Shown here piece after piece: positions 1 through 64,000 of a stretch of DNA of 64,000 bases. The DNA is taken from the NCBI GenBank assembly GCA_030704615.1, contig CM060732.1:18724001-18788000 (forward strand), written 5' to 3'. The first letter of the stretch is position 1. Every line of letters starts with the position of its first letter. The notes below the pieces were generated by a model. The model ran no database searches and was not told the DNA's origin. It worked only from the letters and a program-made list of their open reading frames with translations. Origin of the DNA: Takakia lepidozioides. Its lineage: Eukaryota > Plantae > Bryophyta. A program made the position numbers and the translations under genes.

Positions 1-237
1 CCCATTCACCCCGTGCCGAATTTGAGCGGAACACAAAGGAACATAAACTACCTTTGTCAGGGGCTGATGCCAGTAGTATGACTTACCTTAAAACAAATAA
101 CTGATCTGCAATTTCCAGATATCCTCTAGAAATCCCTTTACACAAACATCAATCTGCTATGTGTGATTTGCCCAATAATAGACCCCAAAAGGGCCTGGGC
201 TTTTGGATCAGCCTTGAGATTTTCAAAGCACATCAGG

Positions 238-1001
238 AGAGAGAGAGAATGTACTCATAAGATGTTGAGGAGAGATTGTACTCATAAGACGTTGTTTGCC
301 GTAGCCTTGTGGCCATTGACCCCGCGCCCAGTTTGAGCGGGATGTTGAGGAGAGAGAGAGAGAGAGAGAGCACTGAGTTGTTGACTTATGCGGCTGTGCC
401 ACTTTCATTGGTACAATGGGCGGATCTGTAACATTCAGCAGAGAGAGAGGGGGAGAGTGCTGAGTTGGGTGATGTGACATATGCAGCTGTGTCGCTATCA
501 TTACTATGAGGGAAGGATCCGTACCATTCAACTGGAGTACACAGATGCTAAGGAGTGTTTGCTGCAAGCTACTCGCAAGGCCCCAATCAGCGCCCGTGGT
601 TTTCGTATCCAATGTACCAAGTGGGCAGCCATTGTCCGACTTCTGTTAGGCGAGATCCCTGAGCGCACTACTTTCATGCAACCAGGCATGCGCAAGGCTC
701 TTTGGCCCTACTTTGAGCTCACCAATGTATGCACCTCAAGACTTATGAGAGAGAGAGAGAATGTACTCGTAAGACGTAGTTTGCCGTAGCCTTGTGGCCA
801 TGACCCCGCGCCCAGTTTGAGTGGAACAGAGAGAGACAGAGAGACTCAGGAGTTGATGTTGCTGGGGCCACTACTGGAAGGCCTTGTGGCGATTGACCCC
901 GCGCCCAGTTTGAGCGGAACAGAGAGAGAGAGAGAATGTACTCATAAGACGTTGTTTGCCGTAGCCTTGTGGCCATTGACCCTGCGCCCAGTTTGAGCAG
1001 A

Positions 1002-1038
<37 letters not shown>

Positions 1039-1065
1039 CAGGAGTTGATGTTGCTGGGGCCTTAC
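238..1065 (+). repeat. Short dispersed repeat (~85 bp) abutting (GA)n microsatellites, several copies in RPN3 introns
   Basis: Motif (GA)n-ATGTACTCATAAGACGTTGTTTGCCGTAGCCTTGTGGCCATTGACCCCGCGCCCAGTTTGAGCGG at ~275-341, ~748-830, ~878-920 (partial) and ~921-1005. Diverged partial copies at ~9-35 and ~1757-1800. Confidence 0.8.
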
Positions 1066-2361
1066 TGCAAGGCTCGTTCCAGTAGTTGAACCTACCTCTA
1101 AAGTGATGTTTTGTCTTGGCAGATGTCTTCATCCTCCATGTGTTTAGTCTCACACATATTTGCAGATTTGTTGGGACCTGGGTTTTAGTCTTGTGGTGAA
1201 TGGCTTTGGATGTTTATCCCTAAGGAGCGGGACAGTCTACGTGAAATTGAACTCTCGGGTGGGAAAAGGATGCCTTCTATTAGACACAGGGCTTTCGTAC
1301 CTTTGTTCCCCCCCCCACCTGATGCCCCTCTTTTCCCTCATCTACCATTAAGTTTCAAGCTGAGTCAAGGGTCTCCTCTATGGCAGGCTGTGCGGATCGG
1401 TGACCTGGAGCTCTTTCGGTCTGTTGCCGATAAGAATGCGAGCGTATTCTATGCTGACAAAACGCACAATTTGATTGTACGCTTACGGCACAATGTCATC
1501 AGAACAGGCCTTCGTAATATCAGCATATCCTATTCCCGCATCTCACTTGCCGATGTGGCAGCAAAATTGCACCTGGATTCAGCCACAGCCATTGATGATG
1601 CAGAGAGCATTGTTACGAAAGCAATTCGTGATGGGGGCATTGATGCAACTGTGGATCATGAGAAGGGCTGGATGCAATCCAAAGAGACTGGAGACATCTA
1701 TTCTACACAGGTAAAAAAGAGAAGGGGTGACAGCATGAGAGGATGAAATAAATCATTATGCAGTAGCCTTGTGGCATAGATCTTGCATCAACATTTGAGG
1801 GAAAGTAGGTAGGGGGGAAAAGCAGGAGAGTCAAATGGGGTGACCACCATCATGCAAGGACTATATCATTACCATGACCAGCCTTCAGAAATGAAATTGT
1901 TCCTTGCCTTCTAAGCTTTTCCAGCATGCTTTGATGGTGTAGGAGTTGGACCCAATGAGTGTCAGTGTTTTCAGCATAGTGAGGAAATTGTGTGTGGTCC
2001 TCATGATCTTGTTAATGGCTCAGGCATGTAGGTTCCTCTTCTTACAAAACAAAGATAGGCATTTGACTTGCGATCTCAGCTCTCTTATTGGCTACGTGTT
2101 TTTATTAATGGTGGTTGCTGATGACCTATCGTTGCACTAATCTCAACAACTGGATCTGTTCATATGCAGGAGCCTCAGCAGGCATTCCACTCCCGCATTG
2201 TGTTTTGTCTTGACACTCATAACGAAGCAGTGAAGGCCTTGAGGTTCCCTCCAGATGCTCACAAAAAAGAATTGGAGAGTGCCGAGAAACGACGGGAGCG
2301 ACAGCAACAGGAACAGGAACTTGCTAAACATATTGCTGAAGAGGATGATGATGAGTTTTAG
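487..2361 (+). CDS. RPN3: 26S proteasome non-ATPase regulatory subunit 3 (RPN3/PSMD3), last three coding exons: 487-726, 1387-1710, 2170-2361. The 5' part lies upstream of the window.
   Basis: Spliced translation [33 protein letters not shown]...YFELTN / [10 protein letters not shown]...[30 protein letters not shown]...[16 protein letters not shown]...DIYSTQ / [29 protein letters not shown]...EEDDDEF matches the PCI domain and Rpn3 C-terminus. Phase-0 GT-AG junctions at 726/727, 1386/1387, 1710/1711 and 2169/2170. Confidence 0.96.
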
Positions 2362-3761
2362 GATATATGGTTAGTGCATGCTCTAACCGTGGTAAGATTG
2401 GAGCCTTTGCTGTATATCAGCTCGAATAACACCATTTTCTTTTTCTCCTTTTGCTTGCAATTCTTATCAGCCCTAATATCTGGGAGCAAGTGTTCAGTGT
2501 CCTTCTATAAGTCCTGGTGGAAAGAGGAGATTTTCAAGTACCTGAATACTAGGTAAGGAAAAACTGACCCTGCTAGATGAAGCTGACTTGAAGGCTGTAG
2601 TGTCTATTAGGAAGACTGTCCGAAAGTTAGGCATAGAACTTGCCTGAACTTGCTTCCAGTTTGTGACCTCAAGTTTGTGAGGACCTTAAGCCTACCTACC
2701 CTTGCCACTAGACTGAAATTTAAACTCAGGGCGGGAAGTCTACCTTTGAACAATAAACTGATGGAGAGAGGAAAGGGAGATTGTCGATGGCACGAGCAGT
2801 GTGTGGGCAGCTTGAAACAATATCCATTTTCTGATACAATTTTCTCATCAGAGAGATGCCCTCTTCAGGAACATTAGGAATATAGTCTCGAGGCTGAGCC
2901 TAATGCCCTTGCTCTATTGGGGTCTAATTGCTGGGCACACACTGCAGATTGACGATTGTGTGAAGGAACCAATTGTTCATATCAAGGTAAGTCCCACTAC
3001 TGGAGTCCTCACAAAGGTCGTGTCTGTTCCCTATGGTTCTGCCCATCTTTCTGCACAGCATCTCTACATTTCAAGGTCTGCGGTCTGCAACACATCTCGC
3101 GGAATTTTTCTGTGGGGCACTCCCTTACACTGACCCTTGCACAATTGATGAAGACTTGCTTCCATACAGGGGTATTGTACACTTAAAATTATTTATAGGT
3201 AATTGTTGACAGTAAATATGGACTTATGCAGAAGTGAATGGATGGATATATGGTGGCCTGTTGGGAGGTCCTTCCGGTGTTGGTCGTCCTTCTGGTGCCC
3301 GGCTACCTGCGCGAGCTTTCTATTTTGATTTTTTTTAATTTTAAGGGAAGCGGGGATGGATCATGGACTCAGGCCCTCAGAATTTTGTTGAAATGGGACA
3401 GAGTCTGAAAACAGATTACGGCAAGGAAAGAAATAACCTTGCAGGGGAGCCATGGAGACCAACAATGGGACACTGCCACGTAATCAGGAGTCCAGGGGGT
3501 AGATCCTAAGAGAAGCTAGAGAGATCAGAAGCTACATCGCTTCCTTTTAGATTGATCAAAGGAGAGATGGACCTTAGATGTGCCTTTTCTAAGACTACGC
3601 CGGTGTTGCCAATTTCGGGCTCATTATCGTCCATTGGGGAGATTCTAGCATTGTGGGAACTCCCAGCACGTTGGGAGGGAGTTGTTCCATGTAATTCGAA
3701 GCTCAGAGGTTTTGGTGCAGAAGAAACCACCTTTTACCCAGGAGCCGTCGAAAGCAACGTG

Positions 3762-4109
3762 TGTCATGGTTTTGTTTGTGATTAGTTAGAAATAGTTATT
3801 TCTAGCTAATTAGCACATTATATATTTATATTTGTATTTTGTTGGCATTGGGACTTCATTTGGTTCCATGTGCCAAGTGAGGAGGCGAACCTCACTTGGG
3901 ACGTGGGGAGGTTATCTCCACGTGAGATGTAGGCAGGCTCGTCTTCTTCTAGTCGAGCTTCCCAAAGCTTCTCTCGCCGCCATAGCTCTAGTACTTGAAA
4001 TGGAGAGTGGGTGAGGTCTATATGGTGGAGTCATTTAGCAAAGGTGCCATTGGCTTGACTTATATAACGTGATAGAGTGGTTTCTCCTCTTTTCACCATT
4101 TTCGTATCA
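3762..4109 (+). repeat. Element A left terminal repeat A1
   Basis: TGTCATGGTTTTGTTTGTGATTAG...CGTATCA, near-identical to 38291-38637. Not followed by a TGG-type PBS. Confidence 0.93.
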
Positions 4110-4849
4110 TTAGAAGAAGATTTGTTTATATCTATGAGTGCAAGGTGTTAGCATAGTTAGCACTTGTGTGTGGAAGAGAGCTTGATAGATAGCTCTTAAG
4201 TTACAAGGTGTTGCAGGGTTTGCAAGAAGAAAGCCTTGTGGTGTTTATGTACAAGAGGAGATCTTCAAGGAGAGCCCCATTGAAAAGTTTGAGAGCTTGT
4301 GAAGAAGCTCTTGTTCTGCAAGTGTTAATGGGTTTCAGTAGTTCAAGAAGAGCTCGGGTGTTAAGGAAGCAAGTGGTGTATGTGTGGAGCATGGTTTTAG
4401 CTTGTGGGAGTCTTCAACTTCAAGCTTAGGAGAGCTATGAGTGGAGGTAGACATCTGATTTCTCTTTGGGGTAGAATAGTGTATTTGTAGAGCATGTTTT
4501 GGGTTGGGGTTTCAATCCTAAGCTTGGGAAGAGCATGTCTATGGAAGTGACAAGTGCAGGGTTGGATTAGGAGCTTTAAGATGTGCACTATGGCCATGGA
4601 AGGAAGCACTATGATTATGCGATGGCTAGAAGAGGGTATGCCATAAAAAGCTCGATAGCTTGTTCTATGCTTGTTTCAATAAGTTCTATAGAGAAAAAGA
4701 GCTTGTTGTGTGGCAAATAGCTTGCTCAGGGGGTTAGAGGCACTCTTGGTGGTCTATTGATGCTCAATAAACCAAGAACAACACCTCTGGTTGCTCCATA
4801 GAAGCCATAGCTCGTTGCAACAATCGCAGAGACAAGCGGCGCAAACCCT

Positions 4850-5940
4850 AACTTGGGAACGCTTGGGAATGCGTGTGAACTCGAAGGAACGCGTGAGAAC
4901 ACTTGGGAATTCGTGGGAACACATGGGAACGCATGGGAACATTGCCCCAGAGTTGGGAGCACCACCATTGTTCCATCGGATGAACTATTGAGCCAATGGA
5001 TGAAAATTGGTGCTCTTGGATGAGAATCGGTTGTAGTGGATGAACTATCGCGCTATTGGATGAAAAATCGTGCCGATGGATGAAACTGCACCAGCAGATG
5101 AATTATTGCGTTATCGGATGAAAAATCGCGGCGACGGATGAAACGTCGTCAGCGGATGAAATCGTGGCAGCGGATGAACTACCGTGCCATCGGATGAAAA
5201 AGCGCGGGGACGGATGAAACTTCAACAGCGGATGAAATCGCTCCAGCTGATGAAATATTGCGCCAGTGGATGAAATATCACACCGATGGATGAACTATCG
5301 CGTCGGATGAAATATCAGACCTGCGGATGAGAAATTGTGGTTTTGGATGAGATTTGGTCAGTGACAGATGAAAAATCGACTGACTGTGGATACTTTTGGA
5401 GCCTTGTGGGGGCTTGTTTGAGGACTATTTGGGGTCTATTGAGGCCAATATCTAACAGGTATTGGGGTCTGTTTGAGGACTATTTGGGGTCTATTGAGGC
5501 CAATATCTTACAGGTATTGGGGCCTGCTTTGAGGACTATTTGGGGTCTATTGAGGCCAATATCTTGAAGGTATTGGGGCCTGCTTTGAGGATTATTTGGG
5601 GTCTATTGAAGCCAATATCTTGCAGGCTTGTGGAGCCTGCTTGGGGCTGTTTGAAGGACTATTTGGGGTCCTTTGAGGCCAACGTTTTGCAGGCCTGTGG
5701 AGCCTTGTGAGGGCTGGTTGGAGGACGATTGGAGGTCCTTGGAGGCCAATACTTGGCAGATTTGAGGAGCTTCTTAAGGGTTGTTGGAGGACTGTTAGAG
5801 GTCATTGGAGGCCAATACTTGGCAGATTTGTGGAGCTTCTTAAGGGCTGTTTGGAGGACTGTTGGAGGTCCTTGGAGGCCATATTGGGCAGGCTTGTGGA
5901 GCCATTGTGAGGGCTGGTTGGAGACCTTGGAGGCCACTAA
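4850..5940 (+). repeat. Tandem repeat arrays in the 5' leader of element A
   Basis: TGGGAAC-based ~10-bp units (4850-4940), GGATGAA-based ~20-bp units (4975-5370), and ~56-66-bp units containing GAGGACTATTTGGGGTCTATTGAGGCCAATATCT (5410-5940). Confidence 0.88.
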
Positions 5941-6501
5941 TAAGGGGGCGCCTAGGGCTTTTTGGTGGACTGTTTGGAGTCCAAGTTTGCGAACTTCTTG
6001 AACCTCGGTGGGTCTATGTGAGGGGCTGATTGAGGACAGATTTCAGAAGTTCATGGCAATAATTTGAGGGCTCTTGAGAGTTATTTGAGAGGTTCTTTAA
6101 GGATAGTCTTACCTATTGCTTGAGCAAGAGTGAGTATGAAGATAGGGGGAGTAATGGGATGAGAGCATTCTGGGCTTAGAGATTGCTTTAGCTTCCCTTC
6201 TCTATAGTCTTCTATCATTCTTGTAGGCCAAAGCTTTTCCGTAAGCGGAGGCAGAACTAATTTGGATAGAGATTTGGTCATCTTGCAGGTTTATTGAAGC
6301 CGCAAGGAGATCGATTGATTTAAGCTGTGGGAGGTGTCGTTGTTTGAGTTTCATGTGTTTGGATCCTCTTCCCACACATGCATGTTTAACTGTGCGCCAT
6401 GCTAGTTTGGTTTAGGACGAGGTGTGTGGTTTAGGCCACCTTCACCTTCAGTGTTTTCTGAGGAAGGTTCAGACTCAGAGTTATGAGGATTCTCGCCGAG
6501 G

Positions 6502-9161
6502 GTGCAAGCCATTTCCGAGCCATTGTTGTGGGATACGATGGAGGAAATGTATGGAGCTACCAAGGGGCCACGTCGGTACTTGGGAGCTGTGGGCACCATC
6601 GAGCTTGTTGATTTCATACAGGAGTTTGATAGTTGGTGTGATTTGCAGCAGATGCGTAATCCACAACTGTTTACGCTTTTTATGGCGTGGAAGGGCTGTT
6701 TCAGCACCTTGAGGGGCCGCCTATGGATGACTATCATGAGTTTAGGCGGGGAAATGAGGTGGAGATTAAAGAGTGACGACAATATTTGTCACCTGACTAT
6801 GTCTCTATCACTAGAGGCACAAGGGCAGCGGCGATACCAGCAGCTACACCAACATCCCCAACTACAAGCACTAGTAGTGGGACAAGTAAAGATGGAGCTG
6901 GGAAATCCACCCAAGCTCCTGCTGCAGCACCAGCACCCGTGCCTGCTTTTAACCCAGTTGTGGAGTTCTTCGAGAAGTTGAGGAGAAACTACCAGGGGAT
7001 AAGAACGGAGAAATTGCGGAGCTTGCAAGAGTTCCAGCGCAAGCCTACTGAGAGTTTGAGAGATGCTTACACGCGCATGGGGTAATTGATAAATGTAACC
7101 CAAGGGGTTACGGAAGCTCAAGCACTACAATTCTGGTATGGGATATTGGACAAGGAGCCGAGGAGAAGGGTGCGGGATGCAACTCTCCTACAAATGGACC
7201 AACCCACTTTAACAAACGTGTTTTTGCTGGCAGAATGGATAGAGCTCAATATGATGGAGGAGCGAGTGGTCATGGTGGGGTTTGGTAAGGAGACACAACG
7301 AAGCAGGGCTCCTATCCAACAACAACCACTACCCCAACGTGCTCAAGACAACAAAAGGGCTCAGGCGAAGCCCAGGGAATGACATAGAGGATCTCAATTG
7401 CAGTGGTCACTTCCTTCATTCTCAGGCCAATAACAGTCGGGTGTGACATGTTGGGATTGTGGAGGACCCCATGTTAAGAGAGACTGCCCGGAGAGAGACA
7501 AAGGGTCGGCATAGGCACAGCCTACACAACTACAGTGTGGGCATTATGGCAAGTATGGGCATGAAGAGGCCCATTGTTATGACTTGAATCCTGAGCTACG
7601 GCCAGGCCAGTTCCAAGGGAACAATTGTGGCCGAGGACAAGGCAATATAGCCCAAAGAAGTAGAGGAGGCAGAGGTCGCGGTGAAGGTCATAACCAAAAC
7701 CAAGGAGCACAGGGTCAAGGTCATGACCAAGGCATGGTGGATAGACTTGCCCAGCTAGAGCAACGTCTTATTGCCATGGTCACTATTCATGTTGCGCCAG
7801 CTCCAAGGCTTGAGGTTCAAGCCCCACCTACACAACCTCCTATGCCTAGGGAAGACCAGATTGGTATGGGCTTCATGTGTGGAGCCGCACTTGCAGGACC
7901 ATTGCATGTGGACTCTACAGCTGTTGTCACTTGAGCAGCAATACGTGCTCCTGAGCCAAGAGGAGCAGATGTGGATTTTGATCCACAAAAAGGGGAAACA
8001 AGTCAGCAGACAAAGCTTCCACAATTTTTCACATTAGCTGAGACAGGGTCAACTACGCCATCGATGGTACCCGCTCGCCCAAGTGTGTCAGAGGTAGAGC
8101 CACGAGTGCCATTGGGGAGAGTTGGTGTGGCTTGGGAAATGTCAGTGGGTGGTGCTGCAAAGCAAGGTGCAGCCAGTACATTGTTGGGGGCGGCTACGGC
8201 AATTTGTCAAGCTTCATTGTTTTCTGCCACGACAATTGCAATGCCAGGAATTCGGCCAGCTGCTGTGTACAGATTAGCAGCTAGACTCTGTGAGAGTGGT
8301 GATGCATCGGCACTATCTGCGAGAATAGCGGATAATGTGCAGAGCATGGATGCCCTGGACTCAAGGGTGAAGACAGCCACAGCTGCACCATGGCAAGCGG
8401 CAGCTGCAAGGCTGCAGGAGTTGCCAGCTAGACCAGCCATTGAGCGTAGTATGGTGACCCCTGGGGTAGTCCTGGTGGATAATCAGGATGGTGTGTTTCA
8501 GTTGGGTGGCCCAGCCGGGAGGAGGTATAGGCCACTACGGGTCTTGGTGGACACGGGAGCATAGCCCTTGATGTTGGGGAGAGCAGCAATTGCAAGCTTG
8601 GGCCTTACAGAGGCGGATTTGGAGCCTTGCACTTTCCAAATTCAAACATCTTTGGGTGGTTCAGAGAAGACATGAGGGATTACACGCCATAAGCTCTTCA
8701 TTCGATTGCAGCCAGATCATCCTACAGATGGCTCAGTCATGAGAGCTAAAGTCATTGTTACGGATGCGATGTCCTATGATGTGCTTGTTGGTGGGGCTGT
8801 GTTATACCCCATGGGCTTTACTTTGGACTTTTGGGAGGAAACGACATCCTACAGGCCGGAGTGGCAGTCAGGAGATGGCCGACGTGTACTGCTCCCAGTA
8901 CGATTTATTGGGAATGTAACGGTGGATCATAGGAACATGATGCCCACATTGGCTGCATTCTCAGGGGTGGTGGCTTGGGGTGGTGAGCTCTTGGAGGGCC
9001 ATAGTCATGCAGATAATAGGCCATCACCTGATGAGGATAAACGGATCAAGCTGATTTGCTTCCTCATGTGCCTGTGCATATTCCACTGTGGGGTACGGTT
9101 AGGAATTTGCATCGAGTAGCAGACGAGTGTGTGCACCAAGCATGGCAAGAGGCATTTTCAT
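6502..9161 (+). pseudogene. Element A gag and aspartic protease (stops and frameshifts); interrupted at 9161 by element B
   Basis: Paralogous to element B gag (PLLWD.MEEMYGATKGPRRY, FNPVVEFF..LRRNYQ, QFWYGILDKE). Zinc knuckles CWDCGGPHVKRDC and CGHYGKYGHEEAHC. Protease motif RVLVDTGA and YDVLVG. Confidence 0.9.
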
Positions 9162-9513
9162 TGTCAAGTTAAATAAACACAGTGTGAAACTAACTAGAAT
9201 AAAACTAGTTATTTGTATTTAACACTTGGATTTAGTTCAAGTGTTAAGTCAGGTGTCAAGTTTGAGCTTGACACCTGAACCATCTTATCTTCACGAGAGC
9301 GTCAGTCGCGCAGCTCATCTCTCTCGAGTTGAGCATGCGCGACCGAGCTCCTTCATGCTTAGAATCTGAGTGTGCTTATGTAGGGGTATAGGTTGTTGTA
9401 GGGTGGAGTCCCCATAGCTTGGGATGCCCCTGGCTCGACTATTATCTTAAAGAATGATGTTGAGGGATTTCATGTTTCTTGGGTGAACAGTGTGTTCTTT
9501 AGCTTTTTTATCA
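9162..9513 (+). repeat. Element B left terminal repeat A1
   Basis: TGTCAAGTTAAATAAACACAG...TTTATCA, near-identical to 32983-33326 (one ~10-bp indel). No PBS follows. Confidence 0.93.
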
Positions 9514-10042
9514 CTCGAGAGAGATCAGCCCGAGTCTGTGAGTGCCAGGTTCGAGTTAGTTGTAGCACTTGTGGTTTTTGCTTGAGAATGAGAGAAACCA
9601 GGTTGTTATGCAAGGAGCACCATGGAGTGGCTTGGTGGCAAAGCTGAGAACTGGACTTGGGAATGCAAGCTTTCATTGTGTGAAGGATTGTAAGACCAAG
9701 CGAAAGGGCTGATTTGACTTGGGGCAAATCAGTGCACTTTGTGGAGTATGTGGAGATTGGGTTTCAATCTCCAGCTTTAGCATTGAGAGGGCTCTTGTCA
9801 TGGCAAGAGCAGGGCTGGAACAAAAGCTAAGATGTGCGGCAAGGCCATGGAATGTGCACCTAGGGTTTCAGAGCTTGGAAGAAGAGCTCTTGCACCACAA
9901 GAGGAGTGTCTTGGGCTGGAAATGTAAGCCTTAGGGTTTCAGGAGCTTGGCAATGGCTATGGAGTGCTTAGTCTTGTCTTAGAGAGCATCAAGGAGCCAA
10001 GGAGCCAAGATAGAGGGCTGACTTCCCTTATGTGAGGGCAAT

Positions 10043-10300
10043 GCATGTGTGGAGCATGCTTTCAGCCTGTTGAAGGCTTGTACTTTCAGGTTTGGGAGTG
10101 CAAGAAAGGAAGGCAGGGGCTGGTTGCCCTGTAGAGCATGTGTGGAGCATGCTTTCAGCCTGTTGAAGGCTTGTACTTTCAGGTTTGGGAGTGCAAGAAA
10201 GGAAGGAAGGGGCTGGTTGCCCTGTAGAGCATGTGTGGAGCATGTTTTCAGCCTGCTGAAGCTTGTATTTTCAGGTTTGTGGGTGCAAGAAATGAAGCAA
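10043..10300 (+). repeat. 93-bp tandem repeat (~2.7 copies) in the element B leader
   Basis: GCATGTGTGGAGCATGCTTTCAGCCTGTTGAAG... recurs at 10043, 10136 and ~10229. Confidence 0.9.
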
Positions 10301-10789
10301 AAGAGCTGATTTTCTCATGGTGAGAGTGGGGCATGTATGGAGCATGCCTTCAGCCCATTGAGGCTTTTGTTTTCAAGCTTTAGAGAGCTAGAATGGAAGG
10401 GCTAGGGCTGGTTCCCACTTGGGTGAAAGAAGACCACTTGTAGGGCATATGTGAGTTGGGGTTTCAACCCCAAGCCTAGGTAGAGCATGGCTCTTGAAGT
10501 GGCAGGTGTAGGGGGCTGGAATAGGCTCTAAGACAGATGCTATGGCCAAGGAGAGTGCTTGAATGAGTGCTCACAAGGGCTGGGAGCCAGCAGGGCTTGG
10601 TTGTTTGCCATTGAGTTTAGTGGCGTGTTTGGAGAGGCTTTTCCCTTACCTTTGGACTGGATCCCCAGATGTAAGGGGGCTGGTGATGAAGCCATTCCAG
10701 CTTCTCCTGAGACTGAGTCGACTGATGAAGAAGAGGCTGTGGGCAGCCCTGCTCCTTCCACTTGCTTTCTGGTTCTCTGCAGCTCTGCA

Positions 10790-11105
10790 ACGGACTGACT
10801 CAGTCCGGTAGACTGGCGAGTGGATTCACCAGCAGACTGGCGATTGGCAAGCGGACTGACTCAGTCCGGCGAGTGGACTCACCAGCAGACCAGGGATTGG
10901 CGAGCGGACTGACTCAGTCCAGTAGACCGGCGAGTGGACTCACCAGCAGACCGACGATTGGCGAGCGGACTGACTCAGTCCGGTAGACTGGCGAGTGGAC
11001 TCACCAGCAGACCGGGGATTGGCGAGTGGACTGACTCAGTCCGGTAGACTGGCGAGTGGACTCACCAGCAGACCGGCGACTGACGAGCGGACTGACTGGC
11101 GACAG
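10790..11105 (+). repeat. ~61-bp tandem repeat (~5 copies) in the element B leader
   Basis: GCGGACTGACTCAGTCCGGTAGACTGGCGAGTGGACTCACCAGCAGAC units. Each contains the near-palindrome GGACTGACTCAGTCC. Confidence 0.9.
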
Positions 11106-11634
11106 ATTCCAACTGTTGGACGGGATGAGAGCATGCTGGGGTTAGGCATTGCTTTAGCTTCTCTTCCTCGTAGTTTTCCACCCTCTCATTAGGCCAAGAC
11201 CTTTCCGTAGGTGGAGGCAAGAGTCAGTCCGGGTTTGGGCTAGGGTGTCCTTGCAGGAGCAACACCGTGGAGTTGTTTTTGGTGTGGGGGTGTTGATGTT
11301 TTGATTTCTTGTGTTTGGATCCCCCCCAACACCTGCATGCTTGACTGTGCGCCATGTTGGTTTTGTGTGGGCGCTTGCTTTCATAGGGATTAGGCCGGAT
11401 TTGATCACCGGTCAATCCTAGAGTATGCTGTCGGTGGTGAGGCTGGAATGATGACCAGCAAGACCACCAGTGTTTCTTCTATGGTGAGACTGGGTTGATG
11501 ACCAGCCAACCATAGGAGTTCTTGCAGTGGATGCAGGTGCAGGTGCCCTGAGCCACTGGGATATGACCCTTAAACTGCAACAGGTGCCTACCCGTGTCAC
11601 TATTAGAATTAGTACTAGAGCCTTATAGTGTCTT

Positions 11635-13772
11635 GTGGGGGAGGTGCACATTGTGAGTGTCATCACGGAGTTTCCCAGGGGTTCTGAGGGGAGTACGGTT
11701 ACAGGCAGTAGCAGTGAGAGTGGGTTCACCAGACGAGGTGTTCATTTCAGACCACCTTCACCTCCACCCTCAACTAGTGCAGAGTCAGACATAGACTCGG
11801 AGGCTTCATCAACAGGTGTGCAGTTTTATTCGCCATTGTTGTGGGACGACATGGAGGAGATGTATGGAGCTACCAAGGGGCCTCGTAGGTACTCTGGAGC
11901 TGTGGGCACAATCGAGTTGGATGACTTTATCCAGGAGTTCGACAGCTGGTGTGATTTGCAGCAGATCCACAGTTATTCACCCCATTCATGGCGTAGAAGG
12001 GACTGTTCCAGCATTTGGAAGGCCCGCCTATGGACGATTACCACGAGTTCAGGCGAGGACCTGAAGCAGAGATTGAGGAGTGGAGGATGTATTGGTCACC
12101 TGATTACGTCTCCATTACTCGAGGCACGACGGGACCAGTAGCTGCATCAGTACCAATATCTCTCACTGCCAGCACTAGTAGTGGAACAAGTAGTGCCGGT
12201 ACTTCTGCAGGTGGTACCAGTTCAAAAGGTGCTACTAGTCCTCCTGCCACGACTACAACACATGTGCCTAGATTCAACCCGGTGGTGGAGTTCTTCCAGG
12301 AGTTGCGGAGGAACTACCAAGATGTACGGACAGAGAAGCTGCGAAGTTTGCAAGACTTCCAGCGCAAACCCAGTGAGAGCTTGCAAGAGGCCTACACTCA
12401 TATGAGGCGCTTGATAAGTGTGATCCAAGGGGTTACTGAAGCTCAGGCAATCCAGTTTTGGTATGGAATTTTGGACAAGGAGCTCAGGAGAAGGGTGCGG
12501 GATGCAACCCCGTTACAAGCAGCCCAACCCACATTAGCAGATGTGTTTCTGCTGGCTGAGCGGATTGAGCCCAACATGGTGGAGGAGCGAGTTGTTACCA
12601 TTGGATTTGGCAAGGACATGCCTGCACGAGGCGCAGCTGCCAGCCCACAGGCACAAGGGACTGCCCAACAGCGTGGTCAGGGGGGCAAGGTTTCCCAACC
12701 CAAGTTCCATGGAGCTTACAGGGGACCTCAGGTGCAGAGGCCCGTGGCATCTTTTGCATGCCAACAGCAACCAAGGATGATATGTTGGACATATGGAGGA
12801 CCTCATGTCAAGAGAGATTGCCCAGAGAGTGGCAGAAGGCCGGCACAAGCACAGCCTACACAGTTGCAGTATGGGCATTGTGGCAAGTATGGGCATGAAG
12901 ATGCCCAGTGTTATGACTTGCATCCTGAGTTGCGCCCAGGCCAGTTCCAAGGGAACAATGGTGGCCGGGGGCAAGGTGGACCAGCCCAGAGAGGACGAGG
13001 TGGTCGGGCACGAGGTGCAGGCCAAAGGCAAGCTCAACATGGCCAAGGACGCGTAGGTCAGGGTGTTGACCAAGGCATGGCCAACCGGCTTCAGCAGCTA
13101 GAGCAGAGGCTCGCTGCCATGGCTACAGCTCAGGCGGTACCGGCTCCCAGGCGGGATGGTCCACCTCCTGCGCCTGAGGGAGGAGATATGGGAGGCATGG
13201 GATTCATGTGCGGAGCAGCACTACCACTAGTGCAGGTGGAGTCTGCTGCAGCCGTGACTCGAGGAGCAGCACGAGTTCCTGAGCCACGAGGTGCAGAGGT
13301 GGAATTGGATCCAAAGCGTGGGGAGGCAAGCCGTCAGACGAGGCTTCCTCAGTCATTCACATTGGCGGAGACTGTGTCGACGCCATCCATGGCACCTAGT
13401 TCTCGCCCGACTGTTACCGAGGCAGAGGTTACTATGCCATTGGGGAGAGCTACACGTGCAGCACTGACACCTGCTACCAAGGCTAGTGCAGCCGGTGTGT
13501 TGTTGGGGGCAGCCACCTCTGTGTGTCAAGCCCCACTGTTCTCGGCAACCATGATTGCAACGCCGGGGGTAAGACCAGCTGCAGTGTTCAGACTAGCAGC
13601 AATACTCTGTGAGAGTGGGGAGGTCACTTCATCTTCTGCGGAGTTAGTGGAAGGTGTAGTGGCAGAGGGATCCTCGGATTTGAGGGTCAAGACTGCCACG
13701 GCTGCGCCATGGCAAGCTGCAGCTGCCAGGTTGACGGAGCTGCCAGCTAGGCCAGCCTTTGAGCGTGCCATG
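11635..13772 (+). pseudogene. Element B gag (frameshift near 11970); continues at 27452 after the CACTA insertion
   Basis: 598-aa ORF with retrotransposon gag core, two zinc knuckles (CWTYGGPHVKRDC, YGHCGKYGHEDAQC) and an RG-rich tract. It ends ...PAFERAM at the CACTA TIR and resumes VTPGVVLLDNQDG, matching element A's ERSMVTPGVVLVDNQDG. Confidence 0.92.
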
Positions 13773-14799
13773 CACTACTACAGAAACCGGTTTTTCCAAC
13801 ACCACCCATAGTTCACACCTGGCACTTTGAACGGCTCTTCTTACACCCATGTGAGACGAGGCAAGGTGTGATTTGGATCATTGTAGGAAAAGCCACATGG
13901 TGTTACAAATTTCACACTCGAATGACACCCATACGGTCAACAGATGTTGACCAAGATAATTCATATGGGGCATTTGACATGAGTGTCAAATGAGTCATGG
14001 AGTGTGAGGTGAGTGTCAGATGTCCTACAGGAATTTGGGGCAACTATATGGCGTGGCACATTGACCATCAAGGTGGATATGACTTGGCCCATTGACCATC
14101 CAGGTGGAAGATGGATGGATAAAATGACTTCCACCTCTATTCAACATGCCCTGGACGACATAACACATAGACTTTTGTTTAGAGAATTTAAAAAGTTCAA
14201 AAAGGTTATTAGGGTTATGGGGACCAACAATCCAAAAAGATGCACTGCTCATGCAGCTGACGACAATATCGTTATGAGAATGTCACACTATAATGAACAA
14301 TGTAAAACAATTGCTTTGAGAAGCTATAGATAAAACTACCACATTTGGGAGCCCGGCAATGTCAATCCCATTTCTGTCCAGTCAACCGTGACCCTTCACA
14401 ATGAGACAGTCTGAAGCTGAGCTGAGCACGGATTTCAATCTCTACTAGTCCAACCGTACTAGAGAAATATCCAGTGATCCTCAGACAAGGTTTTCTTCGC
14501 CACCTTACATAAATTGTTCCCAATGACTCAATCCCTGTCCACATTGTTGCTAGATTCGAGAAGCTTGGACAAAGTGCCTTGCTCTTTGTGACTGCCTCCT
14601 TTTTTGAGACAGCAGGGTTTTTTTGCTACGGGTGTCCTTCACTCACAACCGTCTTTTTTACATTGCGTCCGGGATATCAATGATCACCCCAGCCTGAATT
14701 TTGCCCCACCCTATCAAGCGCCAGTGCTTTTTAACTAGTGCTTTTCAACTCGTCTACTGAGGGCCCCACTTTCTCCCCTTCGCTGGTACATGTCAAAAT

Positions 14800-15165
14800 C
14801 ACTCCAAGAGCCATAGTGTTGGAAAACTGCCTTCGCATCCTTGATGCTCCCACATTTGGCATACATGTCCACGAGGGCATTGTTCAGAATCACATCAGGT
14901 AGAATTCCAGCTTTGACAATGAAGCCATGGACCTCTTCCCTTTTTCCAGAGCTGCCAGGTTTGCCCTTGATGCTCCCACATTTGGCATACGAGGCATTTG
15001 GCATACCCTTGATGCTCCCCACATTTGGATCGCATCTGTTACAATTCCAACTTTGGTGATGCATCCAAAGCTGCCAGACTTGCACACGCACTGCAAACGC
15101 ACAATCTCGTTCAGCCATAGTGTTGAACACGCATCCTCAGTGCTCCCACATTTGCTATACATGTG
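14800..15165 (-). pseudogene. Captured PLS-type PPR gene fragments inside the CACTA
   Basis: EVHGFIVKAGILPDVILNNALVDMYAKCGSIKDAKAVF and MYSKCGSTEDA..FNTMAERD. Another fragment at ~15915-16012 reads VFNTMAEQDVVSWSAMLAGCAQ. Confidence 0.85.
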
Positions 15166-15171
15166 TCCACC

Positions 15172-16888
15172 ACCAGCTAACTTGCAGAATTCAACATGGA
15201 AATTTAGGGCCGATTCTAATAAGAGGGAAAAACAGGGTGAAATGTGTTGAAGAAGGTGCCCTCATTGCCTGATTTTACCAATTGTGTCGCTGCTGCTGCG
15301 GCTTCCAGTTGACCATCTACCCATGCAGGTTTCTTGTAGCTATTCTCCCACAAGGAATCATAGGCAATGTTGTGCTTGAAATGTGGCCCTCACCGATGAA
15401 TCTGGACCCACACTCTATCCCTGCTCCTTCAGCTATCCATGCCTCTGCACAAATCATGCATACATCCTTGCCTTGCTGGTAGCAGCTGACAATAACAGCC
15501 TACATTTGTTCTAGGAAACACCCAACTCAACTTCTCACACTAGTTCATATGCTCAATTGCATCTGCTACTCTCTGTAATCCAACAGACATTCACCTTTTT
15601 GCCACAATTGGGCCACCATTGATTAGGGTCAGAAAAGTATTCATGCCACAGCTTCATGACTGTTTAGGGTTCACTGTCACAAATGAAAGTGTGTTTGTCA
15701 GAATTCTGCCCACCCCAACAGCTCAGTCACTCCCACCCATGTAAGGTACCATGTTGTATCAAGTATAAACCCTGGAAAAGTACATGCAATAGCAGAAACC
15801 AACTCTACACCATAGCACAACTGGCTTGGTACCTCCCATGTGGAGCTTGCCTCCGCCTTCTACCATTTCGCCTCTGCCTTGCAGGTGCATTCAAGTTGGC
15901 AATGGCCAATTCAGCAATTCAAAGGCTCCATCCCACTTCACTGCTGTGCACATCCTGCAAGCATCGCGCTCCACGACACCACATCTTGTTCAGCCATGGT
16001 GTTGAACACTCCCTAAACTTGACCAAATCAGAAAAGTATTCATTCCACACCTTCTCCTCATCTCTTGTACCTGTTTCTGGATACTTTCCTGTTGTCACAT
16101 TGGCAGTATCATGTCAAAGTCACTCCAATCTATCAAAGATTCAGTCAACCAGCTAACTTGCATAATTCAACATGGAAATTTAGGGCCGATTGTGATAAGG
16201 GGGAAAAACAGGCTGAAATGTGTTGAAGAAGGTGCCCTCATCGCCTGATTTTACCAATTGTGCCGCTGCTGCTGCGGCTTCCAGTTGACCATCTACCCAT
16301 GCAGGTTTCTTGTACCAATCCTTCCACAAGGAATCATAGGCAATGTTGTGCTTGAAATGTGGCCCTCTTGGATGAATCTGGACCCACACTCTATCCCTGC
16401 TCCTTCAGCTATCCATGCCTCTCACAAATCATGCATACATCTTTGCCTTGCTGGTAGCAACTGACAATAACAGCCTACATTTGTTCAAGGAAACACCCAA
16501 CTCAACTTCTCACACTAGTTCCTATGCTCAATTGCATCTGCTACTCTCTATAATCCAACATGCATTCACCTTTTTCCCACAATTGGGCCACCATTGATTA
16601 GGGTCAGAAAAGTATTCATGCCACAGCTTCATGACTGTTTAGGGTTCACTGTCACAAATGAAAGTGTGTTTGTCAGAATTCTGCCCACCCCAACAGCTCA
16701 GTCACTCCCACCCATGGAAGGTACCATGCTGTATCAAGTCTAAACCCTGGAAAAGTACATGCAATAGCAGAAACCAACTCTACACCATAGCACAACTGGC
16801 TTGGTACCTCCCATGTGGAGCTTGCCTCCGCCTTCTACCATTTCGCCTCTGCCTTGCAGGTGCATTCAAGTTGGCAATGGCCAATTCA
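15172..16888. repeat. ~740-bp direct duplication (15172-15913 / 16150-16888) covering the 3' end of the transposase gene
   Basis: Both copies run from CCAGCTAACTTGCA.AATTCAACATGG to AATGGCCAATTCA, and duplicated ORFs appear in the track (MCRCCCGFQL..., MKVCLSEFCPP...). Confidence 0.92.
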
Positions 16889-19800
16889 TCTGCCTCACTC
16901 AAAGGAACACAAACAGCAAGCTCAGTCATGATGTTATGAGGAATTTCAGGAGGCACCATGCCTACATAAATGTCTCCCTCACCCAGTGCCACTTCTGTAA
17001 TATCGTGAACCACTCGTCGGGATCGAGGGTCCTTGTGAAGGACCACCTTCCAGTTCCCTCGTGAACTTTTTTCATCCGAGAAAAAAACTTGCTCCACCTG
17101 ACTAGGGAATGTCCAGGGCTGCTCCATCCCAGGCAACATGCGACTGAAGTCAACCAAGAGAAAGCCATAATCATCTCGTTTCATGGTGGCATTCCGGCCC
17201 ACCATGTGTGACCTCACCCATGTACACAAGAACAGAATTGGGTGAAGAATTCCGTAATCCAGTTGAATTATTTCTCTTACAACACCCACATATTCCAATT
17301 GGGATAACACTCGTCTGGACATACCTGCTCTGTTTTCGCTTTCCTGATGGAATACTTGAGCAACTCCAGAATCAAATGTCACCCTGTCTCTGGCGCCAGT
17401 CCCATCACTTATTGCTCGAAAGTGATTGCCGTAAGCATACATGGACTTGAAGCCCAATGACTGTACTGCTGGTGGTATACATAAATGGCATATGTCCAAA
17501 TCATAGGACTCACCTGAACTCACCTTGCGTTGGACAGCACCTTCAATCCATTCATGGAATGGAGCCAGTAAGCGCATATCTGTTGGGTATGGAATTTCTC
17601 CATTGTGGTGGTCTTGGTCTTGTCCACAAAGGTATGCTGTTCTGAACTCAGTGCGGGATGCTTCTATGAGTGCCATCTCCTCTTCATAGGCCCTGTCCAA
17701 ATGAGAATTGCAAATTAGGATTACAGCTTATACCATTGGCAGAAATGAAACACACAGGATATGATAAGCAACATACTTACTCAAGGAATGGTTTCATGCA
17801 ATCTGTGTTGTGCAAAATATACTCGTGTGCACTGTCTCGTTCTTGAATGGTGAGGACTCGTACAGTTCCCAATCCTTCAACCACCTCCCCACTAACTGAG
17901 TCTTCTTCATTGGAGTCCCACACCCTTCGGCTTGTAGCATGAAATTCAGCCATATACTCAGTTAGAAACCCTAGGGCCTCATCCAAAGCATACCCTTCCG
18001 CCATGCTCCCTTCAGGTCGGCTCATATTCCTTACATAGCCTTTTAATGTCTTCATATACCGTTCCATAGGATACATCCAACGGCTAGACACGGGACCACA
18101 CACCTCCAATTCGTCCACAAGGTGTACAAGCAAGTGAGTCATGATATCAAAAAATGACGGAGGGAATTCTTTCTCCAGCAGACACATAGTGATTGCAACA
18201 TCTTCTTTTAAGGCCGGTACCTCAGCTGGATTAATGATCTTTGCACACACTTTTTGGAAGACTCGAGAAAGCCTCATAATTGCCATCCGTGGACCCTTTC
18301 CCAATACCCCTCGAATGCAAAGAGGTAAAATCTGCTGCATCATTACATGGTAGTCATGGGTTTTCATTGTAGACAGTTTATTGTCAGCCACATGTTTCTG
18401 GAATGTGGCAGCATAACCTGTGGGGGCCTTTACTGCAGCCAATGTTTCCAAAAACAGCACCTTCTCATCTTCAGTAAGAACATATGGGGCCAAAGGCTTG
18501 ACCAACTTGTTCGGGTGAGAGGGATGGGGTCTCAACCACAAGTGTTCACGAATGACATTGAGTTCCATATCCTTCCTAGATGTGGCTGTGTCCTTCTCCC
18601 CAAGAATGGTTCTCAGCACATTCTCACACAAATTTTTTTCACAATGCATCACATCCAGTGTGTATCGGATGAGTAAGTCTTTCCAGTATGGCAATTGGTT
18701 CAAAACAGTGACCCGTTTCATGCCATGTTCCTTTGAAGGGTCCAGTTTTCCCCCCTCAGCCCCTCCCATTGCGAGATACAACTCTCTGGTTGTAGCCCGG
18801 TCAAATTGCTCACTTGCAGTGACCACCATAGGAGCTGCTCTATGTTCCACATGTCCATTAAAGTGGGACGAGTTATTCCTATAGGGATGAATAGCAGGCA
18901 AGTATCTCCTATGACCAAGATACAAAACTTTTTTGCATGCCTTGGAGTACCTGGAATCAACATTAGGGCCGCAAGCTGGGCAGGCCTTGTATCCCCCGTG
19001 TGCGCATCCTGCTAGCAACCCATAAGCTGGAAAGTCGTGGATTGACCACATCAAGATGGCCCTCATGCGAAATGACTGTTGCCCCACTAGGCTACTTCCA
19101 TCCAATGCCTCCACACCAACTTCCCACAACAATTTCAGCTCATCCACAAGGGGCTGCAGATAAACATCTGCATTGTCATTTCCCACAGATTGTGGTCCAG
19201 GAATCAATAAAGCCAACATCGTGAAAAATGGCTTAGTACACAGCCATGGTGGAAGATTATAGTTTACCAACATGACAGGCCAAGTTGACCATTTGTTTGA
19301 TTTATCACTGTAAGGATTGACACCATCCCATGCGAGACCCAATCGCAGATTTCTGGGGTCCGCTGCAAACTCAGGCCATTTTTGGTCAATGTGGGCCCAA
19401 GCCTTGCTGTCTGCTGGGTGCCTAACCAAGCCATCCAAACTTCGATTCTTAAAGTGCCATGACAATAACTCTGAGATGGATTTGGCTTTATACATTCGAA
19501 GCAGCCTTGGAATGATAGGGAAATGTCGAAGGACCTTACGAGGTACTGGTGTCTTCGTACCCACCACATAACGACATGCCTGACATTTTGGACAAACCTC
19601 CAAATTTTGAAGCTCCCTTCTGAACAACACACAACCTTTCGGACATGCATGTATACTCTCGTAATGAAGCCCGAGTTCCATTATGAGTTGTTTTGCCTCA
19701 TAGTGGGACTTTGGCAGGCAATTGTCTGCTGGCAACAGTTGTCTTCCTAACAATGTAAGGAGTTCATCGACAAAGGTGTTTGACACACCATGGGTTTGAC

Positions 19801-20590
19801 AAGCATTTAACAGCAGTAAGGTAGCAGACAATCGAGAGGAAGAACTCCCTACATACAAAGCCCTGGATGCCTCCTGCTCAAAACGTAAGGCACTCGCTGC
19901 ACCACGATCACCATCGCTCTTCAGTCCACCATCAGTCTGCTCTGGCACTCCATCTGTGTCCCATTGGCCCTGTGTTCCATCTCCCGGTTCCTCATGTGCA
20001 TCACCAGTTTGCACCCCATTATCTGTAGTTGCGAATGTCTCCCGGAGCATTCTAAGCATGTCAAGATTACGATCCAAGGTATCAGGACCACCTGCAGGGC
20101 TGGTTTCCGTTCTAAACCCCTCATGTTCGTCTCCAGAGTTTTCCTGCTTATAAGCATATCAGTCCACATGTCAATCCACAATAAGATGGGGAGTTTAGGG
20201 TTGGAAATGGTGGATGTGGAACGTGCCATAATACAGGCACGTGGCAATAGGAAAACGGGCATGTACAATACTCTACACCTTACAACAATCCCGCTACCAG
20301 GAATTTGAACTGTTTCTTATAATTTCAAAGTATGCATCAGGGTTAAGGGAAGAGAATCCACAGATATGCACCGGGAGTTCTCGCAAGTTAGGATCTCGCA
20401 AGTTCAAAAGCAGATGACGCTTAGCCCGGCCAATGGTTTGCCAGTTCCCACCATGACAGGCATTGCATGGACATAGAATTTTCCGAAGACCCAGTCTTCT
20501 TGCTCGCGCTTCCTCTAGTTTCCACAATCTGTCATCGTCATGTTCTGCTTGTGTCCGCCTTTGCAATCGATGGGCAGTAGGAGGGATCAT
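16780..20590 (-). CDS. CACTA TnpD-like transposase, spliced: N-terminal CPC..C..H domain ~20590-20370, core 20077-17780, C-terminal exon ~17695-16780
   Basis: 766-aa open core with IHACPKGC.LF, CPKC...RY, HPADSKAW..ID, PRNLRLGLAWDGVNP, STWPV...YNLPPWLC, DFPA, LDVMHCEKN, KTHDYH, FPPSFFDIMTHLLVHL and RWMYPMERYMKTLKGYVRN..RPEGSMAE. The final exon has YVGVVREIIQLDY...LFLCTW and FPSQVEQVFF. A GT-AG intron spans ~17780-17696. Confidence 0.93.
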
Positions 20591-20619
20591 CTTGGCGACT
20601 GAGTGAGACTCGTCAGGAA

Positions 20620-23600
20620 ATGGAGACAGACATAGAGTGTCCAGAAGTTACACCAGGGCGCAAGCCTACAGCGAGGGAGGTAGAACGAGCAAAGCGTCAA
20701 GCGGAGAACAAGGCATTCTTCGCACGACTGAAGATCTACGACATTGCAAAGAGGTCCGAACTTGCGTTTTTTCATATGCCCTACCTAGCCCTAGCCATGA
20801 AACCGCATTAAAAGCTCCAAACCTGCAGAGAGGATATGTTAGGGTTTTGCTGCTGCTGACATTGTCTTTCTTCTTCTTCTTTGCAGCGTCGAAGCGAGAT
20901 TGAGTCGCCCTAAACGCCTCGTTGAGGAAATCCTCAAACACACAGGTCCTCCTCGCCGAAGTCACAGAGTTCAACTCCTGCACTCTGCAATGTCACAACG
21001 GGAGAAAGAGGTAGAGCAAGAGGAGGAAGCGCAGGTGGTAGCGGAGTCAGACACAGAGGAGGCACGAGAGCAAGAATTGCAGCGAGACCAAGATTATGCC
21101 GCACATGAAGACTTGAATGAGACCAGCTCGGAGTCAGAGATGGAAACGATGAAAGAAGCCCCAACAAAGAGAAAGCGCGCAAAGCACCCTGCAAACTCCC
21201 CAACCCATCAGCAGGTTTGCGATCTGCACCAAAGTTCCGAGTTTCAAACACTATATAACTTGTCCCAGTATAATTTAGGGTTCTGAGACCTAACAAGCTG
21301 ATTGATATCTTTACGGAGCTGGTAGTACCTCGCCCACAATTCTCTGTTGGTTTCCAAATTGCAGCACTCTTTATAGAGGGCTCGTCTCTCAGCTATCTTG
21401 AGTTTAATCTCATTGGTCCACCAATTAACAGCTCTAGCACAGACAATTAGTTTCATCCCAATGATCTTGTCAACCACGGAGGAAACGAAACTCTCCCAAG
21501 AGTCCCCTGCTCTTTCGACCGTTATCAGAGCGAGACTGAAGTTCTTGGAGCGATTGCATCGAGAGGGAGAGCCTCTTGCAAGGCCTGGACATACTCAACC
21601 TTGACCTCCTCATTATGAAGTTTTTCTATGCGCCACTTCCGAATCGAATGTTTCACATATCTCTTGGTGTTGGGAAAACACCTTTTGATCTCATTCCAAA
21701 CCAGGAACTGGTCAGAGGTAGCAATATCAGTTCTGTCGATCAACACATTCGCACACTGGGGGAACAAATTTTTGTCCATTATGATATAATCCACAATGGA
21801 GCGTTCCCCAGTTTGGGATTTCTCACGAGTCCACTGCACTTGGTCACCTCTTGTCCTGATATTCAAGGTGAAAAGCTGAAGATCTTCTAGACAGTTAATT
21901 AACTGTCTGCCATTAGAATGAGGGGCTCACTCCATTAGTAGGACTTACCGTGTTATAAACATTAGTTCAGGCTTTCCAGATTCCTTTTAGAAAGCCCTTC
22001 ACACGTTCATCAGTTTTGTTGTATGTGGGCTACCAAGCAATGAGACCCCAACAGGGCCCACCGCTTTAGACTCAGCCTTGAGATATTGATAGTTGGTGAA
22101 CAGAGGTGCAGGGACTATGTTCTTGATGGTCCTGAAGAGGGTCGCTCTCTGATGAGAATACCCCAGACTTGTATCACAAAATGGACATTGTCTTCAGGCC
22201 ACCCACACCAGTGAGCATCGACAATCTCCCTTTCCTCTCTGCATCTGTTTATTGTTCAAAGGTAGACTCCCCATCCGGAGGTTAAATTTTCAGTCTAGTG
22301 CCAAGGGTAGGTCTGCCCTTCAGATCATCCTCAAAGTCCTCACCCATGTCACAAACTGGAAACGAGTTCAGGGAAGTTTATGCCTAACATTGTTTTGTTC
22401 GGACATTCTTCATGCTTTTGACATGGCCTTAGACACTTCAGCCTCCACGTCAGATTCATCTAGCAGGGTAGGGTCGTTGGTATGAGGCATGCGATTCAGC
22501 TGACTGTACCATAGGTCTGACTGACAGGGTCTTCTTGCATAGGCCTTTGGGCTTGGCTTACCCACGTGGTTTGCCATCCCTAGTAGTATGGTCGTATTGT
22601 TTCACATGTTTCTGTTGAGCAATGTGTGCAGAGTTCAGTCAAAAAAAGGAAGGGAATTGCAGGGAAGGATGCGAACGAGCATAAGTCTCTTACTCCAGCA
22701 AAGTGTGCACCAACTATTGCGCCAACTGCTGTGATGAGTGGCGCGGTTGTTTCCCCTTACGAAAAACCAGCCCCGCCCACTCCACAGACTGACGTTCCAG
22801 CTCCCTTGTATCCACCAGTATCGGCTCCTCCCTCGTATCCGCTTATGTACCCACAGTATCCTGCCATGTCAGGGTATAATCTGCATGGGCACATGCCGTA
22901 TCCTCACTATCAACCTCCAAACAATGATTCTCAGTGCCAGAATTACAATTCTTTTGCTCCACCTGCAGGCGCTCCAATGCATGATCCTAGTCAAGGTGGG
23001 TATTCCATTTACCACCATTATGGAATGCATCCCCATAGTATGTATCCTCCTCGGCCTATGTACAACCAACCTACTTCCTCCCTCTATCCTACCAGCCCTG
23101 CAAGACCACACCAGGGGCAGGTCCAGTATGGTGGCCACCAACCTTCAGGATCCAACTACAGTGGAGTACAACTGCCGGCACCTTCGAGCTTCACTGCACC
23201 GCGGCCACCTCTTTATCCAACATCTCCAGGTACACCTAATACCCTGAAAGGGAAAGGCATTCTGAAACAGACCGAGGATGCATTTGCTCCGCATCATCCT
23301 GTGGGGTGGGAGACAGCAGTCCAGCCCCAACAGAGTGAAGGTGGTAACATGCATGGTACTGCTGAAACCTTGCAGGATTCCAGCCTTAGTCCTGGGGGGA
23401 CATCAGGTGTGACTCCTATAGAACGCAAAAATGCTTTAAGGAGGGAAAGAAGGGCACTTGCAAAAGATCTGAGAGACCAGGCTGCTCAGAATGTGGCTGT
23501 AGGGAGGAGGAAATTTTTCATTTCTTGTGATGAACTTGGAAACCCTGAAGGTCCTGCTCGGAACCAGTGGATGACAGCTCTGCGAGGGCAGTGTCAACGT

Positions 23601-26479
23601 TTGTTGGACTGGTCATTGTATGCTCAGGATCAACCATTACACTTAATTGAAAAGATCATGGAGATCCTGGCTTCAGATTGGGAATACGGACCTCCTGGTC
23701 TTAACATAAAGGCTATTACAAAAACAATTTGCGGGCAGCTCAAGTACCAACGAAATAAGCTGTTCAAAAATTACTATAGTGTGGGGCTGCCCAAACCCCA
23801 TCATGTGCCAGACAAGACATGGGCACAACTAGTTGTTAGTTGGGGTTCCACTGATTTCAAGAAATTTCAGGCAAATGGTGTCAAGGCGCGGGGATGTGTG
23901 AAGAATACATCTCGATCAGGTCGCAGTGGAATCAGCGGTGTTGTAGCACGACTGGTATACTTCTCTTACAACATAGGAAGTTCCCACATTGTTTTGCATT
24001 GACAAACTTTATGTGTTGGGTTTTTTTGGCTGGAGCTCAGAGTCTATTCCTATCACCATTGAATTAGTACACATTGCTACTACTTGGGGGCCTTCTCAGA
24101 GTTGGGCGCCAGCAAGAAACTAAGCACTCTTATTGAGGGGGAGTCATTGACGCTATCCTAGATAATTCTTTACTGTTGGCAGTGTGCTATGCTAGTCATT
24201 AACACTTGCAAGTTTGTTGCAATCACAGGAGAAGGAGACTGGACGTACACCAAGTTTGCAGGAGATCGCCGGTAGCGCCAGGAGTGACAAAGGCTACGGC
24301 TCGGGGTGTACAGGCAGTGCAGCCACAACGGTATATAAACTCAGTACCAATTCTGGTGTGAATTACATATTCGTGATTTCCATGCCATTGCTAGTTGCCG
24401 TTTGGTTCTGTTTTCTTACTAGTTCATCAGTCAGTGTAGTGAATTGTTACTTTGGAGGTGTTCTATGTGATGGGGCAGGGAATTGGTTCACTAGCAGCTC
24501 GCCTCGATGCTATGGAAAACAAACAAGTGCAGATGGAAGCCAGCTCCAAGGCAGCTTTGGAAGCAGTCCAAGGCCAACTGGAGGCAGCAGCTGCATTCAA
24601 CATTGCGCTCGCAGCTAAACTTGGCATGAATGTGCCAGATTCGGAACCTACAGGTCCACCATGCACCACCTTTGCGCCACACACAACAAATGAGACTATT
24701 TCTCATGTTATGGGCTCACCACTCAACCTGTTCAAGGCAGTTTCTTCACCGCCACCAAAGCCAAACACAATAGGCTCATTGTTTGGGCTTTCAGAAATGG
24801 AGGGGGATGATGACATGGAGGAGGTGAACTCAATCCATCCCCCCATATTGTTGAGGCAACTGCAAAGTGTTCATCCGTTTTGTTGTCCCCTACACCAGTA
24901 GCACTTCCGGCATATGTACTACCCTCTCAATATGCCTGTGAGGTCTCCATGAATTTGCAGAGTGCCCCACAGAAAGGTGTGTCTTTTGTACATGATAATC
25001 ATGTACAAGTTGTTGGTAATTGCCCTTCGGCAACTGAGAGGCAGAAACACATCCTTATACTTGACTTGAATGGATTGTTATGTGAGAGCAGACTACGAAC
25101 AAGGGAACACCTAGAGCCCACTGTCACCTCCAGACCTGGGTGTCAGGAGTTTCTGGACCGATGCCTTCAGATTTTTGATGTAGGTGTATGGTCTTCCATG
25201 TCATTGAGTAATGTCCTTCCAGTTGTGAAAGCATTGTTTCCTGGGAAGCAACCAAAGATGGTGCTTCACCAAGACTATTGTGACCAACCTGTGGGAATGG
25301 TGGACCCTCTCAATCCTTCTAAAACTGTCATGTACAAGAACTTATGTAAGTTTTGGAAGGACTACAGCCATTACAATCCAACCAATACTTTGCTGGTGGA
25401 CGATTCCCCACTCACTTGCTTACCCAACCCTGCAAATAATTGCATCTTCCCGTATCCATGGAAGTTGAGGGATCAGCCAAACTGCAAGAGGCTTATGAAA
25501 GAATTACTGCCTTGGTTAGAGGGTGTATCCAAGGCTGCACACATCCCTGAGTATGTGTCAGGGCACCCATACAGATATGGGCAGCCCAACTACTTGTTCA
25601 ATACTGCAGCCATGGGTAGTGGATCACAACAATCTGCAAAGGCATCCGAACCAGGGCTTCCTGCTGCCAGAGTTCCAACGACTTTGCCTCCCGATGCAAC
25701 AACAAAGCATAATCAAAGAAAGGTGAGAGCAAAAGATTCAATGCTTGGGCGCGTGGGTGGATTTGTATTGTTAATGCTACTTCACAATGTGTGTCATTCG
25801 TGCTATTCTCATTTTTTGATCATGTGTCATTCAATATGCAGATGGTGAAACCAGTGAAGCGTTCAATGGGCAGGGAAAGCACAATATGTGCTATCAATCA
25901 GACTACAACCACAGTGGATGTAACTGAACCATGGGGTGACCAACAAAATCCGCACAGTGTAAGTACTTCCTTTGTCCTCTTTTGTTTCCTTGTCTGATGC
26001 TGGATCAATACACCCCCTATGTATCGTTGTGTAGCTGCAAGATTGACAACCTACAAAGGTAGTTTTGTGACATGAGTATAGAGACAGGCAAATGCAATTC
26101 AGAATTGGAAGTACTGCAATAGGTAGGGTTGGGGTGTTTGCTGGAAGAACGAGGATGCATTTTGCAGGAGTGCCAAGCTGTCAGTCTCTGTTCTCCAGGG
26201 TTCATTTCTGATATAGGAATCTGGTTTTTGTTGCAGTTTCAGATCGGCGACAAGGTGTTATTGTTTGATCCTTGTGCACCAAAAAGAAGGGCAAGTGTGG
26301 GATATATTGCTGGATTTCCGAAAGCAAATGTGCCAGACAACTATTACCGTATCCATGTGAAATCGGTCATGATTTCAGAGGTTGTGTTGCCGTACCCGGA
26401 CTACTCTGTTACCCCTAATCATACCACATTGGGTGACACGCAGGGAAGTGCCACCTTATGGTCTGAAAAGTTTATTTAA
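20620..26479 (+). CDS. CACTA accessory (TnpA-like) multi-exon gene including an FCP1/NIF-type HAD phosphatase-like domain
   Basis: Probable exons ~20620-20752, 20887-21213, 22631-23954, 24229-24330, 24479-24823, 24961-25722, 25842-25958 and 26236-26479, with GT-AG boundaries read by eye. A Pro/Tyr-rich region precedes a Ptta/En-Spm-like segment (PHHVPDKTWAQLVVSW...KARGCVKNTSRSGRSG). HAD motifs ILILDLNGLL, RPGCQEFL, VGVWSS, KNL..FW and TLLVDDSP. Confidence 0.72.
21244..21960 (-). mobile_element. Non-LTR retrotransposon fragment (APE endonuclease C-terminus and linker) in an intron of the CACTA accessory gene
   Basis: WTREKSQTGERSIVDYIIMD...TSDQFLVW followed by WWTNEIKLKIAERRALYK, typical LINE endonuclease/linker motifs. 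Confidence 0.75.
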
Positions 26480-28259
26480 CACGCGTGATATTGAAGATGC
26501 TACAAGTTTAGTTTAGTTTTCTTTATGGATTGAAGGTTGCTGAGACAGGTGAACAAAACTGCTCTTCTGACATGAACAATATTTTTTGAATTGATGCTCT
26601 TGCTATTCTCATGTATGATCACAAGATCCCCTTGTTCAAAGGCAACTTCATTTTCCCACATCAAGCCAAATTAAACTTGTGTAGACATGAATGTGGTATT
26701 TTGCTGGTTGTTTGCTATATTTAATATTAATAACATTACTACTGGTCAATGTGGTTCATAATACAATTATTATCCATGTTTTAAATAAGCTTTTGTTTAA
26801 ATGAAACAAAACAAATCAAAATTCTAAAACAATAATATATTACATATTAAATCAAGCAGCCAATGGCTTTTGGGGTGCTATCCCATTTATTATATAATAA
26901 TAATAATATGACTATTCATTTTGGCATTTGTCAACAAATAATAATTGTTTACTTTTCATCCAATAGGAACAAAACAGTGGATGTGACAGTATTCACACTA
27001 GTGTCATTGCGATCACACCACGACTTGAACCTGGTGTTAAATCTGTGTGAGAGAGTCCGTAAGAAGAGCCCTTAATATCTATTATTTATTTAATAATTCT
27101 GATGGACTCTATTACGTGGCATTCCCTTTGACATACATGTGGCAAACATGGTGGCGCCGAGGTGTAATAAGTACCGTAGAAAGACCATTAAGAGTACTTA
27201 GTCAAAATAGTAGTTGAACTAACCAGTCAAAACGACCGTCAAAATATCCGTCAAAAGAGCCACCTAAGCCTACTGCCACATCAGGTGCAAGTTTGGTGTG
27301 AGATGGTTTTTTTCACAGGACCAAGAAAGTTCACATGTGGTGCAAAGGACTAGGTTAACCTAACACCAAGGGGGGGTGCGAACTTGCGCTTTTTTCACAC
27401 CAAAATGTGTGAGAAGAGCCGTTAAAAAAACCAGTTTCTGTACTAGTGATGGTGACACCTGGAGTTGTCTTGTTAGACAACCAGGATGGCATTTTTCTCT
27501 TTGAGTGGACCGGCAGGCAAGAAGTACCAGCCACTGCGGGTCTTGTTGGACTCGGGAGCTCAGCCACTGATGTTGGGCAGAGCTGCTATGGCAGGTTTGG
27601 GCCTCATGGAGGCGGATATGGAGCCTTGTCCTTTCCAGATACAGACATCTCTGGGAGGATCAGAGCAGGCTCGGGGCATGACACGGCGTGAGTTGGCCAT
27701 TGGACTACAACCAGATCATCCTGTAGATGGCTCAGTGATGCGAGCCAAGGCCATTGTGACAGACGCGGTCTCTTACGATGTCCTTGTTGGTGGGGCAGTG
27801 TTATATCCCATGGGCTTCACCCTGGACTTTTGGGAGGAGTCAGCATCCTACAGGCCTGGATGGCAGTCAGGGGATAGTCGTCGTGCACAGCTCCCTGTGA
27901 CATTCATTGGGGGTATTGTGGTTGCCCAGCGGGGCAAGATGCCAACACTAGCCGCCTTTACAGCTGCAGTTAGTTGGCCTGGAGAGTTGCTGGAAGGCAA
28001 TGCCCATGCAGAGGATGAGCCACCTCCAGCAGAGCAGGATGACATGCATGGTACGGCGGAGTTGCTTGTCATGGTTGCTCACACTCCATTATGGGGTACG
28101 AGCAAGGATTTGCAGCAGGCTGCTGATGGACGGGTACAACAAGCCTGAGTAGAGGCCTTCGTACCGTCAGGAGAAGAGGAGAGTGCGGTGATTGCACCAG
28201 GACCACCTCAGTTGTCGCCATTGGACACCACACCTCTTGTGTGGCAGTGCCCGGATGAA

Positions 28260-29230
28260 GGCATATGCCTTCTGGACTTGTTTGGCGGGATCAGCACTGG
28301 ATTGGCTGCAATACTGCAGGCAGGTGTACGAGTTCGACGTTACCTGTATGTGGAGAGGGATGAGACTGCACGACGCGTCTCACTATGCCATGTTGCTCAG
28401 TTGGTACAACAGTACCCTGATTTGTTGCCAGTGTCTGCAGTTCGTGGATACCAACAAGCATTGCCAGCAGACATTTCGTTGCTGGGGGCGCAGGATTTGG
28501 AGCAGGTTGGCTCCATTGATCTGGTAGTGGCAGGTTGGCCCTGCCAAGGGCATTCATCAGCCGGGCATGACAATGGATTGCGAGACTCGAGGACGGGTCT
28601 GTTTTGGGAGATGGTGCGGATTTTGCGCCACTTGCAGCTTCATCAAGCTGTATCTCCAGCATACATCTTGGAGAATGTGCCACTGATGGGTGATTCTCGG
28701 GCCAGGGTCATGGCCAGTGTGCATCAAGTCCGGTCGTGGCTTGGGTCAGCAGTGTTGCTGGATGCAGCTGCAGTGGGGTCACGGGCTCATCATCCACGGC
28801 TATGGTGGACTAACTTGATGCCACCCGCACTGCTCAAGCGTGCATTTGATGGGGTGCAGCGGCCAGCACACCTCACAGTGGATAGCATTTTGAACACAGG
28901 GAGACAGTCTCAACGTATGAGACACGATGATCGTTCGCCTTTGGCAGTGGTCAACAGGGTGGGTCAACCACGAGCAGCATTACCTACACTGCTCAGTTTC
29001 CCAGGATCCCATGCTTTTCGGGATGGTGGACCTGGCCTCTTGTGGGATAGCCAGTTGCAACAATTAGTGGAGCCCAATGCTGACGAGCGCGAGCGGGCGA
29101 TGGGTTTTACCACAGGTACCACGGCGGTGCCATCTCTTTCTGAGGCATCACGTCATCAGGTGTTGGGGCAAGCAATGGATCTCAATTGCTTGACCTGGAT
29201 TATCAGCTTGGCTATGGCTGAGCAGCGCAG
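28260..29230 (+). CDS. DNMT3-like C5 cytosine DNA methyltransferase domain within element B pol (uninterrupted reading frame)
   Basis: Motifs in canonical I-X order: LDLFGGIS (I), YVERD (II), AGWPCQGHS (IV, catalytic PC), YILENV (VI), AHHPRLWWTN (VIII), ERERAMGF (IX), RHQVLGQAM (X). Confidence 0.95.
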
Positions 29231-32200
29231 AGTACGGAGTACACTTCCCTTCATGGTCTCCCTGCCTACCGAGACGGTACAGACAACGAGTGGGGGCGAG
29301 CAGGTGAGGACCACGAGGTGCAGGCCGCATCCATGGCACACGTGGGAGGTGCTTGAGGTTCAGAAGGAGTTGGCAGCGAAGGCGGCGGTGATGGATCAGG
29401 TTGGGGATTTTTCTCGGATTGAGGAGGTCCTCAAGGGTGGGATAATGGGGCAGGATGAGACATTGTCACTGACAGAGGAGGCAGTGGTCACTGCTCAAGA
29501 GGTTGCAGCATAGCAATCACGGGACGCGTCTTCTACCTCTAAGCTTGCTGGACTCAAGGTTGCAGTCACGGAGGACAACTGGGAGCCTGATGTTGGACCT
29601 ATAGTCACCGGAGGAGAGAGACGACATATACGGCAGTTCTTGAGGGCTTACAGGAACTGCTTTGCTTTCAGTTTGAAGGACTTAGGAGCACTGAAGGGTC
29701 AAGAGATTCGCATTGAATTGACTACTGACACGCCAATCTTTCGGAGACCCTATAGATACAGTGACATGGAGAGGTCCTTGATTCAGATGAGAACTCAGGA
29801 CCTTTGGGAGGCTGGTTTGGTGGAGCTATCTGGGGGAGAGTGATGCCAGCCACAGTGATGCCTGCCAAGAAGGATGTCTATGGCAATTGGACGGAGAGAC
29901 GTATGTGCGGTGATTACCGGCCTATAAATTGTCAGACCAAGTCCGATAGGTATGCCATGCCGACACCAGAGGAGATCTTTGATGCCATTGGGCATGCCAA
30001 GGTCTTTAGCACGTTGGATTTACGATCCGGATATCACCAGTTGCCGATCAAGGAGGCGGATAAGCAAAAGACGGCATTCTGGGGGATCAATGAGCACGGG
30101 AATGATTGCCTATACCAGTGGCGGTTCTTACCATTTGGGCTTAAAAATGCTCTTGCTGAGTTTCAAAGAGTCATGGACAGGATTCTAGCAGGGGTGGAGT
30201 TTGCTCGGTGCTACATAGATGACATCATCATCTTTAGTGCTACGGTGGAGGAGCATGAGGGGGTATTTGAGCGCTTGAGGGCACACGGATTGAAGTTACA
30301 TCCGGGAAAGTGCAAGTTTTTCCACAACCAGATTGAGTATCTGGGTCACATGATATATCCTGGAGGATTGGGGGTACAGCAGACTAAGGTAGAGTCCATT
30401 GCACAGGTTCCACGCCCAACGGACGTGAGCCGAGTTCCAGCTTTCATGGGGTTAGCAAACTATTATAGACGGTTTGTTAAGGGACTTAGTGCCATTGCAA
30501 AGGCTCTAACCAAGCTGACCAAGGTGGACCAGGAGTGGCAGTGGGAAGATGAGCAAGAACAAGCTTTTCAAGAGCTCAAGGCGAGGTTGACCTCGGCGCC
30601 CATCTTGAGACGGCTTATTAGGGGGCGTCCTTTTCAGCTGCATACAGATTGGAGCATGCTGGGGCTTGGAGCGGTGCTCATACAGGTGGATGATGAGGGA
30701 AGAGAGTTCGTAGTGGCTTATGCTAGCCGCTCGAACAACGTTGCAGAGTCTAAGTATAGCTCATATGAGGGAGAATGCTTAGCTGTAGTGTGGGCCGTGG
30801 CACACTTCAGGTGCTATCTATACAACAATCTCTTCACCCTTGTCACGGATCACCAACCACTCAAATGGTTGATGGAGTCAGACAAGCTTATGGGGAAGCT
30901 TGCACGGTGGGCACTCATCCTTCAAGAATATGACTTTCAGGTTGTGCATCGACCGGGTTTGGTCAATCGCAATGCAGATGGGTTGAGTCGCAATCCATGC
31001 ACGAGCCAGCAGGATGACACTGGAGCTCGGTGGCATGGTGAGACGGACGAGGAGATGGTGCCCGGATGGCATGCATCTGCATTTCTGTGTATCTTGGCAG
31101 CGGAAGGCCAGGTTGGACCTGCAACAGGGATGACTGTAGATCAAGTGTCTGAGGACCCTGAGGCCAGCAATGAGCAAGGTGGCGCCAAAGATATACATGA
31201 GGATTCAGTTGTGTTGGACTACCTCCGCACTAGAGACACTGCAGCCACTGTGACTGCCAAGGAGAGGGATCGGATCCTACAACGAGCCAAGAGGTTCAAG
31301 TGGGAGGGGACACACCTGCTCCGAGTGTGGGAGGATGGTCGAGTGAGGATTGTGCCTCACCCAACACAGCGGGCACGGTTAGTGCGGCATGCCCATGAGG
31401 AGTTGGGGCATTTTGGGGTGCGACGCACTCATAGTCTACTGCAAGGGCAGTATTGGTGGCGTGGTATGCACATAGAGGTGCAACAACTTGTGGCTAGGTG
31501 CATGGTGTGTGACAGGGTGCGTGCTTCATTCAACGCCCCTACTCCACAATTGCACCCACTTCCGATCATGGGATTGGGCTACAAGTGAAGTCTTGACTTC
31601 GCAGGGCCGTTGCCACTGACCATGTACCACAACAAGTACGTGTTGGTGATAGTGGAGCACTTCTCCAAGTTGATTGAGTTGGTTCCATTGCCTGATAAGG
31701 CTAGTGAGGGAGCTGCGTATGCATTCTTGGATTGTGTGCTTAGCCGATTCAGTGCTCCAGCTGAGGTACTCACGGACCAAGGGAGAGAGTTCTTGGGGGA
31801 GTTTCAGGCTTTGTGTGACAAGGCCTTGATAGACCACCGCACCACTTCTCGGGATCATCCTGAGGCCGATGGCTTGGCAGAGAGAGTTGTTCAGATAGTA
31901 AAGAGGGGTTTGCGCAAGTATGGCTTGCAGAAGGGACACCTAGGAGATTGGGACCTTCAGTTACCCTGGTTAGCCATGGGCTACAGGTTCAGCAAGCAAA
32001 CATCACTTGCCTCCTTCTCACCATATTTTCTTCTTTTTGGCCGAGAGCCGGATTTGCCTACATCCATTCGCAGGGAAGCTGCTACAGTTCTTAACCTTGA
32101 CGATCCGGACGTGTGGGCACGTGCATGTGAGCAGCGTGCAGAGTTGTTCAAGAAAGTCATGCCCATGGCTTTCGAGAACCTTGCCATTGCACAACACCGT

Positions 32201-32491
32201 GATACGTTGAGGTATGCTACCATATGTGGTGGGGGCTATCGTCCTGGGGTTCGGAGATTCAACCCTGGTGACTATGTCTATCTGCAGCAGACTACTCCTA
32301 CGACCTTGGATGTGACTGCATGACGTGTTATTTTGAGGGTTCGAGAGGTCTTGCCCTCAGGCGTCTTGGTCTTGGAGGGTCGGGATGGCATAACTTGGAA
32401 GAACCATGTGCGTAATTGTGCGCCATGTCACCTTCCGAATGTCGATGGCAGGATTGACCCAAACCTGGCAGTGGTATCTGCAAGTTTGAGG

Positions 32492-32626
32492 TGCATGTTG
32501 TGTGGGTCTGCTAAAGGGGCAGCCACCATGCTGGTGTGTGATCGATGCTCTAGAGGTTGGCATATGGGATGCTTGACTCCACCTCTTGAGATGGTTCCGG
32601 ATGGGGATTGGTTATGTCCACAATGC
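32492..32626 (+). CDS. PHD finger at the C-terminus of element B integrase
   Basis: CMLC-x11-CDRC-x4-HMGCLTPPL..VPDGDWLCPQC, a Cys4-His-Cys3 pattern with the conserved Trp. Confidence 0.95.
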
Positions 32627-32895
32627 ATTGGATAGTGGGAGTGGATACAACCATGGGAGGCTAACAAGAAATGCAAGGCCAAGCTACTAGGAGACCTTGA
32701 ACACACGAGATCCTGGCTCAAGTTCACAGATTGCAAGACGGCGACTAACGATGGGGCTACTCTTGTACCCGGCCTCTTGATCTACAGAGTTTGAGTACAA
32801 CAGGGCCAGTGATAGAGGACTTAGTACGGCTGTGGCTATTACATCTTGTAGCTATCTGGAGTTAGAGGGACCTATCCACCAGCTAGGGGGGCGAT

Positions 32896-33412
32896 TGTGG
32901 TAGACTACTTTATTGTGCATCTATGTGTGGTGTGGTTTGGACAGCGATGTAGTTGTGTAGCGATATGTATGCGCACGACAGCTGTCAAGTTAAATAAACA
33001 CAGTGTGAAACTAACTAGAATAAAACTAGTTATTTGTATTTAACACTTGGATTTAGTTCAAGTGGTGTCAAGTTTGAGCTTGACACCTGAACCATCTTAT
33101 CTTCACGAGAGCGTCAGTCGCGCAGCTCATCTCTCTCGAGTTGAGCCTGCGCGACCGAGCTCCTTCATGCTTAGAATCTGAGTGTGCTTATGTAGGGGTA
33201 TAGGTTGTTGTGGGGTGGAGTCCCCATAGCTTGGGGTGCCCCTAGCTCGACTATTATCTTAAAGAGTGATGTTGAGGGATTTCATGTTTCTTGGGTGAAC
33301 AGTGTGTTCTTTAGCTATTTTATCTATTGTGGCAGACTACTTTATTGTGCATCTATGTGTGGTGTGGTTTGGACGGCGATGTAGTTGTGTAGCGATATGT
33401 ATGCGCACGACA
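32896..33412 (+). repeat. Element B right end: B1 (32896-32980), GC, A2 (32983-33326), B2 (33328-33412)
   Basis: B1 and B2 both read TGTGG.AGACTACTTTATTGTGCATC...GCGCACGACA. A2 matches 9162-9513. Confidence 0.95.
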
Positions 33413-33416
33413 CCAT

Positions 33417-36400
33417 TGATGAGTGAGGGGAGTTCAGTGACATCACCTGGACCTCCTGAATTAGCTCCTGTGGACACGGTGCCCATTACCTGGCAACCAC
33501 CTGACTCAGGGATTTGTTTGCTAGACCTGTTTGGAGGCATGAACACTGGGCTTGCAAGAGTGTTGCAAGCAGGGTTAAAGTACGCAAGTACGTGTATGTG
33601 GAGAAGGATGAGATAGCTCGGCGTATTTCTATACGCCACATCGCCTTGCTCACACACCGGTATCCTGAGTTGTTGTCTCTCTCAGCAATTCAAGGGTATC
33701 AAAAGGCCTTGCCAGCAGACATTACCTTGCTTGGGGCGGATGATTTGGACCGGCATGGTGCCATTGACTTGGTGATAGCCGGATGGCCTTGTCAATGACA
33801 CTCTCCCGCAGGTCATGGGAATGGTTTGCATGATGCACGATCGCATTTGTTTTGGGAGATGTTGCGAGTGTTGCGGGACTTGAAGACGAGGCAAGTGCAA
33901 CCTCTAGGCTATATCTTGGAGAATGTTCCTCTTATGGGGGATTCTCGGGCCAAGGTTATGGCCAGTGTGCATCAGGTGCGGTCTTGGATTGGATCGGCAG
34001 TGCTATTGGATGCAGCAGCGGTGGGATCACACGCGCATCGACCTCGATCGTGGTGGACCAATCTTGCACCACCAGAGCTACTCAAGAGAGCATACGATTC
34101 CATTCAACGACCACCCAATCTCACGGTTGAGGGCATTTTGGACCAAGTGAGACAACCACAGAGGGTGTGACATGATGACCGTTTACCTCTAGCAGTGGTC
34201 AATCGAGTGGGGCAGCCACGTGCGGCCTTGCCTACGCTCATGAGCTTTCCCTCGTCTCATGCTTTTCGAGACAATGGTCCTGGATTGATTTGGGACTGTG
34301 TGCTACATCAATTTTTGGAGCCCAATGCGGATGAGCGAGAGCGGGCAATGGGTTTTAACACGGTCACTACAGATGTGTCAGCTCTGTCAGAGGTATCACG
34401 CCGCCAAGTGTTGGGTCAAGCAATGGATCTAAATTGCTTGACATGGATAATTGGCTTGTGCATGGCCGAGCAACGGAGATTGCAAGCATTGGTGGCTACT
34501 TCTGCACTCCCATTGGATAGTGCATCCTCCCTGCCAACCGGGACGGTTGAGGCAGTGAGTGGGGGCGAGCATAGGATCGTGGGTTGCAAACACCCATGGC
34601 AGATGTGGGATGAGATGCGCAAAGAGAGAGTCATTGGATCTCTCAAGCAGCAGTATGAGGAGTGGGGAGAGCCATAGACTGAGGATCAGTTGGAGGCCAA
34701 TGTGGCCAAGGTTTTTGAAGAGATTGAGAATGTTTCTTGCTCAGAGGATGTTCTCAAGGTGGCTATGGCGAAGCAAGTGGAGGCTACGCCATAGTTAGAT
34801 TGGGCGGACAAGGCCCAAGAGGTTGCTATCTAGCAACCAAATGATTCGTCTCCTACCTCCAAGCCCGGTGTACCTAAGGTTGCAGTCACTGAGGACAATT
34901 GGGAACCAGATGTTGGACCTACAGTCACCGGAGGAGAGAGACAGAGGATCCAACGATTTCTAAGGGCTTATAAGAATTGCTTTGCCTTCGGATTGAAGGA
35001 TTTGGGGAGTTTGAAGGGTCAGGAGATTCGTATTGATTTGGCAAGTGACATGCCAATCTTTCGAAGGCCCTACCGGTATAGTGACATGGAGAGGTCATTG
35101 ATCCAGTCACGGACTATGAAGTTGTTCGAAGCTGGATTGGTCTAGTTGTCAGGCGGGGAGTATGCCTTGGCAACGGTGATGCCAGCTAAGAAGGATATCT
35201 ATGGCAATTGGACAGAAAGAAGGATGTGTGGGGACTATCGTCCTGTGAATCGTCAGACTAAGTCCGATAGATATGCCATGCCAACTCCAGAGAAGATCTT
35301 TGATGCCATTGGGCATGCAAAGGTGTTTAACACATTGGACTTGCAATCCGGTTACCACCAGTTGCCAATCAAAGAGGCTGACAAGCAAAAGACGGCATTT
35401 GGGGGATTGACCAACATGAGAAGGATTGTTTGTACCAATGGCGATTCTTACTGTTTGGGTTGAAGAATGCTCCTGCAGAGTTTTAGAGAGTCATGGATAG
35501 GATTCTCGCGGGGCTAGACTTTGCCCGATGCTACATTGATGACATCATTGTCTTTAGTGCTACGGTTGAGGAGCATGAGAGACACCTTCAGGTGGTGTTT
35601 GAGTGCTTGAGAGCGCATGGGTTGAAACTGCACCCCGGAAAGTGCAAGTTCTTCCACAATTAGATTGAGTATCTGGACCACATGATATACCCTGGAGGAT
35701 TGGGTGTTCAACAGACAAAGGTGGAGGCCATTGCATGCATTCCACGCCCCATGGATGTGAGCAGAGTTCGTGCTTTCATGGGATTGGCAAACTACTATCG
35801 ACGGTTTGTCAAGGGATTTAGCAGCGTTGCAAAGGCTCTTACCAAGTTGACCAAGGTGGGTTAGGAGTGGCAGTGGGAGGAGGAGTAGGAGAAAGCCTTT
35901 GAGGAACTCAAGGCTCGATTGACTTCTGCACCTATTCTGAGGCGGCCTTTCCAGCTACATACGGATTGGAGTATGTTGGGGATTGGAGCAGTGCTCACAC
36001 AGGTGGATGATGAGGGAAGAGAGTTCATAGTGGCATATGCTAGCCGCTCGAACAATGATGCCGAGACGAAGTATAGTTCCTATGAAGGGGAGTGTCTAAC
36101 TGCAGTATGGGCAGTGACACATTTCAGATGCTACCTCTATGACAATCTCTTCACCCTTGTCACGGATCACCAACCATTGAAGTGGTTGATGGAGTCAGAC
36201 AAGCTTACAGGGAAGCTTGCACGGTGGGCACTTATGCTTCAAGAGTACGACTTCCAAGTGGTGCATCGAGCCGGTATTGTCAATCGGGATGCAGATGGAT
36301 TGAGTCGTAATCCATGCACGAGCGAGCATGATGATACTGGAGCTCGGTGGCATGATGAGACGGATGAGGAGATGGTGCCAGGATGGCATGCATCGGCCTT

Positions 36401-37960
36401 TTTGTGTATTCTAGCAATGGGAGCTCAAGCTGGTCAATCCCATGTGATTGATCATGTAGATAGTGTGCATGACGATCCAGAGACTAGTGAGGAGTTTGGT
36501 GGTGCTAAGGATGTGCATGAAGATGCAACAGTATTGGCATACCTTCGTACCGGAGAGGCAGCAGCTAGTGTGACTGTTAAGGAGAGAGATCGGGTCCTAC
36601 AACGAGCCAAGAGGTTCAAGTGGGAGGAGACTCACCTACTCCGGGTATGGGAGGATGGACGAGTGAGGATTGTGCCTCATCCAACACAACGAGCACGATT
36701 GGTACGCCATGCCCATGAGGAGTTGGGACATTTTGGGATGCGGCGCACTCATAGTTTGCTGCAAGGGCAGTATTGGTGGCGATGCATACACACGGATGTG
36801 CAACAGCTAGTGGCAAGGTGCATGGTGTGTGATAGAGTGCGGGCTTCTTTCAACGCCCCTACTTCACAATTACATCTTTTACCCATTATGGGTTTGGGCT
36901 ATCGTTGGAGTCTTGACTTCACAGGCCCATTGTCACTGACAATTCGCCATAACAAGTATGTGCTGGTGATGGTGAAACACTTCTCCAAATGGATTGAACT
37001 GGTGGCATTGCCTGACAAGGCAAGTGAGGGGGCTGCGTATGCATTCTTAGATCGAGTGCTTAGCCATTTTGGTGCTCTAGCCGAGGTACTCACGGACCAG
37101 GGGAAAGAGTTCTTGGGAGAGTTTCAGGCTTTGTGTGAGCAAGCCTTGATATATCACCGCACTACTTCTCGGGATCATCCCGAGGCTGATGGCTTGGCGG
37201 AGAGAGTTGTTCAGACAATCAAGAGAGGTTTGCGTAAGTACGGTTTGCAGAAGGGACACCTAGGAGATTGAGACCTTCAATTACATTGGCTAGCTATGGG
37301 CTATAGGTTCAACAAACAAGCTTCACTTGCCTCCTTCTCACCTTACTTTCTTCTCTTCGGCCGAGAGCCGGATTTGTCTGCATCTATTCGCAGGGAGGCT
37401 GCAATAGTTCTTAACCTTAATGATCCGAATGTGTGGACACAAGCATGTGCCCAACGGGCAGAGTTGTTCAAGAGAGTCATGCCTATGACTTTTGAGAACC
37501 TTGCTATTGCCCAACACCGAGACATATTGAGGTACGCCACTATACGTGGAGGGGGATATCAGCCAAGTGTTCGGCGTTTCCACCCTAAGGACTATGTGTA
37601 TCTGCAGCAGACAGCACCTACGACCTTGGATGTCACAGCAGGACGTGTGATTCTAAGGGTGAGGGAGGTGTTGCCTTCAGGAGTGTTGATTCTGGAGGGT
37701 CAAGATGGCATGGTATGGAAGGACCATGTGCGCAATTGTGCGCCATGTCACCTTCCACATGTGGATGGGATGATAGATCCCAACCTTGCAGTAGTACCTG
37801 CAAGGTTGCGCTGCATGCTATGTGGGCATGCTGGTGGCGCCGCAACCATGTTGGTGTGAGACAAATGCTCAAGGGGATGACATATGGGATGTTTGACACC
37901 GTCACTTGACGAGGTTCCTATCGGAGAATGGTTGTGTCCACGATGCCTTGGACAAAGGTA
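33417..37960 (+). pseudogene. Element A pol 3' part: DNA methyltransferase (~33509-34470), RT, RNase H, integrase, PHD (37812-37946); multiple stops and frameshifts
   Basis: LDLFGGMN, YVEKD, AGWPCQ, YILENV, AHRPRSWWTN, ERERAMGF, RRQVLGQAM. Also YIDD, LHTDWS, WSLDF/LTDQG/DGLAER and CMLC...WLCPRC. Collinear with element B. Confidence 0.95.
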
Positions 37961-38203
37961 ATGGGCATGACAATGGTGAGGCAGACAAGTGATCGGGGCT
38001 TCAATGCCATGGATACTCAACTGAAGATCATGGATTGCATGAAGGCGACTAACGAAGGGGCTACGTTTGCACCCGACCTCTTAATCTATCGACCTCAGGT
38101 GTTGGGACTTGTGCGATTGAAGACCAAGCGACGATCTTATTGGGGTGGATACTTGCAAGCTATCCGGTGTTAGAGGGACCTAATCACTAGCTAGGGGGGC
38201 GAT

Positions 38204-38722
38204 TGTGGCATGGCTTTCTAGGACTATATGCTAGGAAGTGTGGTTGGACAGCGATGTATGTTGTGGCACGATGCTTAGGTGCACGACAGCTGTCATGGTT
38301 TTGTTTGTGATTAGTTAGAAATAGTATTTCTAGCTAATTATGACATTATACATTTATATTTGTATTTTGTTGGCATTGGGACTTCATTTGGTTCCATGTG
38401 CCAAGTGAGGAGGGGAACCTCACTTGGGACGTGGGGAGGTTATCTCCACGTGAGACGTAGGCAGGCTCGTCTTCTTCTAGTCGAGCCTCCCGAGGCCTCT
38501 CTCGCAGCCATAACTCTAGTACTTGAGATGGAGAGTGGGTGAGGTCTGTATGGTGGAGTCTTTTAGCAAAGGTGCCATTGGCTTGACTTATATAACGTGA
38601 TAGAGTGGTTTCTCCTATTTTCACCATTTCCGTATCATTGTGGCGTGGCTTTCTAGGACTATATGCTAGGAAGTGTGGTTGGACAACTATGTATGTTGTG
38701 GCACGTGCTTAGGTGCACGACA
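38204..38722 (+). repeat. Element A right end: B1 (38204-38288), GC, A2 (38291-38637), T, B2 (38639-38722)
   Basis: B1 and B2 both read TGTGGC.TGGCTTTCTAGGACTATATGCTAGG...GTGCACGACA. A2 matches 3762-4109. Confidence 0.95.
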
Positions 38723-40073
38723 AACGAGTAGTTGTTGTCTCCTTCTTTCGATGCTTCTATGAAAAGCTGCAATCAAAACCCTCCATACCTTTCGAGCTTT
38801 ATACAACAGTTTGAGTGAGCTCTGTATAATATTACTCTAAGAGCATCCCCACTCTACGCCTCTCTGGACCCCTGCACCCGTACTTCTCGTATACAGGTTC
38901 AGATTTCCCTCAAAACGTACCACACCCAAGCCTCACTATTGTATATGCCATAAAGGGTGGACCCTAAACCCCTTCTCTTTCACTGTATCCGTGCACGATA
39001 TACAGTGACCTAAACTCGTTCCTCAACCGAGCGTCCCGACCATGGATATGTCAGAGCGTGCCTCCCAGCCTCTCCCTTCAATGATGAAGGCCCCCGGTCG
39101 GTGGGGAACATGATCGAGGAGCGTATGAGAACGTCGCTAGGAACTCAAGCAAGGCGGGAACATAGGATACAGGGGTGTAACGAGGGGCAAGGGTGTGGCT
39201 ACGAGCAGCCGACCCCTTCACACACCTTTCGAGAGTCCTGAACCACCTCCTTCAAAATAGCCATAGAAGGGCCATTTCAGTGAGAAGGGTGGGGATGCTC
39301 TAACACTTGGAAACGATCCATCAAAGACCAGGGAACATCTAGCTTTCCATATATTCCAAAGAATGTGGGCACGCAGAGTAGCCCAGACAGGAGAGCAGCT
39401 CCATAGAGAATCATCGTAGACATTGAATAGAAGGACAGAGGGATGGAAAGAGTAGTTGGTCAGCAGAGGAACCCAACCATAAGGGGTTTAGCTGCTGATT
39501 GGAGGGCAAGGCTGTGAGCAGAATCCAAGACGGAGGAAGGTGTCTAGTGACAGTCTCCCAACTCGTAGAGGCCCTATGAGCAGATAATTGAGAAGTGACA
39601 GTTTGCATCGGCAAGAGGGAGCTATGGTCCTAGATAGTAAGCCCATCATTTGGAAGATGCTATTAACATTTCAGGATCCCTATTGTAGTTTCCAAACAAG
39701 GGTTGTCTCAAGACCTCATCAGCCGATGAAGGGGCTTATTCAGAGAGACATGGTCTGAAAGCCATGCACTCCACAAAGATTGCCACGCCTTGGAACCTGC
39801 AGGCAGGGGTCTGGGGGGGAAGAACCTTGAACAATCCACCTAAGAGATATTGGCCAAATCTTAGAGGAAGCCGGAACAGCGGAAACGATATGTTCTTTGA
39901 CAAGCATACTCCAAGGGCCAGTAATGTGGGTAAGAGATCGTGGCACCCATTTAGCCAGTAGTGCTAGAATATGAGATTCAGAATCAATAATACCCAATCC
40001 GTCAAGCGTCTTCTTTTGTGTGATCCAACTAACAAGGGCCCTCCGGTTAGGCATGGAAGGGGAGGCTCCCCAT

Positions 40074-42182
40074 CAGCGTTTTTTTTCTTGGCGAAATTTC
40101 GCCAAATTTCGACCTCAACAAAGGAAAAAAAAAAAAAAAAAATGTCATTCACCAGAAACGGATGGATGAGTGGGGCCTTGTCGCCACTGCATGGATGTGC
40201 CTTGGACATGTGTCGTCTGCTTGTGGCAAGGCTCTGACACATGGAGGGGCCACATGCGAGGGCACGGGATTAGGGATTCGCAGCTTCCCCCAAGCTTGCA
40301 CTGCCAGATATCACCAGCGTTTTCCTCCTCGACCGGGTCTTCATTATCGCCATAGCCGCCTCATACATGACACCATTAATTCACCGTTCCCAAGAGTTAT
40401 GTAGAGAGAGTGATTAGGGGCGTATGTGGATTGTGGGGGATTTTGGGTTAGTGGTTTAGGGATTCTGCAAGATTTGTGGATCTTCATGGAGCCGAAGTTG
40501 GAAGCAGGAGAGCGGCCGAGGAGGAGGCACTCCAGGCTGTCAGTGCGGTCTCTTCCGCCTTTCGATTTGGTTCAGAATCAGATAAGTCTCTCACAGCCTC
40601 TGGTTCTTTATTTGTGGTCAATGTATGAGGGTTTCTGCAGCTTGTGGGAAACAATGATTTGATTTAGGGGCTGCACTATCCCACCTTCTTCATCAGATCT
40701 GTCATGGCTCCTTTAAAGGTACCCGTCAACTTCAAATACAAATATTTTTTCAGTGATCGTGTTCCACAACCCACCGACTTGGCATCCTCAAGCCATAGTT
40801 CAGCCTGTTAAGTCGCAAAATCAGAAGCAACCATTGTCGACCCTGCTATCGCTGAACGTTCTGGAGGCCTCCAGGAAGCGAAAGAAGATATATGAACAGA
40901 ATCATGTGTTCCAAGATAGTTGGGCCTGCAAACTGTTGTGGGCTGGATCTGTAGTTGGAGAAGATGCAAAGGTCCATCAAGTCCGCTGGAAAGTATGCAC
41001 TCGCATAGAAGGCCGTGACAAGCTTAAGAAAACCAAAGTTGGATTCACTGTGGAAGCATGTAGGGCGCAGGAAGGCTTTAGTGGCCATGCCTCAAGTTGC
41101 AGTGGGAGATTATTACTTCGTAAGAACCAACTTGCATGTTCAGAATGAGAGATTGTATCCTGCCGCTGGTGGGGATATTGTGGTGCAGCAGGTTATACAG
41201 GGTGTCACTCTTGAAAAGAAAAAGAAGTTGGTACAATTTGCTCTAAGTTTTCACTTGTTGCAGCGAGGGCGCCCAATGACTAACTTTGAGGCCTCACAGT
41301 CTTTGTTTGCCTTTTTGAAAGTTCCTGATAATCCAGCCAAGCATTGGTCGAACAATGCAGGTTGGGAGATGGCTGATTGCATGCACAAAATTATTTGCAA
41401 GCCACAAAACAGACTGTGCAGGCATCCAAGTTTGTGGCCTTCAGTGCAGATGATGTCACAACCATAGATAATCAGTCTTGGTTGTCAGTGTATGCGAATG
41501 TGGTAAAGAACTGGAGGCGTGTTCCTGTATTGTTGACACTTGAACGCATGGTGGAAGAGGGCAATGCAGATAACATTAAGGAAATGATTTGGGGTTGGCG
41601 GTCTGACAGAGGACCAAATTGGAGAGCGACTGATGTGCATGGGGGCTGATGGTGTGAATGTTTTCCAGGGCATAAGGACTGGAGTCACAGTTCAGCTTAG
41701 GGATAAGCATGCTCCATACATGTTTGGAGTCCATTGCATGACTCATAGAACCAATCTGGCTGTGCAAACGCTGTCCACGCTGCCCATGGTTTCAAAGACG
41801 GAGGACTTGCTCACTGCCTTGTACGGATATTTCTCTAGCTCTCCAAAACGTCATCTTGAATTTACTAAGCTTGCTGAGATCGTGGAAACATAGGGACTCA
41901 ATGGTGACAAACACAAGTAAAATGTCAATCCATTCACCACACACAGAATTTGGGAAGGACAGGATTCGCCAGTGCATACCTACTTTGCATTATCCTTGTA
42001 TGCCACTTGGAGCAGCCTTCAAATTAACACATTCGCAAATTACGCCCATGTGCTGAAACAAAGAAGCCAGCAGTTTAGAACAATATTACCCTTGAGAAGC
42101 CAGAACTGCCCAGCTGGCAGGGATGAGGCTGCCATTCGTGCTCCATTCGATTTTTTAAAAAAAAAGAAAAAAAAAAACGCCG
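40074..42182 (+). mobile_element. Defective hAT DNA transposon (ZNF862-like transposase remnant ~40880-41890) inserted in the LINE
   Basis: TIRs CAGCGTTTTTTTT / AAAAAAAACGCCG. Degenerate 8-bp TSD CTCCCCAT / CTTCCCAC. Peptides FQDSW...W, ADDVTTIDNQS, GADG..VFQG...GV and HCMTHRTNLAV. Confidence 0.85.
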
Positions 42183-43202
42183 CTTCCCACATAAAGTTTC
42201 AAACATTTGATTTGCTTTGATGATGACTGAGCCAAGAAACCATACAGAGGCAATAAACTAGGTTGAGGCAAGAAGGATTTGGTTCAGGATGAGGGCTCTG
42301 CCCGTGATTGAAAGGTGGATTAAGCTCCAGAGCCAGTTTCCTTTTTAGGTCAGTAAGAACAGAGGAGCATCTTTGCAGATCAGTAAGGTCATGCCCAATT
42401 AGTTGACCCAGTAAGGAGTGAGATTGACCAAGTAAGGAGTGAGATTGACCATCAGGAAGCCAAGATAGGCCAAGGTTGTCACCCCAGGGATCACAGTGTG
42501 CAGCTGTAGTAGAGTCATTTGAGCGAGAGAGGAGACCCACTGATTTCCTCCAATCAATAGGGAGCCCTTAGGCCGAACAGAATGTAGAGAGAGCTTCTAA
42601 TGAACAAGTGACATTGAGAGATGTATTGTTATCGATGAGGAGTACGTTGTTGTCAGCATATAAGGAAGACTTAATGGAGAAGGAGAAGGAGGGTGGAATG
42701 GATCTAGGCACTCTCAGCCCCTTAATATCATGACGTGATTCCAGCGGATGACCCAAGCCATCTGTTGCAATGAGGAATAAAAAAGGAGCCAACTATAATT
42801 TTCCATAATCATCAAATCAAACTCTGAAAAACCTTGGGACTTCTTGTGTAGGTCGCACAGTGGACTTTTTCTAGCCACCGTAGCTTGCTTTCACCCAGTG
42901 CGTTGTTGTCAGCATATAAGGAAGACTTAATGGAGAAGGAGGGACATGGAATGGATCTAGGCACTCTCAGCCCCTTAATATCATGACGTGATTCCAGCAG
43001 ATGACCCAAGCCATCTGTTGCAATGAGGAATAAAAAACGAGCCAAGGGGCCCAACCCTGTCGGACGGATATGTGTAGCGGGAAGGACTGGGAGAGAGCTC
43101 CATTGACAGAGACTTCCCTAGAGCCGGAGGATAGAAGAATTCAATCCAGGAAATGAATGGGCCTGAAAATGCCCGATTTTTCCAATGCACAAAGATTGAA
43201 GG

Positions 43203-43472
43203 ACTCTTATCCATGAAAAGGGCGACAGAGATCTGATTACCAATTACGGACCCATTACTCTTCTCAATTCGTCGTACAAGATTATTGCTAAGACCTTAGC
43301 ATTATGTCTTCAGCCTCTTCTCCCGAAGCTCATTCGCCCGGAACGGACTGGCTTCTTGAAAAAATGAATGATACTGGATAATGTTCTATTAGCTAATGAA
43401 GCTATGCACCATACCTATAATTCAAATAAGCCCTTGGCTATGCTAATGCTCAATTTTGAAAAAGCTTTTGAC
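43203..43472 (+). other. Inverted internal segment of the LINE RT region
   Basis: The plus strand reads NYGPITLLNSSYKIIAKTLA...ILDNVLLANE...LNFEKAFD, while both flanks encode the adjacent LINE ORF2 parts on the minus strand. Confidence 0.8.
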
Positions 43473-44782
43473 TCCTTGCGAAAGCTGAGAGGGCATGATG
43501 CCTTTGAGGAGGACGTCATTAGCCTGCATGGCAATGAAGTCTTCACCCACATCTTGCCAAAGTGTTTTAAAGAATTCCACCGGAATACCATCTAGGGCAA
43601 GAGCTTTGAGAGGGGCAAGTTTCTCCACAACTACAAAGAGTTCCGCCTGAGTTCCGCGACTGTAAACGAGATAGAGAGCGAAGTTTGGTCAGTGGTCCAG
43701 AGAGAACTATCTGGATTGTGTTCAAAACTAGAAGATGACTTGCAATTCGTTTCAGGGGAATCGTTACAGGCCCCAAACAACTTAGAGGAGTAATCCGCAG
43801 CTAGAGATGCCATATCTTTGGGAGAAGAAATAGAGGAGCCAACCCCGTGACGAAAAGAGCTTTATGGAGGTAGAGGCTTGACGTTGCTTAGCTTTCTGAA
43901 AGAAGTATGATGTCATCTTCGCACCTTGAAGTGACCAATTGACCCCAACTTTACGCTTAAGTGCCAGCTCCTTGGCACTTAAAAGCTTAGCGAGGTTTCG
44001 CTTAGCCGTGTGGTAAGAGTCGAGCATTTGGGGACCAAACTGATTTGATTCAATGACACGCGCTCTAGGACCTTGTAACTTTTGGAGAAATCTCAACGAA
44101 GAAGAGACAGAACCATTGCCAGATTCTCGCCAAGTGGATGCTAGATCGGAGACCAGAGAAGGGAAGTTAAGGATTGCAGGATTAAGTATAAAGTAGCCGC
44201 GACGCTTTACGTGCACTCCAGGGAATGAGAGGGAAATGGAAACTTGAGCGTGATCGAAGTTGGAAAGAATCGGACTTTGAGGAGAGAGCTTGGTCCAATG
44301 CAAACAAGCATGAGACGGCCAGTAAATCCTATCTAACCTAGCCATAGAGAGATCAGGCGGGGGTCTATTGTTAGACCAAGTGAATCTCAGGTGATTAGGA
44401 TCAGGGAGGGAGACATCGGTTAAACCGACAAAGAAACAAAGTTGGTCCCAGGCATTCCGTTCATCAATGGACAAAACATTGATCAGAGGAAACATAACAA
44501 TCCGTTTCAACCATATTGAAAACACCAGAAAAAATCCAATATAAGATAAGGGGATTATCCAAAACCTTGGTACGAAGGAGAGACCACATCTCGGTTCTCT
44601 CGGAGGCTTTGTTCGAAGCATCAATATTAATAAAATTACCACTTAGAGCTCTGAAAGGAGAAGTCTGAGAAGTGATCGCACATTGCACCCTTCCTTGAAT
44701 CCACATTTCCACCTTAAGAAAAGACTTGACCAATGCAAGAGAAATAAGAATTGTTGTGCCACCACGCGAATCTGCGATTGTA

Positions 44783-45826
44783 CACTACACCGTTTGCGGG
44801 GGGGGGGGGGGGGAGGGGGGGGGGGGGTCTATTCGACGATTTCAAGATCCGCGGCGGATGCAAATATGCGACGTAGCCAGGTCGTCGCATATGCACGACT
44901 TAAAGCGACGCCGCGGAGGTTCCACATCCAACCCCCCTGAAAATCCCCACTAGCGACGCCCCAGGCGTCACAATGACTACAACGCCCGGGGCGCCGCCAT
45001 AGTGATATAGACGCACGAAAAAGAAAAAGAAAAAGAAAAACGTCGTTAATTAGAAGCGATGCCCTGGGGGTCGCTAATTGGAGCGACGTCATGGGGGTCG
45101 TTTTTTAGTTTTGTATTTTGAATTCAAAAAATGGCGGAACACACTTTTGCCACGTAGTGGCAACATCAAATTATTGTCAAACCTAACCCATGAGCATGTG
45201 TTTGCAAGTAGCCAACACGTATCGAGTTCCTAAATCATTCAACGTATTGTTAGGCAAATTTGAACTCTAGACCTCTAGATTATACACACAGTAAGAGACT
45301 TCACACTAACCAACATATCACTTACAAAACTTACACATAATTATATGATTTAATTGTATATAAAGTAGTTCATGCAAACATCGGTTGCTCGTCGGGACCT
45401 CAAAACGACACTCCTGGCGTCGCTCAAATGTAAGCGTCAGGCGTCGCTAAAAATGACTTAGCGAAAATTTAAAAAAAAAACTCAAAAAGTTTTTTTTCCC
45501 GGGGTGCTTGAAGCGACGCCCTGGGCATCGCTAGGGCGCCGCTAGCTCCCAACCGACGTCCGGAAGGTTGCACCAGGGGCCGATCCCCAGTGCGTTACAG
45601 CTGGTCTGCGACGTTTTTTTTTAATTTTACTCAGATGCGATGCTTTGTAGGACTTGGCCAAAATTCACATTTTTGTGGATTTTGGCATTATTTCTACGAC
45701 GCCCAGTGCGTCGCAAGTGGTCGAGCAACGCCTAGGGTGTCGCAAGATGGGGCACGGCGGGGGCGTCGCACAGGAGAGGCGACACGGGGGGACAGACGTC
45801 GCTAAACCCCCCTAAACGTAGTAGTG
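44783..45826. mobile_element. Non-autonomous CACTA element (~1.04 kb) inserted in the LINE endonuclease
   Basis: Ends CACTACACCGTTTGCGGGGG / CCCCCCTAAACGTAGTAGTG. 3-bp TSD GTA (44780-44782 / 45827-45829). Many subterminal GCGACG/CGTCGC motifs in both orientations. Confidence 0.92.
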
Positions 45827-47667
45827 GTAGGGTTCCACCAGGAAGCATTCGGCGGCCATAATGAAGAACCGATGTTTTGAATTTGCCTATTATCAAGCTT
45901 GTGCTCTCGTAAGAAGATGATTGCCTCGGAAGAAAGAAGGGAAGATGCCCATTGTTGTATCCGGCGTCTCTTAGGCATGGTTGCATCTGATCCAATGCCT
46001 CTGATATTCCATGAAGTGAGAGACCAAATCATGGTGGCCAAGGGAAACAGGCCGTGAATGGTTCACGATTTGATGACTGAAAAGGACTAAAACAGAATTT
46101 TGATCTGATATCTGGATGGTCTCCATATGAAACCCATGATAGAGGAAACCTTGATATCTCTTATAAACCAGACATGCCATGAACCCTAAAAAGAACGTGT
46201 CACATCGTCGGGGCAGAACAGATTCGTCTTTCTCCTCTGACCGAAAAATGAAACTGAAAGAATATGAAATCCCCACAGGGCCAAAATAGCATAGAGAACC
46301 TCAAAAGTAAATATCCTCAAAGGACGCCTGAGAGTAGGCAAGATCCAAGGATGCAAATTATTCATAGCTTCTGACAAAACCCAATAACACGATGTATTCA
46401 ACTCTGAAACCTAGAAGAACAGAGGAAGGGTAAGGGTGACAGAGCTCACCGGGGGAGGAAAAGGCAAGGATAAATCAACATGAGGGATGGAAACGTTGGG
46501 TCGAGTCCCCACTTCATGAACCGGAATGACGGCCATGAGGCTGTCATTGCAATGTGATTTTTCCAATGGGCTCGCATACTTTTATATTTTGATAGTAGCA
46601 TTCACCAGTTTCAACCCCGCCGCATGAATGACCTGCAAAACGGGTCTGTTGTGCTCTGTTCCGAGGTCCTCAGGAAGATTATCACCTGAAATCCAGTTTA
46701 GGAAGCTAAAACCTGCATTGTCCATTCTTATGTCAGATAATCTCATAATAGGGAGTACATGGACATAGTAAGTGTCAGGCCGGGAGATGGAACGGAGGAA
46801 CATATGAGAGCCAAAGAATACCGATGTTTCCGTAGAGAGCTCCAAATGAGGGAAATGTGTCAAGAAGACATCTCTGACCTTGGATAAAACAAAATCCGTT
46901 TCATTCTCTTTTGATATTTACGCCACATCACCTATAGTGATCCAAGCGCTAGCAAAGGTATTCTTACTAGTAATAAGATAGACGGAATTCCATCGGGGAG
47001 TCCAAAAACAATGGGGGTGACACTGATGGGGACCATTAGGGGCCCAATAGGAGAAGCGGATCAGAGAGAGAGAGATCAGCAAATGATTTGAACTGTAAGC
47101 AGGAAGAGGCTAAATTATGTTGAGCTCCTTTAGCAAACTGAAATATTGCAGGAATATCCGACTTCAGAGTGGAGGAGACGGGGGATTTGAGGAGGAGAAG
47201 AAACAACTGAGGGCTGACAGAAGGAGAGGGTGGAGAGCCGAATCCGCGAACCCTTTTGGCTAGGGGAGACAGCGGTGGGGAGGTGTCCATACGTTTTCTG
47301 GAGGTGCCTGCAACATTCTTCATATTTGTCTGAGGAGGGTCAGCGCCCATGGCCTGGGGAGGAACCTCACTGTCCAGCTTCGCCTTCCGCAGAACGGGAC
47401 TATCTGTTTTAACATGACCTTCATAAGGACAATGATGACAAATAACGTTGAAATTTTTCTCTTGCACACCACAATAGAAATAAATGATTTATCAAAAATA
47501 TGCGCCGAGTGGTTTGAACAACGATCCCTAGGTGGAATGGTCTGGGTTATACCCAATCACTTTGTGATGTAAGCCTTCATGGCCTCCTCTCATGGTTATT
47601 TTTTCCATGAGTTCTTTAATATGACTTAAAGGGCTTCCTCCCCTTTCTTTAAAAAAAAAAAAAACAA

Positions 47668-48107
47668 CAACGACGTAGTCATTAACGATATGTATGCGCA
47701 TGACAGCTGTAAAGTGATTTTATTTTAGTGTGAGACTAACTACAATATATCTAGTTATCTAATTTTAACACTTGAAATTGATTCAAGTGTTAAATCAAGT
47801 ATCAAGATCTAAACTTGATACCTAAAACATCTTATCCTCACGCTTGTTGGTCGTGCGGCTCATCTTTCTTGAGTTAAGCCTGCACGACCGAGAGCTCTCT
47901 CTCTCTGCATGTGAATGTGTGAGGATGTGAGGTTGTTTATAGGAGAGTAGCTTGTTGTAGGCGGATTCTCCGTAGCATCGTGGGCTTAACTAAAATATGA
48001 GTGAGTTTATAGTGTGAAATCATTATGGCAGACTAATTTGTGTGTGTATCTGTGTTGTGTGGTTTGATCAACGATGTAATTGTGTAGCGATATGTATGCG
48101 CACAACA
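47668..48107 (+). mobile_element. Remnant right end (partial B1-GC-A2-B2) of a third split-repeat retrotransposon related to element B
   Basis: ...CGATATGTATGCGCATGACA-GC-TGTAAAG..., an A-like segment 47708-48022 similar to 9162-9513, then B2 TATGGCAGACTA...GCGATATGTATGCGCACAACA at 48024-48107. Confidence 0.85.
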
Positions 48108-48404
48108 GCTACCTTGCTCTCAATTTTTAGCTGGCCTCTTTGCCTCTTGGTTCACATTCGTCACTTGCCTCTTTCTCGTCCCGATTTAAAAAAATGATAG
48201 AGGGCACTGACCCCTCTTTGGGGAAAAAAAAACAACCGTTATTGTCAGGGCGTGGTTTTTCTGCCATTTTTGTCCCTCCGCTAGTTGGCAGAATCCCCTA
48301 GTAGTAGGTAGCAGATTATTTGAGTAGGTCGCAGAATGCTCGCCAGAATCCTCGATCAGGCAGCTTACTGAGCAGAATGGTGCTGCTCGGCACCTTCCAT
48401 GGCA

Positions 48405-48582
48405 TTAAGGTCTGGGGTGGCATTTTCTGCGGTTTTCTTTGTTGGAAGCCATTGGCGACTTTGTGATCCGGAAGCCATTCTGCATGCAGAATGGTGACCA
48501 TGTGAGTGGCGGGGCCTGCGGCATGATCTTCGGCCTGAGAAACCTCCGCGTGTGGGGCAGAAAATGCCACCCCAGACCTTAA
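48405..48582. repeat. Perfect 26-bp inverted repeat with a 126-bp spacer
   Basis: TTAAGGTCTGGGGTGGCATTTTCTGC (48405-48430) and GCAGAAAATGCCACCCCAGACCTTAA (48557-48582). Confidence 0.85.
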
Positions 48583-50760
48583 CGGGCAGTTTCCGTAAAC
48601 TGACCACAACCGATGGTTCGGTAAGGCAGCTTAGGGGGCAGATTGGCCCGCCCCACACACATTCCTTAGAGCATCTCCACAGTGCCACGGTACCTGCCCC
48701 AAAACGGCAATCTACCGGCGCGGGGTCCAAAAAGGTGCTCCACGGTTGGCTTAGCCCGACAAATTTGCTGCCGGCCTGCCTTAATCCTCCCTTGCCCGGC
48801 ACTTTTTCCAATTATACCGGGACCTCGCCAACCACGCTACATTAAACTTGTGAGTTATTTGGGAGTTAATGCGATATGATGTCCTCGGTCAACGCGCCCA
48901 GATTGTGATCTAGAGGGCAGGCCTGCCCCAGGCTATCTCTACCGTGTCTCATACCGTCCCAACCATGGAGTTCCAACCAACCCCTCCCTGCAAAAATTAC
49001 CGTCGGCCCTGTAACCAAGGCATGCCGTGCCTTGCTCACCGTGGAGATGCTCTTAGACCATCCCCACTGGTGGCTCTGGATGTGGGTACATCAAGTGCCT
49101 TTTATTGAGGCTTGTGCAGAGTGCTCGAGAAGGTGGGGGTGCCTGCAGCTGGATTGCTCCCCGCCGGTTGCACGGCAAACCTCACGCCACCCTCCCGGTC
49201 AACCTCTCGCTCGCCAGCGTCTCACGTGTGGGATGATCGCCTCACTCCAGATGCGCGCTGAACTCGTCTGACGTTGACTTGCATGAGCCATACCGGGCCC
49301 GAAGGACACGGCAAGGTCCGGGGTCCGGTTCCAATTTGGAGCGCACGGAACGTTACCGCGCATTGTAACGTGCAGCGGTGGGGCATGGTTTTTGTGTCTT
49401 ATCTCTATGACACGGAACTTTGCCGCTTCCGTGGCTGATAGCAGGCCCCGGTGGGGATGCTCTTAGTACTTACAGACGTACAGACTCAACTGTGCAGGTC
49501 AAGGATACCCTCACACACGCAGCTATAATCGTTTGATTATGAAATTCATGAAGTCCATCAGACGCTCGAGTATAGCTAATTGGCATCGGATGGGTTTCTA
49601 GTGAAGTTGGTGGACATCCTTTTTGCATCTTGCGGGCGCCCAACCCCATCTTTAAAAAGTATTGGAAGGGCTTGGCCAGCAGGGATGGAACAACGATGCA
49701 GCTCTCGTCAAGAAGGGGTTCAAGGCCAGGAAGCGGGCATGCGCATATGTTAGGTTTAAGGATTGTGAAGAATGCAAGTTTTAACAGGTCTTGAAGCAGC
49801 CTCAGCATATTCTCTTCAAATCAAGGTCTGATTTTCCTGGAAGTTTGGGATTATCTTGCAGGCATTGCCATGAAGTGCACATTCGTATGAGTAAGGTATC
49901 ATCTCAAGGCGATATATTATGTTCGTTCTGTTGTAGTTAATCCGCGAGGAACGGTGCATTGCTCTTGCATTTGAACGGGAGCTGTAGTCGTTTAAGAGGA
50001 GGAATTGATGTGTAGATGGTTCATTCAACGTCATGCTCCCATCAAGCAGAGGTGTTTTGTCCGTCGAGATTTTAAATGCAGTGAGGCATGTAACGATCTT
50101 TCCCATCGGCTGCCTCCGTGGGTCTCGTGTTATGGTATGGTTGTACAGTATGAGAGTCTCCCGGCGCGGTCCGTCCACCAAGATACGGATTTTCGGTCAT
50201 ACCTTTCTCAGACTCTGCCATTACCCGAAATGTGGCTACTGTGAATCTTTCATGCTATCACACAATGCAGGGGGCGTGGCCTCCAAACTGTAGATTAGGT
50301 TTATGTTTGTGTGTGCACTCTTGTTGGGTTCAAATTCGAGCTAGACGTAGTAACTAACAGGCTTGTGTATGAGGGCAAGTGATTGTCCATACATCAGGGT
50401 GTTGCCTAGTGCCTTCGGAGACCAGTCGCAGCAGTCATGCATATCGTACTCCAAGACATAGTTTGAGTTCTACTGAGTGGAAGCAAGTGGCTCTGTCATT
50501 GTCAGGGTTCTCTGCGACCCAGAGTGCATGAGCATCATTGGTGAAGCTGTTAGTAGAGAGAGAATAGACTCATGCCGTTCCCTGCAAATGTTTATCTTAG
50601 CTTATCCCGCAACTCAGTTGCACGTACAAACTTATTTTCCTGTACCTGCCATTAAGGTGCTCGTCCACATGCAAATTCTACAGTCTGGTTGCAGGGTTAT
50701 TGATTTGCATTTACTACAGAAATGACTTGCCTGTCACTCTGGATTGTGTGCAGGGCCGAC

Positions 50761-50838
50761 AGAATGTACTGATAAGACGTCGTTTGCCGTAGCCTTGTGG
50801 CCATAGACCCCACGGCCTTGGGGATAGAGAGAGAGATA
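50761..50838 (+). repeat. Copy of the (GA)n-associated short repeat seen in RPN3 introns
   Basis: AGAATGTACTGATAAGACGTCGTTTGCCGTAGCCTTGTGGCCATAGACCCC followed by (GA)n. Confidence 0.8.
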
Positions 50839-52119
50839 GGGCTTTTCTTGTCATGACAAGAATGGATCGGTCATTACAGACCAGATCTTTAGTTTTTCTT
50901 ACAACAACTTAGACAATACAGCCTTGCAAGCAAGGCACCGTCACCATATCTGTAGCTTACCCTTTCGTATGTCACATTTTTCCGAAGAGGAGATCGGGCG
51001 GGTGGAGTGGTGGAGTGGGGGGGAAGGCGGGGGTAAGGCGCGGCGGAGAGGTGGTGTGCGGGGTGGGTGGGTGGGTGGTGTTCATTTGGAAAAAGCACGC
51101 CCTATCTTCATAGTGGAAGTCATCATACTGAAAAGTATTCTCACTCACTGTACCGTCACACATGGTTTACCACAAAACCGAAATCCGTGCTGCTTGGTAT
51201 GTGGACTGCAAGTCCGTGACCTATATTGTCAGCCTAGCCTTAACTCAAGCAAACCAGCCTTACTTCGAACCACAGAAATCTGTGTGTGTCATAGTACACG
51301 TGTGAATACAACACTTCTCTACGAGGACAATTCGGTTTCAGCAAAGTTACTGCAAAACGAGCGTTGCGCAGTGGTTGTTGCTTCATTCGACAGGTGATTG
51401 CCACCTTCTTTCCAAAGTACTCTATAGCAAAACTTACACATACAGCTTAGAGATCCATGAAAAGTGAAGGACCCTCACCTGTGCCCATCCCAAAAATCAA
51501 CACATTCAACAGAATGCGTGTTAGTGAGGATGCGCAAGGTGAGTAGTAGGTCTTTGGGCTTGCTGTCGCTGTCCAACATGCAGATCTAAGCAAGTGAAAG
51601 ATTGCTAGAGTAAGAGCAAAGGTTTGTATCTGGACAGACCCTTGTAAGCTTGAGGTAGACCTGCTCGAGTCATTGCACAAGCAATTGCCAAAAACAGGTA
51701 AAGGTTGAGAAACACTTCCTGTTCTTGTGAAAAAGGAAGTCCTGGCTTCCCTATATGCATAGGAAGCTCGACCAGCAGAATTAAGGCAGGGCTGCAGCCT
51801 TGATAGCTGCAGCCCTGTTGATACCTCTTGAAGGCCAAGCTTGGTGTGCCCGACACTCCGCCTGTGGTTTCAGGTAGTCGTCAATTGTACTTAGCTGCCT
51901 TTTGTATTTGAGTAGTAAATGGCAGGGTCAGGGTTCTGAGACCCTAAATTTAAACCAGCTTAAGGGTACTCATTAAATCACTCAAGGCCTCTAATGACAT
52001 AGGCGATTGTTCACCTAGTCACATAGGCCATTTTTGCAGCATGTGCCTACTTGTCAATTTTAGGACATCCTTCGGAAATATTACTCCATGCCTCACGAGA
52101 AATTCTACCCAGGTTTAAA

Positions 52120-52182
52120 GAGAGAGAGAATGTAAGACGTTGTTTGTCATAGCCTTGTGGCCATTGACCCCGCACCCAGTTT
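52120..52182 (+). repeat. Copy of the (GA)n-associated short repeat
   Basis: GAGAGAGAGAATGTAAGACGTTGTTTGTCATAGCCTTGTGGCCATTGACCCCGCACCCAGTTT. Confidence 0.8.
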
Positions 52183-55100
52183 ATATGTTATGTCCTAAGA
52201 CGTGTCCTCAGAACTGTAGTACCCTCCCAGCTACAAAAGATCCATAGACAAGGTCCCTGCCAAAGGGGTCCAGCCAATATTTCTCCCCCCCCCCCCCCCC
52301 CCCCCTCATGTATCCTTCACTTACCTCTCACAATTTCAGGGATACAGGAGGTTGGGATGCACATGTGTGTTGGCTCTCTCTAAAGGCCTCTTTTCACACG
52401 TGGTCTTAAAACTGGTGTTTCAAGGAGGTTAGGAGGTAGGAAGAGATTGTAAGGTGGAGACATGCATGTGTGTGGGCTAAGAGTGAGAGGCTAATTGTAA
52501 CAAGGAGATACTTCCCCATACTGGGGTAATGCCTTCTTTTGAGGTTGGATGTGTGTGAAATAGCTGAAGGCCCGTGCCACCAGGTTTTGCACTTGTTTTC
52601 ATGCCTGTTTCGATCTAGATGAGCAGTTTGACCTTGTGGTAGTTGCAACCATGTAGTGATGGTTTATAACCACATGAGAGTAGGATATCGTCTTCTCGAG
52701 TTGTTACAGCAACCCTGCTTGGAGAGTACACGTCACCTGAAAGGTGAGAGGTAGTGCATTCACTATGATACGAAGAAATGGCCTTATCTATGCATTCTAC
52801 CTTCTTATAGGGGGGTGAGTGTGTAAGACAATGTGCCGAGTAGGGATTTTGGGCAATAGTAGTGGCTGCAGACCACTGCCAATCTGAGGTCATTTTCTCA
52901 GACAGCATCCCACCTCAATACATTCAATCCTGCCCCTGTGAGGTAGAGATGCCTTCATGACAGCACCATAGTAACTTCCACAGGAAGTCAGCAAACCATG
53001 TCTTAGTTCATGAGGACCAAATCATTTCATGAGATGGTTGCAGGCAGAGGAAGAACACAAACAGAATTCAGTAGGCCATCTTATGAGCGCTATTTTTGAG
53101 TGCCAATAGCTGCACTGGAAGCTTTGATTGCGAATAAGTGCAGAGTGTGAGGCAGTTAAATAACCCATTTGTAACATGTGTGTGCGCGTGCGTAGTGCAA
53201 GGGTTTTCAGGATGGGATGTGAGGGAGAGGGTTGTTGGGTTTGTCTCTTGATTAGATACGACCTTGTTGACGCAGATGAGTATCTTGTGAATACCACACG
53301 TTCTGCAGAACTGTCCTCATGACCAGAGACCCCGCAGCCCTCCTTGAATTGACTGATGTGCCAAATCCATTAACCCAAACGTCATCTCAGTTATTCCAAA
53401 TTACTAGATTCTCTTGAAAGAGGTTTGGAGTGTTGTGTCACATGGCAATGAGCTTTAGGCATGTTGTCACAACTCGGGAGGTCGTGTCAGTGTCGATGCG
53501 GTGTTTCAGGCTTGCTAGACCGGGAGACCACAAATTTGCTCCTGGTAAATAGGTGTAAACGATCCTGCAGCAGATCATGCAATGCAACTCGAATTCCTCG
53601 AAGATTATCTTTCATTCCATGTTCTCCATTGTTGGTGAGAACTTTAGTGGAGTGACAAAGGATATAAGTAGAGACATGATGCAAGCAAAGATAGCTGGGG
53701 CCAATGCTATCAATGGTTCTATTTCCATGGAAGCCCAAAACACTAGGGAGAGTCATGCAAGTGAGTCTATTAATAATATTGGGTTGATGTGAGCAAGTCA
53801 TCAGTGCAAGGGCAACTGTAGTTCTCGGGAGACTGGCAGTGTCTTGGATGCCATTCATGCTCTTTGCTGTAAAAAAGTGGGCCTCTCCCTCTCCCTATTC
53901 AGCAAATTCCTCAATTTCCTGTGTTACTGCTCGCAAAGCTTTTCTGCTCTCAAGATTGGGAACGCAGATGTATAATGAGGGTTGAAACAAGATATTTGTA
54001 TCCTAGAAGGCGCAGTGCTCCCCTCCACAGACCTGTCCTGTGCTTGACAGCCAGGCAACAATGTTTCTTTGATCTGGATTGTGTGCAAGTCCGCCGGACA
54101 ATTCACTCCCGGTGATGGAATTCTGTCTACATGATATTCCATCAACCATGCATCATAATCCTCCTGCTGCATTATGCAAACCACAGGTGGAGAAATGTGT
54201 GCAATGCAAGTGGATTTTTTGTTATGCTAAGCAAATGCATAACCAGCATCAGGTAGGATATGTAATTATGCAAATGTAATGTGGTCTAACAACAAACATG
54301 GTCACCTCACCAGTATAAATATGGAATACATATGAAATATTATACGTAGCGTACACGATTCTGACCGTACGGGAGCGTCAATTTGCACTCCCGGACACGG
54401 CACGCTACCGACCTTTTCGGGTGGCGACGGCAGCCGCCCGTCGCCCTGTCGACTCCGACCGCTCTGACGTACGTCTGACGTTCGGCGACGGACAACGCTA
54501 ACGATAACGGGCTGTACCACCGTCTTTCCCCAGCCACGTCACCAACCGTCACCAACCGCATCTGGGCAGCTGACCGCGGTCAGACGGCAGTTAGGCAGCT
54601 CAGGTAACCCCTAGCTGCTGTCAGCTTAACTGCACTCGCCCAGTCAGCCTAACATGCTCCCCATTTATGCCTCGTCTTTTGCTCGCTGTGTTTTTGGTAC
54701 CTGGCCCTTTGACTCGCTGCTCCCCAAAATTAATTATCGTTGCGAAATTCTTGACTTGTGCAATGCCCGGCCCCCCAACCTTGCTAAACCACGCAAAATT
54801 GTGGGAAAGGTTTGCATTTATGGGTTGAAATAGCCCTGGGAGATCGATTAGGGCTAACCCTAACCCTAGCCAACGTGGCGCCCATGTCAGCTATCCTAAT
54901 GGTGCTGTAACTGGCGTTAGTTAGCAGAGTGGGGACCACGCAGTTGGTACAGGGTGAGGCAGGCGGGGTGTCGTGGTTAGGTGACTGGTTTCGTGTGGGT
55001 GAGTGGAACCCTAAGCCCGGCAGCTGGGACGTATCTTGAATAAGCAAGCACAGCTTTTAGACAGGGAAGTCGGGTCGGAAAATGGTGGAGGCAGCGGGTG

Positions 55101-58100
55101 GATGGCTATCATCATCGTCATCATCACTCCCCAAGTCGAAGGACAGATTAATCATAATTGGGGGCATGTCACTGTGATTAGGAGGAGATTGATGGATAGT
55201 CAAGTACTGGTTAATTGTGAGAGTATGATCCTTGGGCCGACACTGTCAGGGGCGACGGAGAACGACGGCGCTTCTTTCCAGCGACGTCGAAAGCGGCAGC
55301 GCGAACAAGACTTGGGTGGGCAGAGGAGTGCCCACTAGTCCCGTGACCAGGTTCACGATTGTCATCTTGAGCTTCACAACTGGCAATTCATGCATATCTG
55401 AACGAGAGCTAGCCTGATATTCCAGGGGGTTGTTGCACTGTCGTGTATAAGGATAGGTTGTCTGTAGATACACCAATATATATGAGCATGTGTGGAATTT
55501 GAAAATTAAGATTGCTCTGCGTGATGTAGCAGTTAGCGACGCGCTTGATTATATTGCAAACTGAACTTCCAGTTCTCGGAAGCGTTTGTGTGGCTATCTA
55601 CTGACATTACAAACGGGGTACTTCAAGGTGTGACAGTGCAAGCTCAGTTCAATCGTGATTTGAGCATCTGTTTCGTAGCATCAAAAGTATCTTTCTCGTG
55701 GAAAGCAGCAGTTGACGAATTGTGCTGAAATTCCTCCAGGCTCATTCCAGCCTGTTCGTGTCCTCAAGTTTGCACCGAAGGTCTGAGAAACCTTTGAAGC
55801 TGAGATCAGTCCAAAAATGTCCACTTGTTATTCTTATTATATTGCCAGGGGCATGTGGTAAGGCTGCCTGACGCCCAATCTAGAGCGATAAGAGACCGTA
55901 ATATTTGCAGGAAAGTGGATATCTTGCAGACCCATATTGAAAATCGCCGGCAAGCTCTGTAACTGAACAGCATGGGCGAGTATGGTAATGGCCTGCAATT
56001 CTGGCCTTCTGGTCGCATGGAGAGTGTCCACAAGAGTAAATACAACCGCAAGTTTCTTGAGTGTTGTCTGCCCCGAGAAGTCTCCCGAGGAAACAATATG
56101 AAAGGCTTTACACGCTGTAAGGAAGACATTCCCTCACACCAGGCACGCCCTTCAACCACACCCAGCTCAACTAGCTAGCATCAAAGGCAGCTCGGTCGCG
56201 CTGCACAGTTTGACCCCTCAACACATGCGTAGCGCGAGCATGCTTGCCAGTCCAGGCAGCACCTGTGCATCCAAACTTGCCCACACCCAGATCCCCAACC
56301 CATGACCTGACAAAACATGCGTGGCCAACTGGAAGACACTCTCATTGAACTTTTGGCCATAATTTGTCATATCTTTCGTGGGAGAGAGACGGTAGCTGGC
56401 ACGACTACCTTACGTTACAATCTAGCTGGTTTCCCTTTGCATCTTCCTGCCAGTAGATTCTAAGGTTGACTGGATTGCAAGGGTGCGTCTCTGTAGTACC
56501 TGCCAGCCGCAACTTTGACCCCTTGTTTCCCCATTCATATATATGTATATGTACATATGAGGTCAAAATTACTGGTAGCACTGATAGATTATGATGCACA
56601 AATGTTTTAGCCAGAGTTATTCATTTGAGAAAAACCTACTCAATGCAGCATGGACCGTCAATGTAGTTTTCAACAAATAAATATCCTGTAAATTTCTCTT
56701 TTTTAAGTTTTCGAGGAAGGGAGCGATATGATACCCCATTTAATAAATTTATTTGGTCCCTTGTTTTCGCCTTAAAAGGAGGGAAAAATCCCTCCAGATG
56801 ATTACCTTAAACATATACCATTAACGCTGAGAGAAAGCAACAAGTTTGATTGATTGCTTCCTTTGCTGTGCGGGGTTGCCATCCATCCACCCACAAACTA
56901 GGCCACCTATTTCAATGTAGAAACTCGGTAGGTAGCACCCAAATTAGCGAGACATTGCCCACTGTTCAAGTGCTTTTGTCATCACACTCATATATGTTTT
57001 TGGACGTTAGGTGGTGTTATAAAAGAGAACATCTACTGATCGAACAATTTGTAGTTTTGCAACCATTGGACTCAGGAGGGAGCCTCCTAAAGTACTTGGT
57101 CATATATTCCACTTTTTGGAATGTGAGTTGGGTGTACAAGAAATAAAGGCTCCAATTGGGAAGGTTGGTGAAGAAAAAGTGCACTACATGGTAATAAGCA
57201 ATACGGGGGCAGAAATGTTAAAGAATGAGCTCTGGTGCAACTTGAGTATTGTCACTCTTGAAAATCTTGAAGGGCCTCTAGATGAAATTTTGTGTGGCGG
57301 GGGTGCCAATCTCCCACTGCACTGTGCAAGGTTAGTGCGGCGCCCCACTAGCTACTGCATGTACTTACCCTGCACTCTCATCCACTCTCATGCCACTTGG
57401 TGTACTTGGAACTTGGGCGATGCCTGAATCTTCTCTGAAATGCCACATTTCTTCCCTTGCTAGAGGCAAAGTCTGAGGCCCCGTACTGTGTGTCCATTGC
57501 TGCAACTTATCCATGTCCTGGGGTCCATCCTGGCTTGAAGAGGAACTGACTAAGTGGTGGAGCCCTTGATCCACTGCCTTCCAATAATATGCCCACTGGG
57601 CCGTTTCTTATCTATCTAGCTCTATGTTACAGAATTGAATTCCGATTATTTTTGAGCCACTGGTATCCGTCTCCTACAAAGCTGCAGATAAGTGTGATGG
57701 GAGACAACTTGGCTCTGCAGCCAAGTAGCGAGGGACAGTAAGAAGTGGTATGGGCCTGCCAAGGTGCCATTGGCTCTGAAACCATCTTTCTCCATTGCTG
57801 CCGCCGGTCACAGTAAAGGGGGTTTTGAATGGCACCGAAAGTTCGCAGGAGGACGCGCTTCTATTAAATCTTTCTAGGCATGCAGCACCCACCTAACACA
57901 CGGCTTCTTTCAGCCTCCACATTGATTTTCATCTTAAATCCATCCAAATGGCCAAACTTATAACCTCATCAGTTGTTTTTCTGTCAACAATATAGTTTTT
58001 GGAGTTCTGACTATGTACAACAGTCAAATGTGGTCATACCACCATTTTATATGGGCTGGTAAATATAGCTGTGAGGGTGATTAAGAGCGCCACTTAAAGT

Positions 58101-59074
58101 AAACAACTATGTGCATGCCAGATGAGTTTGCGTACGGTATTAAAAAAAACCCCCTTGGAACTAATCTTCCCTCTTGCAGGCAAATGATGAGCGTTGGGGG
58201 ACCTGCACTAGCTCAGTTTCTTGTAGGGTGGCACTGGGGGAACTGACATGGAATCTAGGATATTGCTTATGCGAGAGCCTTCAAAATGAATCTTCGTACA
58301 GATACAGAAACAACTTGAAGCCAGAGACAAGTTTATTATAAGAAAGGTCCAGGAAAGTTTTTCAATAAGTGAGGTCGTACTCTCTCCTTAACACATACCT
58401 AAATCAGAAATCTATGATCTGCAGTAAATGCGTATGAGGCGGAGAAAATAGGAAGGATTTCTGATGACTGAGCTTTGACTAGGAGATTGCAAGGAGATTA
58501 GCTTAATATAGGTGATCCAAGAATAACTCAGATTAGTACACAATTACTATTTTTCTTTCTTAAAGGGATACGACCGCTCACAAATCAGGCCCCTTCATTA
58601 CAGTGGGAGGAGAAAGTAACCTCTTTCAATTTAATACTATAACCTCGCCGTGAAATTCTTCTTTTGAAATGGGAAAATAGCCTAATCAATCACTGTAACT
58701 TCAATATTATCAGAATGAATGTTTGCACCTTTCTTCAAGCTCAACAAATATTGGTCCTCCTTTGAAGGCACGATCATGGGTCCCCCCACTTGGGTGGGAG
58801 ATGGCAATCAGAATGGAAGTTTCAAAAACCGAGTACGGTACACACTACACTCTACACACTACACACACACCAAAAGGCAGCGCGACGATGTACTTGGAGG
58901 GCATAAACTTACCCAAGCAGCCGGACAGTCGAGCCCCTCCAAATGCTCACGTCAACGCTCATCGCACTTGTTTTAACAGCAACATTCATAACACCCCTAG
59001 AATCCAGCCACCGCCGACTCAGCAAAGTTTTGAACTTTCCCACCTGATGAGGATTCTCACTGTAGACCACACAC

Positions 59075-59361
59075 CGGTGTTTTTCTTTCTGGCGAAAAAT
59101 CGCCAAATTTCGACCTGGAAACTACGTCAGCTACTTGTACAAAGGAATTATGGGGGGTAAAATCTGACTTTTTCGCCAAAAAGCAGCAGCAGATAAATTT
59201 CAGGGGCCTAATCATGCCGACGTGGACCAGATAAAACGTGACACCTGGAATATAGCCACTTTTCTAACTCTGCCACCTCGATATTTTCGCCACATGGGCA
59301 CTGCGTAGAATTCACAGGTGGCCCCGCCAGCGATTTTGGAAATATGAAAAAAAAAACACTG
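59075..59361. mobile_element. hAT-family MITE (287 bp) related to the element at 40074
   Basis: TIRs CGGTGTTTTT / AAAAAACACTG. 8-bp TSD CCACACAC / CAACACAC. Shares the subterminal TGGCGAAA..TCGCCAAATTTCGACCT with 40089-40115. Confidence 0.82.
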
Positions 59362-62300
59362 CAACACACATGAGGCGGTAATGGCAAGTGATTAAGAGTC
59401 AAACTTTGTATTGACTCGGATACGGAGGGAAACAACAATACACCACCCAAAAGCTTTAAAGAGCTATAGCATGGCTTTATGAGGGGGCAACGGATTGAAC
59501 AAGCAAAGCAGGTGGACACAGCAGTGCTTCTAAAATAGGTACATAGGGCTGCGCCTGCCTTTACATTGTCTCTCTCATGGCCCTCATCACGCACATACAA
59601 CCATCTAACTCAATAGTGCTCACGGATTGAAGGCCCCTCTCATTTACTGCACCGCATTGATGCACCACCAAAGCATGATTTGCACTGCAGTTTTGGGCTC
59701 CTTGATTCTCATCATGTCCTCATGCGTGTCAACGCTTCGTTGTCGCCGGGAACCAGGCTGCCTATTTTCAACCTTTTATTTATGCTTTTATTCCGGTTTA
59801 ATTTTGGCTCCAGCCCGCTTTGTTTTTGTTTTCATGTTTTCTAATTCGGCGGTTAGTTCTTTATTACGACTAATATTATAGTAAATATTAATAGAGCATG
59901 TACAGATGACTACAGATGCTCGGAACTTAGGCTTAATTATCTGTTACGTACTTTTTTATAACAACGGAAACATTTCTTGGCCGGTTCATTTTTCTCCATG
60001 ATGAATCTTTGGGCTTTCAATACCACCTTTAATTTCTGTGTACAATGCGTGTGTGGATTTGAGCCCAGCACCGGCTGTTAACTGGAAGTTTCAAGTAGCT
60101 AGGGTTTGTGAAAGGGCGAGCAGGTCCATCAAGATGGAATATTCGATAATGAGAGGAGCGGGGGGCAGGTCAAAGCGGGCATCATTCATTCAACCACTGC
60201 GTCTTTGACAAACTGCACTGCCGAGATGTCGCAGCAGAGGCGCTCACGCATGCGAAGAGATGTGGGGGCATTCAAACGAGAGCATAAACAGTGATGAAGC
60301 AGGCATTTTTGAAGCCTGAGGCGATGCTCCTGCACTGGTTGAAGCGCTCCGGCGGTGCGAGCATTGAATGGAACAAGGCAGGCCGTGGTGTAAATATGTG
60401 GAATTTTGTGCCCTTCCGGGCAACAAGAGGGTGGCAGAAGGGGCGTGATTCGTGAATATGAATATGTTGAATAGTGTGCCATTAAGGCAACAAGCTGAGA
60501 GTTGCAGGCATCGGGGTGCGCGAGAATCTGCAGGTCTTGCACGAATCGCCGGCTCCCGTGGGCTTCATACTGAGCAGCCCATGGCATTCTCACAGAGTTG
60601 CGCATGCGCTCTGCGGCGGCCATAGCCCGGAGCTTCATCAATCTCGTCGCAGCCATGAATGCATGCGCCAGGGTTTGCTCGCCTCGCTCGCCCCGCTCCC
60701 GAGACGCCAGACTTGTCTCTCTGCCTCGCGCTCCTCGCACCTCCGCGCGTCGAGACAGCCCTTCGTCCCCGCCGCTGGATGGATGTCGCCCGTCTGTCCC
60801 GCAACTCTGTCCGATAATATCTATACACCATATGATTATTAAAAACCCGAGTATTAACTTCTTGACGACGTAGCGGCCGAAGAGTGGTGGCGCTGTGCAC
60901 AAAAAGATCAGGACGCGTGCCGCGGGTTATTTATCCTCCGTACCACTCCTCGTGCCAGGCACGCTCATCGGCTGACTTCTGGCCGTTGGATCCCTTCGCT
61001 TCAGATTAACCCCGGAAGTGGCGAAACTCGTCGCTCGCCCGAGCACTGGTTTCGTGGCACCGGCAAACAGGGCCGACCGAAAGACGGCTACCGTGCTACG
61101 GCTGCTAACGCAACCGCGACCGCGACCGCGGAGACCGTGGTCAGGTCATCAGCGCCTTTTTGCGTAGTGCGCTGCGGCCGACTTCGAGGCGGCGCCCGTA
61201 CTCCACACGCTTGTGTTGCCGATCACTCAACTTTCAGGTCTAACTTAGTAATCGCACAACTTTTTCAACACTGCCAATCGCTCTTTTTCTCTTGTGATTA
61301 GGTGGTCTAATAATCCGAGATCGAACAAAGCTGTCGGAGGTAACGTTTGAGATGGATCCAGCTCAAGGCCAGCCATTGGTGGCTCATCGTCAACAAGCTT
61401 TGACGGTGCCGCATTGCTTGTGCACTTGAGGTTGCACAAGGGCGAGGCAATGCATCCAGGCATGTGGATGGGCAGCCAAGAAGGGTGGGAAGCAGGCAGG
61501 CAGGCTGGTGTGATGCTGCTGGAGCTTTGATGGAGGCAGAGCCTGTGCTGGCAAGGGAGTTTGAAACTGGCACTTTGTGAACCTTTGCAGCATAATGATT
61601 AACATTTGAGGCGGAGGAGGAGGCTGGCGATGGAGACATGATGCAATCTGGCATATCACTATCTGCTTCTGGGTATGCAAGCCTGCCAGTTAGCCTCGCC
61701 TTGTCCCCCCATTCATTCATTTCGAAGGTGTCTAGTTAAATCGTAAGACCACCTAGGTCTGGCCCCACAAAGTAAAACATATTTTCTGTGTGTGCAGCCC
61801 GATGAGTACTTACGCCAGAAGGTGAAGCCACCCACTTAAGCCCACGCCTTAACCAAGAAAGCCCGGAGCAATCTTCAGAACTTTCAAGTAGCCCAGCGTT
61901 ATGCTCTTTTGAATGAAGTTCAGTCGATAAAAAAACCGGGCCATGCATCTCACTTCCAAATGAGGACAAGTTCCCACAACATCCCCTCGAGCGCTGTCTT
62001 GAGGAGATTCATTGGAACCAAAACGAGAAATGCCAAAAGTGAGAAATTTTCTTGGTGCGAACGCCAGGTAAGCTTAAGCAATGTTTTGAAGGCCTATCGG
62101 GCATGATTCCGGGTGAGCAGGCGATTGTGACAATACGCCAAATGTAGGCCGGTTACGTGATAGCTGAAATGATGGCAAGCTGCAGAGAGCTAGCATAAAA
62201 TATGCAGCGGCAAAGAGAGCACAGTTGTCAAGTAACAATTTCTTAATGCGGTGCTCCCTTGGGTACTAACATCCCGGGGGACATGTTTTGTTGAATGAAT

Positions 62301-64000
62301 TGTTTACTGCGAAGCAGAGGTGAGCAGAGGGGCGGATGCTCCAGTGTGACTTAGAAAAAGAGCGTATGGAAGGAGGGTAGGTGCGAAGCAGCACAATGGC
62401 AGGGCTAGATGCATAGGGAGAATGTCACCTTGGCTCCGGCATACCAAATCCCATGGATTCAGGGGAAGCCAAGGAAGAGAGAGTGTGGCATGAAGCGGGG
62501 CCCACGGTCTCGTGGGTCCTGACGTCTGCCATAGCTAAAGCTTGGAGGTCCGATCGTCTTCTTCCTCTCTCTGCTCTGCCCGCCCACCTGGCCACCCTCC
62601 ATTGGATTTCTCATGGCCTCCGCCACGTGAGGACCATGAAGGGCTGCCAGGGATGCGCCCAGAGCAGCATATCACCCTTACAAGATTCATCCCAACATAG
62701 GCAACACCGAGGGAGAAAGAAAGATCGAGCCATAGCCGAACGCTCCTGCAATCAACCTTGAGAAGTGAGCTTGGATGTCCTCAGTTATGGCGTCTCCCTC
62801 CCCCCTCCTCTTATTTTATTCTCGCTTTGACCATGGCAGTCAATGGAATGAGCCGAATTTATGTGAAGAATCATGTAACTGTATCTATACATCCGGGCAG
62901 GAGAGAGGAAGCTGGAAGTAGCAGTAGAGTATTCAACATGTCAGTCTCCCTTCTAATAATACCCCCCAAAAACAATGGTGAAAAGTTAGAATGATACCTT
63001 CAAAAGTTTGTGAATTGGCAATAATACACTGTAGAATGATCATGTCAGATGTGTGTGCAGTCCCTCTCTATTTTATTTTACTAACTTACAAACCCCCAAT
63101 TACACCCGCCCTTTCACTTTTCTTTTCTTTCCTTTTCTTTTCTTTCGTTGGTTACTCCATCATCATGTAGCAAATGCAATGAGTAAACCATCATAACTAT
63201 CTGCTCAGTTTATAGCCATCGCCCAAATTATTAAATTTGTTCTTCGGAGGGAACTTCTAATAAGCACACTGAGTCCATAGGAAAACAAAATCAGCCAGCC
63301 AGCAACAACGGAGAAATAGGGGACGGTGCATAATACACATATAACCGTTATAAATAATTTTAAAATAAATAGTAATAACTGTTATTTTTAACCTCCGCAT
63401 GTCGACACAGGATAGTAAGTAAGCAGTAACGTACCAATGACCCGTAGATTTGTCGTGTAGGGCACCGCGTTTGCGGCCGGGTACCGTTATGCCTCGGCAA
63501 GCGGGCCCGGCCAATGGGGGGCGCGCTAACCACACATTACGGGGCGCGCGTAACCACGCCCTCGATTAATGCTAAGCCAGCCCTAATTGCGGCCAACCCT
63601 TGGCTCGTGCGGAAGCCGATATGGTGAGTAAGTAAACGCCCGGCGTATGTATGTACCTACTAGTATGTTTACTCACTAACCTCCTGGCTGTACTGGTAAG
63701 TTACTGGTATGTTTATTAGTCACTCCGTGTAACTCCTCACAAGGTTTGGGCTGCTGTGTACACTCACTAACCACTCCGACTACTAACGTTGTACGTTCTT
63801 CGGAGTCTCCGTTACTTAACGCCGACTGTTAACGGTTTTGAGGTTTAGGGTTTTTTTTTTTTCCCTTTGTTTTTTTCGCCGGGGTCGCTCAGTGTTGGCA
63901 GGGGGACTCTGGTGCCAGAAAAAGCTCGGTAGCCCCTTTATACACGATGGCTGAATTAGTATGGAATCTGCAACTTTTGGGCGTCATATCCTACTACACC

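Follow-up and report, generated by a model that had tools for sequence, protein, structure and literature searches.

The closest described system to the elements analysed here is KnitGypsy-Dnmt3 of Klebsormidium nitens (de Mendoza et al., 2018; PMC5890265), which bears out the precedent in a charophyte alga cited by an initial annotation of this locus. According to the accessible part of that paper, KnitGypsy-Dnmt3 combines Ty3/gypsy domains with an intronless, non-permuted DNMT3 located after the protease, has DIRS-like repeats in an A-coding-B-A-B arrangement and is under purifying selection; there it is presented as an independent capture in a single alga, its DNMT sharing the ORF of the reverse transcriptase (RT). 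The bryophyte family described below agrees with it in the Ty3/gypsy domains, the intronless DNMT3 after the protease, the repeat arrangement and the purifying selection, and has DNMT and RT in the same frame but a conserved stop between DNMT and RT/RNase H, occurs in land plants, apparently at far higher copy number, and lends itself to a reading by self-priming and circle junctions that does not appear in the accessible KnitGypsy-Dnmt3 text. Retrotransposon-borne cytosine methyltransferases are also found in SymbioDIRS-Dnmt3, which has split repeats, SymbioLINE-Dnmt (PMC5890265) and the EpiLTRs (bioRxiv 10.64898/2026.05.21.726589). As far as the available portions of these sources describe them, those systems have a tyrosine recombinase or LINE backbone, or a DNMT4-related domain with DAM and chromodomain, whereas the bryophyte family has a DDE integrase, 4-bp target duplications and a PHD finger. 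Host plant DNMT3 proteins (PpDNMT3a/b; PMC6453930) share the non-permuted DNMT3-type catalytic domain and occur in non-flowering streptophytes, but are described there as having introns and a C-terminal DUF3444, for which no element protein that was scanned gave a match.

Other elements resemble the family in single traits, as compared by their published descriptions. Tcn1 is self-primed and present in mosses, but is a chromovirus; Phygy and Selgy make 4-bp duplications and have no extra domain in the REXdb portions available (PMC6317226). Phygy uses a tRNA-Trp primer and NCGN sites and Selgy a tRNA-Ala primer (PMC6317226), whereas the bryophyte family has no tRNA primer-binding site after A1, and its AAGG, CATA, TGTG, TACA and CACA duplications do not show the NCGN preference of Phygy. 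Gypsy-7a_cRei of Chlamydomonas has a PHD finger, but ordinary LTRs and, in its figure legend, no methyltransferase (10.1101/2022.06.16.496473). Troyka was rejected as a relative, being described as confined to animals and as having CG ends (PMC12440569). Gypsy-DNMT3 retrotransposons are cited for ‘streptophytes’ in the parts seen of PMC12344493 and bioRxiv 10.64898/2026.05.21.726589, and nothing relevant appears in those of PMC11982613, PMC12885004 and 10.1101/2021.11.30.470311. The literature search, outside which most subscription papers fell, turned up neither land-plant nor chlorophyte members, and no mention of the Marchantia gene identifiers, the conserved stop or the circle reading; the supplementary trees of PMC5890265 and the preprint may include land-plant sequences. 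The kind of element is known from one alga (K. nitens, 2018), and the present family extends it to mosses and liverworts. Poor tractability of the known hosts has kept the role of retrotransposon-borne DNMTs an open question since 2018.

The locus is a stretch of 64,000 nt (the window) from Takakia lepidozioides (Bryophyta; contig CM060732.1). Self-comparison revealed two nested Ty3/gypsy copies, an outer copy A (3762-38722) and an inner copy B (9162-33412), with the following features.

3762..4111, +: repeat A1 of element A (5' end, begins TGTCA), 95% identical to 38291-38639
4111..4120, +: primer-site position of element A, 10 nt complementary to 3942-3951 within A1 (predicted self-priming); 8 of 50 controls equally good, so weak alone
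6538..9161, +: gag and protease of element A, with frameshifts and stops (tblastn with Marchantia P0124 and copy B)
9162..9512, +: repeat A1 of element B; 4-bp duplication at flanks with one mismatch (TCAT/CCAT)
9514..9525, +: primer-site position of element B, 12-nt exact complement of 9317-9328 within A1 (predicted self-priming), without tRNA primer-binding site; 0 of 50 controls equally good
11851..13772, +: gag of element B, one frameshift, resuming beyond the CACTA insertion (Retrotrans_gag E 0.008, below cut-off)
13773..27448, no strand assigned: CACTA DNA transposon within element B, outside the retrotransposon family (CACTA..TAGTG ends, ATG duplication, Transposase_21 E 1.4e-78)
27452..28256, +: aspartic protease (LDSG) and linker of element B; copy-specific stop 28146-28148
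28257..29222, +: DNMT3-type C5 cytosine methyltransferase domain of element B (PF00145, phmmer, profile, AlphaFold model, Foldseek)
29511..29519, +: conserved in-frame TAG and CAR-YYA hexamer of element B (predicted leaky stop)
29520..32635, +: RT, RNase H, integrase and C-terminal PHD finger (32492-32626) of element B, several lesions (RVT_1, RT_RNaseH, rve, PHD E 8.6e-12)
32881..32893, +: polypurine tract of element B, immediately 5' of B1; identical tract in A and Sphagnum-type loci
32894..33412, +: 3' end of element B (B1 32894-32980, palindromic junction CGACA-GC-TGTCA, A2 32983-33324, B2 33326-33412)
33506..34470, +: DNMT domain of element A, one frameshift and two stops
34831..34839, +: conserved TAG CAA CCA of element A
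34840..37960, +: RT, RNase H, integrase and PHD of element A, broken
38202..38722, +: 3' end of element A (B1 38202-38288, A2 38291-38639, B2 38637-38722)
47667..48110, +: third B-type copy, a lone, older B(part)-A-B end without coding region, adjoining a poly-A run

Copy B was inserted after the protease of copy A (8496-8900) and before its DNMT, and the gag of copy B is in turn split by the 13.7-kb CACTA element (13773-27448), which is flanked by an ATG duplication. Divergence between repeats is 1.8-2.3% in B and 3.5-4.6% in A, in agreement with the nesting order, in which A is the older. Both copies are dead. The Ty3/gypsy order of protease, RT, RNase H and integrase is present with a DDE integrase, and the domain search found no chromodomain after the integrase but a PHD finger in its place. 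Protease (27477-28145; Pfam E 0.0013, below the cut-off), DNMT, RT, RNase H, integrase and PHD finger of B share one frame, save for copy-specific lesions. Both copies have tandem repeat arrays with units of ~55-93 nt in their long 5' leaders (4975-5933 in A, 10043-11097 in B). In one sequencing run, 61,646 contigs matched 6 kb of copy B, a figure that gives abundance rather than copy number.

The C5-methyltransferase domain of copy B comprises 322 amino acids (28257-29222) without a stop and matches PF00145 at E 2.7e-13; that of copy A (33506-34470) occupies the same position, as initially annotated, and is 72% identical. The motifs FGG, WPCQ, ENV, AH.PR.WWTN, ERERAMGF and LGQAMD occur in both copies, motifs I-X follow the non-permuted order, and the catalytic Cys, ENV and RxR are intact in most homologues. 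The preference for DNMT3 over DRM, MET1 and CMT was supported by several lines of evidence. DNMT3A ranked first with phmmer (E 3.7e-10), and a profile of 25 sequences returned DNMT3A at 1e-24 and DNMT3B at 4e-22, against 2e-9 for DRM2 and 2.5e-7 for HhaI, with no DNMT1, MET1 or CMT entry among its 58 matches to E 1. An AlphaFold model of the domain (pLDDT 92.4, pTM 0.91) had a DNMT3A-DNA complex as its best Foldseek match (E 6e-20, TM 0.74), and every row listed was DNMT3A, B or C. By sequence and fold, DNMT3A/B are thus nearer to the domain than are DRM, DNMT1/MET1/CMT, DNMT2 or bacterial enzymes, and its description as a DNMT3-type domain in a Ty3/gypsy element is close to certain. At odds with this assignment, ESM Atlas features ranked phage methyltransferase clusters first. 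A viral donor was rejected, IMG/VR having yielded only partial matches (17 loci, 27-49%) and no full-length relative.

The distinction drawn initially between an open domain in B and a disrupted one in A held only in part. Copy A has a frameshift close to the domain start and two in-frame stops, one directly after WPCQ (motif IV). The B domain is free of stops, but the stop at 28146-28148 lies upstream, and the first Arg of motif VIII, kept by 101 of 107 aligned homologues, is replaced by His. Both lesions are private to copy B, since ~99% of depth in the species' sequencing runs differs at these positions. With this His in motif VIII, the copy B enzyme may be catalytically impaired.

The reading of the element is altered by an in-frame TAG between DNMT and RT, at 29511-29513 in B (followed by CAA TCA) and at 34831-34833 in A (followed by CAA CCA). 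The domain had been described as lying in frame between protease and RT; the frame is indeed common, but there is no continuous pol ORF, and the conserved TAG places the DNMT on the Gag side. Among 53 other loci with both flanks, most of them near-copies of one Sphagnum-type family and together representing about five independent lineages, 51 have a stop followed by CAR-YY at this site (36 TAG, 15 TAA); 47 of these read CARYYN (32 TAG, 15 TAA) and four the full CARYYA (all TAG), while the two exceptions are a locus without the stop and one that is frameshifted. CARYYA is the readthrough context of tobacco mosaic virus, as given in the part of PMC4132726 that was available, and the TMV-type arrangement of UAG then CARYYA, in the same frame on both sides, is present in both window copies and 4 of the 53 loci. 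The divergent loci L016, L038, L039 and L053 have the full CARYYA though the residues around the site fail to align. No variant of at least 1% is listed at 29511-29516 (TAG CAA) in four sequencing runs of the species, and neighbouring sites vary. Stops between protease and DNMT are scattered on Gln, Trp and Arg codons, none exceeding 11 of 49 loci, and in 21 of 31 loci gag continues into the protease with no stop between them. Database proteins of 1250-1450 amino acids, including Marchantia Mp4g09160 and Mp8g17980, consist of Gag-protease-DNMT and end at the stop. Since the conserved stop separates it from RT, the DNMT is likely translated together with Gag-protease. We infer from these sequence patterns that RT-integrase would be expressed by readthrough, and the DNMT at Gag-like abundance. 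Such an expression level is not required by all relatives: DNMT and RT share one ORF in P0223-P0225 and in Closterium P0475, and chlorophyte members have the DNMT after RNase H.

In the mechanism that we propose, most ribosomes would terminate at the UAG, and a minority would read through the CAR-YY(A) context into RT-RNase H-integrase-PHD, so that the DNMT would be produced and packaged at Gag-like levels and the domains would be freed by the protease inside the particle. The enzyme would then methylate new element cDNA in the particle, before integration, and the marks could shield the new copy, camouflage it or define the state of its chromatin. By analogy, methylation of new cDNA appears the likeliest role, as suggested by the position of the domain and by the de novo CG methylation that SymbioDIRS-Dnmt3 domains produced in yeast, according to the accessible text of PMC5890265; CG would be the likeliest context, by analogy only. 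Observed/expected CG ratios in the 64-kb window are 0.42-0.68 for the elements and 0.40 for the CACTA transposon, with no element-specific depletion. The element ratio is not below that of CACTA, and the sequence accordingly bears no signature of self-methylation; the number of substitutions between repeat copies (16, 3, 6 and 2 sites) is too small for a methylation context to be read from them. Taken as a whole, the mechanism of an old green-plant Ty3/gypsy lineage with a Gag-protease-DNMT3 first ORF, readthrough, cDNA methylation, self-priming and circle integration seems to us somewhat more probable than its negation. The version in which an ancient, hitherto unrecognised, self-priming Viridiplantae Ty3/gypsy lineage, abundant in bryophytes, packs DNMT3 into the particle in Gag stoichiometry by means of a leaky stop, methylates its cDNA and opens circular cDNA at an internal palindrome with a DDE integrase is offered tentatively and could well be wrong.

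The placement of the DNMT ahead of the stop also predicts an excess of enzyme over RT/integrase, and an active, abundant free enzyme could act in trans, on the chromatin of the host or on copies already integrated, in self-silencing that limits copy number or in target-site marking, rather than on particle cDNA. The PHD chromatin reader on the integrase would suit such an activity, but fusion to Gag-protease favours confinement to the particle. Host effects and self-restraint are discussed in the available text of PMC5890265; the elements, however, have no nuclear targeting domain like the DUF3444 reported for host plant DNMT3 (PMC6453930), and action in trans is improbable, though it survives best among the alternatives to cDNA methylation by readthrough-expressing elements.

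The DNMT would still belong to ORF1 if RT-integrase were produced by splicing, with the TAG as acceptor, or by re-initiation at a nearby ATG. The U-rich Sphagnum-type context, TTT GCR TAG CAA CCC ATG, which is missing the final A of CARYYA and has an ATG two codons on, counts against readthrough in these common loci and would suit either route, and some Marchantia and Sphagnum gene models, which are predictions, splice over the site. Against this, every lineage keeps the in-frame CAR-YY hexamer, which a splice site does not require, the ATG is absent at the site in the window copies and in L016, L038, L039 and L053, and no joint spanning the site occurs in four contig sets, which are contigs of unproven RNA status. 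This route is rated somewhat lower than action in trans, and expression of RT-integrase by readthrough is preferred.

A third possibility is that the domain has been kept for a non-catalytic role, in nucleic-acid binding or particle assembly, or for RNA methylation. The K. nitens Gypsy domain was inactive in yeast, a result its authors termed inconclusive in the accessible text (PMC5890265), motif X reads GQAM or GRCM where DNMT3A has GRSW, and the elements show no CG depletion of their own. Of 107 aligned homologues, however, 102 retain the catalytic Cys and 105 the ENV Glu, and each of the paired motif VIII Arg is retained in 101; catalytic and SAM-binding residues are all kept in >90% of these proteins, which are 35-75% identical, unlike a DNMT3L-type pseudoenzyme. 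A non-catalytic or RNA-directed role therefore has a slight probability, and cDNA methylation remains the preferred function.

Conservation of motifs between the diverged copies had been attributed to selection, and the ratios agree. Between A and B, dN/dS of the DNMT is 0.12 (bootstrap 95% 0.07-0.18; 319 codons; Nei-Gojobori), near the values for protease (0.13) and integrase (0.13), with 0.07 for RT and 0.93 in the linker preceding the stop, which aligns poorly; for the DNMT of two independent locus pairs the values were 0.12 and 0.19, all these ratios being approximate with dS near saturation. From sequence comparison, then, the domain is under purifying selection. Its presence in other family members, the absence of which had been named as refuting, is evident in the best 80 of 194 metagenome matches, where the order gag-PR-DNMT-RT-RH-IN-PHD is kept wherever neighbours are present, deleted copies aside. 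The homologues with a named source belong to Calypogeia, Marchantia, Riccia and Sphagnum (61-74% identity); none from ferns, lycophytes, hornworts or seed plants was named among the matches listed, and annotated proteins under-represent elements.

A profile search extended the family to 649 clusters at E up to 1e-30. Among the best 150 of these, 138 were new, with RT-RH-DNMT(-IN-PHD) in 72, DNMT-IN in 20, DNMT only in 36, and DNMT after gag/protease or before RT in 10. The 20 clusters looked up included Closterium (6), K. nitens (1), Scenedesmus (1) and Haematococcus (2). The DNMT follows the protease in Closterium, where visible, and in K. nitens KFL_013780020 (P0497), a partial record without RT, which reads zinc knuckle-protease-DNMT and is 38% identical over the domain; it follows RNase H in the chlorophytes Scenedesmus and Haematococcus. 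Trees of RT-RH and of DNMT split these two placements alike (SH-aLRT 100 and 99), which shows that the DNMT co-diverged with RT; the label 'no DNMT' given there to the element at the start of L014 is provisional, as that element is truncated ahead of RT. The unrooted DNMT tree grouped the window copies with elements of liverworts and Sphagnum (100/100), and its backbone to K. nitens and Closterium is weak (61/90). The initial annotation had proposed a land-plant instance, and the named liverwort and moss homologues and the host RPN3 gene support this, but a capture in land plants is less probable than descent from an old lineage that land plants share with algae. A single capture of part of a host gene, a nested insertion or an artefact of assembly, which the heavily nested window and its two broken copies might suggest, is refuted by the same position in the mapped neighbours of all 80 loci, in named genomes and in K. 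nitens, by purifying selection and congruent RT-RH and DNMT trees, and by coverage of the region in independent sequencing runs, and has a negligible probability.

A large and diverse set of elements (P0162-P0207, P0370-P0507) has the DNMT placed after RNase H and before the integrase, and many of these elements extend in long tails past the PHD finger. Named members are P0399 (Scenedesmus), P0411/P0505 (Haematococcus) and P0177 (Chromochloris); the set is apparently chlorophyte, and no report of it was found in the papers searched. P0208, which has PHD, PCIF1_WW (adenine methyltransferase-like) and a DNMT of the same family without RT matches, is a possible dual-methyltransferase element.

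The ends of the elements differ from ordinary LTRs. Complete A-coding-B-A-B ends were found in both window copies and in L058, L061 and L071/L076. The ends are TG..CA, and of nine insertions, five have exact 4-bp duplications (duplications include AAGG, CATA, TGTG, TACA and CACA), three have one mismatch and one is offset by 2 nt. With the polypurine tract directly before B1 and A ending in CA, B+A reads as one LTR, and this combination would be the functional unit. No tRNA primer site was found after A1. Instead, the bases that follow A1 complement a site lying 150-180 nt within A, exactly so over 10, 12 and 16 nt in three unrelated A sequences, and the transcript would self-prime through a hairpin between its 5' end and this site, as is known for Tf1/Tcn1 elements in the available portion of PMC6317226. 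The complementarity is absent in L061 and L071, and only 8 of 24 copies had a pairing superior to every one of the 50 controls.

Both window copies have the B1|A2 junction CGACA-GC-TGTCA, as do Sphagnum-type loci and the distant L053. Integrase-type ends would result if both strands were cut, with a stagger, after CA, and the integrase could open circular cDNA at the palindromic B|A junction. A two-LTR circle would give A-coding-B-A-B, and a one-LTR circle, or later B1/B2 recombination, A-coding-B. A single-B end was seen in ten loci, three of them with both ends and duplications (A-coding-B), and the A2|B2 junction of L035/L044 keeps 9 nt of primer-site sequence, as expected of a ligated circle junction. 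These sequence features suggest that one- and two-LTR circles are opened at the palindrome and then integrated. A two-LTR circle, however, has two equal junctions, yet B lies upstream of A1 in 0 of 21 loci, and B1/B2 recombination explains the short form too. Opening of circular cDNA at an internal palindrome is a route otherwise associated with tyrosine-recombinase elements, and a Gypsy integrase may here use circular DNA as a normal substrate. The terminal heptamer of B keeps its CG in 16 of 26 locus ends (14 CACGACA, 2 TACGACA), across lineages, in a count that took in the B ends of 20 loci and of the two window copies, most non-CG forms being deamination products; the integrase site itself thus holds a potential methylation target.

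These elements have consequences for work in bryophytes. LTR finders will miss split-repeat elements, and element copies can confound counts of bryophyte DNMT3 and the interpretation of methylomes. Intact Gag-PR-DNMT ORFs are annotated as hypothetical in Marchantia polymorpha, which is transformable and has methylation mutants, and this makes the question of DNMT function testable.

Several neighbouring features of the window were also identified. The CACTA element carries tnp2 (17777-20158, minus), DUF4216 and a proline-rich ORF (22587-24002). It has also captured an ORF resembling NIF phosphatase (24814-25848; PF03031 E 4.6e-18), and a 742-bp duplication within it (15172-16888) contains PPR-like fragments. 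Judging by motifs, we take 40900-41900 (+) to be a relic of a hAT-like transposase and 42800-44700 (minus) that of an L1-like LINE. Three 3' exons of the host's 26S proteasome gene RPN3, which point to a seed-free land plant and probably to a bryophyte, lie at 487-726, 1387-1710 and 2170-2361 (+); the product is 89-90% identical to those of Marchantia, Riccia, Physcomitrium and Diphasiastrum, 82% to ferns and 80-85% to seed plants, and groups weakly (83/85) with mosses in a tree.
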